Source: Cyanophora paradoxa CCMP329
Taxonomy: Eukaryota; Plantae; Glaucophyta
DNA length: 64,000 nucleotides
Direction: 5' to 3'
Assembly (NCBI GenBank): GCA_004431415.1
Contig: QPMI01000098.1
Location: forward strand, 1-64,000
In this document: one piece after another, positions 1 through 64,000 of the stretch
How positions within the stretch are numbered: position 1 is the stretch's first letter
Layout: each line of letters begins with the position of its first letter
The notes under the pieces: model-generated
Told to the model about the DNA's origin: nothing
What the model saw: the letters and a program-made list of their open reading frames with translations, nothing else
Database searches by the model: none
Made by a program: the position numbers and the translations under genes

Positions 1-3000
1 CGAGTCCTTCTCCTCGACGGAGCCGTTGAGCACGCCGGGGCCCGCGCTGCGAGGAAGGGAGGGAGCGTCAGCCGCGGAGGGCTTGAGGCCGGCGCCGGCG
101 GATAGAGCGCTAGCCGGCCGGCCGGCTCCCTGACCTGTGTAGGAGGCCGGGACCGAGGCCGAGGCCAAGCCCCGACACGTCGTCCGTGCTGCGCGGGGCG
201 TGAGCGAGGGCGCGGGGCAGAGCGGGCGGGGTGGCCCCGCCTGTTGCTGTTCGAGACGATGCGCCCCTGCGGAGAGCCCCGCTCCGGCTCCTCCCCCTCG
301 TCCCCTGTGTTCAGGATTAACGATGGTGGGGGGGGAGAAGGAGAGGTGGGGGTACGGGTGCGCACGCTCGGTGCTGGTGGCCTCGTCGGAATCGCTGGCG
401 TCCTCCGCCGCCTCCGCCGCCGCCGCCGCGCCCTGCCGCCCCGCCCCGTCAGCGCGTACCCCCCTCCGGCCCGGGAGGAAAAGGCGTACCCCCTCCTCGT
501 CGGAGCTGGAGGCGAGGAGGCGGACGGTGCCGTAATGCTTCGAGACCTCCTGCGCCCCTTTCAGGCGGGTGGGCTGGGGGGAGGGGTACGGGGATTCGGG
601 GGGGGGGCGCTGGCCTTGACGACGGCGGAGGGAATGCGGGTGACGACGTCGGCCATGTTGAGCTGCGCGGGCGGGCGGGCGGGCGGGGCTCAGAGGAAGA
701 AGAAGGCGCCGCAAGAGCTAGCCAGAGCTGGAGCTGGAGGAGGGGCGGGCGACGCGGCAGAGGACGGGCGCCAAGAGCTAGAGCTAGAGCTAGAGCTAGG
801 CGGGGCCTTGGGCCGGGGCCGGGGCGGGGCGGGGCGGGGGCGGGCCTTGTTGCGGGCGACGCGGCGGAGGCCGGGCTGGAAGACCCCGAGGCCCACCACG
901 AGGCCCACCGCCAGCACCGACCCTGGCCCGAGGAGAATGAGGGGGGGGAGAAGAAGAAGGCGGGGGGTACCGGCGGACCGGCGAGGGCGGCGAAGAGGAC
1001 GTTGCCGGTGCGGAGGTAGGAGCGCGAGGCCTCCTCGTACGCGTCCGAGAGGCGCGCCAGGCCCGACGCCAGCCCGCCCAGCCCCGCCTGCGGGGGGTGA
1101 GGGGAGGGGGGCGGGGGGGTAGGGGGGAGGGAGGCGGGGGGGTAGGGGGGAGGGAGGGGTAGGGGGGGTACGGACGTCGCAGAGGAATCGGAAGGTGGGG
1201 TTCGTCGCGGCGTTGGCCACGGCCGGCGCGTTGGGCGCCAGCGCGGCGTACTGCACCGCCCGCTCCCCGAACCGCCCCGCCGCGTCCCTTCCCGGGGGTC
1301 AGAGGGGGGAGAGAGAGGAGGGGGTTCAGGGCACCAGAGGGAGATGCGGAGGGTGGAGACGGTGGGCTGGGCGGCGGGGTCGGGGGCCGGCAGGTAGACC
1401 GGGACGGCCACCGTCAGCACCCTGTGCGAGGGGCGGGAAGCTTGAGTGAGCCCCGCTTCGCTCGAGAAGGCTAGGCTAAGGGTGTAATTGGAAGGCGTAC
1501 CCCCAGTTGTGGGCGGCGCGGTCCGACGCGAAGTAGAGCTGCCGCGCCGACGCCAGTAGCGACTCCCCGCTGCGCTTTCTCAGAAAGGGGGCGGGGGGGA
1601 GGAGGAGAAGGGGGTAGAGGGGACCTGCGCTTGGCGGCGGCGGCGGCGGGGGAGAAGCCCGGGGGCGGGCTGGCGGGGGCGGCGCCGGCGGGCCCGGACT
1701 GGGCGGCGGAGGCGGCGGAGGCGGCGGAGGCGATGAGGGCCATGGAGCGGGCCCCGTCCACCGCCTCCAGCACCAGCGTCCGCTGCGCGCGAGGCTCAGC
1801 GTGGCTCGGCCTCGCTTGGCCGGGGCGCGGGCAGCGCACGAGGGCGGAGACGACGGAGACGCGGTCGATGGCCGTCCCCTGCTGCTCCATCTGCTGGATC
1901 GACACCTGCAGGGCGGGGGGCCGCGCGCGGCTCGAGGCAAAGGCGAGGCCGAGCAGCAGCAGCAGCGGCGGGCGGGGGCGGGACGGACGGAGCAGAGGAC
2001 GACGAGGAGGACGAGGAGGACGAGGCAGGAGGCGGCGATGGCGCGGCGGAGGGAGCGCACGGCCCCCGACCCGTCGAAGGCCGACGCCGCCAGGAACTCA
2101 GTCGCGCTGCGGGCGGGGCGTAAGGGGAGGGAGGGCGCGGGGCGGCCCGCTGGATGGATGGCATGGATGGCATGGCTGGCTCGCCTGCGGCCGTGGCGGT
2201 TGTTGTGGCGCCTCGGGTTGCTGACCGAGGACCTGCCGGGGCCGCCGTCAGATCAGATCCGATCGGATGATATCGGATGGGGCGCGGGCGGACTCGGAGA
2301 GGTCGTCGCGGTCGCTGTTGGCGGCCTTGGCGGAGCCCGAGGCGCCGCTCGCCGCCCCCGCCGCCAGCGCCGCCGCCAGCTGCGAGGCGTCCGAGTCAGA
2401 GCTTGAACGCGCCCACCCGGATCGAATCTCGTCTGAAGCCGGGGCGGGCATAGCCTCGAGGACACTAGTACACCGTCTAGTACACCTAAGCTCGTCCAGG
2501 GCCCGGGCCGTCTAGTACATCTAAGCTAGTACTTCCCTACGAATCCCATCTAAACGCGAGGAGGGGCGGGGAGGGGCGCGCCGACTCGTGCTCCTCGAGG
2601 TCGTCTGCCTTGGCGTAAAAGGCAGCGCCCTCCGCCGGGTCCTGGCAGATCTACAGCAGAGAGTTAGGAGTTAGGGAGGGGGGCGGACGGGCCCGGCGGA
2701 CGCCGGCCGCGCCTCCTTGCGGAAGTACGCGAAGGCGCGGCAGAGGGCCGGCGAGCGCGGGAACTTGGAGAGCAGCCGGCGGTACGCCCGCTCCGCGGAC
2801 GCCTTCGACCGCTCGATCGACGCCAGCCGCTGCTCGGGCGTAAGGGCGGTGGGGCAGGGGCGCGGGCGCGCGCGCGGGCGGGCCTGCTCGTAGGCCTGGA
2901 GGGCGGAGGCGTGCAGGACCGAGCCGATCGAGAGGCGCCGGAAGCGCGCCGCCGCCCGGCCCTGCCCACCGCGCCGCTTCAGGCAAGCGGAGGGAGGAGA

Positions 3001-6000
3001 ACAGAACAGGGAGGCGCGGGACGGGCCTTGGCCGTTGGGTCCCAGGCGGGGGCGATGCGGGCCAGGCCCCGCCAGAAGAGCCGGATGCTCCTCAGCGCCT
3101 CGTTCTGCCGCTGCGCCCCGCCAAGCAGTTTAGTTTAGTCAAGTTTTAGTTTAGTTCAGTTTTCAGGGGGCTACCCGGGTGGCCTCGTCGAGGGCGAGCT
3201 GGAACTCGAGGATGGCGACGGCCGAGATCCCCGCCGCCTCCCCCAGCGACGACGAGTACTGCATTCTCGCTTCAGGAGGGTAGAGGAGAGGCTTTTGGTT
3301 TTTTTTTGGGGGGGGGAGCACGTCGAGCTGGGTCCACTCGCGGCGCTTTGCGGAGAGGAGGAAGCGGATGTCCAGGGGGACCTTGGGGTACCTGGTTCGA
3401 GTCCCGGTCAGATGAAATGCGGAGTGGCTCGGATCAAATCAGATCAGATCCGAGGTCGGCTCTGTTCTTTGGAGGTCGCACCGCTCGGCCATGCGCATGC
3501 GGAGGAGGGCCGACTCCCGCGCCTTCTTGTACCCCGACAGGAACGTCGCTGCGGGAGGGGGAGAAGCTCAGGGGGGTACCGGGCAGGAGGAGGGTCTAGG
3601 GAGGGTACCGTAATGGAGGGCAAGGTAGGGGCTGCGACGCGGTTTGTGAGGCGAGAGAGGCGGGGGTGGGGCGTGGGGCGGCCCCCAGAACCCTAGTTCT
3701 AAGCTGGCCTAAAGCTTCTGCTGCCCCGAATCTTCTAGACCGGCCCCTCTTCCCGCCCCAGGTCGAAGGCGGCCGGGCGGACCTGCGGGGGAAGCGCATC
3801 ATTCCGTCCTCGTACACCGCCTCCGCCGCCGTCAGCGGGTCCACGTTCTCCCGGTCTGAGGGGGGGTACATGAGTCTAGGCGGGGAGGGAGCGGAGGTGG
3901 GGGGGTAGAGGGGCGCGCCGTTGAGGGCGGCGCGGGCCATGAGCTCGACCTGCGCCTCCATGAAGAAGCCCTGCGACCGGTCCAGCAGGCTGCCGAGGCC
4001 GGGCGGGGGGGGTACGCGTCAGCCGGGGGGGATGGAGGGGGCGGGGGGTACGGGGCTCGCTTGAGGCCGTGGAGGCGGGCGCGCTGGCGCTGCGGGACGC
4101 TCCCGTAGAACCCGTTCTCGGGGCTTCTCGGGGAGTCAGGGGGGAAGAAACCAAGAGACGAGGGGGGTACGCTGCGTGCGCACGTCTCGGCGACCTCGAC
4201 GGTGGCGCCGTCGGCGAAGCCGCCGATGGCGCGGGCGCGGATGCGGCGCGTGAGGGCGCGCATCCGCAGGTGCACCGCCAGCGCCGCCAGCCCCGCCATC
4301 GGCACCTGCCGCCCCGCCCCGCCGCTCAGGAGCCTCCCAGGAGGAGCGTCTAGCTGAAACGTGTTCTAAGGCGTCCCCAAAGGCAGCTAGCATGTGCATA
4401 CACGCGGTTAAACTCAGGCCCGAGAGTCTTCCTCGACCTCAAGCCAGGGCCTGGGCCTCTAGATCTCGGCTCTAAGAATTCGATGCGCCCAAGGAAGGCC
4501 GCTGCGCACCACGAGGACCATGAAGGCGATGGAGACGGCCGCGCGGGCCGCCTCGTCCGTCGAGGAGACCACCACGGAGCCCAGGGCGATCCCCGCCGCC
4601 AGCCCGAAGCACGCCGCCCGCAGCATGTTCATCCCTGCGCCGTTGTCGCGTGAGCGTTGGAGGGGCGCCGGCGCCGGCGCCGGCGCGCCCCCGCGTCCCT
4701 CGTCGCACCGTGCTGGTAGTAAGGCATCAGCACCACCCTGCAGAGAGAAGAAGCGGTGAGCGGGGAGACGTCCAGGAGGAGGGGAGGGGGGGCGAGGGCG
4801 CTCACATGAGGAAGACCATGAGGAGGCACCCGGTCAAGAGGAGCGCGTTGAACGCGACGGGATACGATGTCCTCAGCCCCTTGTTCAGGAGCACTAGCGC
4901 GGACTGGACGGTGATGTACGCGAGCTGTACCCGTCCGTGGGCGCGCGCCCCTACGTTCGCCGAGAGCGGGTCTGCCCCGGCCCGGCGCGCGTCAGAGGGT
5001 GGGTGGGTGGGGTACAGCGCTTCCGACGAGCGGCGGCGTGCGCGGGTACCCGAGTCGTGGAAGACCTGCGAGAGGCGGGGGCGGTGTCAGGGAGGGGGTA
5101 CGCGAGTTCCGAGCTCGGATGGGAGGGGGTACCGATGCCATGATGGCGGCGAAGGGAATGTACGCCGCGAGCACCGCCGACGAGGCCGCCAGGCTCGCCT
5201 CCCTAAGGGGGGTACGCGATATGAGCTGCGGGAAGCGGAGGGGGGTACGCTACGCCCCACGCACCACTGGCCGGGTACGCAGATGGCCTCGGCCCAGGGG
5301 TGGGATTCGCGGTTGGTCGTGATGGAGCAGTAGAAGGGCGTGGAGAGCAGCGAGAGGGCCGGGATCTGGGGGTACGGCGCGCCCGCGTCAGCGGGATACG
5401 GTGTACGGTCGCTGGAGGTGCGCACGTAGAGGGCAGAGACGAGAAGGGGTACGAGGAAGCTGCACGCGGGCAGCGTGAGCGCGGGGCGGGGAGGGCGGAG
5501 GGGCGGGTAGGCACCGGAGGATGCGGATGGGGAGGATCTTGAAGGAGTGGATCTGGTACATCCGCGCCGCGTACACCTGCGGGGGCGGGGCCAGACTAAG
5601 ACCAGCCTACCAAGAAGAGGGGCGGGGGCGGGGCGGGGCGGGGCGCACCGTCAAGGCGATTGTGAGAGCGAGGAGGGCGACGGCGCCCCAGTAGAGCACG
5701 GCGAAGAGGGAGGAGGAGCCCTCGATGTGCCGCATCACGTTCGGGCCCAGCGCCAGCCTGCGGGGGGGTGAGAGGGGGGGAGAGGGGGGGCTGGAGGGGG
5801 GGCGCGCCAGCTGATGGACGGCTGGTACCAGGCGCTGGTGACGCCTGCGGGGACCCGGATCCGGAGGGACGGCGTGAGCGGCCGGCGTGAGCGGCCGGCG
5901 TGAGCGGCCGGCGGGGCGGGGCGGGGCGGGGCGCGCCGAGGGCCGCCAGCTGGAAGCCGTCCACGAGGACCAGCGAGATCTGAAGCGCCGCACCGAGGCT

Positions 6001-6669
6001 CAGAAGGCTTCGACCGAGGGCCGGGGCGGCGCGGGCCCGGGCGGGGCGGGGCGCGCAGGGGACGCCCCAGCGAAGCCCCCGCAAAGTAAAGACGCCCATT
6101 ATCATATCATATTATGAGGTGCCCGTGCATTTAAGAGCTTCCCATTAAAGATGGTTCGAGGGGCCTGCAAAGGGCGCACGGGGAGGACGACGCTCAGGAC
6201 GATGTCGACCTCCTTCCCGCTCCGGTCCGTCATCTGTGCGCACGAGCCGGCCCCGGGCCGTCGTGGGTTAGTCCGGGGCGCGACGAGAGGAAGTCACATA
6301 TAGCTATCGTCGAATGGCTCTGGTCTGTAGCGCGCGCGCACGTAGAAGAGGGCGCCATAGAAGAGGGCCCGCAGCTTCTCGAGCTTGGCCCGAATGAGGC
6401 CCGTCGCGCCTGCGCGCGGCACGCGCGGCACGCCGGTGAGGTGGGGCGGGCGGGCGAGGGCGGGGGCGGGGGCGGGGCGGACCGGGGCCCGTGAGGCCGA
6501 CTGCGAGGTGCGTGGACTGGATGCGGAAGGAGAGGGGGGCGCGCGGGGCCTGCGGGCCCGCCTCCTCCCCGTCCATTCCGAACGAGACGCCGATGGGCAG
6601 CGAGTTCCGCTTGCCCCCGCCCATCGCCCCGCCGCTGCCCCGGTCCACCGACGCACGCGGCGCCGCCAT
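1..6669 (-). CDS. TmcB/TmcC (tiny macrocysts)-like multi-pass membrane protein; many exons; 3' end runs off the window
   Basis: Spliced exons give several TM segments (LQISLVLVDGFQLAAL, FAVLYWGAVALLALTIALT, STPFYC, AYIPFAAIMAS). They also give the family motif DPLSANVGARAHGRV, EAQVELMAR...AEAVYEDGMMRFP, a TPR-like SIERSKASAERAYRRLLSKFPRSPALCRAFAYFRKE, and further TM/extracellular segments (ISLW, NPTFRFL). ATG at 6667-6669. Confidence 0.7.
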
Positions 6670-7320
6670 CGCTAACGGCCGCCCGGCGAGCGCGCGGCGC
6701 GCGGGGGCCGCCGCAGCTAAGCTGGCACTGAGAATGAACGGCCCGGGCCGCTAGGCCGTCATCTCACGCGCGTGCGGCATGGCTTGGTTGCTCCTGGGCT
6801 GGGGCTCGCGCGCCGGCCGCGCGGCTTTCGGCTGATCTCAACGCCCCTGACGAAATCTACCTTGCCGAGTGAGCGCGCGCGCCGCGCAGCAACTGGGATC
6901 GCGCCCGGTTCGGTGATTACCCTCGCCCCGCCCCGCGCCGGGCCGCGCCGGGCTGGCGCCGACTCTAAATCTGCGCAGCTGCTGCCCGCGCTGCTGCTGC
7001 TGCTGATGCTGCTCCAAGCTACTAGACTCCTGCGTCGGCGCGCGCGCGCCGGCTGCGTGCGCAACGACGTCGACAGCGCTCTGTTGCCTTGATGCAGGGA
7101 AGCAGGCGTACGCGTTAAATCGTGATCGCCGTCAACGCGTTACGCGGCTTACGCCTTACCTTGCGGAGGTTTGACTGCGCTTCGCTTTTTTTGCACTGGC
7201 AGCGGCTTCGGCGATCAAGGGGTACGCAACCAACTTCGTTCGCACAGCGCCGCGCGCGCGCCGCGCCAGCAAGCTCGCCAGCGGAGCTGTGCATCGGCGA
7301 GTTGCGGGCTTGCGATCGTT

Positions 7321-10300
7321 ATGGCGACGGTGCTCTGGTTTCGCAAGGGACTCCGCCTGCACGACAATCCGGCTCTCCTGCAAGCACTCAAGCCAGCGCC
7401 GCAGCACCTGTATCCGATCTTCATTCTCGATCCGTGGTGAGCGAGCGCGAGAGCGAGCGATCCGTGCTGCTGGGCTCCGCGTGCATGTGCTGCCGGGTCC
7501 ACGTGCTCAGCCTCAAGGCTCTGGAGGCGCACCGAAGCACGCCGCTGCCTGACGCGAGGGGCGCAGGTTCATCAAGAGCGGGCGGGTCGGCGTGAATCGG
7601 TGCGCGCGCGCGTGCCGAGCGCACCTCACAAGCGCCGGCGCCGACGAGCGCGCGCGCGCGCTCGCGCGACTCTCCGCAGCATCCGCTTCCTTCTTGAGAG
7701 CCTCGCGGACCTCGACGCGAACCTCAGGCGCCTCGGGTGCGCCCGCTTCCCATCCGGCGCCCGCTCGAGCTGACCGCCGGTCCCTTGCGCACGCCCGTCG
7801 CGCGCTGACGCCGACGCCGATCCGCGGCGCAGATCGCGCCTCATCGTGCTGCAGGGGAGCCCGATCCCCGTCCTCTCCCGCGCTTTCACGGACTGGGGCG
7901 TCGCCCGCCTCGCCTTCGAGAGCGACACCGAACCCTGTAGCCCCCCGTCCCCTCGGCATGTACCCGCCCGCGCGCCCTAACCCCCGCGCGTCGCGCAGAT
8001 GCCAAGGAGCGGGACGCCAGGGTACGGGAGATCGCGGCGACCGCGGGGGTAGAGGTCGTCAGCCCATCGGGCCACACGCTGTACCCCCCTGAGAAGCTGC
8101 TGGACTACTGCGGGGGTAAGCCGCCTCTGACGATGCAGGGATTCCAGAAGGCACGGCGTACCCCCCTCGCCCTGCTCCCCGCTCGCCCCGCGGCCGCTTA
8201 TTCCCCCCTCAGCTGCTGGCGACCGTCGGGCACCCCGCCAAGCCACAGGATGCCCCGCGATCCGTTCCCCCTCCCGCCCCCGGCAAGGCGCGCGCCCCCG
8301 CCTCTCCTATCCCATCCACGTTCACGTACCCCCCCAGGTCGCGGACGGGGAGCACGGTGTACCCTCCCTCGCGGAGCTGGGGCTCTCGCTGGAAGCGGAG
8401 GGCGCGGCGCCGGTATCCCGCTTCCCGGGGGGGGAGACCGAGGCCCTCCGCAGAATGGACGCGTTTCTCTCCAACAAGCGTGTACCCCCCTTCGACCGAA
8501 GCGACGTAGCCCTCTGACCCCGAGGCGCAGGCAGCGCGCGGCGACGTTCGAGAAGCCAAAGACCGTACCCACCGAGTTCGAGTGCGTCGTATCCCGCTCG
8601 AAACAACTCCGTACCCCTCACACGTCCCGGCAGCCCCCCCGCGACCACAGTTCTGAGCCCGCACCTCAAGGTTCCCCGCAGTACCCCTGCATGTCTGCAC
8701 CCCGGACATCTCAAATACCCCGTACCCCCAGTTCGGCTGCCTGTCCCCCCGGACTTTCTACTGGCGCCTCCAGGACCTGTACCGGTCCGCGTCGCCCCCC
8801 CCCTTCTTTCGAGTACCCCCACGCACGTCCCTCCGGGCAGGGAGGTGCCGCGGCACAGCTCGCCCCCGGTCTCCCTCGAGGGCCAGGTCCCCCCCCCCCC
8901 CCCCTCGAGCCCCTCCTACAGACGCCTGCGGGGAGCCCTGTACCCCTCTCTCTCTCCTCTGACCGGGGCGCCGCCTGTGCAGCTGCTGTGGCGGGAGTTC
9001 TTCCACCTGGTGGGGCACGCGACGCCCAACTTCGACAGGATGGCCGGCAACCCCGTCTGCAGGCCCGCCCTCGCGCCCCGCCCTCCCTCCCTCGAGCCCC
9101 GCTCGCGTGGCTAGCGATATCGATGGGGTCTCATTTCTCGACCCGACTCGAGCCGCCGCCTTTCGACGCCCCGCCGCCTTCCTTAGGCATCTCCGCCCAG
9201 GATGGCCTCTCGCTCCCCGCCGGGCCGGGCCGGGCGCGGGGTGCCCGGCCCCTCTGACGTCCCGCCGCAGGCAGATCCCGTGGGGGGACAACGCGGAGTA
9301 TCTCAAGGCGTGGGAGGAGGGCCGCACGGGGTACCCCTGGATCGACGCCGTCATGCGCCAGCTCCGCTCCGAGGGCTGGATGGCGCGCATGCCCCCGACC
9401 CCGCTGCCGCCGCCCGCCCCCGCCAGCTCACGGTAGCAAGGCCTGAGATGGGCCTGCGCGCAGCACCACCTGGCGCGGCACGCGGTCGCCTGCTTCCTCA
9501 CCCGGTGCCCCCGCCCCGCCCGCCCCGACCCGACCCGAGCCGGCGCCCTCTATCCCCCTCGCCTGCTCATCTGATCCCGACCCGGGACCGCCGCAGGGGT
9601 GACCTGTGGGTCAGCTGGGAGAAGGGGGTGCGCGCTCCAGCCCCGCTCCCCCCTCCACCCCCCCCCCCCCCCCCTCCCCCCCTCTGAGCCGGCGGCCAGG
9701 CGGAGGTCTTCGACCGGTTGCTGCTGGACGCCGACTGGCACCTCAACAACGGCAACTGGATGTGGCTCTCCTGCAGGCGCGGCGCCCGCGCAGCCCCCGG
9801 CCTGGGCCCTCCGACCCTCCGCCCCTCCGTCTGATCTGAGGCGGGACGCGCAGCGCGTTCTTCCACCAGTTCTTCCGCGTGTACAGCCCCATCAGCTTCG
9901 CCAAGAAGGGCGACCCCGACGGCAAGTTCATCCGCCGCTACGGTCCGCCCCCCAGCCAGCCAGTACTAGTGAGCTCGAGACGGCGGCTGACTCAGGACTG
10001 ATCATGAGCGATCGCGATCAGTGCCGGAGCTGGCGCGCTTCCCCGCGCAGTACATCTACGAGCCCTGGAGCGCGCCCCTCGCCGCCCAGCAAAAGCGCGC
10101 CTCTCTCCCCTTCTCTCCGCCCCCTACGCTTAAGATTACGTATACGCCGCCCGCCGTCGCCTCCGGTCCTGACGCCGCCGCCGCCCTCGCCTCCCCTCCC
10201 ACCCCCCGCGCGCAGGGCGGGGTGCGTGGTGGGGAAGGACTACCCCCGCCCCATCGTGGACCACGCCGCCGCCTCCAAGCGCAACATGGGGCGCATGAAG

Positions 10301-10728
10301 GCCGGCCCCCGCCCCGCCCCGCCCCGCCCTCTGCTTGAGCTTAGCTTCGAGCGCCTTGGCCTCGCTGGCGCGGCCGGCGCCGCTCCTTTCCGGAAGCTGA
10401 TCGTTCTCCCCGCAGGACGCGTTCGCTGCGGCGCGGGCGGCGGCCGGAGGCGGCGGCGGCGGCGGCGGGGTGCGCTGGCTCTCTCTCTAGATCTCCGGAT
10501 CCGCGGGGCCGCTGCCCTGAATCTTGTCTCACGGCCCGCCAGGATCCGGAGGAGGAGGAGGGCGGGGAGTGGGAGGGAGAGGGGGCCGGCAAGGGGAAGG
10601 GGAAGGGCAAGCGGGGGGCGCCGGCGCCGGCGCGGGAGGCCAAGCTTAAGCCCGCGGCCGGGCCCGGGACCTCGCGCGCGAGCTCCGGATCCACCTCGAA
10701 TTCGAAGAAGAAGCTTAAGAAGGCCTAG
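7321..10728 (+). CDS. UVR3: (6-4) DNA photolyase / animal-like cryptochrome, about 21 exons
   Basis: [16 protein letters not shown]; FPGGETEAL; FEKPKT; [14 protein letters not shown]; [15 protein letters not shown]; [15 protein letters not shown]; [20 protein letters not shown] (the HHLARH motif of 6-4 photolyases); [16 protein letters not shown]; YIYEPW; DYPRPIVDH; basic C-terminal tail ending KKKLKKA*. Confidence 0.93.
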
Positions 10729-11283
10729 AAGGCCTAGCGATCACGTGGGCTTCTCAATACGATGAGCCATGCACAAATATCACTGTATTAATATTATTAT
10801 TTCAGCATCTTGTTTTTGGTGAATTACCGGCCACGTGCACAGCCTCTATATATCATAGTATATGATAATCTACTAGTACTAGGCTACTCTAGCACTGTGC
10901 ACTGCGGCACGTGGGGGCGTATACGTATACGTATACAGGCAAGCTTAATTATATAAATTAAGGTGCATATCAGACTTGAGTACCTTAGTTGCTTGCAACC
11001 AAGGACCCAAGTCTTCTATGCATATACTAGCAGACCGCCCCCGGCCCTGTGCAAGTGCGGCAAGTGCGGGCCGCGCGCGGAGGTGCAAGGGGGGGTACTG
11101 GTACACATTGCAGGGTACTTGGGGGGAAGGCGGGGGGCGCAGGGGAGGGGGGCGGAGGGGGCAGCTAGAGAAGCGAGGCGGGCGGCCGGGCGAGGCGGGC
11201 GGGGTGGCGAGGCGGGTAGGTGGGGTGGCGACGCTGGCGGCGGCGCGCGGCGGCGGGCGGGAAAGCGGGATCCGGAGGAGAGA

Positions 11284-11765
11284 CAGGTGGCACCGGGCCC
11301 TGCGCGTAGCCTGCGCATGCGCAGAACCGAGGCGTCAGCTCGCCCCGGACAGCATCCATGCAGGGGCGGGGCCCAGCGGGGGCGGCCGGGCCATGGCCAG
11401 GTGCGCAGCAGCAGCGGCGGAGCGAACCTGGAGTCGACGAAGCTGATCATGAAGCAGCCGGCAGGGCGGCGGGCGAAGAAGCGGGCGGAGCGGCAGGTGG
11501 CGCCGGGCCCTGCGCGTAGCCTGCGTGCGCAGGGCCGAGGCGTCAGCTCGCCCCGGACAGCGGCCGTGCACGTGCGGGGGCGGGGCCCAGCGGGGGCGGC
11601 CGGGTCAGGTGCGAAGCAGCAGCGGCGGGGCGAACCTGGAGTCGACGAAGCTGAAGCAGCCGGGCCGGCGGGGCGGCGGGCGAGGAAGCGGGCGGAGCGG
11701 CAGGTGGCGCCGGGCCCTGCGCGTAGCCTGCGTGCGCAGGGCCGAGGCGTCAGCTCGCCCCGGAC
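11284..11765. repeat. Diverged tandem repeat, about 207-210 bp unit, about 2.3 copies
   Basis: CAGGTGGC[A/G]CCGGGCCCTGCGCGTAGCCTGCG...GAGGCGTCAGCTCGCCCCGGAC recurs at 11284, 11494 and 11701. Confidence 0.85.
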
Positions 11766-11801
11766 GTCGACAGCGGCGGCGCCGGGCGGCTCGCCCGCCG
11801 T

Positions 11802-11948
11802 GGCTCGAGCCAGCCCTCCCCCCCCGGCCGCGGGGCTCGAGCCGCCGGCTGGAGCGAGCCGCCCTTTTCCACGAGCCAGCTCGAGCCGGGAAAAAGGTCG
11901 GCTCGAGCCGGCTTGGCTCGAGCCGAGCCGGCTCGAGCCGCAGCTCTA
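11802..11948 (-). mobile_element. Probable single terminus of a hAT-like DNA transposon with GGCTCGAGCC subterminal repeats
   Basis: The minus strand reads TAGAGCTG followed by a dense cluster of CTCGAGCC/GAGCCGAGCC motifs, as in plant hAT ends. No matching second terminus was found. Confidence 0.4.
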
Positions 11949-12743
11949 GCGAGGCGTCGGAGGTTGGATCGGATCGGATGATTCGGATCTGCCGATCCTA
12001 TCGAGCTCGATCGGCGGGTCACGGTCCTAGGAGGATGAAAAAACGTTTGGGGGTACTACGGTACACGGCTAGCAGGTGGCATTGCGCAGAGTGCGCAGCG
12101 GCCGGAGCGCTATCATAGTATAGTAGCTAGCCTAGCGCCACATCGATTCGGATTCGGATTCTTCCCGGCGGATTCGTTGCGACTCTAGCGACTCAGTAGC
12201 GAGTCGAGTCGTCCGACGGTCGCAGTTCAACGATCTCCTTCAAGGCTCTTAGGCCAGAGGTGCGCATGCGCCGTCCTACGGCCCGACGGTCCCTCTTTCT
12301 TTGAGAGACGTCCATCGACTTCAGGCTCGTATAGTATACGTTTAACCGCTGTGCGCTCGCCTTAGCCACGCGCGCACATCTAGCCGGCCAGGTTTTATGA
12401 TCTAGCCGGCCGACTCTGCGAAGCTCTGATCGGATGTAGGCCTAGGCTATATGTGCCTATGCATATGGCCAGCGACCTCGAGCTCGCCATAATGATCATA
12501 CATCAAGATTATGATCATGGCCTTTAAGTTGCGTATGGCATGCCATGATGGCAGCGCTAACCGGCCGGAGCGACGCGCCGCAGGCCCTAGCCCATGCCAG
12601 CCATACCATAGCTATAGTTAGATCTCTTTATAATTATGATTTAACGGCTGCAGAAATTGGGCGGTCGGTCGCGATTCGTCTGATGATTCCGCATGTGCAA
12701 GCGCAGCCGCACGCGTTAACCCCAAAACACACCGCAAACGATC

Positions 12744-14263
12744 ATGGCGAGTATCCCGACCGGCACATGCTACTCGGTGCGCTCAGCGGCGCCGTCGCTT
12801 GTGCTTGCCGCGCACGGCGGCCGCGGGCAGTTGCGTACTCGAGCTCGATGATAAAACTAATTGCCATCGCATTCGGCCAGGATCGAGGCTGCGTGACCTC
12901 GAAAGACACAGGCGGCGCTGTTGAAAAATCTGTGTACGTGAGAGCCCCATGCATACATCTGAGAGCTCGCCTTGAATCGTCCTTGTCCGCGCAATCAGCT
13001 GCTTCAACAACACCAACAAGGGTCACTCGTGGAAAGCGGATCACAGGGACGCCCAGTGTGAGAATCAGGTCATCGGCACCTGCCATACAGAGTTGGACTG
13101 CTCATTTAACTCCATCACGGCCTCTTCGATGACCGAGCTCAACCGCGTCATGTCCGCCCCCCTCGGCCCGATATCGATCGCTCGAACATATATTTATAAT
13201 TATTTTCGCGGTGTGCTCGAGCAGGTGCTTCGACCAGTATGCTGGCAAGTCGTGGAAGCCGATTTATAGCACCACATGCGAGAATGTGAGCCTCATTAAT
13301 ATTGCAATTGATAGTATTGTCTAGATGTCCCGCAAATCGCAAATCGATATCCCGTGGCCAGATTAAGGGCACGTGCTACGACACTATTGGTTGCACCGGC
13401 AATGCTGTTTTGGCGTCCAACGCGACCTTCACTGCCGGCTCCTTCGATTCCGGCTTCACGTGCGTGTCTCGTTTCGATTGATCATGATATCCGCTTAGCG
13501 CTCGCCGCTGAGCGCTTTAGCACCTGCGCAGTTGCTTCAACCTACAAGGCAAGTCGTTCCAGCCGACCGGCGCGACCACATGCACGAACGTAAGCTTAAG
13601 TCCAATCATAACGTTAATCGCCATCGATGTTGTCATGTTCATGGAAAATATCGACACTGGCGACCGCGACCAGGTCAACGGCACGTGTTATCTCAGCCCT
13701 GGGTGCACCGGAAGCACAACCACCGCTGCCACCGCCTACGGGAGCACTACCAAGTGCGCTTCGAATCTCGAATAATCTGAAGCCGACGCTAATTATTATC
13801 CTTCGTAAAATGGAGCATTTTTTCCTTCAAGGCTTGAGCTGCGTTCCACCGCAGGTGTAGCACTGCTGGTGGAAAGTCGTACATGTCGTCTGCGGCTGGC
13901 AGTACATGCACCGAGGTGAGCATGGACACGGCCGCTGCCGCCGCCGCCGCGCGCCACGGGCGGGCGCGCGCCGGCGATATCGGTTTCACAAGCTCCTGGG
14001 CGGCTGTGCATGTGCACGCGCACGCGTACGCGTCTGACGCGGGGAGACGCAGCTGCAGCTAGACAGCGAGGTGCAGCTCCTGGAGGAGGACCTCGAGCTG
14101 GACGCCGACCTGGCCGCGGCCGACGCCGACGACGAGTTTGCGGTGCGCCGGCTCCGGCGCCCGCCCCCAAGTCGACATCACGCGCGCGCCCCGGATCACG
14201 CCGGCGCAGCTTCTGGACGCCCAAGCCGAGCTCGAGGGCGCAATCGAGCCGGAGGCAATTTAA
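12744..14263 (+). CDS. Unrecognised 246-aa protein: four tandem four-cysteine repeats plus an acidic C-terminal tail (10 exons)
   Basis: Exons 12744-12776, 12881-12933, 12999-13151, 13225-13285, 13362-13459, 13532-13589, 13674-13753, 13855-13915, 14053-14142 and 14210-14263 splice in frame through GT-AG introns (741 nt). Repeat consensus: GTC[YH]xxxxC-x14-22-C-x4-6-G[KH]S[WFY]-x7-8-C[ET][NE]. Confidence 0.85.
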
Positions 14264-15946
14264 TTTGAACGCTTGGATGCATTATCAAATTTAAATTGTG
14301 AGCTTAATTAAGCCAGCGCCTCGCCGCATGTAATTTCCGGTTGCAGGTTTCCGAAATACTATCTAAATAGTGTGAAACAACGTGGCTCAATAAGGAATTT
14401 CGAAGGGGCAGAGTGGCGCGATCAAGCTCGAGCTTAGGGGCTCCAACCGATGATCATGAGCCCGGGTGGAGATATACACTGCCAGGCCCTGATCATGATC
14501 ATGATCATGAGGCTGCCAGGCTGGCCATGGGCTGAGGGGGAGAAATTAAAGCTGGCGGAGACAGCTGGGCCGGGGTATATATATCTGGAGGAAGCCTGCC
14601 TGCAGCTGTCGATGATCCCGAAGGGCTATGCGGGCAGCGACGAAGGTAAAAGCGGTTGGCTATAGCTAACTACTCGCCACAGCGTGGAAGGCCTGATCAT
14701 GATCATGAGGGTCTAGATCTGCCAGGGCGACTCGGCGAAATCGAGCGGCCTAGCTGATCATGAGCAGGTATGTGGAGCGAGTGGTCGTGCCCTACGGGGG
14801 AGGGGGGGGATGGGGGCCGGGGGGCACATTGTACATGTTGGGGCGCTGTGGGGTGATGGGGGCACGGCGCGATGGGCGCCGGAGGGTGGCGTGCACGTGG
14901 GGCGGGGCGCACAGGGCACTGCAGCTGGGCGGCGACTGGGAGCGGGAAGCTTAAGCGCGGTGCCGGTGCGCCGAGGGCGGCCGAAGGGCGGCTGGGGGCG
15001 GGGGCCGGGCGACGAGCGCCGGGGCGCTGGGTCGGTCGACGGGGGCTGGCGCGGGCGGGGGGCCGGGCCGGGTTCAGGCGAGCGAGCTGCAAGGCTTTAA
15101 TTTGTCTGCCTCGGGCCGCGAATTCGAAGAGCTCCGCTCCAGGGGGAGTCCGAGCGCCAGCGCGCTCGTCTCGGCACTGGCCCCGGGAGGGGGGGGGGGG
15201 GGGGGGGAGGGGGGGAGGGGGGGGGAGGGGGGGGGGGCGGTGGGCGTCCTCGCGCCCTCTCCTTGGACGAGAAGGGGGCCTAGGCTCGACGCTCAACGGG
15301 GGGTGGGGGAGGGGCCGGGGGGGCCCGGGGGGGGGGGGGGGGACGGGCGCGGGTCGCTAAGAAATTCAGCGGTGTACGTCTGTGCACGTGTCACACGCTC
15401 TGTGAACGCGCGGGAGGGAGGGGGTGCCGCGCCTGCCGCGCCGTGCTGCCGGCCCGCCGCCCGCCGAGCCGCGCCGTACTATAGCTATAGCTAGCGCTAG
15501 TTGTCCGCTGCGCGCCTCCCGGGGAGTCCGCCACATCGTCTCCCTGATCAGATTTTTGCTCATGACTAAATCTGCGGCTCATGATCAGACGCTGAGAAAG
15601 CCTTGAAGCGCTTCAGCAAGATCTCTATAGAGCGCACCGCAGCGTGCGGGGCACTGCGTCATATGCACAGTGCATGCGCAGCACGTCAGCGGCAGCTGGT
15701 GAGTGGTAGCCCGCAACTCGCTTGCTGCTCGCCTCTCGCCTGTACTCTGATGGTCAACGAGCCCGGCCGCGTTCGCTTGGCCGACTGTGCAGCCGACCTG
15801 TTCGCCTAGTCGCCGAGTCGACGCGGCGACGCGCCGACGCGGCGACGGCGCGACGCGGCCGACGCGGCGACGCCACGGATCCGGGTACAGGTTTCGAGAA
15901 GAATAGCTGGGGGGTCCATCGCCGTCCATGTCGGCCTAGGCCGGCG

Positions 15947-19031
<3,085 letters not shown>

Positions 19032-19579
19032 CCCCCCGCCCCTCCCCCCCCCCCCCCCCCTCTCCCTGCCCCGCACCCCGCCCCGAGCCCTCCGTCCGCT
19101 CGCCGCCCCGCCACCGCGTTCCCGCCCCGCCCCGTCCCCACCGCGTCCAGACGAAACGCCCCGCCCCGAGTCCCGCGGCGCGCCCCCTCTGGGCGAGCCG
19201 CGCTGTCCTCCCTTCCCCGCCTGCCCCACGCCAAGCCCTCGTCCTTTCACCGAGCCCCGTCTGGGTGCGACCGTCCCTAGTGGTATTAGTACGGGTAATT
19301 AGCTCCAGGCTTAGCAGGCGCATCGCAGGACCTTTTTCCGTGGTCTATCCGCGTACTCTCCTCCCGCCCCACCCCCTGCCCTCCCTTTCTTTGACACTGT
19401 ATTGATTGATCATATTGCTTGCAAGCCCTCGCCGGCGTCTGCGCAGCAAACAACGGGCATACCTCAGCCTCCAGCCTGGCAGAGCACGTGCAGAGCTATA
19501 CAACGGTTGCAACGATAACACTGTATACGTACATGCACATGTACATGCGGAGCAGGGCTGGAACACGCTAGCGCTACGT

Positions 19580-20217
19580 TTACAACAGGTCGAGGGGGGA
19601 CTCCTCGGCCGAGCCGCCGACGAGCTCGGAGACCTGCGGGCGCGGATCAGGCGCGGGGCGGAGGCGGCGGGGCGGGGCGGGGCGGTGCGGGGCGCGCGTC
19701 GTCCTTGGGGTCGTCGTCCTCGTTGATGTCGCTCTCGACCGGCTCCGTCTGGCAGGCCGTGTACGCGTCGACGAGCGCCGCCCACTCGCTCTCGTCCAGC
19801 CCGCCGTCCTCGTCCTCGTCGAAGGCGGCGAAGGCGTCGCGCACCGCCTGCTCGTCCGCCGCCTCCGACGCCTCGAAGCCAACGGTCTCAAGGATGAGCT
19901 GGAGCTCTAGCCCGTCCACTTGTGCGATCTCGATTGTACTAAAGTCTCCTGCGCACGCGCCCGGCCGGCCGAGTGAATAGAGCGCCAGCTGAGCAGCTGG
20001 CAGCGCGCTGGCGACGCACCGCTGGACTCGGCGAACGAGCCGAAGGAGTTCTTGGCGTACGCGGCGTCCATGAAGCAGCCCTGCAAGGCCGCAGTTAGGC
20101 CGGGCAGCTGCGGCGGGGCGAGCCCGCAGGCGGGCTTTCGGGCCGACAAGGACCCGCACGCACAATGTAGTCAGCCGCGACGGCGGCGGCGTCGGTGACA
20201 GGTGCGTCGGAGGCCAT
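19580..20217 (-). CDS. Small acidic EF-hand calcium-binding protein (4 exons)
   Basis: MASDAPVTDAAAVAADYI / GCFMDAAYAKNSF... / ...VRDAFAAFDEDEDGGLDESEWAALV... / VSELVGGSAEESPLDLL*. Canonical 12-residue EF loop DEDEDGGLDESE. Confidence 0.75.
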
Positions 20218-20507
20218 TTTTTTGATGAGCTCAAGGCCTAGGGATACCGCGACTCTGGCGTGAGGATAAGTCGAAGGGACCGGAGACCCTCGCTTCTCGA
20301 GAGTCCGAATTCTTCATCAGAGAGCCAAACCCGACTCATCGGGAGCAATCGCGGCGGAGCGGCCAGTCACTGCAACACTTCAGTTCCGGTCGGCCTGCAG
20401 CGCGAATGACGTGCGTTTTTCTTCCCCGCTCTAGGCGATCGATTTCGACATATCAGACGCCTCGGCCGACCGTCGCATCGCTCTATCGCATCGGGCGTTT
20501 ATACGGC

Positions 20508-23077
20508 ATGGCCGTTCGAGCAGTCCCTCGCACGTTTCCTTCGCTTAGACAGCATACAATGATGATCTTTCTTTAGCAGACAAGTAGCGAGCTGCATACA
20601 GTTCCTCCCGCCTCCGGCCCCGACCAGGCAAGCGCTGATCAATGCGCAGCGGAATCCTGTCTGCCGTCCTGGGCGACGGAGCGGCATTCACGGCCGGCGG
20701 TCGCATCGCCGTGCGGACCGAGCAAGCCGTCTACGTGCGCGCCCGGCGGCCCTGCGCATCCAGATCTCCGCTCGCCCCTCGCCTCACCGCGGGGCCGCGC
20801 ACGCGCAGTTCGCCGGGGACACGATCACCGGCCTGGTGTACCTCGAGGCGAAGGAGCACGTGAGCGCGACGAGCATCACGCTCAAGTGCAAGGGCTTCGA
20901 GAAGTGGTGCGCGGATTTCTTCAGACGTAACGAGATCACTCCCCTTTGATGCTTACTGTTTGGCCTCCAGCGCGTTCTACACCAGCTCCTCGCACACCGT
21001 ACGCGATGGCGACTCGTCCCGCACCGAGACGCGCGAGGAGCGCCACGACGGGAAGCAGGTACCCCCGCGCCGCCCCTCCCCCCCCGCGCCCCGCCTCGCG
21101 TGGCCGCTCACCGCCTCCCGCCTTCCCACGCTTGCAGGAGTTCTTTCGGGTGCCCCCTCCGCTCCACGCGGCCCCCCGATCCGCCCTCCCCGGCGCTGAC
21201 GTACCCCCCTCCAGGTGAAGATCCCGCTGGCGTCGTACCCCTCGCAGATCCCGCCGGGGGCGTACCAGTGGCCGTTCACCTTCGCGCTGCCGCCGAGCCT
21301 GCCCTCGAGCTTCCACTACCAGCGGGGGCGCGACCACGCCGAGGTCGCCTACAAGCTCAAGGCCCGCCCCCTCCTCCTCCTCCTCCTCCTCCTCCGCCCG
21401 CCCCGCCCCGCCCCGCTGAGCCCTCCCCCGGCAGGCGATCGTGGAGGTGCCGGGGCTGCTGAAGCCGAACATCAAGTCGACGCAGAAGGTGGCCGTCCGC
21501 CAGCGCTTCAGCAACCTCATCACCGCCCAGCGCAAGGAGATCGAGGTGCGCCCCACTCGAAAAGAGGGGGGGAGAGGCCGGGGTCCACGCCGGCCTGTTT
21601 CCCGACGGCCCGGCTCGCTCGTGCGCTCGTTTGCTCGTTCGCGCAGGACACGGTCCGATTCTTCTGCTGCATCCCCCGCGGCCGCATCAAGATCGAGGTC
21701 CGACCCGCCGAGGACTTCTGAGGCCTGGAGGCGTTCCGATCGCTCAACGACTGTGCGCCCGCCCCGCAGATGTGGTGCGACAAGTCGGCGTACGTACCCG
21801 GCGAGACCGCCCAAATCTACGCCAAGATCGACAACAAGGTACCCCTCCCCCTCCCCGGCGCTCGCCCGCACGTCCCTCTCCTCGATTCTGAATTGCGCAT
21901 CCCCGGGCAGAGCTCGAACGACGTACGATCGGTGTCCGGTGAACTCATCGCCCGCACGACTCTCCGCAGCAGCTCCGGCCGCACCGAGACGTACGCATAC
22001 CCCCCCCCCCCCCCCCCCATCCCTCGGGGCGCAAGAAGCGCGGCGCGAGCAAGGGCCGGCCGCGCGCAGGAACGAGGCCCGTCCGGCGCGCCTCAACAGC
22101 GACGGCAGCGACCTGCAGGCCGGCGTGGTACCCTATCCCCCCCGTCCCCGGCATTATCCCCCCGCGCGGGTTCGAACCCGCGCAGGTGCAGAAGGAGCGG
22201 GTCATCCCGCTGCTCCTCCCGGCCGACCTCCAGCCCTCGGTGCGCCCTCCGCCCTCGTTATGACAAGGCATCGAGCGGGCGAGCGAGCGAGCGCCGCCCC
22301 GCCCCGTGCCTCAGGTGGAGGGGAAGCACGTGAAGCACGAGTACCTGCTGGACGTGGAGGTGGACGCGGGCTCCTGCACCTGCAACATCACCTGCCAGAT
22401 CCCCGTCGTCGTCTACGCCCCCAGCCCGGTCCCCCCCCCCCCCCCCCCCCCCCTCTGCCCCCTCCCGAGCGAGAGAGAGAGCGCCTCACGCGGCGCGTGC
22501 AGCCGTGTGGGGCACGTACTGGGGCGTCCCGGCCCCGGCCCCCGCCGTGCAGGGGCCCCCGATGGCCCTCGCGCCCGCCCCCGGCGGGCCCGGCACCCCG
22601 TACCCCGCTGCCCCTATGCCCGGCTACCCGCCCGCCCCCGGCGCACCTGCGCCGGGCTACCCCCCTGCCCCTGGCGCTCCCGCCCCTGGCTATCCACCCG
22701 CCCCCGGTGCGCCTGGATACCCCCCGGCTCCTGGCGCACCTGCGCCGGGGTATCCGCCTGCCCCCGGCGCCGCGCCCGGGTACCCCCCTGCTCCTGGGGC
22801 TCCCGCTCCGGGCTACCCGGGGTACCCGCCTGCCCCCGGCGCCCCGGCACCCGGGTACCCGCCTGCTCCTGGCGCTCCGGCGCCCGGGTATCCTCCCCAG
22901 CAGCCTGCTGGCTATCCCCCGGCCGAAGGGGCTCCCGCCGCTCCCCCGGCGCCGTACCCCCCGGCCCCCGGCGCCGAGCCGTCGTACCCCGCCCCGGCCG
23001 CGGCGCAGGCCGCGCCGTACCCCCCGCCCTCTGCTCCGGCCCCGAGCGCGCCGCCCGCACCCCCGAACGCAATGTAG
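20508..23077 (+). CDS. Alpha-arrestin (arrestin N and C domains) with a C-terminal GYPPAPGAPAP repeat tail
   Basis: VYFAGDTITGLVYLE...ITLKCKGFEK; IPPGAYQWPFTFALPPSLPSSF; AEVAYKLKAIVEVPG; CDKSAYVPGETAQIYAKIDN; HEYLLDVEVD; IPVVVYAP. The start codon is uncertain; the first firm exon begins at 20650. Confidence 0.85.
22619..22925 (+). repeat. Coding tandem repeat (about 24-33 nt units) encoding GYPPAPGA(PAP)
   Basis: About 9 GYPP units visible in ORF 22505..23077. Confidence 0.85.
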
Positions 23078-23164
23078 GAGAGTTCATCTGGAAGACGTGC
23101 TGCGCTGCTAGAACTAGTCTCAAATACAAACAAAGTCCATGCCAATCGCTCCTCTCACTGGGGC

Positions 23165-25705
23165 CTAGCGCCTGCCGGGCTGGCGCCTCTGCAGCTCCTG
23201 GAGCCACGAATCCATGACGGGGAGCGCGGCGCCGCGGTGCGCGCCCTGTGCCTGCGCCTGCGCCTGCGCCTGCTGCTGCTGCTGGGCGGCGAGCAGCAGG
23301 GCCGCCTGCTGCTGCTGGAGGGCGAGGACCTGGGCGGCCTGGGCGGCCTGGGCCTGCTGGAGGGCGGCCGCCTGCGCCGCCTGCTGCGCGAGGTGCGCCG
23401 CCCCGTTCGGCTGGAGCAGCTGGTTCACCAGGCTGCTCAGCAGCGCGTTCGCCTCCGCGGGGCCCGGCGGCGGCGGCGAGGGCGAGGGCGAGGGCGAGGG
23501 CGAGGGCGAGGCGCCCGGCCGGCCCCGCTGCTGCCCCGGCGCCCCCGCTCCCGCTCACGCTCCCGCTCGCGCCCGGCTTTCGCCGGCGGCTCGGACCGCC
23601 TGCGCTCCTCGCGGTCGCTCGCGCGGCCCTTCTTCTCCTTCTTGGCGCCCTGCCGCGCGCTCAGGCCCGCCGGCCAGCCCGGCGGCCGCGCCCGCGCACC
23701 TTCCGCGCGCCCTTGCCCCGCCCCCGCTCCTCCTCCTCGCTCTCCTCCTCCTCCTCGTCCTCCTCGTCGCGCCAGCGGTTCTTCTTCTTCGCCGGCCGGC
23801 GGTCCCCCGCCTCCACCTCGTCCTCTTCGGAGTCTGTGTGGCCCAGGATGGCCTCCACGGGCCCCTTGCCCTTGCCGCCTCCGCCTCCGCCGCTGCTGCT
23901 GCTGGCGCCCCCGCCGCCTCCGCCGCCTCCGCCGCCCTTCTTCCTGTCGGGGCTCTCGCCCCGCTTCCTCCTCGGCGGGCTTGACCTCCGCTCCCGCTCC
24001 CGATCCTTCTCCCGCCCCCGCTCCCGCTCCCGCTCCCGGTCGCGATCCCGGTCGCGATCCCGCGAGCGGTCACGATCCCGATCTCGGTCTCGGTCTCGGT
24101 CTCTGTCTCGGTCCCGTCCAGACTCCCGCTCCCGCTCCCGCTCCCGCTCCCGCTCTCGCTCCCGGTAGCGCGCGGGCGGCTCCGACTGCGTCCGCTCCGG
24201 CGGCGCCGCCGCGGAGCGCGCCCGGCCCCGCGCGCCGCCGCCCTTGGCCGGGCAGTCCTGCGGAACGGGCGCGGAACGCGCGTCAGCCCCCAACCGAGAG
24301 CCACGGGGCGGGGCGCGGGGGGCGGACGGACCGAGAGGAAGTGCCCGCTGGCGCCGCAGAACCCGCAGAAGACCCGCACGCCCTTCTTCGGCGGGGTACA
24401 GTCCTGCGCGGGCGTCGGCGCCCGGCGCCCGGCGCTCGGGCGAGCGGGCGGGGGGGTACAGGGGGCGCACGACGTGGCCGTGGGCGCCGCAGGCGAGGCA
24501 GCGGGCGAAGGGGAGGCTCTCGTCCCACGCCCGGCGCCGCATCTCCTCCATGTCTTCGGAGCCCTCGGAGCCCGAGCCCTCGCCCTCGCCCTCCCGCCGG
24601 CCCCCTCGCCCCTCCGGCGCGCCCGTCTTCCGCGGGCACTCCCGCGCCACGTGACCCTTCTTGTTGCAGATGAAGCACGTGATCTCCTTGTGCTTGAAGT
24701 TCTTCTTAGGCTCCGGACAGTCCTGCACACAGGCTCAGACGCCCCTCGAGCTAAGCCCGGAGCGGCGTGCGGGACGAGGGGGCGCGCGCGCCTTCGCCTC
24801 GTGGCCGGGCTTGTCGCAGTTGAAGCAGAGCGCGTTGGGGCAGGCCGAGCGCGTGTGGCCCAGCTGCCCGCACAGATAGCACGGCGCCTGCTTCTGCGCG
24901 GGGCCTCAGGCGCGGGGGGGGCGGGGCGGGGGCGGGGGCGGGGCGGCGCGCGCCCGCTCGTTGATGCACTCGCTCGCGTAGTGCCCGATTTCGCCGCAGT
25001 TCTTGCACTTGAGGGACGTGTCGGGGGCCATCCAGTAGCGGCGGGAGGCCTTCTTGAACTCCGCGTCCTCGTCGCCCCCGCCCTCGCCCCCGCTCCCGTC
25101 GCTCTCCGCGGGGCTCCCGCCCTCCTCTTCCGTCCCGGGAGGCCGCACGCGAAGCTCCGAGTCCGGCGCGTCCCCTTCCGTCTTCCTCCGCTTGGGCTTC
25201 GAGGGCAGCACGATGACCTTGCCTGCGGGACGCTCAGCGGCGCTAGCTAGGGCCGCGCGCGGAGCGCCGCCCGCACCTACGATGCCGCCGTGGTCCGCGG
25301 ATAGCCTAGAGAGGTTGAGGGGCGCTGGCGTGAGAGCGGGCCCCGCGTCCTCGTCATCGCTGTCCTCCCTCCGTTTCTTCGCAGCCGCGCCCGGCCCATC
25401 GTCATCGGAGTCCGAGACTGTGTGCAGCCGCTCCTTCCAGATCGATCCCGCGGAAGCCTGCACGCGCGGCGACGCGAGCGGTCAGCGTACGCAGGCGACC
25501 CCGATCCCGTCCGCTCCGGGCGCGGGGAAGCCGGGCCACACGAGCGGTCGCTATGGCGCTAACAATGCGCAGCGCAGCGGCCCGCACTATCAATGCGCAC
25601 CTGCACCTTCTTCCCAGAGGCGGCGGCTTGCGGCGGCTCGTCCTCGTCCGCGCCCAGAACGAACGAGGTCGACCTCGCGTACTGGTAGTCCACCGTGCTC
25701 GCCAT
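23165..25705 (-). CDS. Multi-CCHC zinc-knuckle RNA-binding protein (Air1/Air2/ZCCHC7-like) with RE/RD dipeptide and Q/A-rich tails
   Basis: CKNCGEIGHYASEC, CYLCGQLGHTRSAC, CFNCDKPGHEAKDC, CFICNKKGHVAREC, CLACGAHGH, CGFCGASGHF. (RE/RD)n tract at 23985-24160. Start MASTVDYQY at 25705. Confidence 0.8.
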
Positions 25706-25760
25706 TTCAAGCCTTCAACTTCCACCCGCAACCGACCGTACCCTCCCGAGAGAAAAAAAG
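25706..25760. promoter_or_regulatory. Putative bidirectional promoter/5'UTR region between the zinc-knuckle gene and CNOT10
   Basis: Only 55 bp separate the two inferred divergent start codons. Confidence 0.5.
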
Positions 25761-28544
25761 ATGGGGTCGTCGGGCGGCGAGCTGAAGGAGCTGGCAGCGC
25801 AGGCGAGGGAAGCTTTCCACGCAGGTGCTGTGCACGCGCGGCCGCGCGACTCGGTGCCCGCCTCCGTCGTCCACCTGACCGATCGGCGCGTGCTCCGCAG
25901 GCCGCTTCGATGAGGCGCTCTCATCGCTGCAGAAGATCGCAGCTTCGCAGCTGCCGACGATCGACACCATCCGCGTCCAGGCCAACACAGCGGTCACTTC
26001 GTACTACGCCCGGGGCTCTAGCGATCCCGTTCGGCTTCTCGAGGCGCTGCTCCGGTTACGCAAGCGAAGCGCCGGCGACGAGTCCCGGCAGGACGACGCG
26101 GAGGGCGCGGAGGAAGGGCTAGTCGACGACGTGGACCTCGCGCTCGTGGACTACAACCAAGCGGTCCTCTTCTACCAGGCGAAGCAGTACGGGCGTGCGG
26201 CTGCGCTCCTCGAGCGGCTCTTCGCCGCGGAGGCCGCGCTCGACGAGGCCCTCGGCACCCGCGTCTGCTTCCTCCTCCTTGACCTGTGCGCGGGGCCGGG
26301 CCGGGCCGACCTCCGCCGTGCACGCTGACCCGCCGGGGCGCGCAGGTACCTCGGGCAAGGCCAGCCGGAGCGGGCGGCGCCCGTCCTCGCGTGGCTGGAG
26401 CGCGCGGCCGCGTCGGCGCTCAAGGTCACCAGCGGCGAGGGCGGCTCCGGGGCCGCCGCGGAGGAGGCGGCGCACGCCGCGCTGCTGGCGGGGCGGGCCT
26501 ACAGGCCCGGCGACTCGGCGCCGCCGCTGGCGATACCGCAGCCGCAGCTGCGGTTCCAGATGCTGCTCGCGCGGGCGCGGCAGCACCTGCTAGGGGGCGC
26601 CTTCAAGGCGGCGAAGCGGGAGATCAAGAGCGCGATCAACACGTACGGGCAGCAGCCCGTGCTGTTCTTCCTGAAGGCGCACCTCGAGTTCAACCGGGGG
26701 GCCCACCGCAAGGCCATAAAGCTCCTGGCCGGAGCGATGGCGGCCCCCGCGAACCCGAGGCAGCCGCCGCCGGCCTCGGACCCCGTGTACCCCTTCCTCT
26801 ACTACAACAACCTCGGCTGCCTCCACTCGCGGCTCGGCAAGCACAACGCCGCCGCGTTCTACTTCACCCGCGCCCTCCGCGACACAGAGGCCCTGTACCC
26901 CCACCCCGCCCCCGCCCCCCCGGCCGCAGCCGGCGGTACGCGCCTTTACCCGCCCCCGCCCTCGTTTCCTCTCCTTTCCCTTCCTTTTCCCGACGCGGTT
27001 TCCGCGGGCCAGACTTCGGGCTCAACCGGGGCGCCGCGCGGGTCCTCCCCGCCTACGCGCGCGACCGCAAGTGCGAGATCTTCTACAACCTCGGGGTACG
27101 CCTGCTCCCAACCCCTTTTTTCGTCCACCCCGCAGCCCCTTACGCGCCGTACCCAGGTCCAGCTCCTCCTCGGCTCCCGGCCCGCCCTCGCCTTCTCCTG
27201 CTTTCAAGTGCCCCCTCCCCGCGCCCCGGCCCGCGCGCCCGCCCCGTGCGCGCGGCGCTGACGCCCGGCAAGGAATCGGCGCCCCAGCTCTACAACAGGC
27301 CGAGCCTCTGGATCCGCCTCGCGGAGTGCTGCGTGGCCCACCACGCCGCCAAGGCGCGCCGCGCACCCCCAACCCCTCTGCCCTGCCCCAATCGATCCGG
27401 CGCCGCGCAGAAGGAGAAGGCGGAGCTGGTTAAGGGGGCGTACGGGTCCGGGGCGCGGAGGCACGTGCTCCTGCCCGGGGGCGGCCCGGGCCTGGCGGGG
27501 CCGGCCCAGGACGAGGGCCCCGTCTTCAGCCAGCGCATCCTGCAGGGCACCCCGTGCGCCCCCCGCCCCGAAGCCTTCTCTGCCCCCCCGCGCCCCGGGC
27601 CGCCGACGGGGCGCGCGGCGCAGGGACGCGGGGCCGCCGCCCGGGGCGTCGGCGAGCGGGGCGAACGGGGCGGAGTCGCTGCTGTTCGCCTCGGTCGGGG
27701 GGCGAGGCAGGCGCACGCGCCGACGCTCAGCTACGCCGCCAAGTGCTGCCGCAACGCCCTCCACCTCCTCTCCCGCCCGCCCCCGCCGCCCCCGCCGCCC
27801 CGCCCCGCGCCCCTCCTCGCCCCTCGCCGACGCCGCCGCCGCCCCCGAGCCGCCCTCCCCGCCCACTCGCGCGCCTCGTCCCCGGGCCCGGGGCGGGCCC
27901 CTCCTCCCGCCGGCGCACCCGCACGGGGCGAGCACCGGCGAGGCGGCCGACGCGGAGGCGGCCGAGCGGGCGCACCGCGACTCGATGGAGGCGGCGGCGC
28001 GCCTCTGCCTCGCCTACGCCTCCCTCTGCCTGGGGACCCCGCCGCCGCCCTCGCCGCCGCGGGGCCCCTCGCCTCGGCCGCCTCCCCCGCCCACCGCCTC
28101 CTCGCCGCCGTCTACTCGGCCGAGGCGCTCGCCTCGCTGGGGCGGCCGCAGGAGGCGGCGGCGGCTCTGGAGCCCCGCGCCGTGTCGGAGCTGCTGGAGG
28201 AGCCCGGGCGCAGGCGGCCTTCCCCGCCGGCCCCGCGGACGCCCGCGCCCTCCTCTGCGTCGACATGGCCGCCCTGCGGTTCGCGGAGGGGGACCTCCCC
28301 GCCGCCGAGCGCTGCGTCGAGGCGGCGGCGCGCGCCGCGCCCCTCTCGCCGCACGTCGCCCTCGCCCGCGCCTACCTCGAGCTCCGGCGGGGTCCGCGCC
28401 CGCCCCAGCGCCCGCAGCTGCCCGCAGCTGCCGGCCCCCGGCCCCTCACCGGGCCCCGCAGGGAACAAGGAGGCGGCGGTGGAGGCGCTGAGGAGGCGGC
28501 GCCCCGCCCCGGGCGCCGGCGACGCCGCCCCGCAGCCGCAGTAG
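25761..28544 (+). CDS. CNOT10: CCR4-NOT transcription complex subunit 10
   Basis: YNQAVLFYQAKQY; KAAKREIKSAIN; LFFLKAHLEFNRGAHRKAIKLL; YYNNLGCLHSRLGKHNAAAFYFTRAL; EIFYNLGVQLLLGSRPALAFSCFQ; PSLWIRLAECCV; LSYAAKCCRNALHLL; YSAEAL; AYLELRRGNKEAA. Confidence 0.9.
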
Positions 28545-28932
28545 CCCGTTTTGTACATGTTGCGAGCAGGGTTCGCGCGCGATCGCTTTAACTTGCAATT
28601 GCGTCCAGCGGCTTGCGTCTCGCGGGCCCTTGAGAGCCCTGACTGATTGGACCGGGGGTTGCTTGCCTCTGTCCCGCCTGTTCAGCGCCTCCGGGTTGAT
28701 CGCATTCGGCTGTACCCGGTCCGGATCAAATGTGTGTTGAAAGGGCGCCCGATCCAGCATTATCAGAGAATTCGCATCCGCGCATATCCGATGATCACGG
28801 CTAGCTATAGCTAGCTGATCATGGTAGCTAGGTCGATGCGCTCGATCAACTGGTTTGAACGCGGCATGCGCGCGAGGAGCGGCAGCTGAGCCGCAGCCGG
28901 ATCGACGCGCTTTTCCGGCTCAGCCCTTCCCC

Positions 28933-30631
28933 ATGGGCTCAACGTGCTCTAGGTCTCGTGAGCCGGTCGAGCTTGGCCAACTCGGCGCGCGGCGCTCCTC
29001 GTCCTCCACCGAGAAGCACAGGAGGACGAAAACCGACAGCAGCCTCGACTACCTTCTGGCGTCGATTGAAGAGCTCGAGGTGCTTCTCGAGCGCCAACGT
29101 ACGCAGAGCGTGACGTGACGTGCCTTTCCAGGCCGCGCTGAGCGCGAAGGAGAAAGTCCTCGGTGAGGACCATGAGCTGGTCGGTGACGCGCTCACGCAG
29201 CTTGCGTGGCGGAAGCAGACGAGCGGGGACTACGCGGTTAGCGCGCGCGCGCGCGAGACGCCCTCGCCGAGACCGTGCTTGCGTTCAAAGCTTAAGTGAG
29301 CTTATAATGGAGCTTTGGCAGGCCGCGGTGGCGCTCTTCAAGAGGAGCCTCGCGATCCGCGAGAAGACCGTCGGCCCTGAGCGAGAGATCACGATGCGGA
29401 CGCGGGTCAGCGCGCGCGATCCGATCTGCATGCGGAGGCGCCTCGCCCTGGTAACGGTCGATATTGAACCGTCGAATCGCCCGCAGCACGAGATGGGGCG
29501 GCTGCTGGTCGTCATGGGCGAGTACGGCGAGGCGATCTCGCTCCTGAGGCGGGTGCAGCGCTTCTACGAGGAGCTGAAGGGCCCGGAGCACTGGGACTCG
29601 GCCGTCGCGGCGCACGACATCGCGCGGGCGTACCACGCCAGCGGCAACCTCGATGCCGCCCTGCCCCTCTACCAGGCGCCCGCGCCGCTTGGCCTCGACA
29701 TCGAATTCGAATCCTGAGCCCGGTCGCAGCGGGCGCTGGGGGCGAGCGAGCGGATCGGGGGCCCCGCCGTCGTGAACCTCGCTATGAGCCTCTACTGGAT
29801 TGGGCGGCTGCACCTCGAGCGGGGCGACTACGCGGCCGCCCGCCCGCTGCTCGAGGTGCCCCTCTCGGCCGCGCTTGCCCTCGCGACCGCGATCGCCGGC
29901 CCGCCTCTGAGGCGCGGCCGCCCGCGCGCGTGCAGCGGGCGCTCAGCATTCGAGACGAGAGCCTCCGCAGGCACCCCGTCGTGGCCCAGGCGAGCAAGTC
30001 CAGCTTTTGATCCGGGCCGGGCCGTGCCTCGCGCTCGGGCGCGCCCTGAACGCGCGGGGACGCCGGCGCAGAGCGAGGCGACCCTGGCAGTGCTCCTGGC
30101 CGCCCGCGGCCACGCCGGCGAGGCGCAGCAGATGCTCGAGGTACCCCCTCTACCTTCTTGCCCGTACCCCCTACCCCCCCACCCCCAAACCCGTACCCCC
30201 GCAGGACGCTGTGGCGACTCAGGAGGCCTGCCTAGGGCCCCAGCACCCCGACGTGGCCGAGACCCTGTACTACCTGGGGTACGCTGTTGTTTTTCGGCGA
30301 GGGTACGGGTCTGCCTGTGCCGGGCTGAGCTGACCCCGCCCGCCCCGCAGGGAGCTGCACGCGCGCTGCGGCCGGCACGAGCAGGCGCGGCCGCTCCTCC
30401 AGGTGCCCTGTACCCCCCATGGCCACCCGCCCCGCTGCGCGGCTGCTGACGTACCCCCAGAGGGCGCTGGAGATCCGGAGGGCGCGGCTGGGCGCCGCGC
30501 ACCCGGGGACGCGGCTGGCCTCGGATGCGGTGGCCTCCCTGCCGGACCCGCCGGCCGCCGAGGGCGGGCGCCGCTCCCTCGCCGGCGCCCTCCGCGCCTC
30601 CCTCGACGGCCTCCGCCGCGGCGAGGCGTAG
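28933..30631 (+). CDS. Kinesin-light-chain-like TPR repeat protein with predicted N-myristoylation/palmitoylation
   Basis: MGSTCS start. Repeats LSAKEKVLGEDHELV, FKRSLAIREKTVGPE, YEELKGPEHWDSAVAAHDIA, CLGPQHPDVAETLYYLG, RALEIRRARLGAAHPGT. Confidence 0.8.
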
Positions 30632-31131
30632 CCGCTGAGCTGGCCGAGCTCAGCGCTCGCATTCCGTGACCTCCAGCTCGGTTCGGTTCCTTGGGGACTC
30701 AGCGAGTTTTACTGCTGGGAATATTAATGTATACGTAGCTATAGTTTTCAATGTGGGTAGATCTCAAACCCTTATGTAAGTACTAGCCTAGTAGTTCTAA
30801 TTACTAATTATAAGTTACTACGTTACTGATTGGATTTACTATCATAGTACTCTAGTTCTAGCCTAGTAGTATGGGCACGTAGAGTCTGTCCGGGTCTGTC
30901 CATGAAGGACGCATTTGTAGCCAATATCTTCAATGATCATGAGTTCCGGGATTGCAGTTGGCTCGGTTCCGAGTCTGTCGACGTCCGGGTCTGTATGCGA
31001 TCATGAAGGGCGCACTGGCGGCATTTTTATACAGTGTACCAGTACTATGTACAGTGTCCGGTGCCCTTCACACGAAGAGCGCGCATTTGGCTGTGGCTGG
31101 GCCTGAGGGCTAGGAGCCGGCCGCGGGCCGC

Positions 31132-32999
31132 CTACCGCCCCGCCTTCCCCTTGCCCTGCTTCAGGGCGGGCGGGGGCTTGCCGGATGGACCCCCCTTCTT
31201 GGCCCCCTTGCCCTTCGCGGCGGGCGCGAGGAGCGCCACGAGGTCCTGCGGGGTACACGTCTGCGCGGCGGGCCGGGGTACTGGTCGGATGGGAATCGCC
31301 CACCTGCACCGCGGCCTCCGCGAGTCCCTTGACGTGCGCGACGACGTCCGCGGGGCGCTCGGGCTGCGCTCATGATCAGGTGAGCCGGCGGCGCCCTGCA
31401 CTCAGGTGAGCGGGGGGTCAGGCGGGACCTTGTTGCCGCCGAACTCGCGCCACCACCACTCGCCCTCGCGCTCGGGGTCCGCGAACAGCACCTCCATGCG
31501 CCACTGCGCGCCGGCTCAGAGCTCGGCCCGGCTCGGCTGCGCGGGCGGGGTACAGGGGGCGGGGCGCGCGCCTCTTCCGCGAAGTCCCGCCGCAGCTCCC
31601 GAAGCTCGTCCGCCGCCTCCTCCCTGCGCGGCAGCGCAGCCCGCCGCATGCTGAGGGGGGCCAGAGAGCAGGCGGGGGCGGGCCGGGGCGGGCCGGGGCG
31701 GGCGGACCGCTTGCGCTCGGAGGCGCCCGCCTCGCGCAGCCTGGCGCGGACCGTCTCCTCCGCGTCCGCCCAGCAGCGGTGGCAGCAGACCTGCTCCAGT
31801 ACCTGCGCGCGGCCGGCCTGCGCTCAGCGCGGGGAGGGCGGGAGGGCGCCCCGCCCGCCCCCCCGCTCGCCTCCTCGACCGGCCGTCCAACGTGTGGGCC
31901 CTGCGGGGGAGGCTCGGGCGGCCCGGGGATGGGCCGGGAAGGGGTACGGACCAGCTCGACCACGTCCTCGTCCGTCAGCTCGTCGTCGGGGGGGAGGGTG
32001 AAACCCTTGCCCGCCAGCGCCGCGCGCAACGAGGCGAGCCTGCGCGGGGCGTCGGGGGCCGAAGGACGGGGCGGCGGGGGTGCAGGAAGGGGCGAGGGCG
32101 CGCCACTCCGGGTCCGCGCAGAGGGGCCGCTCCTCGGCGTCGGGCGCGGGAGGGGCCAGGCGCCGGGCGAGCCAGGAGCGCGAGACGGCGAGGCGGATGG
32201 GGAGGAACCGGGCGGCCATCAGCGCGCGGGGCTTGGCCGACTGCGGCGCGTCCTGCGCGGGAGCTCGGCGGCCGCCGGGGGGGCGGGGCTGGAGGCGGGG
32301 GCGTGCACCTCCGCCTCCTCCGCATCCCCGCCGTCGCCCTCGCCCTGGCCTTCCGCTCCGCCGCCCGGCCGCCGCACTTGCACCTCCTCCTCGAACCGCC
32401 GCACCGTCGCGACGCGCATGCGCAGCGACCACTCGAAGCAGCTCGTCCACACGTCGCTCCCCGCCGACTGCAGCGACAGCGAGCGCTCGGGGAGCTCCCC
32501 GCGCGCGTCCGCGACCGGCGCTTCCTCGTCTTCCCGCGGCTGCGGTTCCACGAGCTCGCTCTCGCTGTCATCGGCGCTCTTCTCCTCCTCCTCGCCGCCC
32601 TTCTTGCGCTTGGCCTTCGCAGCCGCCGCCTTCCCGTGCTGCGGAAGGCGCGGCCGTCAGCGCCGTGTACGCCAGCGTCCGCAGAGTCGTTCAGTGCACC
32701 TTCTTCGGCCGGCGCAGCTCGAGGGTCACGCTGGGCCCGTTCTCAACCTCCCAGAGCTTGTGTCGCGCCGCGTCGACGATGAACGCCGGGACCTCATCGC
32801 TACCGCGTACGTCGCGGGCCTGCGGCTGGAACACGAACACGTCGTGCTCGACGGATGCGAGCGTGTAGTCGATCGCCCATGGCAGGCGCCCTTCGTTCTC
32901 GCCGAACTCCTCGGTCGAGTCGACAGCGGCGCGCACGACCAGGTCGCCCGCGCGCAGCTGCTGCTCCCAATCACCCGGCGAGCGCTCGCGCTTCGGCAT
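31132..32999 (-). CDS. Hypothetical protein (multi-exon)
   Basis: Spliceable exons with typical codon usage (MPKRERSPGDWEQQLRAG..., ...VWTSCFEWSLRMRV..., ...KGFTLPPDDELTDEDVVEL..., ...KQGKGKAGR*). No family recognised. Confidence 0.6.
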
Positions 33000-33358
33000 C
33001 GCTGCTGGCGCAGGCTGGAGAATTCGAATTCCGGCCGCCTCAGGTATTTAGGCTTGTACCCAACTTGATTATTAAACATTGTACCCTAGATACAATTAGA
33101 ATTAATCCATTTCGCTGGTTGAATAAACCATATATACATATTCGTCGATCACGCAAGATTTGCCGTTGCAATTGCGCAATATAATATATGCATTTCTTTG
33201 GAAACTTATTAATTAGACCCTATAAGTTAAATTCCGAAAGCCCGAAATTATATATGCACAGAATTATGCTCACGCCGGCGCCGCCTGCCATGGCCGGTTT
33301 GGGTCCCTTAGCTTGCTTGCCGCGCGCGCGCTCCCAAGCATGCATGCGCATGCGCAGC

Positions 33359-33769
33359 CAGGGCTGTCAGCCGGAATATTCCAGCCTGGAACGTTCCCGG
33401 AATATTAGAAAATTTTGGGAAAATTTTCGCGTCCCGTTTGCAGGGGGAAAATTTTAGGAAATTGAATATAATTTAATGATTATTTTATTCATTTTCATCC
33501 CTTTTCTGCGCCCCCTCCCCCCCTTCTGACCCCACCACGGGCCTTGCATTTCCGTCTCCAAGCTCCAGAAGGCTGTATACTGTCTCTCAGAATGCTTGTT
33601 GTGATGTTATCTTAGTGCTTCGCAGCTTTGAAAGGGCGTCTGCGGTGCGCAGCGCACGGTATTGAGAATTTTCCAGGATTTTGTATGGTGGAATATTCCG
33701 GGAACGTTCCCGGAATATTCCTCAAAATTTTCTGGTCCATTTTGGGGGGGTAAAATTTTGACAGCCCTG
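33359..33769. mobile_element. Non-autonomous hAT-superfamily MITE (411 bp)
   Basis: Perfect 11-bp TIRs CAGGGCTGTCA...TGACAGCCCTG. Perfect 8-bp TSD TGCGCAGC at 33351-33358 and 33770-33777. AT-rich interior with palindromic GGAATATTCC/GGAACGTTCC/AAAATTTT subterminal motifs at both ends. Confidence 0.92.
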
Positions 33770-34069
33770 TGCGCAGCTCCCTGTGCGCTTAGCTTGGCGC
33801 CGGCGCGAGTACTACCTTTAGTCCCTCAACCGTGGCAACGCACGGCGCATCTAGATTTAGCTGCAGCTGCAGCCCGCAGATGCGTTTCTTGCAGCTCCCG
33901 GTTCCGTGAGTCCAGAGCGCGCTTCCCGAGCTGGGTCGGAGTGCGAGTGACTGCCGTCTGTCGGCGTCCGCGCGCATGGCGCCGCAGCAAGACCGCATAA
34001 AGCTTTAGGCGGCCGCGCACATGCGACGAACACAGCCGCAGCTTCATTCATAGGGGAGCTCTGCCAGAA

Positions 34070-37000
34070 ATGGAGCGCGGGGGCGGGGCCCGTGGGGGGA
34101 GTGGCGCGGGCAGGGATCTGCAGCTCTCTGCTGCCCTACGGCTCGTTCCGCCAGCACTGCTGGCGGCGCCGAACGGGCGGGCGCTCCTGCTGAACGCTGG
34201 ACTGGACGCGCCGTCCGCCTCGCTCTCCGGCGCCGTCCTCATGGTGGATGGTTCGTATCATGCGGTGGCGTGCGGCTTCTGCGCGAGTCGCCGACCCTCG
34301 GGCACGCTCGCGCAGTGCACGGGCTCGGATTGGCCGCCCGCGGCCTTGCGAGGGATTTCGAGGGCGCTGCGACCCAGGCGAGCCGGGCCCCCGCGCCGTC
34401 TCCGGGCTGCCGCGGCCGCCAACGCCGAACAAACGCAGCTGGGCTCTGTGCTGGGCGGGCTGCTCGAGCGGGTCGTCGCCCGGCTGCACAGGCACGGCCT
34501 CGACCTCCTGGAGCTCCACGGCGGCGCCGGTGCGCGCCCCGGGCCGCCCCCCCGCGCCCTCTCCGGCCCGCTGGCCCACCTGCCGTCCCGCAGCGCTGGC
34601 GTTCGCGCCGGCGGCCGAGGGCGGCGAGTCGCCGGCAGCCGCCGCGGGCCGCGCCCTCGCCGCGGCCCGAGATATCGCGCGGATCGAGATGCAGTGGATG
34701 GGGCAGCAGCTCACCCCGCGCCAGTCCATAGGCCCGCCCCCGCGCCCCGCGCCCCGCGCCTCGCCCGCCCGGGGCGCTCGGCTGACGACGGGGGGCGGCG
34801 GGGGCGCAGGGGTGGGGTCCCTGGCGGTGCACGTGCTGCGCTCCTCGGAGGCGGAGGGGCCGGGGCAGCTGCTGTACGCGGGGGATGCGCACGGGCAGGC
34901 CCTGGAGGCCCAGCGGCTCGCCTGGGGCGGCGAGATCATCCTCAGCCCCGAGGCCGCCGACGCCCTCGGGCGAGCCCGAGCCGCCCCCCCGCCGCCCGCC
35001 CGCCTCCCCTCGCGCCCTGACCGCCCCGCGCAGCCCGGCGGCCGCGACGGAAGCGCTGCCGGCCCACGGGCCGCTTCTGCGGATCATGCACCGCGTGAAG
35101 CCTTGGGTGGGCCCGGCCGCGCCGGCGCCGCCTGCCTCGGAGGGGGACGGAGGGGCCGTCTGCGTGTGCGGTAGCCCGCTCCCGGCCCGGCTCACCCTGT
35201 GGATGGCGCCCCCGCCCTCTCTGGACGCCCTTTTACCCCTCCTGCGCTCCTTCGCTCTGAGTGAGTGCCCCCCGCGGCGCGGCGCTGCGGCGGGCGGGGG
35301 CCGCGCCGCTCATCCCCAGCGCAGAGGCTTCCAGCCGCCTGGAGCTCGCTCGGGCCGTCGTTGTCTCCGGTGCGCCGCTTTCGGAAAAGTCTCATGCGCG
35401 GATTCGAGCCCGCGTCTCTCAGTGGCCTTCCCGGAGTTCGGCCGGCAGCAAGGCACCGGCCAGGGCGCGCCGGCCCCCCGCAACCCCACCCCCCGGGTTT
35501 CCCCCCGTCTAATCTGGCTGGCCTGCAGGCTCGGAGGGCGGGGCGGGGGCGCTGCCCCCTGGCGAGCTCAAGAGCGCGCCGGAGCCGCCGGGCCCCGAGC
35601 AGGCAGCTCGGGCCAAGAGGCTCGGCCAGGTCTCCAGATACCCCCGGGCGCGTCTATTTTTAGATGCATCTCGAAGCGAGCGGTACCCCCGCAGGTCTTC
35701 CGCGCCGTGCAGCGCGTGGCCGGCGAGTTCGGCGGCTACGTTGCCCCCCTCGCCTCGGACGACCGGGTACCCGTCCCGCCTCTTTGTTCTGCTCTCCGGA
35801 CCGGCGCCCCCGGCCGACGCTCTCCTTCGTTCGCGGTGGCAGAGCCCCGTGGCGACGCTGTGGTTCGGGATCGGACGCAGCGGCAGCCCGCGGGAGCAGG
35901 ACCCCGGTGCGCACGTACCCCCGCTGGGCCGGGCTGGGCGCCCCGCACAGTGCGACCCGAGCGAACGTTCGCCGGCGCAGAGCGCGCCGTGCGGGCGGCG
36001 GTGTCCCTCCAGGAGTGGTTCGAGTCCGCTGGGGCCCCCTTCGCCGCCGGGGTGCGCCACGCAGCGGCCCCGCCGCCCGCCCGCCGGGGCGCTGAGGGGG
36101 CGCGCGCAGCTGGCGGAGGGGTCGGTGTTCTGGGGGGCGGTGGGCCCCGCCTGCCGGCGCTCGTTCGCCCTGGTCGGAGACGCCGTCGCCCTCGCCGCCC
36201 GCCTCATGGAGTCCGCCCGCGAGCGCGCCGAGCGCTCCGGGGTCCGCCCCGCCCCTCCTCCGCCCCCGCCCCCGACAAAACAAAGAGAAGAAAACTAAAT
36301 GGAGGGGTCTAGTCCGCGAGCTGAGCGTTGGGGCGTCGCAGGGCCAGACGGCGCTGTGCGCGGGCGGCGTCGTCGACGCGGTGAACGTCCACGCCGGTGC
36401 GTGCGCCCGGGGCGCGGCGAAGGGAGGGAAGCGGCTCCATACAACCCAGCCGCGGGCCCCACTTGGGGCCGCCCGGGGTTCCGCGGCATCGGACGTCGCA
36501 AAGTTAGTCGCGAGAGGGCATCCGACAGAGCATTCGAGCCGATAGCGCGTCTCGTCTGCAGCGCCGGCGGCCGCGCGGCAGCCGCTGACGCTTTTCGCGC
36601 TCCCGCGCAGGTGGGGCCGGCCGGAGCCGCCCCTCGTGCGCTCCCTCCCCGTCTCCCGTCTCCGCCCCTCAACTCTTCTTCTGCCCCGCCCTCGCCTGCA
36701 GGGCGGTGCGGTTCGAGGAGGGCGAGGCGATCCGCGTGGAGGGATTCGAGGCGGCCGTCCCGACCTTCCGCGCCGCCCCCGCCGCCTCGAGCCCTCTCGC
36801 CTCCCCGGGCGCCCAGCACCCGCAGCAGCGCCCCGGCGGCCGCACCATCCCCAGCTCCATGAGCTACGTCGCCAGGGTGCGCCCCCCCTCCGCTGGCTCG
36901 TCGCCCCGCACCGCTCGAGCGCGCCGGCGGGGGCGCGCAGGGGCGGGCCGGATCGTACCGGGCGGCGCCGGCCCCGATCCGCCCTCTCTCCATATCCGTC

Positions 37001-40000
37001 AGGTCCGCCCCGAAGCCTCTGAGGGACGCGCGCCGCTGCGGGGCCCCGAGGACGAGTCCGGCTTCGCGGGGCCGGCTCGCTAGAGCGAGCGCTCCATCCC
37101 TCTCCTGCCGTCCGTCGCGCCCGCCTGCCCGCCTGCCTGCCGACCGGGCGGGGCCGGGGCCCCCCTGGCAGGTCGCACGCGCGGGAGTTCGCGATCAGCG
37201 GCTGCTGCGGGCGCGACGACGAGCTCGCCCGCGTGCGCCCTGCCTTAGGGCGGCGGGCCGAGCGCCAGCTGACGGGGCCCGGACAACGGCCGACAGGTGC
37301 GGCGGGCGCTGGCGGCGTTCGCCTCGGACCGCCGCCGCGGCTTCACGCTCGTCCTCGAGGGTACGCGAACGGGCGGGCGAACGCACGAACGTTCCCCCGC
37401 CCTCCGGCGCCCCGTCTGAGGCCAGCGCAGGGGAGGCCGGTATCGGCAAGAGCAGGCTACTGGCGGAGGCGCGCCCAGCCATCCCCGCCCGCCCCGCCCC
37501 GCCCCTCTCCCCCGCCTGAGCCGCCCCGGCAGGTGCGGCGGGAGTGCCGGGCACGGGACGCCGTCGTCCTCAGCGCCTTCGCCGACCTCGAGGCACGCCC
37601 TTCTTCTTCCCTCCTTTTATTCCTTTCTTCCTTCCTTCCTTCCTTTGAAGCTGAGGGCGGGCGCGGGGGCGCAGGGCTCGGCCCCGCTGGCGCCCCTGCG
37701 GCGGCTGCTGCGGGCGCTGGCCGGCGGCGCCGACGAGGCCTCCTTTGCCGTGCGCGCCCCGCCCCGCCCCGCCCGAAGGAAGGAAGCGCGCCGAAGCGGG
37801 AGAGCGAAACAACGCGCCCGCCCGCCCGCCCGCCGTCCGCCCTTCTCCCGCCCTGCCCCTGCCCGACGCGCCGGCGGCGGCGGCGCAGATGGGCCTGGTG
37901 GGGCGGGGCGTGCTGACGGCCGCCGAGGCGGAGGCGCTCTGGTCCTTCCCCGGCCCCGACGGTCCGCCCCGCCCCGCCCCGCCCCACTCGGTCCCGGGGC
38001 CTCCGAGAGCAGCGGCGTCCACATCCGGCCTCACGGGGCTAGAGAGCGGGCGCCGGCGCCGCCCCCGCCCGCCGTAGCTACGAGCGCTCTTGGGGGGCGC
38101 CGCGCGACGCCGAGCCCGCCTGTCGCCGCAGAGAGCAAGGGCGGCGCCGGCGGGGCGCCGGGGTCCCCCGGCAAGGGCCAGCAGGAGGGGTGAGCGAGGC
38201 CCCACGCATGCGCGCCGCGCCTGGTCGAGGCTGACGGGCGGGGCGCAGGGAGGGCCCCTCCTCGGTCTCGCCCAAGGCGGCCCCCGCGGGGCCGCCGCCC
38301 TCGCTGGGGATGTACGGGTCGGTCGTGGGGGCCGCCCACGTGCACCTCTCCCGCGTCGCCGCCGCCTTCGCGCGCCTCGTCGCCGCCCTCGAGGCCGGCG
38401 ACGTCCCCGCCCCGGCCCCGGCCCACGCCTCCGCCTCCTCCGCCTCCTCCGGGGCGCGCACGCCGCGGCGGCCGCGGCGCCTGCCGCGCCACGTCGCCCT
38501 CCTCGTCGAGGACGCCGACAGGTCCGCCCCTCCCCTTTCCTTTCCTTTCCTTTCCTTTCCTTCCCTCTCATTTCCTTTCCTTCCCTTGCTTTGCTCACTC
38601 CGCGCGCGCGCGCGCGCAGGCTGGACTCGCAGACGTGGTTCGTCCTCCAGACGCTCCGCGACGAGTGCCCCTCCCTCGCCGTGCGCCCGTACCCCCCGGC
38701 CCCGAGCCTCCCGCGCTGCACAAGAGAGAGAGAGCCACGGATACGTCTCTGACGCTCTCGTTCGCCCGGCAGCTGGCGCTGACGGTGCGGCCGATGGCGG
38801 ACCCGCCCCCGAGCCTCTCGCTGCTGGCGGGGCGGGCGGACCCGGCGCCCTCGCCGCCCCCCGTCGCCCCCGCCTCCTCCTCTTCGTCGCTGGGCCGGCT
38901 GGCCCCGGCCTCGGCCGCCGGCATCGAGTCGAGCTGGACGCCCCTCGCAACCCTGAAGGAGGAGTCGGACAGCTCGCCCTCGCCGGGCCCGCACCCGAAC
39001 TCGCCGGGGCTGGGGAGCCTGGAACTCCCCCCGCCCTCCTCCTCCTCGGGGCCCGCGCCCGCCAAGTACGACGTGCTGCACCTCCCCCTGGAGCCGCTGG
39101 AGCGGGGGGCGGCGCGCGAGCTCCTCGCCGGCCTCACCTCGAGCCTCGCCATCCGCTGGGCCCCCGTGCGCCCGCCCCGCCCGCGCTCTAGGCCCCGCCG
39201 GCCCGGCCCGAAGCCCCGGCGTCACCTTGGGGCGGGCAGGGCGTGGCGGAGGCGGTGCTGGAGGCGGCCGCCGGCCTCCCCCTCTACATCGTCGAGGCGG
39301 GCCCCGTCGCCCCCGCCCCTCGCCCCTCCCCTTAGCCGGGCGGGCGGGGCGCAGGTGTGCCGGATGGCGTGGTGCCGGGGCGGCGTGGCCCCCTCGGCGC
39401 TGCCCCGCACCGTCCAGGAGGTCGTCGCCGCGCACCTCGCCCAGCTCCCCGCCTCCGCCCAGGCGCGCCCCTGCTCAGGCTTAGGCTCAGGGACGGCTGA
39501 CCGGGGCGGCAGAGCGTGGCGCGGGTGGCGTCGGTCGTGGGCGCTGGCTTCGGCGTCGACGCCATCCGCGCCCTCGACCCCTCCCCGGACTCCACCGTCG
39601 CCAAGGTCCTTCTATCTTACTTTCTCCTAAGCTTCTAGCTGATTCAAATGTATTTCTTGTTAGGTGGTGGCGGCGTTCCTGCAGCTGCGGCGGGCGGGGA
39701 TCATCCGCGAGGACGCCGGGGCCGGGGCCGGGGGCGGGGAGCCGGAGGCGCCGGAGGGCTCCGGGGCCGAGGAGGAGCGCTGGCCCGGGGCGGGGGCCAC
39801 CTACTCCTTCTCACACGCCCTCGTCAAGGCCCGCCGCCCCGATGAGATATGAGGGAGCCGGCGCCTGACGGGGGCCGGGGCGGCGGGGCCGGGGTACAGG
39901 AGGCTGTGTACGAGTCGCTGGACGAGGAGCGCCGGCGCGACGTGCACGCGCGCTACGCCCACTGGCTCCGCGCCCGCCCCGGCGCCCTCCCCGACGCCGC

Positions 40001-43000
40001 CCCCGCCCCGTCCGCCCGTCCCCGCCCCCTCCCTTCCTTCCTTGCTTCCCGCTGACGGGGCAGGCAGGTCCGGGGCGTCCGTGCAGAGCGGCTCCTCGTG
40101 GGGCGCTGCCGGCGGGGCGGAGGGCGGGGCGGGCGAGGGCGCCTCGGTCTCCCTGCTCGCCCTCCACCTCTGCCTCGCCGGCGACTTCGGCGCCGCCGCC
40201 CACTACCTCCAGGCCCGCCCCGCCCGCCCCGCCCGGCACGGCACGGCACGGCGGGCGCTGACGGGGCCCGGCGGAGCGCAGATCGCGGCGGAGCGCGCCC
40301 TCAAATCCGTCGCCGTCTCCGAGGCCCGCCCCGCCCGCCCCCGCCCCGCCCCGCCCCAGCGCCCAGGCTGATGGTGTGCGCAGGCGCGGAGGACGCTCGC
40401 GGAGATCGTCGTCGTGATCGACGTGCTCGAGCTCGCCGGGCCCGCCAGGTGGGACCCGGCCGTCCCCAGCCGCCCGGCCCGCGGCCCGCCGCCTCCTGAC
40501 GGTCTGGGCAGCCCGCCGCTGCCCGAGGAGCTGCGCGCCGCCTCGCTGCAGCTCTCCGGTGTTCGCACCTTCCGCGCCCTCTCCGCCGCCGCCTCCTCCT
40601 CGCGCCCCAAGCCGGCCCACCCCTCCGCCTCCGCCTCCGCCTCCGCCTCCGCCTCGTCGCTGGAGTTCGAGTCGGCGGAGGGGCGGGCGCGGTGGCGGGC
40701 GACGCGGCTGCGGGCGCTGCGCAGCTGGGCCTTCCTCGAGTACGACTTCGGGCGCGTCGAGGTCGCCACCAAGATCGCCGTGCGCCCGCCCCGGCCCCGG
40801 GCCCCGGGCCCCGCCCCGCGGACATGAAAGAGCATGGGATAAGGGACCGGCGCCGACGCCGCGGCTGGAAGCTAGGGGCGCGTGGGGCCGGCCCGCCGAC
40901 GCCGGCCCGCCGCAGAGTGTGGTCCTCGAGAGTCTCGGGGAGGCGGTCGACTGGCGGCCCCTCACCCCCTTCCGCAAGATCGGCGCGCCCCGCTCCATCC
41001 CCCCGGCCCCGCCCCCTCCTTACGCGCCTGCCCGCCCCGCCCAGGCCTGGTCTTCCGCGCGCTGCGGATCGTGCGGGCCCTTAGGAGGCGGGTGCCCCCG
41101 CCGGCGCCCCCGCCCACGGCCGCCTCGCTCGCGGCGGCCTCGGCCCGGGCGGCGACGGCGCGCAAGCTCGCCGAGAGCCGCGAGTCGGAGCCCGACGCGC
41201 GCTCCTCGACGGACGACGGGTCCGCCCCGCCTCGCCCGCGCCCCGCCCGCCCCGCGCCCTCACGCCCTCGCCAGGCGCCGCTCGGTGCAGTCGGCGTCGC
41301 CGGAGCCGTCCTCCTCCTCCGCCGGGCTGCTGCGGCCGCCGCCGGGGGGGGCGGGCGCGCCGGAGGAGGACGAGGCCTCGATCGCCGTCAGCGCCCTCGT
41401 CCTCGTCGCCTGGCGCGCCCCGCCCCGCCCCGATGGATTGACGCCCCCCGCGCTCCGCTGACGCCTCCTCCGGGGCGGCAGGTGCGCGACGAAGCGGCTG
41501 CAGGGGGGCCGCCGCGACGAGACCCTCGCCGCCGGCGTCCTCTCCTCCTTCCGCGCCGCCGAGCTCACCGCCGCCCGCCGGTGCGCGGCCCGGTCCCTCC
41601 GCCACCGGGCGCGCTGACGGCGGGCGCGCGCGCGCGCGCGCTTGCGCAGGGCGGCGGGCCTGCCGATGGGCCTCGCGCACGTCCGCGCCTGCTGCAACTT
41701 CTCCACCGCGCTCTACCGTCCGCGCCCCCGGCCCCGGCCCGAGCTGAGCGGAGCGGAGCGGGGCTGAGATGAGCGGGGCGGGGGCAGTGGCGGGGCTGCA
41801 GGGGGCGGCCCGCGAGGCGCTGGACGCGGCGGCGGACATCGGCGAGCACCTCACCGCCGGCACCGTCAGCTCGGTCAACGCGCGTGCCCCGCCCCTTTCG
41901 CGCCCGCCCCCGCCGGCGCCGAACCCGGCGCGCAGTCGCGCGGGTCGGTGCTCACGATGCGCGGGCTCCAAGCCGCCCTCCGCGGGGAGTGCGCCGGCCC
42001 CGCCCCGCGCGGGCCACAGACGCCTCACCGGGGCTGACGGCTGGGCCCAGGCTGGCGGAGGCGTCGGAGCTCTTCGGGCGTTCGCTCAGCATCCACGCCG
42101 ACGGCGGCGTCCACCCCGTCCGCCCCGCCCCGCCCCGCCCCGCCCCGCCCCGCCCCTAGCTGTAGCGAAGGAGCTAGGCGCCTCGGCTCGGGGCGAGGGG
42201 GGGGGCGGGCCCCTCCCCGAAGCGAGCGCCGCCGGCGGCGGCCGTGTCCGACCTGAGACGCGCCCCCCGCCCCGCCCCCTCGCAGCTGGAGGCGACGGCG
42301 TCGAGCTGCATCCTGCACCTCCTCCTCGGGCGCTTCGGCGACGCCGAGGAGCTCGCCCGTCGCTCCCTCGCCCTAATGGCCAAGGCCCGGCCCTTCTGAG
42401 CCGTTCTGAGCCGTTCTGAGCGCCCGTCTGAGCTTCTCCGGGCAGGTCGGGGGCCGGGGCTTCGGGGCGGTGGCCTACCAGGTGGCCTGCGGCTTCGCGG
42501 CGCTGCTGACGGGGCGCCCCCACGAGGCGGAGCGGCACGCCGCCGAGGGCCCCGCCGGCCCCGAGGGCGTCGACTCCTGGATGCAGTCCTCCCTCCAGGT
42601 ACCCCCCGCCCCGGCCCTTGTACCAGGGCGGGCTTCCCTGACGCCGGCGGGGCGGGGCCCGGGCCAGTTCGTGCGGGGGATCGCGCGGTGGCAGCTGCGG
42701 GGCGACCCGGCGGCCGTCGCCGAGGCCTCCCGGGCCTTCCTCGACAAGGCCCGCCCCCTCCCGCCCCTTCGTTCCGCTCTCTCCTCACGCCGCGCGCGCA
42801 GTGGCGCAACGACACCGGCTCGACCAACTGGCTCGCCATCCGTGCGCATCCCCCGCCTCCCTCTTCTTCCGGCCTGCGGCCCTGACTCCGCCCGGCCGCC
42901 CGCTCAGTGGCGGTCTTCTGCACGGTCGAGTACGTGCAGTGGGCGGAGGCGGAGGCGTACGCCCGGCTGGGGGCCCCCGACGGCGGCGGCGGCGGCGGCG

Positions 43001-43346
43001 GCCTCTCGTGCGGCGGGCGGCAGCGCCGCGTCGTGAACGTTAACGCGGCCGGCGCGGACGGGGCCGGGGAGGACCCGGCGGAGGCGTACCGGCGGGCGGC
43101 GGCGCTGGGGCGGGAAACCGTGCGGGCGCTGCAGGAGACGCGCCGCAAGCGCCTCACGTTCCTGGCGCCCTTCTGCACCCTGGCGGCCGGCTCGCTGCCG
43201 GGCCTGCCCCCGGCCCGGGCCGCGCGCGTCCTGCAGGAGGCCCGCGCCGGCTTCGAGCGCGCAGGCATGCGTCCCTTCGCGGCGCTCGCCGGGCTGCGGC
43301 TCTGGCGGGCGGAGCTGGCGCGGGGCCGCGCGGGGCCGGCGGAGGA

Positions 43347-43377
<31 letters not shown>

Positions 43378-43512
43378 GAGATCGGCCTTCGCATCCCCGC
43401 GCTGGACCGCCTGCGCGCCGCGTTGGAGGCCGGCCCCCGCCCCCAGGGCCAGGGCCCGGGCCCAGGCCCCGCCGGCCCCGCGCCCCGCACCTTCGTCTCC
43501 ATGTGGGTCTGA
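34070..43512 (+). CDS. Soluble adenylyl cyclase (ADCY10)-like protein: two degenerate class III cyclase domains, STAND P-loop NTPase, helical/TPR-like C-terminus
   Basis: C1: GAVLMVD, HGLDLLELHGGA, LLYAGDA...GEIILSPEA. C2: FGGYVAPLASDDR, LWFGI, AERAVRAA, VFWGAVGPACRRSFALVGDAVALAARLMESA. Walker A LEGEAGIGKSRLLAE; Walker B VALLVEDADRLDSQTW; LPLEPLE; AAGLPLYI; YSFSHALVKEAVYESL; ends FVSMWV*. Confidence 0.78.
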
Positions 43513-44041
43513 GGGACCGATTCCGCACGCGGCCCCGCGCGCGCCAGTCATTGTAAGTAGGGTAGAGATACTCAGCGACTATGAAAGAACAAGATGCCAA
43601 CAAGAGGCGCGCGTTTCGGAATTCGAATTCGAAGCTTAAAGGCGAACTTGAAGAGAAGGCCAGGCGAGTTTTCGAAGGGCTTCGAGCTGACGTACACAGT
43701 CACGTACACGTGCACGTGCGCGGTCTGCTTCACTGATCATGAGTCAAGGCGTGCTGCTCGGAATTCGACGTCGAAGCATACGCGTAGCCACCGAATTCGA
43801 ATCATTCGAATTCGAAGCCTTGAAGGATCAGACCTCGATCCAGGTTGGCAAAAAGCATTGAATTTGAAGGCATGCACAACAAGACTGTAGATGTTGGACT
43901 ATTACTAGGACTGCTTGCGCGCGATCAGCTGAGCCCCCGCGCGAAACAGGAGAATTTCGGAATAAGTTAGCTACATGTACATATGTAGGCAAGGGAAAAA
44001 ACAATTCTATCCTGGCATAATTTTGACACAGGCTTCGTAAT

Positions 44042-47000
44042 TCATCGACTGATCGCTGGAAACGAGCTCGAGAGCGGATCCGCACGAGCTGGAGCAGGAC
44101 TAGCTATAGGGGGTCCGAAGGAGCCCGGCGGGCGGGGCCGGGAGCGGAGGGGCGGGCCCGTCTCGGCCCGAGGGTGTCCCGTTGACGTCGACGTCTCGTG
44201 AGGCGAATCGGGCTCGCAGGCAAGAATGGGGGGCGTGGAGCATCCGGAGGCGTGGGAGACGTTGGCTCGCCCCGAGCGCGCATCGACGCTGAGGCCGAGG
44301 GTCGAGAGGGGCGAGTCGCTGCGTTGATCAGGGGGAGTCGACTGACTAGGCCCATGGCCAGGGGACCCGGAACCCCCGCCTAACGGGGCCCGGGACGATA
44401 GGTCTTCCCGCAGGATGGGGGCGGCCGGCGACCTGCAAGGCGCTCGGATCGACATCGAGCCGCGCGGAGAGCGGGGTACGGGAATCGCGCGCACTGGCCC
44501 GTGGCCCGACCCGTGCTCGGGCTCGCGAGGCCTCTGGCGGTGGGGCTGATCATGAAGGCGGTCGCGCCGGCCGCGGGCAGCGGGGCGCCGGCGGCGATGG
44601 CGATCGCGAGGCGCAGCGTCGCGGCGACCGCGGCCTCGCGGGCGCCGGCGGCCAGCGGCGGGAGCGGCGGCGGCGGAGGGATCGGGAAAGGGAGAGGCGC
44701 CAGCGGGGGCGCTGGAGCCGGGCTCAAGCGTAAGGGGCTCGCTATGTACATCGGCTGCTGCATCAGGTGGGGCGGCACGCCCGGGATAGGGGGAGGGGCG
44801 GCTGCAGCGATCGCGAGGGCGGACGATAGGGCGCTGGATGAGGAGGAGCGGAGGGGAGCGACCGGGGCCGGCGGAGGCACGGCTGCGAAGCTCGCGTTCA
44901 GCGGGACGAGCAGAGGGGGCGCCAGTCCCAGGGCCGAGCTGCCGGCGGGAGAGCGCGGGAGGGCGGAGAGGAGGGCGCTGCTCCCCGCGGGCGGAGGCAG
45001 GGGCGGCTCGGCGGAGCCGGCGGGCGCGCGGGGAGCCGGGGTCGGCGGGGCGCGGGGAGGGGTGCCCCACCGCTGGAAGCTCTGGGAGCGGGAGAGGCCG
45101 CGGACGACGCGGGCGGGGGGGAAGTCCCCCAGCGTCGAGAGCGAGCGGGGGAGCCCGGGGGTCCGGGGGGGATCCGGCAGGGCCGCGGAGGAGGGGAGCG
45201 GCGCCGGGGCCGGCCGCGGCGCCGCAGCAGATCTAGAGTCGGTGGCGAGAGGGCTCTGGGGCGGGGGCGCGGAGCGCGATCGCGAGAGCTGCAGGCCGAC
45301 GCCGGCGCCCGAGTCCCCCTCCTCCTCCTCCTCCTCCTCGTGCGCGTTGGAGGGGCGCGCAAGGCCCGACGAGCGCGCCTGGCGCCGCAGCTCCTGCGAC
45401 GGGGCCGCGATCGGAGTCGGGGTCGGCTGCGGAGAGGCGCGCGGGCGCGCGGGCGGCGGGCGCAGGCGGCGGGCGCACGGAGAAGAAGCCCTCCCCCAAG
45501 GCGACCGTCTTGGACTTGAAGGGGCGGGAGAGGGGCCGCGCGCCCGCCCCCTCGCCCTCGTCCAGCTGGAAGGAGACCGAGCCCCTGAGCGCGCCCGGAC
45601 GCGCCGCCTGCGCATGTTCCGAGCCGGGGCCCGGGCCGAAGGAGACCCCAAAGCCGCCAAAGCGGACGGTCGGCGTCGGCGCCGGCGTCGGCGCCGGCGT
45701 CGGATCGGTCGGAGGGCGCAGCTGCAGGGAGCGGGACGGGGAGCGGGGTGCCGGGCCCGCCCTGCAGGCGTCGCGGCTAAGGGAGGAACGCACGTGCGCG
45801 CTGTCCCTCAGCTGCGCGAGGTTCGGCCCGCGCCGACTCTGCGCGCGCGCGCCGTCACGCCTCAGAAGGCGCGCGCTTCGTAAGGGGAAGTACGTATATG
45901 TGCGCGCGAACCGCCGTAGGGGAGGAGCTGGCGGGTGGGGAATCTGGGCCGGCGGCCGCGGGGGGCGGGGCGGGGCCCTCCCTCCCCTGGTCGCCGTCGG
46001 GGGCCGGGGGCTGCAGCTGGTCGAGGAGCGGGGTGGACGTGGGCCGCCGGACCATGCTCCGGCTCCGCAGGGGGCCCGGCGCCCGCTGCGTCACGTCGCC
46101 GGAGGCCTCGAGCTCCAGCCGCCTCCGCGCAGTCTGCCCTCCGCCCTGCCCTCGGCGTGAGCTTTGAGGAGGAGGAGGGGAAGGGGGGAAGGGGGGGAAG
46201 GGGGGGGAGGGGGGGAGGGGGGGGGACGCAGAAGGAAGGCCGGATCTCTGGAGAGCTCGAGCTCGCAGTCTCGAGAAGGGCACCTGGGAGCTTGAGAGCT
46301 AGAGAGCTAGAGAGCTACAGAGCTAGGATCTCTAGAGAGAGCTCGGGGACTTCGAGAAGGATCCGGAATCTCTTTCGGCTTGCGGCACGGCTGCATCTCT
46401 AGATCTAGATCTAGAGAGCTCGAGCTCGCAGTCTCGAGAAGGGCACCTGGGAGCTTGAGAGCTAGAGAGCTAGAGAGCTACAGAGCTAGGATCTCTAGAG
46501 AGAGCTCGGGGACTTCGAGAAGGATCCGGAATCTCTTTCGGCTTGCGGCACGGCTGCATCTCTAGATCTAGATCTAGAGAGCTCGAGCTCGCAGTCTCGA
46601 GAAGGGCACCTGCTCTAGACCTCCGGATCCGCCGCGCGTCGACGGCCTCTCGACCGCTCTCGGAGTCGGAGAGGCCCCTCCGAGGCCCAGGCCCGCGGCT
46701 TCTGGATCCAGATCCGTTTTGGGGGCCCGCTCCCCTCGGATCTCCAGGCCTAGGGCCTGCGGACCGCCTCAGCGGCGCGCGGGGGGGAAGAGCTTCGGTC
46801 CAGATCGGGGGAACGGTCGCCCACCCGGCGGGCGAGCTCCCCGACGGCGTCCAGCTCGCGATCGCACTCGCGTTCTCTGCTCTCGCCAGCGCCGTGCCCA
46901 GCGGTCTGGAGAGGCCGCGGTACGGTTGAGCTTCCGGCGAGCGCGGCGGCGGAGGCTCCACGTATACGTACAGGCGCCGTGAAAGGGAGGAGGGCCGCGC

Positions 47001-49357
47001 GGGCCGCCTCCGAGAGGACCCGCCCCCCGTGCTCCCCTGGAGACCATATCAGAACTCGAAAAGCCGTCTGACAGGGGAGGAGGTCCAGGTCCAGGGGCGG
47101 GGCGGCGGACCGCTGGTGGCGAGGGAGGCGAGCGCGAGGGCGGCCCCGCGGCGCGCGTCGCGGCCCCCCGCGGCGCAGCCGTCGACGAGGGCGGGGCCGA
47201 GGTGCGCGATCTTGCCGAGCGAGGCGGCTGCGCGCGAGCTCTTGCGGTCAGCGAGACCTCACACTTGAGATGAGAGCGCACGGTGGTTGCCCGCGATGCG
47301 GCCGAGCGCGAGGAGCGCGAACGCCCGCCGCTCCCCGTCGGGCTCCTGTACATGCGCGCCGGCGCCGACCATGAGCTCGAGCGATCGTTCTCCGGCTCGA
47401 GCATTACGAGGCCAGACCTGGAGGGACGGCTCGAGGGCTCGGAGGACGCCCGCGCCGAAGAGCTCCCGGCACGCCTCTCCTGGAAGTTCGAAGATCAAAT
47501 TTGAGGTTTGAAATTCTTTGAAGGCTCGGGGGCTCCGATCAAATCATGAGCAAGGAACTCGAAGGCCCAAGACTATAGCTATCCGGGAGGCGCACGGGAG
47601 GCGGCGAGGTTGCTCGCGATCTCGAGGCCCAGGAGCTGCGGGAAGGGTCTGAGTTCAAAGGCGAGATCTAGAGACAAGCTCAAGTACGGATTTAATCTGC
47701 TCTGTAACTGTGGCCCACCGATAGCTCGTCGTGGGGATGAAGGCACAACTCGACGACAACCTTAGGCCCCGTCACCGCTCAGTCGCAATTGTTCGGCGAT
47801 CTTCGAGTCTCAATCAGGATAGAAACGCGCGCCTTGGCCATTCCCGCCTGGAGCAGCGCGTCGAACGTCTCAGCGAACTGCGACACGCGAGCGTTCAGAG
47901 GTCGTGACCATCGATGTCCGATCGCGAGCGGAGAATTTCGAAAGGCCGGGGCGTATGCGCACGCGGGAGCAGTTGCGGAGACAGGCGGCGGGCCCGACGC
48001 GGAACTCGTTGTTCGAAAAGGGGTTCGAGAGGGCTTTCACGAGCGCCTGCGGGCGCCCGCGGCCGGCCGCGTTCAAAATTAAAATTTAAGCGAAGGGGGC
48101 ATGATCATGATCAGGGTCCGGCGCCGCGCGGACCCCTCCAAAGCACTCCTGTTGAACCCACTTGACGGCAACGGGCCCTGCACCCTCGAGCTCGGTGTTG
48201 GCATGGAAACGGGGGTACGGAATTGCGAAGGGGGGTACTCGCGCACGGCTCGCGGAGGCGGCCTGCAGCAGGGCGAAGAGGGCGCCCTGTACCCCCAGGT
48301 CGCTCTGGTCGACCTGTACCCCGTTCTCTAGTTAGCTACCGGGCGAGGAAAGCTGCGCTCATGATCATGTCTAGAGCGAGTGTCTCGCGATCGGAATCGG
48401 GATCGGACCGCGAGCACGAGGAGGGCGTCGAGGGAGGAGGCGTCCGCCAGCGCAGAGGCCGCCGGCGCTGCGCGGGGGCCGGGCCGGGGCCGGGCCGGGG
48501 CCGGGCCGGGGCCGATCGCGGTCAGGAGGGACGGCGGAAGCGCACGTGCACGGGACCCCGACCCACCGCAGTCCAGGCAGACTGAGCCCGGCGCGGTGTG
48601 TGAGGAGGGGGCGCAAGAGCTGCCGGGCCGGGGCGCATGCGCATGCGCACTGGCGGCGAGGGCGCGGAGGGCGAGGCGGCGGGAGGCGGCGAAGCGGGCC
48701 CGCTGGGCGACGGAGACCAGGCGGGGGACGGCACCCAGGCGGACGAGCTCCATGCTCAAGAAAGCTGCCGGGGAGGATTACAGTTGCGATCAGCGGCGGC
48801 CATAGAAAGCTCGCGATCGCGCGCGTTGAGAGCTCGAGATCTAGATCGAGGCGCGCACGGTTGCAGGCGGCGTCCGCCAGCCTTTGGAGGGCCGTCGCCT
48901 GGTGCTCGACGGAGGGCGCCCCCTCTGCCCCCCGCAGGGCCTCCGCCAGCTCTCGGTACCCGCCCTCCGCGTCCGCCTTGCTTGCTGAGAGGGAGGCCAG
49001 GAGGGGCGGCCAGGGGTCCGCGGCCGCCCCGGCGGGCCGGCGGCGGGGCCCGATGACCCTGAAGTAGCGACCAGGTGTACGTGTTCTCTGGGACGAGACC
49101 CAGAGCGCGAGGGCTGCGAGGGAGCGGCGGAGCCTTAACTTGCGCCAGAACTGCTGCAGGGTCCTCGCCGCCGCCGCTCTCATCGCGCCGTTCGTCGACC
49201 CGTTTGCGTACGCCCCCGCCGCAGCGCTGCTTGGCAGGAACATACCTGCAGGCTGATCAGAGATGGCACATGACCAATACTACTGACTAGTACTGCAGGA
49301 TGTGAAGCGAGAGCGTCGCGCACTGCTCAATGTGACTGGCGAGCGATCGGAGGCCAT
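44042..49357 (-). CDS. IQ-motif/armadillo-like repeat protein with a long Pro/Ser-rich disordered C-terminus
   Basis: IQ-like AAARTLQQFWRKLRLRR. ARM-like helices ELVRLGAVPRLVSVA, ELFGAGVLRALEPSL, AFALLALGRIAG, HLGPALVD...AALALASLA. Last exon ends ...FPAISR* at 44042. The start is uncertain. Confidence 0.55.
46251..46612. repeat. Perfect 163-bp tandem duplication (about 2.2 copies) inside the IQ/ARM gene
   Basis: Identical units at 46284-46446 and 46447-46609, plus a partial third copy. Confidence 0.92.
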
Positions 49358-50356
49358 TCGCCCTGCTGACCTTCTTGGTCAGCTAGCTAGCTCCGCGGCT
49401 CCGCGCGCGCGCACGCGCGCCATCTTCAGCTGCTCGCGTCATTGCTATCTATGAATCTACTTGCGACCGCCCCAGATCGACCAGACCTACGCGCGCCGCC
49501 CCGCGCGCAGCCGCGCTCGGCGGAGACGGAGGCTCCGAGCCGGGGAGATGGGCGTATGGATCCCCTCCGCTAAAAAGCTGCCCCGAATGCATGCTTGAGA
49601 TGCAAAGGCTGGAAAACGCATTCTTGAACGCCGAGCGCGCAAGTGCCGCGGCGATGCCTGGGGCCAGGCTGATGCTGATGTTCACGGGCCGAGGTTCAGC
49701 TACGAGGCAATAGCAATGGTACTCTGGAGCCGAGCAAATGTCGACTTTCCGGCCGAGCCGGCCGCGGGGAGGTGGCAGCGCTAACGGCTGCGCCGAGAGC
49801 TCGGTCGCGGGGTACGGGCTTGTGTGTGTGGGGCGGGGGGGGGGGGGGGGGGGAGCACAACGTGGAGCGCGCTCAGAGCTGCCAGACGTCGAAGTCGAGC
49901 GGGCGTTCCGAGCGCCATCGCGGCCGCGGCCACCTGGATCTGCCAGCAAACACATCCAGCGCGATACGATGGCGGCGCCTTCATCCTTTCAGGCCTCGCA
50001 GCCCCAGTCACTTTCAGCTCCGACGCGCCTCGCGTGCCATTGGCCTCCGCCTTCAGCAGCCTTCGTACCGACGCGCAAGGCTCCTCGCAGCCTTTCTCCT
50101 CTTGACAAGGACAGCACAGCGCGCCTCCGCGCTCAGCAGCTCGGCGCAGCGCATCCCGCGCACCGCGCCCGGAGTCCCAGACCAGCTAGCTCTCACAACG
50201 CGCGTCACCTTTCGGCACTTCGAACAGTCAGAGCAGCGCATCTAGATCACCGCTTCCAAAGCAGCAGTCGGAGGACGCGCGCGCTCAGCCGATCGACCCT
50301 ACACGTCGGCGCTCCTGCCAACTTCACGGCCGCGCGCTGATCGAAACTCACCGGCG

Positions 50357-53151
50357 ATGTCGAGCATGCGTAGCGCATGGGTGACGCTCTTTGCCCTCGC
50401 GGCGCTCCTGAGCGTCGCGGCGGCGGCTGCGCCCAAGTCCTACATCGTGGTTCGCATCGCCGCCGGCGCCAGCGCGCTGCGCGCTGCGGCCGCGGGGCGC
50501 TGAGGGGCGGCGCGCAGCGATTCACGGACGAGGCGGCTGGCGCTGCCGTCGGGCAGCCGGGGGCGCGGCCGGAGGGCGCGAGCCTGGGGCGGGCGACGGC
50601 GGCGCTGCTGGAGCGGCTGCGGGCGGACGTGGCGGCGCGCCTCGCGAACCTGCCGGCCGCGCAGGCGCCCGTCTTCCAAGTCGCCTTCCAGTACCGCTCG
50701 GTCTTCCCCGGCTTCGCCGCCACGTGCGCCCCCGCACGCCCGCGCCGCGCCGCGCCCGCGCCGCGCTGAGGGCGCGGGGCAGGATGTCGGAGCGTGTGGT
50801 GGAGCTGGTGCGGGGCGCGGCGGAGGTGGCGGAGGTGGAGGAGGACCAGGTGGCGTCGGAGGCGCAGGCGCCCGCCACGCAGAGCGTCCCCTCGGGCCTC
50901 TGGGGCCTCGACCGCATCGACCAGGCCGCCCTCCCCCTCTCCGGCACCTACACCTACACCGCCACCGGCGAGGGCGTCAGCGTGTGCGTACCCGCGCCCC
51001 GCGCCCCGCGCCCGGGCGGCGTCGCGGGGGGCGAGCGGGCGGGGGCAGGTACGTGCTGGACACGGGGATCCTGTACGAGCACGTCGAGTTCGAGGGCCGC
51101 GCCGCCTTCGCCTTCGACGCCTTCGGCGGTCCGCCCCGCCGCCCCAGCGCCGCTGCCCCCGCGCCGAACGCGCCGCCGCCGCCGCAGGGAACGGGAGCGA
51201 CTGCCGCGGGCACGGCACGCACGTCGCCGGCACGATCGGCGGCAAGACGTACGGCGTCGCCAAGAAGGCCAAGCGTGCGCCCCGCCCCCGCCCGCCGCCC
51301 GCCGCGACGCGCCGCCGCCGACGCGGCGGCAGTCTACTCTGTGCGCGTGTTGGGCTGCGACGGGACCGGCTCGTACTCCGGGATCATCGCGGGGGTGGAC
51401 TACGTGCGGACGAACCGCGTCGGGCCGGCCGTCATCTCGATGTCCCTCGGCGGCGGCGTCTCCTCCTCCCTCAACACCGCCATCGCCAAGTGCGCCCCGC
51501 CCCGCCCCGCCCCCGCCCCGCCGGGCCCGACGCGGGGCCGCGCAGCGCGGTGAGCGCGGGGATCGTGGTGTCGGTCTCGGCGGGCAACGACAACGCGACC
51601 GCCTGCTCCAAGTCGCCCGCCTCGGCGCCCTCCGCCATCACCGTCGCCGCCTCCACCCGGTCCGCCCCGCCCCGCCCCGCCCCGCCCCGGCCCCGGCCCC
51701 CGCTGACCCGCAGGCAGCACGGACGCCCGCGCCTCGTACTCCAACTGGGGCAGCTGCGTCGACATCTTCGCCCCCGGGTGCGCCCCCGCGCCCTCGGCCC
51801 CGCCCGCGCTCGGTGCCGGGGGCCGACCCAGCATGCGCGCAGCTCGAGCGTTCTCTCGGCGTACTACACGTCGACCACCGCCACTGCGACCATGTCCGGC
51901 ACCTCCATGGCCTGCCCCCACGGTCCGCCGCCCCGCCCGCCGCGGCGCCGGCCGCCGCTCACGCCGGCGCGCAGTCTCGGGCGTGGCGGCGCTGTACCTG
52001 CAGCGGAACCCGGCGGCCTCGCCGGCGCAGGTCCTCCAGGCCCTCCTCGCCGCCGCCGTGCCCAACAAGATCGCCGACGCGATGGGCGCCCCCAACCTCC
52101 TCCTCTCCGCCCTCTTCCCCGCCCCGCCGGTGAGCCCCCGCCCGCCGGCCCGCCGCGGCCGCGCCTCTGACGGGCGCCCGCGCGCAGCGGCGACGCCGTC
52201 GCCCCTCCCCACGCCGACCGCCGCCCCCGTCGTCACCCCGGCCCCCACCCCGGCCCCCACCGACGCCCCCGCCGCCCCTACCCCGGCCCCGACCGACGCC
52301 CCCGTCGCCCCTACCCCGGCCCCGACCGACGCTCCCGTCGCGCCCACGCCCCTGCCGCTCCCCGTCACCAGTGAGCACGCCGCTGCTGCGCCGCGCCGCC
52401 GCCCTGGCGCGTGCTGACCGCCGGCGCAGCGACCTGCTCCCAAGCGACGGCCGTGGCGGCCTGCGGCGCGCAAGTCGCCGGCTCCATCACGGCCTCGACG
52501 CCCAACCTGCTGCCCAACAGCCAGGCCTCGGGCGAGGCCTACTACACCCTCACCGTCCCCGCCGCCGGGTGCGCCCCGCCCGCCCCACGCCGCCCCGCCT
52601 CTGCGCCCGGCGCACGCTGACGCGGCGCAGCTCGTACACGATCAGCCTGTGCAACCGCGCCGTGTCGCTGGACACGATGATGTACGTCTACGCCGGCTGC
52701 CCGATCTCCGGCCAGGGCCCCGCCGCCCTCGTCGCCTCCGATGGTGCGCCCCGCGCCACGCCCTCAGCCTCGCCGCCGGCCTGACGCCCGCGCGCGCGCA
52801 GACAACGGCTGTGGGGGCGGCTCGAAGCAGTCGCGGCTGACGCTGAGCCTGGAGGCCGGCACGCCGTACACGATCGCCGTGGAGGGCAAGAAGTCGGGCA
52901 CGGGCGCCTTCACGATGGACATCACCGCCAACGCCCCGACCGCCTGCCCCGCCCGCCGCGCCCTCCTCGCCCTGGAGCAGGGCGGCGAGGGGGCCGCCCC
53001 CGCCGCCCGCGGCGCCTCCCTCGCCGCCGGCGCCGTCGGCGGCTTCGTCGGCGTGGCGGCCCTCGCCGCCCTCGCCGTCGCCGCCGCCGTCGCCGCCCGC
53101 CGCCGCCACGCCGCCACGCCCTCTGAGCCCTCTTTCACCTCTCTCGCATAA
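50357..53151 (+). CDS. Subtilisin-family (S8A, proteinase K/aqualysin-like) serine protease: signal peptide, I9 prodomain, PT linker, C-terminal beta domain, TM anchor
   Basis: Signal [25 protein letters not shown]; WGLDRIDQ. Catalytic triad [32 protein letters not shown]; SAGNDN. ([11 protein letters not shown]) repeats; C-terminal [25 protein letters not shown]. Confidence 0.92.
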
Positions 53152-53828
53152 TTTCATTGCTACTCTATCGATCGCTAGGATCGTTCATGTTACGTCCAGA
53201 TTTTTTGAGGCCGACCGCGGCCGGCCGTGTACAGTATATGACTTGCAATTGAGGTTCATTGAGATATTGTACAAATGCGTGTGTCTTGCAAATGTCTGTA
53301 GCTATAGCTAGTTGAGTTATTCAATGATTGTCGATCATCGGATGTGATTCGAATTCAATGACGTCGACTCATGATCATGACTTGATCAATGAGCAATCGC
53401 GAGATGGGATCATGATCATGGCGTGGCCCGTCCGACGGCATCGACAACTGGCAAGCATCAAGCTGGGATAACTACTGACTCATGTTCATTGCATTTGCAA
53501 GCGCTACCGTAGTAAGCTGCAGGCTCACATCACAGCATTTAAATTCGAATTGCAATTGCAATTGGTGGCAGAATATCTCGATCCCTGACCTCGGCCCACG
53601 CCGGGGCTGTCGTACTCCGCTGCAGTGACAGTAGACATTAAGGCTATTCAACAGTGAACTCGCATCGAAGCATCCTCGCCACCGTGGCACGGCGCATCGC
53701 TGAGTCGCCGTGGTACGGATATCGATCCCACGGCCATAGGCATCCCGGCCACGGCCAGCCGCTTGAATGCTAATGAATGCTAATGTTAATTTCAAGAGCG
53801 AGAGCGAAATTCCAAAGAAAGAAAGGGG

Positions 53829-55525
53829 CTAGAGGAGGGACGGGGGCAGGGGCAGGAAGCGCCAGGGCCAAAGGGCGAGGGCGAGCAGGAAGCCGCCGAT
53901 CATGTGCCAGAGGCAGGCCTTCTTCACGGGCTTGCTCGTCGTGCGGCCGGCGCTGAAGTCCTGTACCCCCCGCACCAGCTTCAGCGCGTACGGCGCCGCT
54001 CCGGCCACCGCCAGCAGCACGCGGGCCGGCAGCAGCCGCCCCGCGACGAGCGCCGCCGCCGCCGCGAAGAGGGGGTACACCATCGTCGGGCCGTACACGG
54101 CGCCGGCCTTGTCGAGGCCCAGGCGGACCACAGGCGTCATCTTCCCCGCCGCCTTGTCCCCCTTGACCTGCGAGAGGGGGGGGGGAGAGAGTTCGCCGGG
54201 GGTACTGGAGACGGAGAGGGGTACGGGGGGCGGGCCTGGTGGAAGTGGTGGGCGAAGATGATGGAGGTGACCATGAAGCCGACGAGGACGGAGGCGGCCG
54301 CCGCGGTCGCGCTGAACCTCCCCAGCTGCGCCGTCGACGCCGCCAGCGTCGCGAGCGGCCTGTAGCCCCCCGCAGGCACGTGAGGCCGGGGCGCCGGCGG
54401 GGGGCACGCGCCCCGCGGCGCACCCGAAGGCGAAGAAGGTCATCGGCTCGCCGATGCCCTTGTAAGAGAAGCGGAAGGGCGGGCCCTGGGGGTACCGCTC
54501 AGGAAAAGGGGTCGCGGGGGTACATGGGTACTTGTGAACCGCGGCTCACCTGGTACAGGTACCCGAAGACGACGCCGAGGGCGGCGATCTTGGCGAGGCT
54601 GCGGTTGGGCATCCGCCGGTCCGCCAGCCCCACGCACGCCGCGCCCACCGCGAGGCACGCCAGCGCCGCCGCCTGTGGCCCCCGGGGTACTTGGATGACG
54701 GGGGAAGGGGGGGGGGAGGAAGCGCGAGGGGTAGGGGCGGACCTGAACGGCGGCGGGCTTGCCGGTGAGGTTGACGAAGGAGTCGTGCTTCTCGTTGTCG
54801 ACGCCCGTCTGCGAGTCGTACACGTCGTTGCTCGTGTTCAGCCACGCCTGCGGGGAGTACGGGTTAGCATCGCTCCGGGGCCGGGCGCGGGGGGTACGCT
54901 GCGCGCCTGTAGCATGATCTCGCCGACCATGACGAGAGCGGCCTGGCTCCAGGAGAAGGCGGCGAGGGTGCCGGCCGCCGCCATGTCCCAGCGCGCCGCC
55001 GCCGTCCCGACGAGCACGGGGACCACCGCCGCGGCGTAGATCAGCGGGTTCAGCGCCGAGAACCAGTACTCCTTCTGCGCCCGCCCTCGATCGACCCGCG
55101 CCGGCGCGGCCCGCGCCCGCGGGCCCGGGCGCGGACCTTCGACGCCTTCGGGGCCGGCTCGCCCGCCCCGGCGTCCGCCGCCGAGCACCGGACAGAGAAG
55201 CTACGGCGCTGGCCGAAGCGCAGCGCCAAGGAGCCCGCCTCGGCCGCCAGGCGCGCGCCCGAGGCGAAGAACGCCGACGAGCCAGAGGCCAGCGCCGCCG
55301 GTGCTTCACCGAAGAAGCAGGACCGCCGCCCGGAGGACCGGCAATGCGTAGTGCGCGCTGCGACGAAGTTAGCTCGCGCGTCCAGGGCCGGGGAGGTTCG
55401 CGGGGCTCACTCGGCGGCGCGGGACATGCAGCTGCGGCGGTGGCGAGCGAGCGCGGCGATGGCCTAGCTGTCACGACTCCTGTGCATGCGAACGCTGGCT
55501 CCGGCCGCTGCGCTGGGCCCGCCAT
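53829..55525 (-). CDS. menA: DHNA phytyltransferase (phylloquinone biosynthesis), cyanobacterial type, with putative plastid transit peptide
   Basis: YWFSALNPLIYAAAVVPVLVG; QAWLNTSNDVYDSQTGVD (NDxxD); GYLYQGPPFRFSYKGIGEPMTFFAFG; IIFAHHFHQVKGDKAAGKMTPVVRLG. Ala/Pro/Ser/Arg-rich N-terminal extension. Confidence 0.9.
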
Positions 55526-55708
55526 CCTGATCAAACCGATTCCGAGATCCTACTGTACCCAGCTGGAGGCCTCTTGAACCTCTTCTCCCTCTTCCAGGCC
55601 ACCTCTCGCCTTCAAAGCTAAGCCACGCGCACGAGCGGAATCGTTTCCTAGTGCCGCAGGAGCGGCAGGACCTCAGCCTCCAGCTCGACACTTTGCGGGC
55701 CTGCCGCG

Positions 55709-57509
55709 ATGGAGGCGAGCCAGCGGGCGGCGGTCTCGTTCGCCTGCGGGCTCCTAAAGCCGCCCGCGTTGCCCTGCATCGCGTGGCTGGGGCAGATCGG
55801 CAGCGGGAGAGCGTTGCCGAAGTCTGCGCGGCCGAGGAGGAGAACCGGCGGCCGGCAGAGCTTTCATGGCCGAGCACTTTGCGTACGTAGGACTTTCTCC
55901 GCAAGACCCCGTCGGATCTGCGCATCGGCCGCCGAGCCGCCTTCGCCGGCGCCCGGTTCCGGTCCGGCGGATGCCCCACAGCCTCCCGCCGACGAGGCGC
56001 TCGATTCGTGCGCGTCGCGTACGCGCGCCTTCAATCCATCCAGCTCACGCTCAGCTGGACGCGGGCCGGCTGCAGGAGCACGCCTCGGCCGATGACGCCC
56101 ATGCAGCGCCTCGACAGCTGGGTGGCGGAGCACGAGCACCGCTCTGGATTCGGCAAGTGGCTGCGAAGGCGAGAGAGCGTCGAGCGCCGCGCCGCCGCCG
56201 CGCGCGGCCGACGCGGCCGGCCGCGCGCGCAGGTGGGTCGCCTCGGTGCTGATCGGGGCGCGGGCGGGGGCGATCCTCGTGCGGCGGCGCTTCCGCGTGC
56301 ACCCGCGGAACCTCATGGAGCAGCTCGCCGCCGTGGGGCCCGAGTCGCTCCTGGTCCGCGCGGTCCCCCGTGCCCCGCCCGCTCCACCTCGGCCTCCGCC
56401 TCCGCGTGACCCCGGGGCCCGGGGGCGCGGCAGGTCTCGGTGCTGACGGCGATGTTCACGGGCGGCGTCTTCACCATCCAGGTCGCTCGCGAGTTCATCG
56501 CATTCAAGGTCCAGCGCGCCATCGGTCCGCCCCTCCCGGCTCCTCCGCGTCGAGGATTTGATCGGGGCGCGCAGGGGCGGTGATCGGGCTGGCCCTGGCG
56601 CGGGAGCTGACGCCCGTCCTCACGGCGGTCATCGTCGCCGGGCGCGTCGGCTCCGCCTTCGCCGCCGAGATCGGCACCATGCAGGCGCGCCGCCCCGCGC
56701 TGCGGCACCGTACCCCCACGGGGCGCGAGCCCGCGCGGCAGGTCAGCGAGCAGATCGACGCGCTCGTCGTCCTCCGCACCGACCCCCTCGAGTACCTCGT
56801 GGCGCGTCCCCGTACCCCCCCCCTGCTCTCCCCCCCTCGGGCTCAGCTGAGCCGGGCGACGCCTCAGGTGCCGCGGCTGGTGGCGACGTGCCTGATGCTG
56901 CCGAGCCTCTCCGTCCTCGGCCTCCTCGTCGGCCTCTGGGTCCGCCCCGCCCTCTCAGGCGCCGGCGCCTCCTGGACGCCTCCGACGAGGCCGCCGCGCA
57001 GACGTGCACCTTCATAGCCGGCGCCCTCTACCACATTGTCCGCCTCGCCCCGCCCCGCCCCGGCCCGGCCCGGCCCGGCCCGCGCCGGCCCGAGATGCGA
57101 GGCTTGCGTCCTACGCAGGACGCGTACACGGTGCTCTTCACGTGCCGGCGGGCCCTCTCCCTCATGGACCTCGCCTACATGCTCGTCAAGAGCACCGTCT
57201 TCGGAGCCGTCCGCCCCGCCCCGCTGCGGCCGAGGCCCAGGCTCGGCCTAAGCCTAAGCGGCGGCAGGTGGTGGCGGCGGTCGGGTGCGGCTGGGGCCTG
57301 ACGACGACGGGCGGGGCCAAGGGCGTCGGCGTCTCCACCACCGCCTCCGTGCGCGATCGCGACCGCGGGCGCCGCCCAAGGCCGGGGCCCGACACGCGCG
57401 TGCGCGCCAGGTGGTGACGAGCCTGATGTCCATCTTCGTGTGGAACTTCCTGCTCTCCTGGCTCATGTTCGGCGGCTCCCTTGGCTCTGCCCTCAAGAAC
57501 ATCCTCTAG
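55709..57509 (+). CDS. TGD1: Trigalactosyldiacylglycerol 1 / MlaE-family lipid ABC permease with putative plastid transit peptide
   Basis: [106 protein letters not shown]. Confidence 0.92.
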
Positions 57510-58654
57510 ACCGGTCTGGAGCCCGAGCGGCGCCGCCCGGCCCGCCCCGCCCCGCCGGGCGATCGACCGGCCCAGCGGCCCGCGCCGTGTCACGGTGGAC
57601 GTGTTATGACCATGGCTCGCGCGCCTGTCGCCGACCCGACGACACAGCGCTCGTATCGTTGCTGCTCGGCGGCTCGCAATGTTGACGTGCATATCATAGT
57701 ATGATCATGAATCGAATGGCTACATTTACATGCATGGATCACCGTGCACGTGGCACCGCGGCACCCCATCGAATTAATCCGTTATAATTACAGCATCAAG
57801 CTCCCAGCTGCATGCGCAGCTGCAGGTCGTGCCGACAGCTGGCCACGCATATAGCATGCATATTATAATTATGCATGCATATGGCTGGTTTGAGAAATTG
57901 GCGCCGGCGGTCGAAATAGCTATCGACACACACACATTATTATTCTGTATCTGTTTATCATAGTATTGCAGTATTAACTGGCTATATATAGCTACATATA
58001 TACGAGCACGAGACTCTGAGACTGTAGCTCGTCGACGTCATGCTCCTGATCATGAACCTCAGGCCTCAGGATCATGATCTTGATCAGGGCTAAATGAGTC
58101 ACTGAGTCACTGATCATGAGTCAGGGCCCGGGGCCTCGCGCGAGCTCACTACGAGTCACTATTATACGTACTCAGTGACTACTAGCTATATATAGTAGTA
58201 TCGTACTACGGTAGTACAATGAGATCATGCCACTCATGATCACTAACACTCAATGAGTCAGAGCCTCTAATACTGATCATGAGATGCTGGCATTGTTTAA
58301 CTCTATCTACTACTAGGCTATAGCTATAGCTATAGCTAGACTCTGAGACGTCTTTCGAAACCGAATTCGAAGATATGCCCATTACTACCACGTATGAGGC
58401 AAAGAGTATTGGTCCCGCGGGTGGAATTGCTGGATCATCGGACCCGGGATGAATCCCCAAAAAGACAAAAAAATAAAGAAATCATGGTCGAATCGCCCCA
58501 CCGTGGCACGGCCTGATTATCGGATGCAGGTAACAAATACGCGCATGGCACCAAAAAAGATCTACATCTAGTATTCGCGATCGACGCGGCCGGGATCGCT
58601 CGCCACCCGTGCACGTGACCCTCGCGGATCCGCGGCCGGAGCTCACGATCACGA

Positions 58655-61306
58655 TCACGAGTCGGCGGGGTGGCGATCGGCGCTGGAGCCGGCGGCGCTG
58701 GAGCTCGCCGCGGCCGGGGGGATGTGCTTCAGAACGAACTCCGCCACGCGCTCGAGCACCTGCGCACGTGGACGCCGCCCGCCGCCGGGGGCCCGCCGTC
58801 AACGCCGCCCGCGGCCCGCGGCCCGCGCACCGCGGCCGCCCCGAATCTCGAGCTCAACCCCCGATCGCGACTCCTTTTCTCTCTCTTTCTCTTCCTTCCC
58901 TTTCCTTTCTCTCCGAGCTCGAGCTCGAGTTCGAAATTCCCGGGCCCCGCCCCCGCCGGCGCGAACCTTGCCCCTCTCCTTCTCGTTGTGGACCTCGTGC
59001 TTCATCCCCTCGAAGAGCGCGTACTCCTTGCTCGCCGAGCCTGCGCGAGCCCCGCCCCGGGACGACCGTGAGCGGGGCGGGCCCTCTGGATCTCCGCACC
59101 GGACCGCCTCCGGATCCGATCCGGCGCGGCGCCCGCACCGATTCTGTCGAATAAGGCGCGCGTCGCCGCGGCGCACACGATCTTGTCGTCCCCCGCCTGC
59201 GCCCGTACCCCCGGCCCGGCCCGGGCTCGAGATCTAGAGCGGCGCTCCGGCCAAGGGCGGGGCGGGGCGGGGCGGGGAGTGGCGCCGGCCGACCTGTCCG
59301 ACGAGCACGGGCAGCGTGATCTTCCCTGCGCCCTCCAGCACCTCGGCCTGCCGCCGCCGCAGGATCGCAATCGCCCCCTGCCCCGGAGGGCCCGGCGCCG
59401 GCAGGCACCTGCAGGCGCTCCATCTGCAGGAACCAGCCGACGGTCGCCCTCTTCGCCCGCGCCGCCGACCCCTGCCCGCCCCGCTGGCGTCACCGGCGCT
59501 GCAGGCGCGGCGCTGGGGCGCGCTTGCGGGGCCCCGCGCCTTCTCCCTCAGGATGCGGGCCTGCTCCGCGGGGTCGCTCGTCAGCTCTTCCGGCCGCACG
59601 TTCGAGTCCTGCGAGAACTCGGGGTACACCATCTTCACCAGCCTGCGCGGCGCCGCGTCGGGCGCCGGCGGAGGAGCGCGGCGCAGGGCGAGGCGGGGCC
59701 CGGTGCGGCCCAGATCTGGACGCACGGTGCCATCGCTCGTGCGACGGGGTTGACTGCACGTGCACGGGGCGAGGGTCAGGTTGGGAAAGAAAAAGCTTGA
59801 GGACACGAAGGGAAAAGAATTTAATAAGGACACGAAAGGACGGCATTTATATTGATATTATTATATTATCGAACCTGGGGCCAAGGTCTTGAGCCAGGGG
59901 CACAGGAGGCTGCGAGCGGCGCCGGGCGTCAGCGGCCTCATATCTAGAATCGATATCGCGTGCACGTGCACGGCGGTGCGCGCGCACATGGCGGCGCGGA
60001 ACTCGGGCTGCTGCGACTGCTTCAGGAGCGCCCCCGCCGCGACGAGGCCGCCCATGCTGCGCCCATACGAGCTCGCGATCGCGGCGCCGACGACGACACA
60101 GACCGCGACGCGAGCGCCGGCTCGCAACCGGAGCGCTCACCTGTGCCCTGCGAGCCGAAGGCAGGATTCGAATTAGACGCGTCAGCTCCAAGTGACGGGA
60201 AGGGGCCGGAGCGCGAGAAAAGGGGGCTCGAGCCTAGCAAAGAATGGGACGGGAAATTATGGGCGGGAAATTAAAGAAAGAAAGAGAGGCAGCTTGGGAG
60301 GTCGACGGATGAGCTGGCATTTAAGGAGATGGGCGGGGCGGGGCGGGGTGGGGCGGGGCGGCACCGGCGAGGAAGAAGGGGGTCTGCGCCCCGTAGCGCT
60401 CCTTGAGGAAGGCGTGGAATGCCATCAGGTCCTGCGAGCCGGCGGCGGCGTCGTTCGGATTTATATATATACGCGCCGGCACTCTGGCCATGGGCGCGGG
60501 GCCCCGCTTGCAATTGCAATTGGCCCCCGACGCACGCTGATGTACTGCGCAAGCGGGGAGCGGCGGGCCCCGGGTGAGCTCGGGGGGCGCGGGGTGCAGC
60601 AGCGGGGGGCGGCGGGGAGCACCTCCTGCTTGTCGTTCAGGTGCCCCGAAGAGCCCCTCCACCTGCGGGGAAGGCCGGTTCAGAGGCGGGGGCGCGTGTA
60701 CGTGGCCATGGTTGGTGCCGGGCCGGGGCGGCGCACTCGGCGCCCCATCCGCGCTGGTCAAAGGCGAACACGGCCACGCCGCGGGCCGCGAGGGCCTCCC
60801 CCACGTGCCTCGCGTCCCCTGCCCGCCGGCGCCCCGCAACGTTAACGTCGCCCCTCGGTTCGGGCCCGGCCCGGGAAACAGCGGGGCTGGGCGGGGCGGG
60901 GCGGGCGGCACCGCTGTGGCTGAAGGCGCCGTGGACCCATATGAGCACTGCGCGGCACGGGTTCCCGGACCCAGAGGGAGGGGACCAGCTCCGGTACGGG
61001 AGGGACCTGGGCCGTGAGCATTACGACGTGCCGTGCGCCGGGATCGCACGCGAAGGGCGGCAGCGGGGCGCCGCCCGTGTCGCAGATCGAACGCACTCGT
61101 CCCCTTCCGAATGCGGTCGAAAGTGGCCTAATTTCGCGAGTGGGGGTCAGCAGCGAGAGGGGCGGCAGGCGCGCGGGGAGGGTCAGCGGCTCTCCGGGTC
61201 CGCGACAGGCTCCGACTAAAAACGAGACGCAGCGCTGGCGCTCGAGCTCGCAGCGCGGCTCACCTGCTGTGGACGACACCGCCAGTTTTTGGTTCCCTCC
61301 GAACAT
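58655..61306 (-). CDS. Alpha/beta hydrolase, monoacylglycerol lipase/lysophospholipase (Hydrolase_4) family
   Basis: LIWVHGAFSHSG; VAVFAFDQRGWG; GHLNDKQEYISDL; PFFLAGHSMGGLVA (after splicing); LPVLVGQAGDDKIV; LFEGMKHEVHNE; VLERVAEFVLKH. Confidence 0.88.
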
Positions 61307-62364
61307 CGAAAAAGGCGGCGGCTCACTGCGTGCTGCGTATCTGCAGCTGACCTGTCGCGGCTCGAGCTCCAGTCCGGATCCTCGCGATCGATGCGCCGCG
61401 GTTCGTTGCGCACGCGCGCGCTGGATTGCCAAGTTGAACGCGTACGTCTTGCACTTGCAATATTTTAATTGAACCGGTGGCTGGCCGCGCCGCGCGCGCG
61501 CAGTTGAAGTCTAGCTATATAGGGCCGCTCTAGATCTGCCAGCTGCAGGCAGGTTGAAGCTGTAAACGTAGCTAGCTGTTGCGCGTGCGTTGCCAAGTTG
61601 ACTCTAGATCTGCAGCCGAGGTTGTGCTTGCCGCGGCCGTTAACGTTGCGCTTGACCTGCAATTGCGGCTACGAACTTCAGTTCATGAATTCAGCTGCAG
61701 ATCACGCGCTGCCACGCTGCAGCTGGGCCGGGGCGCGCGCCGCCGCGCTGCAGCTGTAGATCTAGAGGTCGACTCTAGTAGATGCATATGTCGCGGGCCG
61801 GGGGGCCGATCGCACGCGCATGCGCAGTGCCAGGAAGTGCCAGCTGCAGGGGGTCCTTAGGGGGAGCACTACCACTAGTCTACCAGGCTGTGCAAGGCTG
61901 CCACAGCCTGCCAGCAGCTAGCTATAGCCTATAGGGGTGATCATGATCATCGCACCGGGCCAGTCGGACTCTGTCGGACTCCGGGAGGACTCGGAGCCTC
62001 GCAAGCCTGAAGTCGAGTCGACTCATGATCAGCTGATCCGAGCCTGATCGTCGGTCCGTCGACGCGGCAGTGACGTCGACCGTCAGCAAGTTTCTCACTA
62101 CCACGGTAGTACTAGGCTCGTAGTACGTATACCAAGCGCGTCGTACTTTATAAGGAAGCGCGCGCGCGCGCCGCGGGCGCCAACTTGGCGAGTTGACTCC
62201 TTGTACTTCTAGCTACAGCCTTGTACTTCCTGTCAGGCTAGCGTTCTACCCGGCCTATCCGCCATCCCCCCCAGGAGGGTACAAGTCCCCTGCTTCGGCT
62301 CGCCTTACGAACTTCAGGCGCCGGTATCAGGCGTGCGCGGCATCTAAATTTGCAGCGCTCTAGC

Positions 62365-63547
62365 ATGGCGGAGTGGGACGGGTGCACGCTGTCCGCGACG
62401 CTGCAGGACGCCATGGTGAAGCACAGGAATGACGTGCACGCGGCGGGGAAGGCAGGCCAGTGGGACAAGCTTTTGGCGCTTCTCGAAGAAGAGCCCGCCT
62501 TCGTGAACAGTTCGGGTATGGACGACGCGGGCAAGGACCTGTACTCGCCGCTTCGTGCGTACGCCAGCTCGTATATCACACGGTTTATATTGCTAGCTCT
62601 GAATTACACATAGCCGAGCTCTGCGTCTGACTCAGTGACGCACCTTAAACGCGCAGACTGGGCGGCAGAGCTCGGCGCCCCGAAGGCGGTCGTGGAGAAG
62701 TTGGTGAAAATGCGTGCGTGGCGAAGCTTGCGCAATCTGAACGGAGAAACGGCGGAAGACGTGGCCAGGAGGACGGGCCGACCCGAGCTCGCGGATCAGC
62801 TGAAGCCAGCGAAGCGCGAGGACTGCCCCGAGCCCGAAGTCCTCAAGTCGCTCCAGGTGAGCCAGTCGCAGCGTTCGTTGCGCACGGGATGATGCGCCCA
62901 TGCTGCGCGTTACACGCGCGGCGCGGTGCGGGCTCAGCGTATCTCGCAGAAGCACTTCCACGATGTCATCCGGGCGCGCTGCAAGGACCTGTGTGAGGAG
63001 CACGGTAGCCGCCTCCCCTGCCTTGCGGCAAGGAACGCACTAAACCTTTTCCCTAGCCCTTCGCCTGCCCGAGATAGAGCCCCTGACGGAGATCTTGGGC
63101 GGCGGCGAAGACCCGGACTTGGCCGCGGGGGCCTCCTGGTATTTCACTGTACCCGGAATGTGCGCCACCCCCCTCCCCCCCAGGCCTCCCCCACCCCGCA
63201 TCCCTCCTGCCTCCTGCCCTCGCCTGGCAACCCTCACGCGCGCATATGCATCCCTCCCCGGCAGGTACGGAGGCTTCTCGTGAGCTTTTCCTGCCGCCTT
63301 GCGCCCCCTTCTGTCTTTGTGCCCTTGAGCCGGCGCGCAGGTACAGGCTCGCCGACGTAGCCGGGGACCCGTGCCTTGTCGCCGAGAGCTGGTGCCGCCC
63401 CACCGCGGCTCAGCCTGCCGTGGGCCGTTCGCCTCACCAGTACCCCCCCCCCCTTTGGGGCGCAGGTGCCGGGTCGCAGAGGGGTCCGGCCAGCGCCACC
63501 TCGTCACCCCGTTCGGCAGCGTTCTCCTCGCCGAGGGCTTCGTCTGA
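62365..63547 (+). CDS. Ankyrin-repeat protein of a bacterial/fungal-type family (C-terminal VPGMYGGF...GSGQRH...EGFV)
   Basis: MAEWDG...AGKAGQWDKLL...YSPLHWAAELGAPKAVVEKLVKMRAWRSLRNLNGETAEDVA; KHFHDVIRAR; WYFTVPGMYGGFSYRL; LVAESWCRVAEGSGQRHLVTPFGSVLLAEGFV*. Confidence 0.8.
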
Positions 63548-64000
63548 TATCAACTTGGCAATTTGACATCGATGCAATAATCAATGAGATCTAGAGCACC
63601 CCGAGGCTCAGTGGCCGGTGCATGGTAGCAGTTAGTCAGCTCGAAACCGACGCACGGTTTACCCGGCTGTGTTGCTGGAGCAACAAAGAACGAAAGCTTA
63701 CCGGGAGGTCCAGGAGCTGCCAGCTGCTATTGGCAATTGCAAGACATGGGTGCATCCAAACTTGATTCCAAAGATCCAAGGCTAGGACTCAATTATACGT
63801 AAACTACTGCCCAATCAACATAAAGCAAGAAAATTACGTGTACGTTAACAGGCATAATTGAACTGATGAGCGGAATGCGGAATGCGCAAAGATGCGAATG
63901 AAGGACTACAATAAATGGAAACTGTGACAATGCAAGCTCGGTCACGCTGTGATCCACGATCTGAAAGAGAGCTCGAGTACATGGGCTTGTATCTGGCCTA

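Follow-up and report, generated by a model that had tools for sequence, protein, structure and literature searches.

In a window of 64,000 nucleotides of the Cyanophora paradoxa CCMP329 genome (positions 1 to 64,000 of contig QPMI01000098.1, assembly GCA_004431415.1; all coordinates given here refer to this stretch) a gene of ten exons is located on the forward strand (12744-14263), which encodes a protein built from four tandem copies of a module containing four cysteines. Upstream of this gene are exons of a photolyase/cryptochrome-type gene on the forward strand (9107-9436, FAD_binding_7, E = 1.2e-15, and approximately 10208-10300, representing the C-terminal end of the domain, E = 8.7e-5) and a GC-rich tandem repeat with a 207-bp unit (11277-11765; 2.4 copies, 88% matches), which is situated just upstream of the low-GC island in which the gene is found and is followed by short CGGCTCGAGCC palindrome repeats (11899-11940). 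Downstream of the gene there are near-pure G tracts of 53 and 45 nt on the forward strand (15185-15347; 84% and 81% matches to a poly-G unit) and a multi-exon protein kinase gene, also on the forward strand (17240-18726; Pkinase, E = 4e-20), whose GC content at third codon positions (GC3) is 0.93-1.0 (at 17260-18500). No link between the four-cysteine gene and the neighbouring photolyase, kinase and repeats was found at the locus, terminal inverted repeats or transposon ends convincingly flanking the gene were not detected, and the 64-kb window did not contain any Rfam match.

Rebuilding the gene from its window coordinates yielded 741 nt of coding sequence, corresponding to 246 codons and a TAA stop codon, whose translation is free of internal stops and agrees letter for letter with the protein proposed in a preliminary description of this locus. 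The protein consists of a head of five residues, the four modules, and an acidic tail of 47 amino acids. Exon 1 (12744-12776) carries the start codon and encodes the first half of module 1 as far as the first cysteine, which is part of a GTCYS motif whose GTCY corresponds to the GTC[YH] of repeats 2-4. Exon 2 (12881-12933), which is preceded by a CAG acceptor, followed by the donor GTACGT and ends in phase 2, contributes the remaining A half of module 1 with Cys2 and the loop, and exon 3 (12999-13151) combines the B half of module 1 (Cys3 and Cys4) with the A half of module 2, the two being fused without an intron. The B half of module 2 is encoded by exon 4 (13225-13285), the A and B halves of module 3 by exons 5 (13362-13459) and 6 (13532-13589), and those of module 4 by exons 7 (13674-13753) and 8 (13855-13915). 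The first part of the acidic tail, which is rich in Leu, Asp, Glu and Ala, is derived from the GC-rich exon 9 (14053-14142; 70% GC), and the remainder of the tail together with the TAA stop codon from exon 10 (14210-14263).

GT at the start and CAG at the end are common to all nine introns, whose lengths are 65-137 nt with a mean of 86.6 nt; the donor is GTGCGC in three cases, GTGAGC in two, and GTGCGT, GTACGT, GTAAGC or GTCCGC in one case each. The intron phases follow the repeats: introns 2, 3, 5 and 7 are in phase 2, each splitting the codon before Cys3 of repeats 1-4, and introns 4, 6 and 8, placed after repeats 2-4, are in phase 0. Two further phase-0 introns are found within the first half of repeat 1 (intron 1) and within the tail (intron 9), and the junction between repeats 1 and 2 is devoid of an intron and reads GAG AAT CAG GTC (13060-13071). 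The ten-exon structure, the GT-AG borders, the position of the phase-2 introns before the third cysteine of all four repeats, the phase-0 introns behind repeats 2, 3 and 4 and the intronless first junction had all been put forward in the preliminary description and could be reproduced without change. We are highly confident that the gene and its architecture are real. Splicing is needed to read module 3, as intron 5 contains four in-frame stops. Intron 6 (13590-13673; 84 nt), on the other hand, is in frame and stop-free, and its retention would insert 28 amino acids between modules 3 and 4. Retention of intron 8 (13916-14052) or intron 9 (14143-14209) is predicted to replace the acidic tail by a basic, Ala/Arg-rich end, and the nature of the C-terminus therefore hangs entirely on two splices.

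The gene had been regarded as hidden, which is correct only with respect to a plain list of open reading frames. An exhaustive phmmer search with the 50 amino acids of exon 3 against 1.84 billion representative proteins returned a single match of 246 amino acids (E = 4e-30, with three matched stretches), and this protein is identical to the spliced model over its entire length. It is deposited in EukProt as EP00741_Cyanophora_paradoxa_P025735, where it forms a singleton cluster, and represents the gene model tig00000391_g24834.t1 of the public C. paradoxa gene set. Names of this format are used in the gene set of Price et al. 2019, which comprises 25,831 genes predicted by BRAKER1/AUGUSTUS trained on mapped RNA-seq data, and whose authors caution that the models need manual curation (PMC6704402). 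Genes of C. paradoxa contain on average 9.2 introns with a mean length of 86 bp in a genome with a GC content of 67.6% (PMC6704402), and with nine introns of 86.6 bp on average the four-cysteine repeat gene is typical of the genome in both intron number and intron size. It is a native, intron-rich nuclear gene of C. paradoxa and in its structure an ordinary resident of this genome. The gene identifier tig00000391_g24834 does not appear in the accessible portions of the supplement of Price et al. 2019 (PMC6704402), and the searchable literature contained nothing on this identifier, on the contig, or on cysteine-rich proteins of Cyanophora.

The four tandem repeats comprise 47-53 amino acids and four cysteines each, and in an alignment all 16 cysteines are in register (residues 9, 15, 30, 49, 57, 63, 81, 98, 105, 111, 134, 150, 157, 163, 180 and 197). 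They share the pattern GTC[YH]-x4-[GD]C, followed by 14-22 residues and C[FS]-x4-6-G[KH]S[WFY]-x7-8-C-x-[NE], so that Cys1 and Cys2 are separated by 4-5, Cys2 and Cys3 by 14-22, and Cys3 and Cys4 by 15-18 residues. Local alignments of every pair of repeats resulted in z scores of 3.5-11, determined with 2000 shuffles as control, and in 12-19 identities over 43-46 aligned positions. The similarity of the repeats thus exceeds chance, and the pattern is real. Each module is divided by its phase-2 intron into an A exon, encoding Cys1-x4/5-Cys2 and a loop rich in Thr, Ser and Gly, and a B exon, encoding Cys3-[FS], the G[KH]S[WFY] motif and Cys4-x-[NE]. Modules 1-3 end with C-x-N (with an additional Gln following in module 1), which coincides exactly with the exon borders in modules 2 and 3, and module 4 ends in Glu. 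Within the 199 amino acids of the repeat part, Thr (32), Ser (23), Gly (21), Ala (17), Cys (16) and Asn (12) are frequent, and there are only 5 Leu, 6 Ile and 7 Val. Cysteine accounts for 8% of the repeat residues, with neither CxC nor CxxC motifs being present, and the modules are near neutral (Lys+Arg versus Asp+Glu of 6/6, 3/5, 2/2 and 2/1 in modules 1-4). A single-sequence AlphaFold2 model reached a pLDDT of 34.6, which renders it unusable with respect to both the fold and the pairing of the cysteines.

The proposal that a four-cysteine module of about 48 amino acids has been multiplied as a two-exon unit with intron phases retained is well supported by the exon map, the repeat alignment and repeats at the DNA level. 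Exon 5 and the beginning of exon 7, together with their acceptors, have 71% identity in their DNA sequence, and exons 4, 6 and 8 resemble each other at the exon end and the donor, while the bodies of the introns can no longer be aligned between modules. The DNA similarity thus spans the exon-intron borders of modules 2-4 while intron bodies have diverged, and the exons therefore look conserved relative to the introns. The array would have grown by tandem duplication of a unit consisting of an A exon, a phase-2 intron and a B exon; this unit is bounded by phase-0 introns and yields four complete modules with no leftover. The intron between modules 1 and 2 might later have been lost, or deleted except for its last three bases. 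At this junction the codon CAG (13066-13068) is extra and is followed by GTCATCGGCAC, and the acceptor of module 4 is CAG followed by GTCAACGGCAC. It is thus possible that the junction codon is the remnant of an intron left by a genomic deletion, a reading for which this single codon is the evidence. Module 1 has in addition an extra intron of its own, and two further exons provide the acidic tail of 47 amino acids, which shows the ordinary high-GC composition.

As noted in the preliminary description, the locus is visibly lower in GC than its neighbours, with 52-58% across positions 12000-14000 versus 70-77% on either side. The respective island (12001-14750; below 60% GC in 500-nt bins) comprises the gene and its flanks and is the largest in the window. 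Nine other islands below 60% GC, 500-1250 bp in size, are located at 10501-11250, 30501-31250, 32751-34000, 43501-44250, 47501-48000, 53001-54000, 57501-58750, 61751-62250 and 63501-64000 (the last being cut by the window end), and judged by their size they are what would be expected for intergenic spacers. A motif search further revealed eight occurrences, with at most one mismatch, of the palindrome TGATCATGATCA, compared to 0.01 expected in the window; these copies are found at 14490-14507, 14694-14705, 14755-14766, 48102-48113, 53407-53418, 58075-58086 and 61938-61949. Most of them are located in or beside low-GC islands (the copy at 61938 is inside one, and that at 48102 about 100 bp beyond one), and the palindrome may represent a shared intergenic or promoter element of the C. 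paradoxa genome.

The repeat exons of the four-cysteine gene have a GC content of 51-62%, introns 2-7 of 43-57%, and the flanks of 54%. By codon position, GC1/GC2/GC3 is 0.38/0.59/0.72 in the repeats and 0.91/0.28/0.85 in the tail. The GC3 of the repeats is significantly higher than the GC content of introns 1-7 (0.72 versus 0.52; Fisher p = 9e-7), and in each exon the GC periodicity agrees with the predicted frame. This elevation of GC3 above intron GC lends some independent support to real coding sequence. In composition the gene is still an outlier: the repeats do not attain the very high GC3 of the downstream kinase gene, to which the tail exons come closer, and a GC3 so far below that of the kinase gene could point to weak expression or to a young gene. 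We read the low GC content as a property of the genomic compartment or as that of a young or weakly expressed gene, and not as a sign of transfer.

Related sequences were sought in several ways. A confident Pfam match with eukaryotic orthologues, which according to the preliminary description would speak against a novel domain, was looked for with single exons and with the whole protein, and no Pfam family was recovered at E<=10. The same applies to NCBIfam (no family at E<=10), and PHROGs provided non-significant matches only (best E = 0.035). Searches of PDB sequences remained at chance level, both with the whole protein (best E = 0.4) and with a profile of the exon pieces (best E = 0.53), the profile being built from a permuted B-A alignment bridged by intron 6, which has no stops and stays in frame. 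Word searches of 5.8 billion proteins with the whole protein and, separately, with residues 100-199 returned only the protein itself, and a word search with the 50 amino acids of exon 3 gave no candidate among proteins of 28-87 amino acids. The exhaustive exon-3 search did not reveal a second C. paradoxa protein, and tblastn with the four modules did not detect paralogues in the 64-kb window, low-GC islands included. In a scan with the single protein, which reaches close relatives only, there was no confirmed relative in viral contigs, metagenome contigs or 185,579 prokaryotic species genomes. The exhaustive search covers what can be reached with a query of 50 amino acids, and the word searches cover proteins that share exact 5-mers and fall within a length window; within this reach, the protein is an orphan. 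The domain had been called unrecognised, and this holds for the module, which has no sequence match in Pfam, NCBIfam or the PDB, but not for the protein, since an identical protein of 246 amino acids is already public.

The preliminary description had noted the absence of a signal peptide, which is borne out by the hydropathy of both the N-terminus and the whole protein: no N-terminal signal peptide was found, with a mean hydropathy of -0.31 for the first 20 residues, and no hydrophobic or transmembrane segment was found across the protein, the highest hydropathy of any 15 residues being 0.88. The N-x-S/T sequons mentioned there are indeed present, three in number. At the other end, the tail of 47 amino acids contains 17 Asp+Glu, 10 Leu and 10 Ala, and no Lys or Arg at all. 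An in-frame TAA is located at 12717-12719, eight codons before the ATG, and there is no AG in between; exon 1 can therefore not simply be extended upstream. An upstream exon encoding a signal peptide, for which the preliminary description had advised a search, did not emerge in a convincing form from a scan of the upstream DNA sequence, in which no ATG exon combined a clear signal-like segment with a usable acceptor. An ATG at 12767 opens a reading frame that is that of exon 2 and continues through intron 1 (12767-12880), with a mildly hydrophobic, signal-like start. It would serve as an alternative N-terminus only if intron 1 were retained and the first ATG skipped. We disfavour this start, as the repeat alignment assigns the GTCY of module 1 to the protein, and this motif would be lost. 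As far as can be judged from its sequence, a secreted disulfide-rich protein is not what the present model encodes.

Sushi/CCP, EGF-like and fibronectin type I domains are modules of about 40-60 amino acids with an even number of invariant cysteines and a conserved aromatic residue between the last two of them, and their multiplication has proceeded by exon units whose intron phases match. The Cyanophora module resembles these domains in its size, its even cysteine number, its aromatic residue and its growth by exon units, but it differs from them in the spacing of its cysteines (4-5, 14-22 and 15-18 residues), in lacking a Pfam match and in the absence of a signal peptide. A Sushi/CCP domain in particular was rejected because Cys1 and Cys2 are only 4-5 residues apart and because of the lack of a Pfam match at E<=10. 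There is also some similarity at the motif level to CVNH lectins: Thr-Cys-x-Asn comes after a Gly/Lys/Trp stretch, and the units, of about 50 amino acids and with paired cysteines, are arranged in tandem. Yet a CVNH (cyanovirin) lectin is disfavoured by a different cysteine spacing, by the lack of a Pfam CVNH match at E<=10 and by the absence of CVNH chains from both PDB searches; a ricin-type domain was dismissed as well, as no such model matched in the Pfam scan. Precursors of cysteine-rich plant peptides, such as multi-copy antimicrobial peptides and cyclotides, are comparable in their tandem equal units, the Asn at the unit ends and the acidic segment. These plant precursors possess signal peptides and spacer propeptides and usually give rise to cationic or cyclic products. 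The Cyanophora protein, in contrast, has no signal peptide, no spacers and neutral units, and shows no sequence similarity to them in Pfam or the PDB. Finally, metallothioneins and small zinc-binding modules resemble it in being cysteine-based repeats without a targeting signal; a metallothionein or zinc knuckle was rejected, as cysteines are sparse (8%) and not clustered as CxC or CxxC, and as no model matched.

The explanation of the locus as a whole that we favour, and to which we would give an even chance, is that of a native, lineage-restricted orphan gene encoding four disulfide-stabilised modules, which arose by duplication of a two-exon unit and might serve a multivalent binding or structural role. 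Each module would be a small unit held together by two disulfides, as suggested by the few residues available for a hydrophobic core and by the even, invariant number of four cysteines, and the chain of modules might serve in multivalent binding or have a structural role within an oxidising compartment, i.e. in the secretory pathway or outside the cell. This part of the explanation, disulfides and binding, is based on sequence features and is held more tentatively, at somewhat less than an even chance. An oxidising compartment is difficult to reconcile with the absence of a signal peptide, so that either the 5' end of the model would be incomplete, or export would be unconventional, or the protein would bind metal in the cytosol. 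The last of these would make it an intracellular metal-binding protein of the cytosol or nucleus, in which the four cysteines of each module hold zinc or another metal and the acidic tail is an interaction or regulatory segment. The lack of a signal peptide and of any hydrophobic segment would fit such a protein, as would the presence of exactly four invariant cysteines per module, and Cys1-x4/5-Cys2 could form a knuckle. However, the 15-18 residues between Cys3 and Cys4 appear unlike known metal knuckles, there are no CxxC, CxC or His partners, the repeats contain just 8% cysteine, the Pfam scan at E<=10 was negative for zinc fingers and metallothioneins, and the loops rich in Thr, Ser, Gly and Asn look more like those of an extracellular protein; we therefore consider metal binding unlikely. 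Less likely again is a precursor that is cut into four cysteine-rich peptides of about 48 amino acids, for example after the Asn ending modules 1-3, with the acidic tail as a propeptide. Polyproteins of cysteine-rich peptides and Asn-specific processing are known from plants, the modules are equal tandem units, C-x-N is found at the ends of modules 1-3 (at exon borders for modules 2 and 3), and the tail is strongly acidic. Such processing would, however, have to operate on a protein without a signal peptide and without spacers, dibasic sites or other basic processing sites between the modules, the near-neutral modules would not yield cationic peptides whose charge an acidic propeptide could compensate, and at the end of module 4 Glu takes the place of Asn. 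These points make a peptide precursor improbable in our view.

Two further explanations concern the status and the origin of the gene rather than the function of its product. The locus might be predicted but non-functional, or very young, in that intergenic-like low-GC DNA and a GC-rich tail were fused by chance splice sites and are expressed little or not at all. The exons are indeed near-intergenic in composition (51-62% GC versus 54% in the flanks), the protein is a singleton with no relatives in the collections searched and no targeting signal, retention of intron 8 or 9 would lead to alternative C-termini, and the authors of the gene set call for manual curation (PMC6704402). Nevertheless, the frame is open across ten exons joined by splice sites that are all canonical, GC3 in the predicted frame is well above intron GC, and every cysteine and motif residue has been kept in four diverged copies whose introns have diverged beyond alignment. 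We thus regard a non-functional or very young locus as rather unlikely, a little less probable than metal binding and a little more so than a peptide precursor. A foreign origin, which the preliminary description had entertained, would imply that a bacterium or virus was the donor of the gene, whose low GC content would then reflect the composition of this donor. The only observation in its favour is the compositional contrast with the neighbouring DNA, and nine further low-GC islands are spread over the window. Scans of viral contigs, the 185,579 prokaryotic species genomes and metagenome contigs, which reach close relatives only, and searches of protein collections did not yield a relative, PHROGs contained no significant match, and the gene has nine spliceosomal introns, typical of the host in number and length. 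Acquisition from a bacterium or virus is thus highly improbable.

Going beyond the native orphan gene that we favour, one might speculate that there is an undescribed family of disulfide-rich domains, restricted to glaucophytes, of which this module is the smallest representative. The protein would then be exported by an unseen route or with the help of an unseen 5' exon, and would either be a soluble protein with multivalent binding or be cleaved behind the Asn at the module ends to give peptides, with roles for example in defence or cell-surface recognition. We consider this extended scenario unlikely, at about the level of metal binding.

The module matches no described family; the gene model itself was already public. 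Glaucophytes are one of the three lineages with primary plastids and have been little studied at the protein level. Lacking relatives among billions of publicly available proteins, the four-cysteine module would represent a new small fold. In addition, the locus represents a clean and small case of a module array extended by duplicating a two-exon unit, with the possible loss of an intron that left its last three bases behind as a codon.
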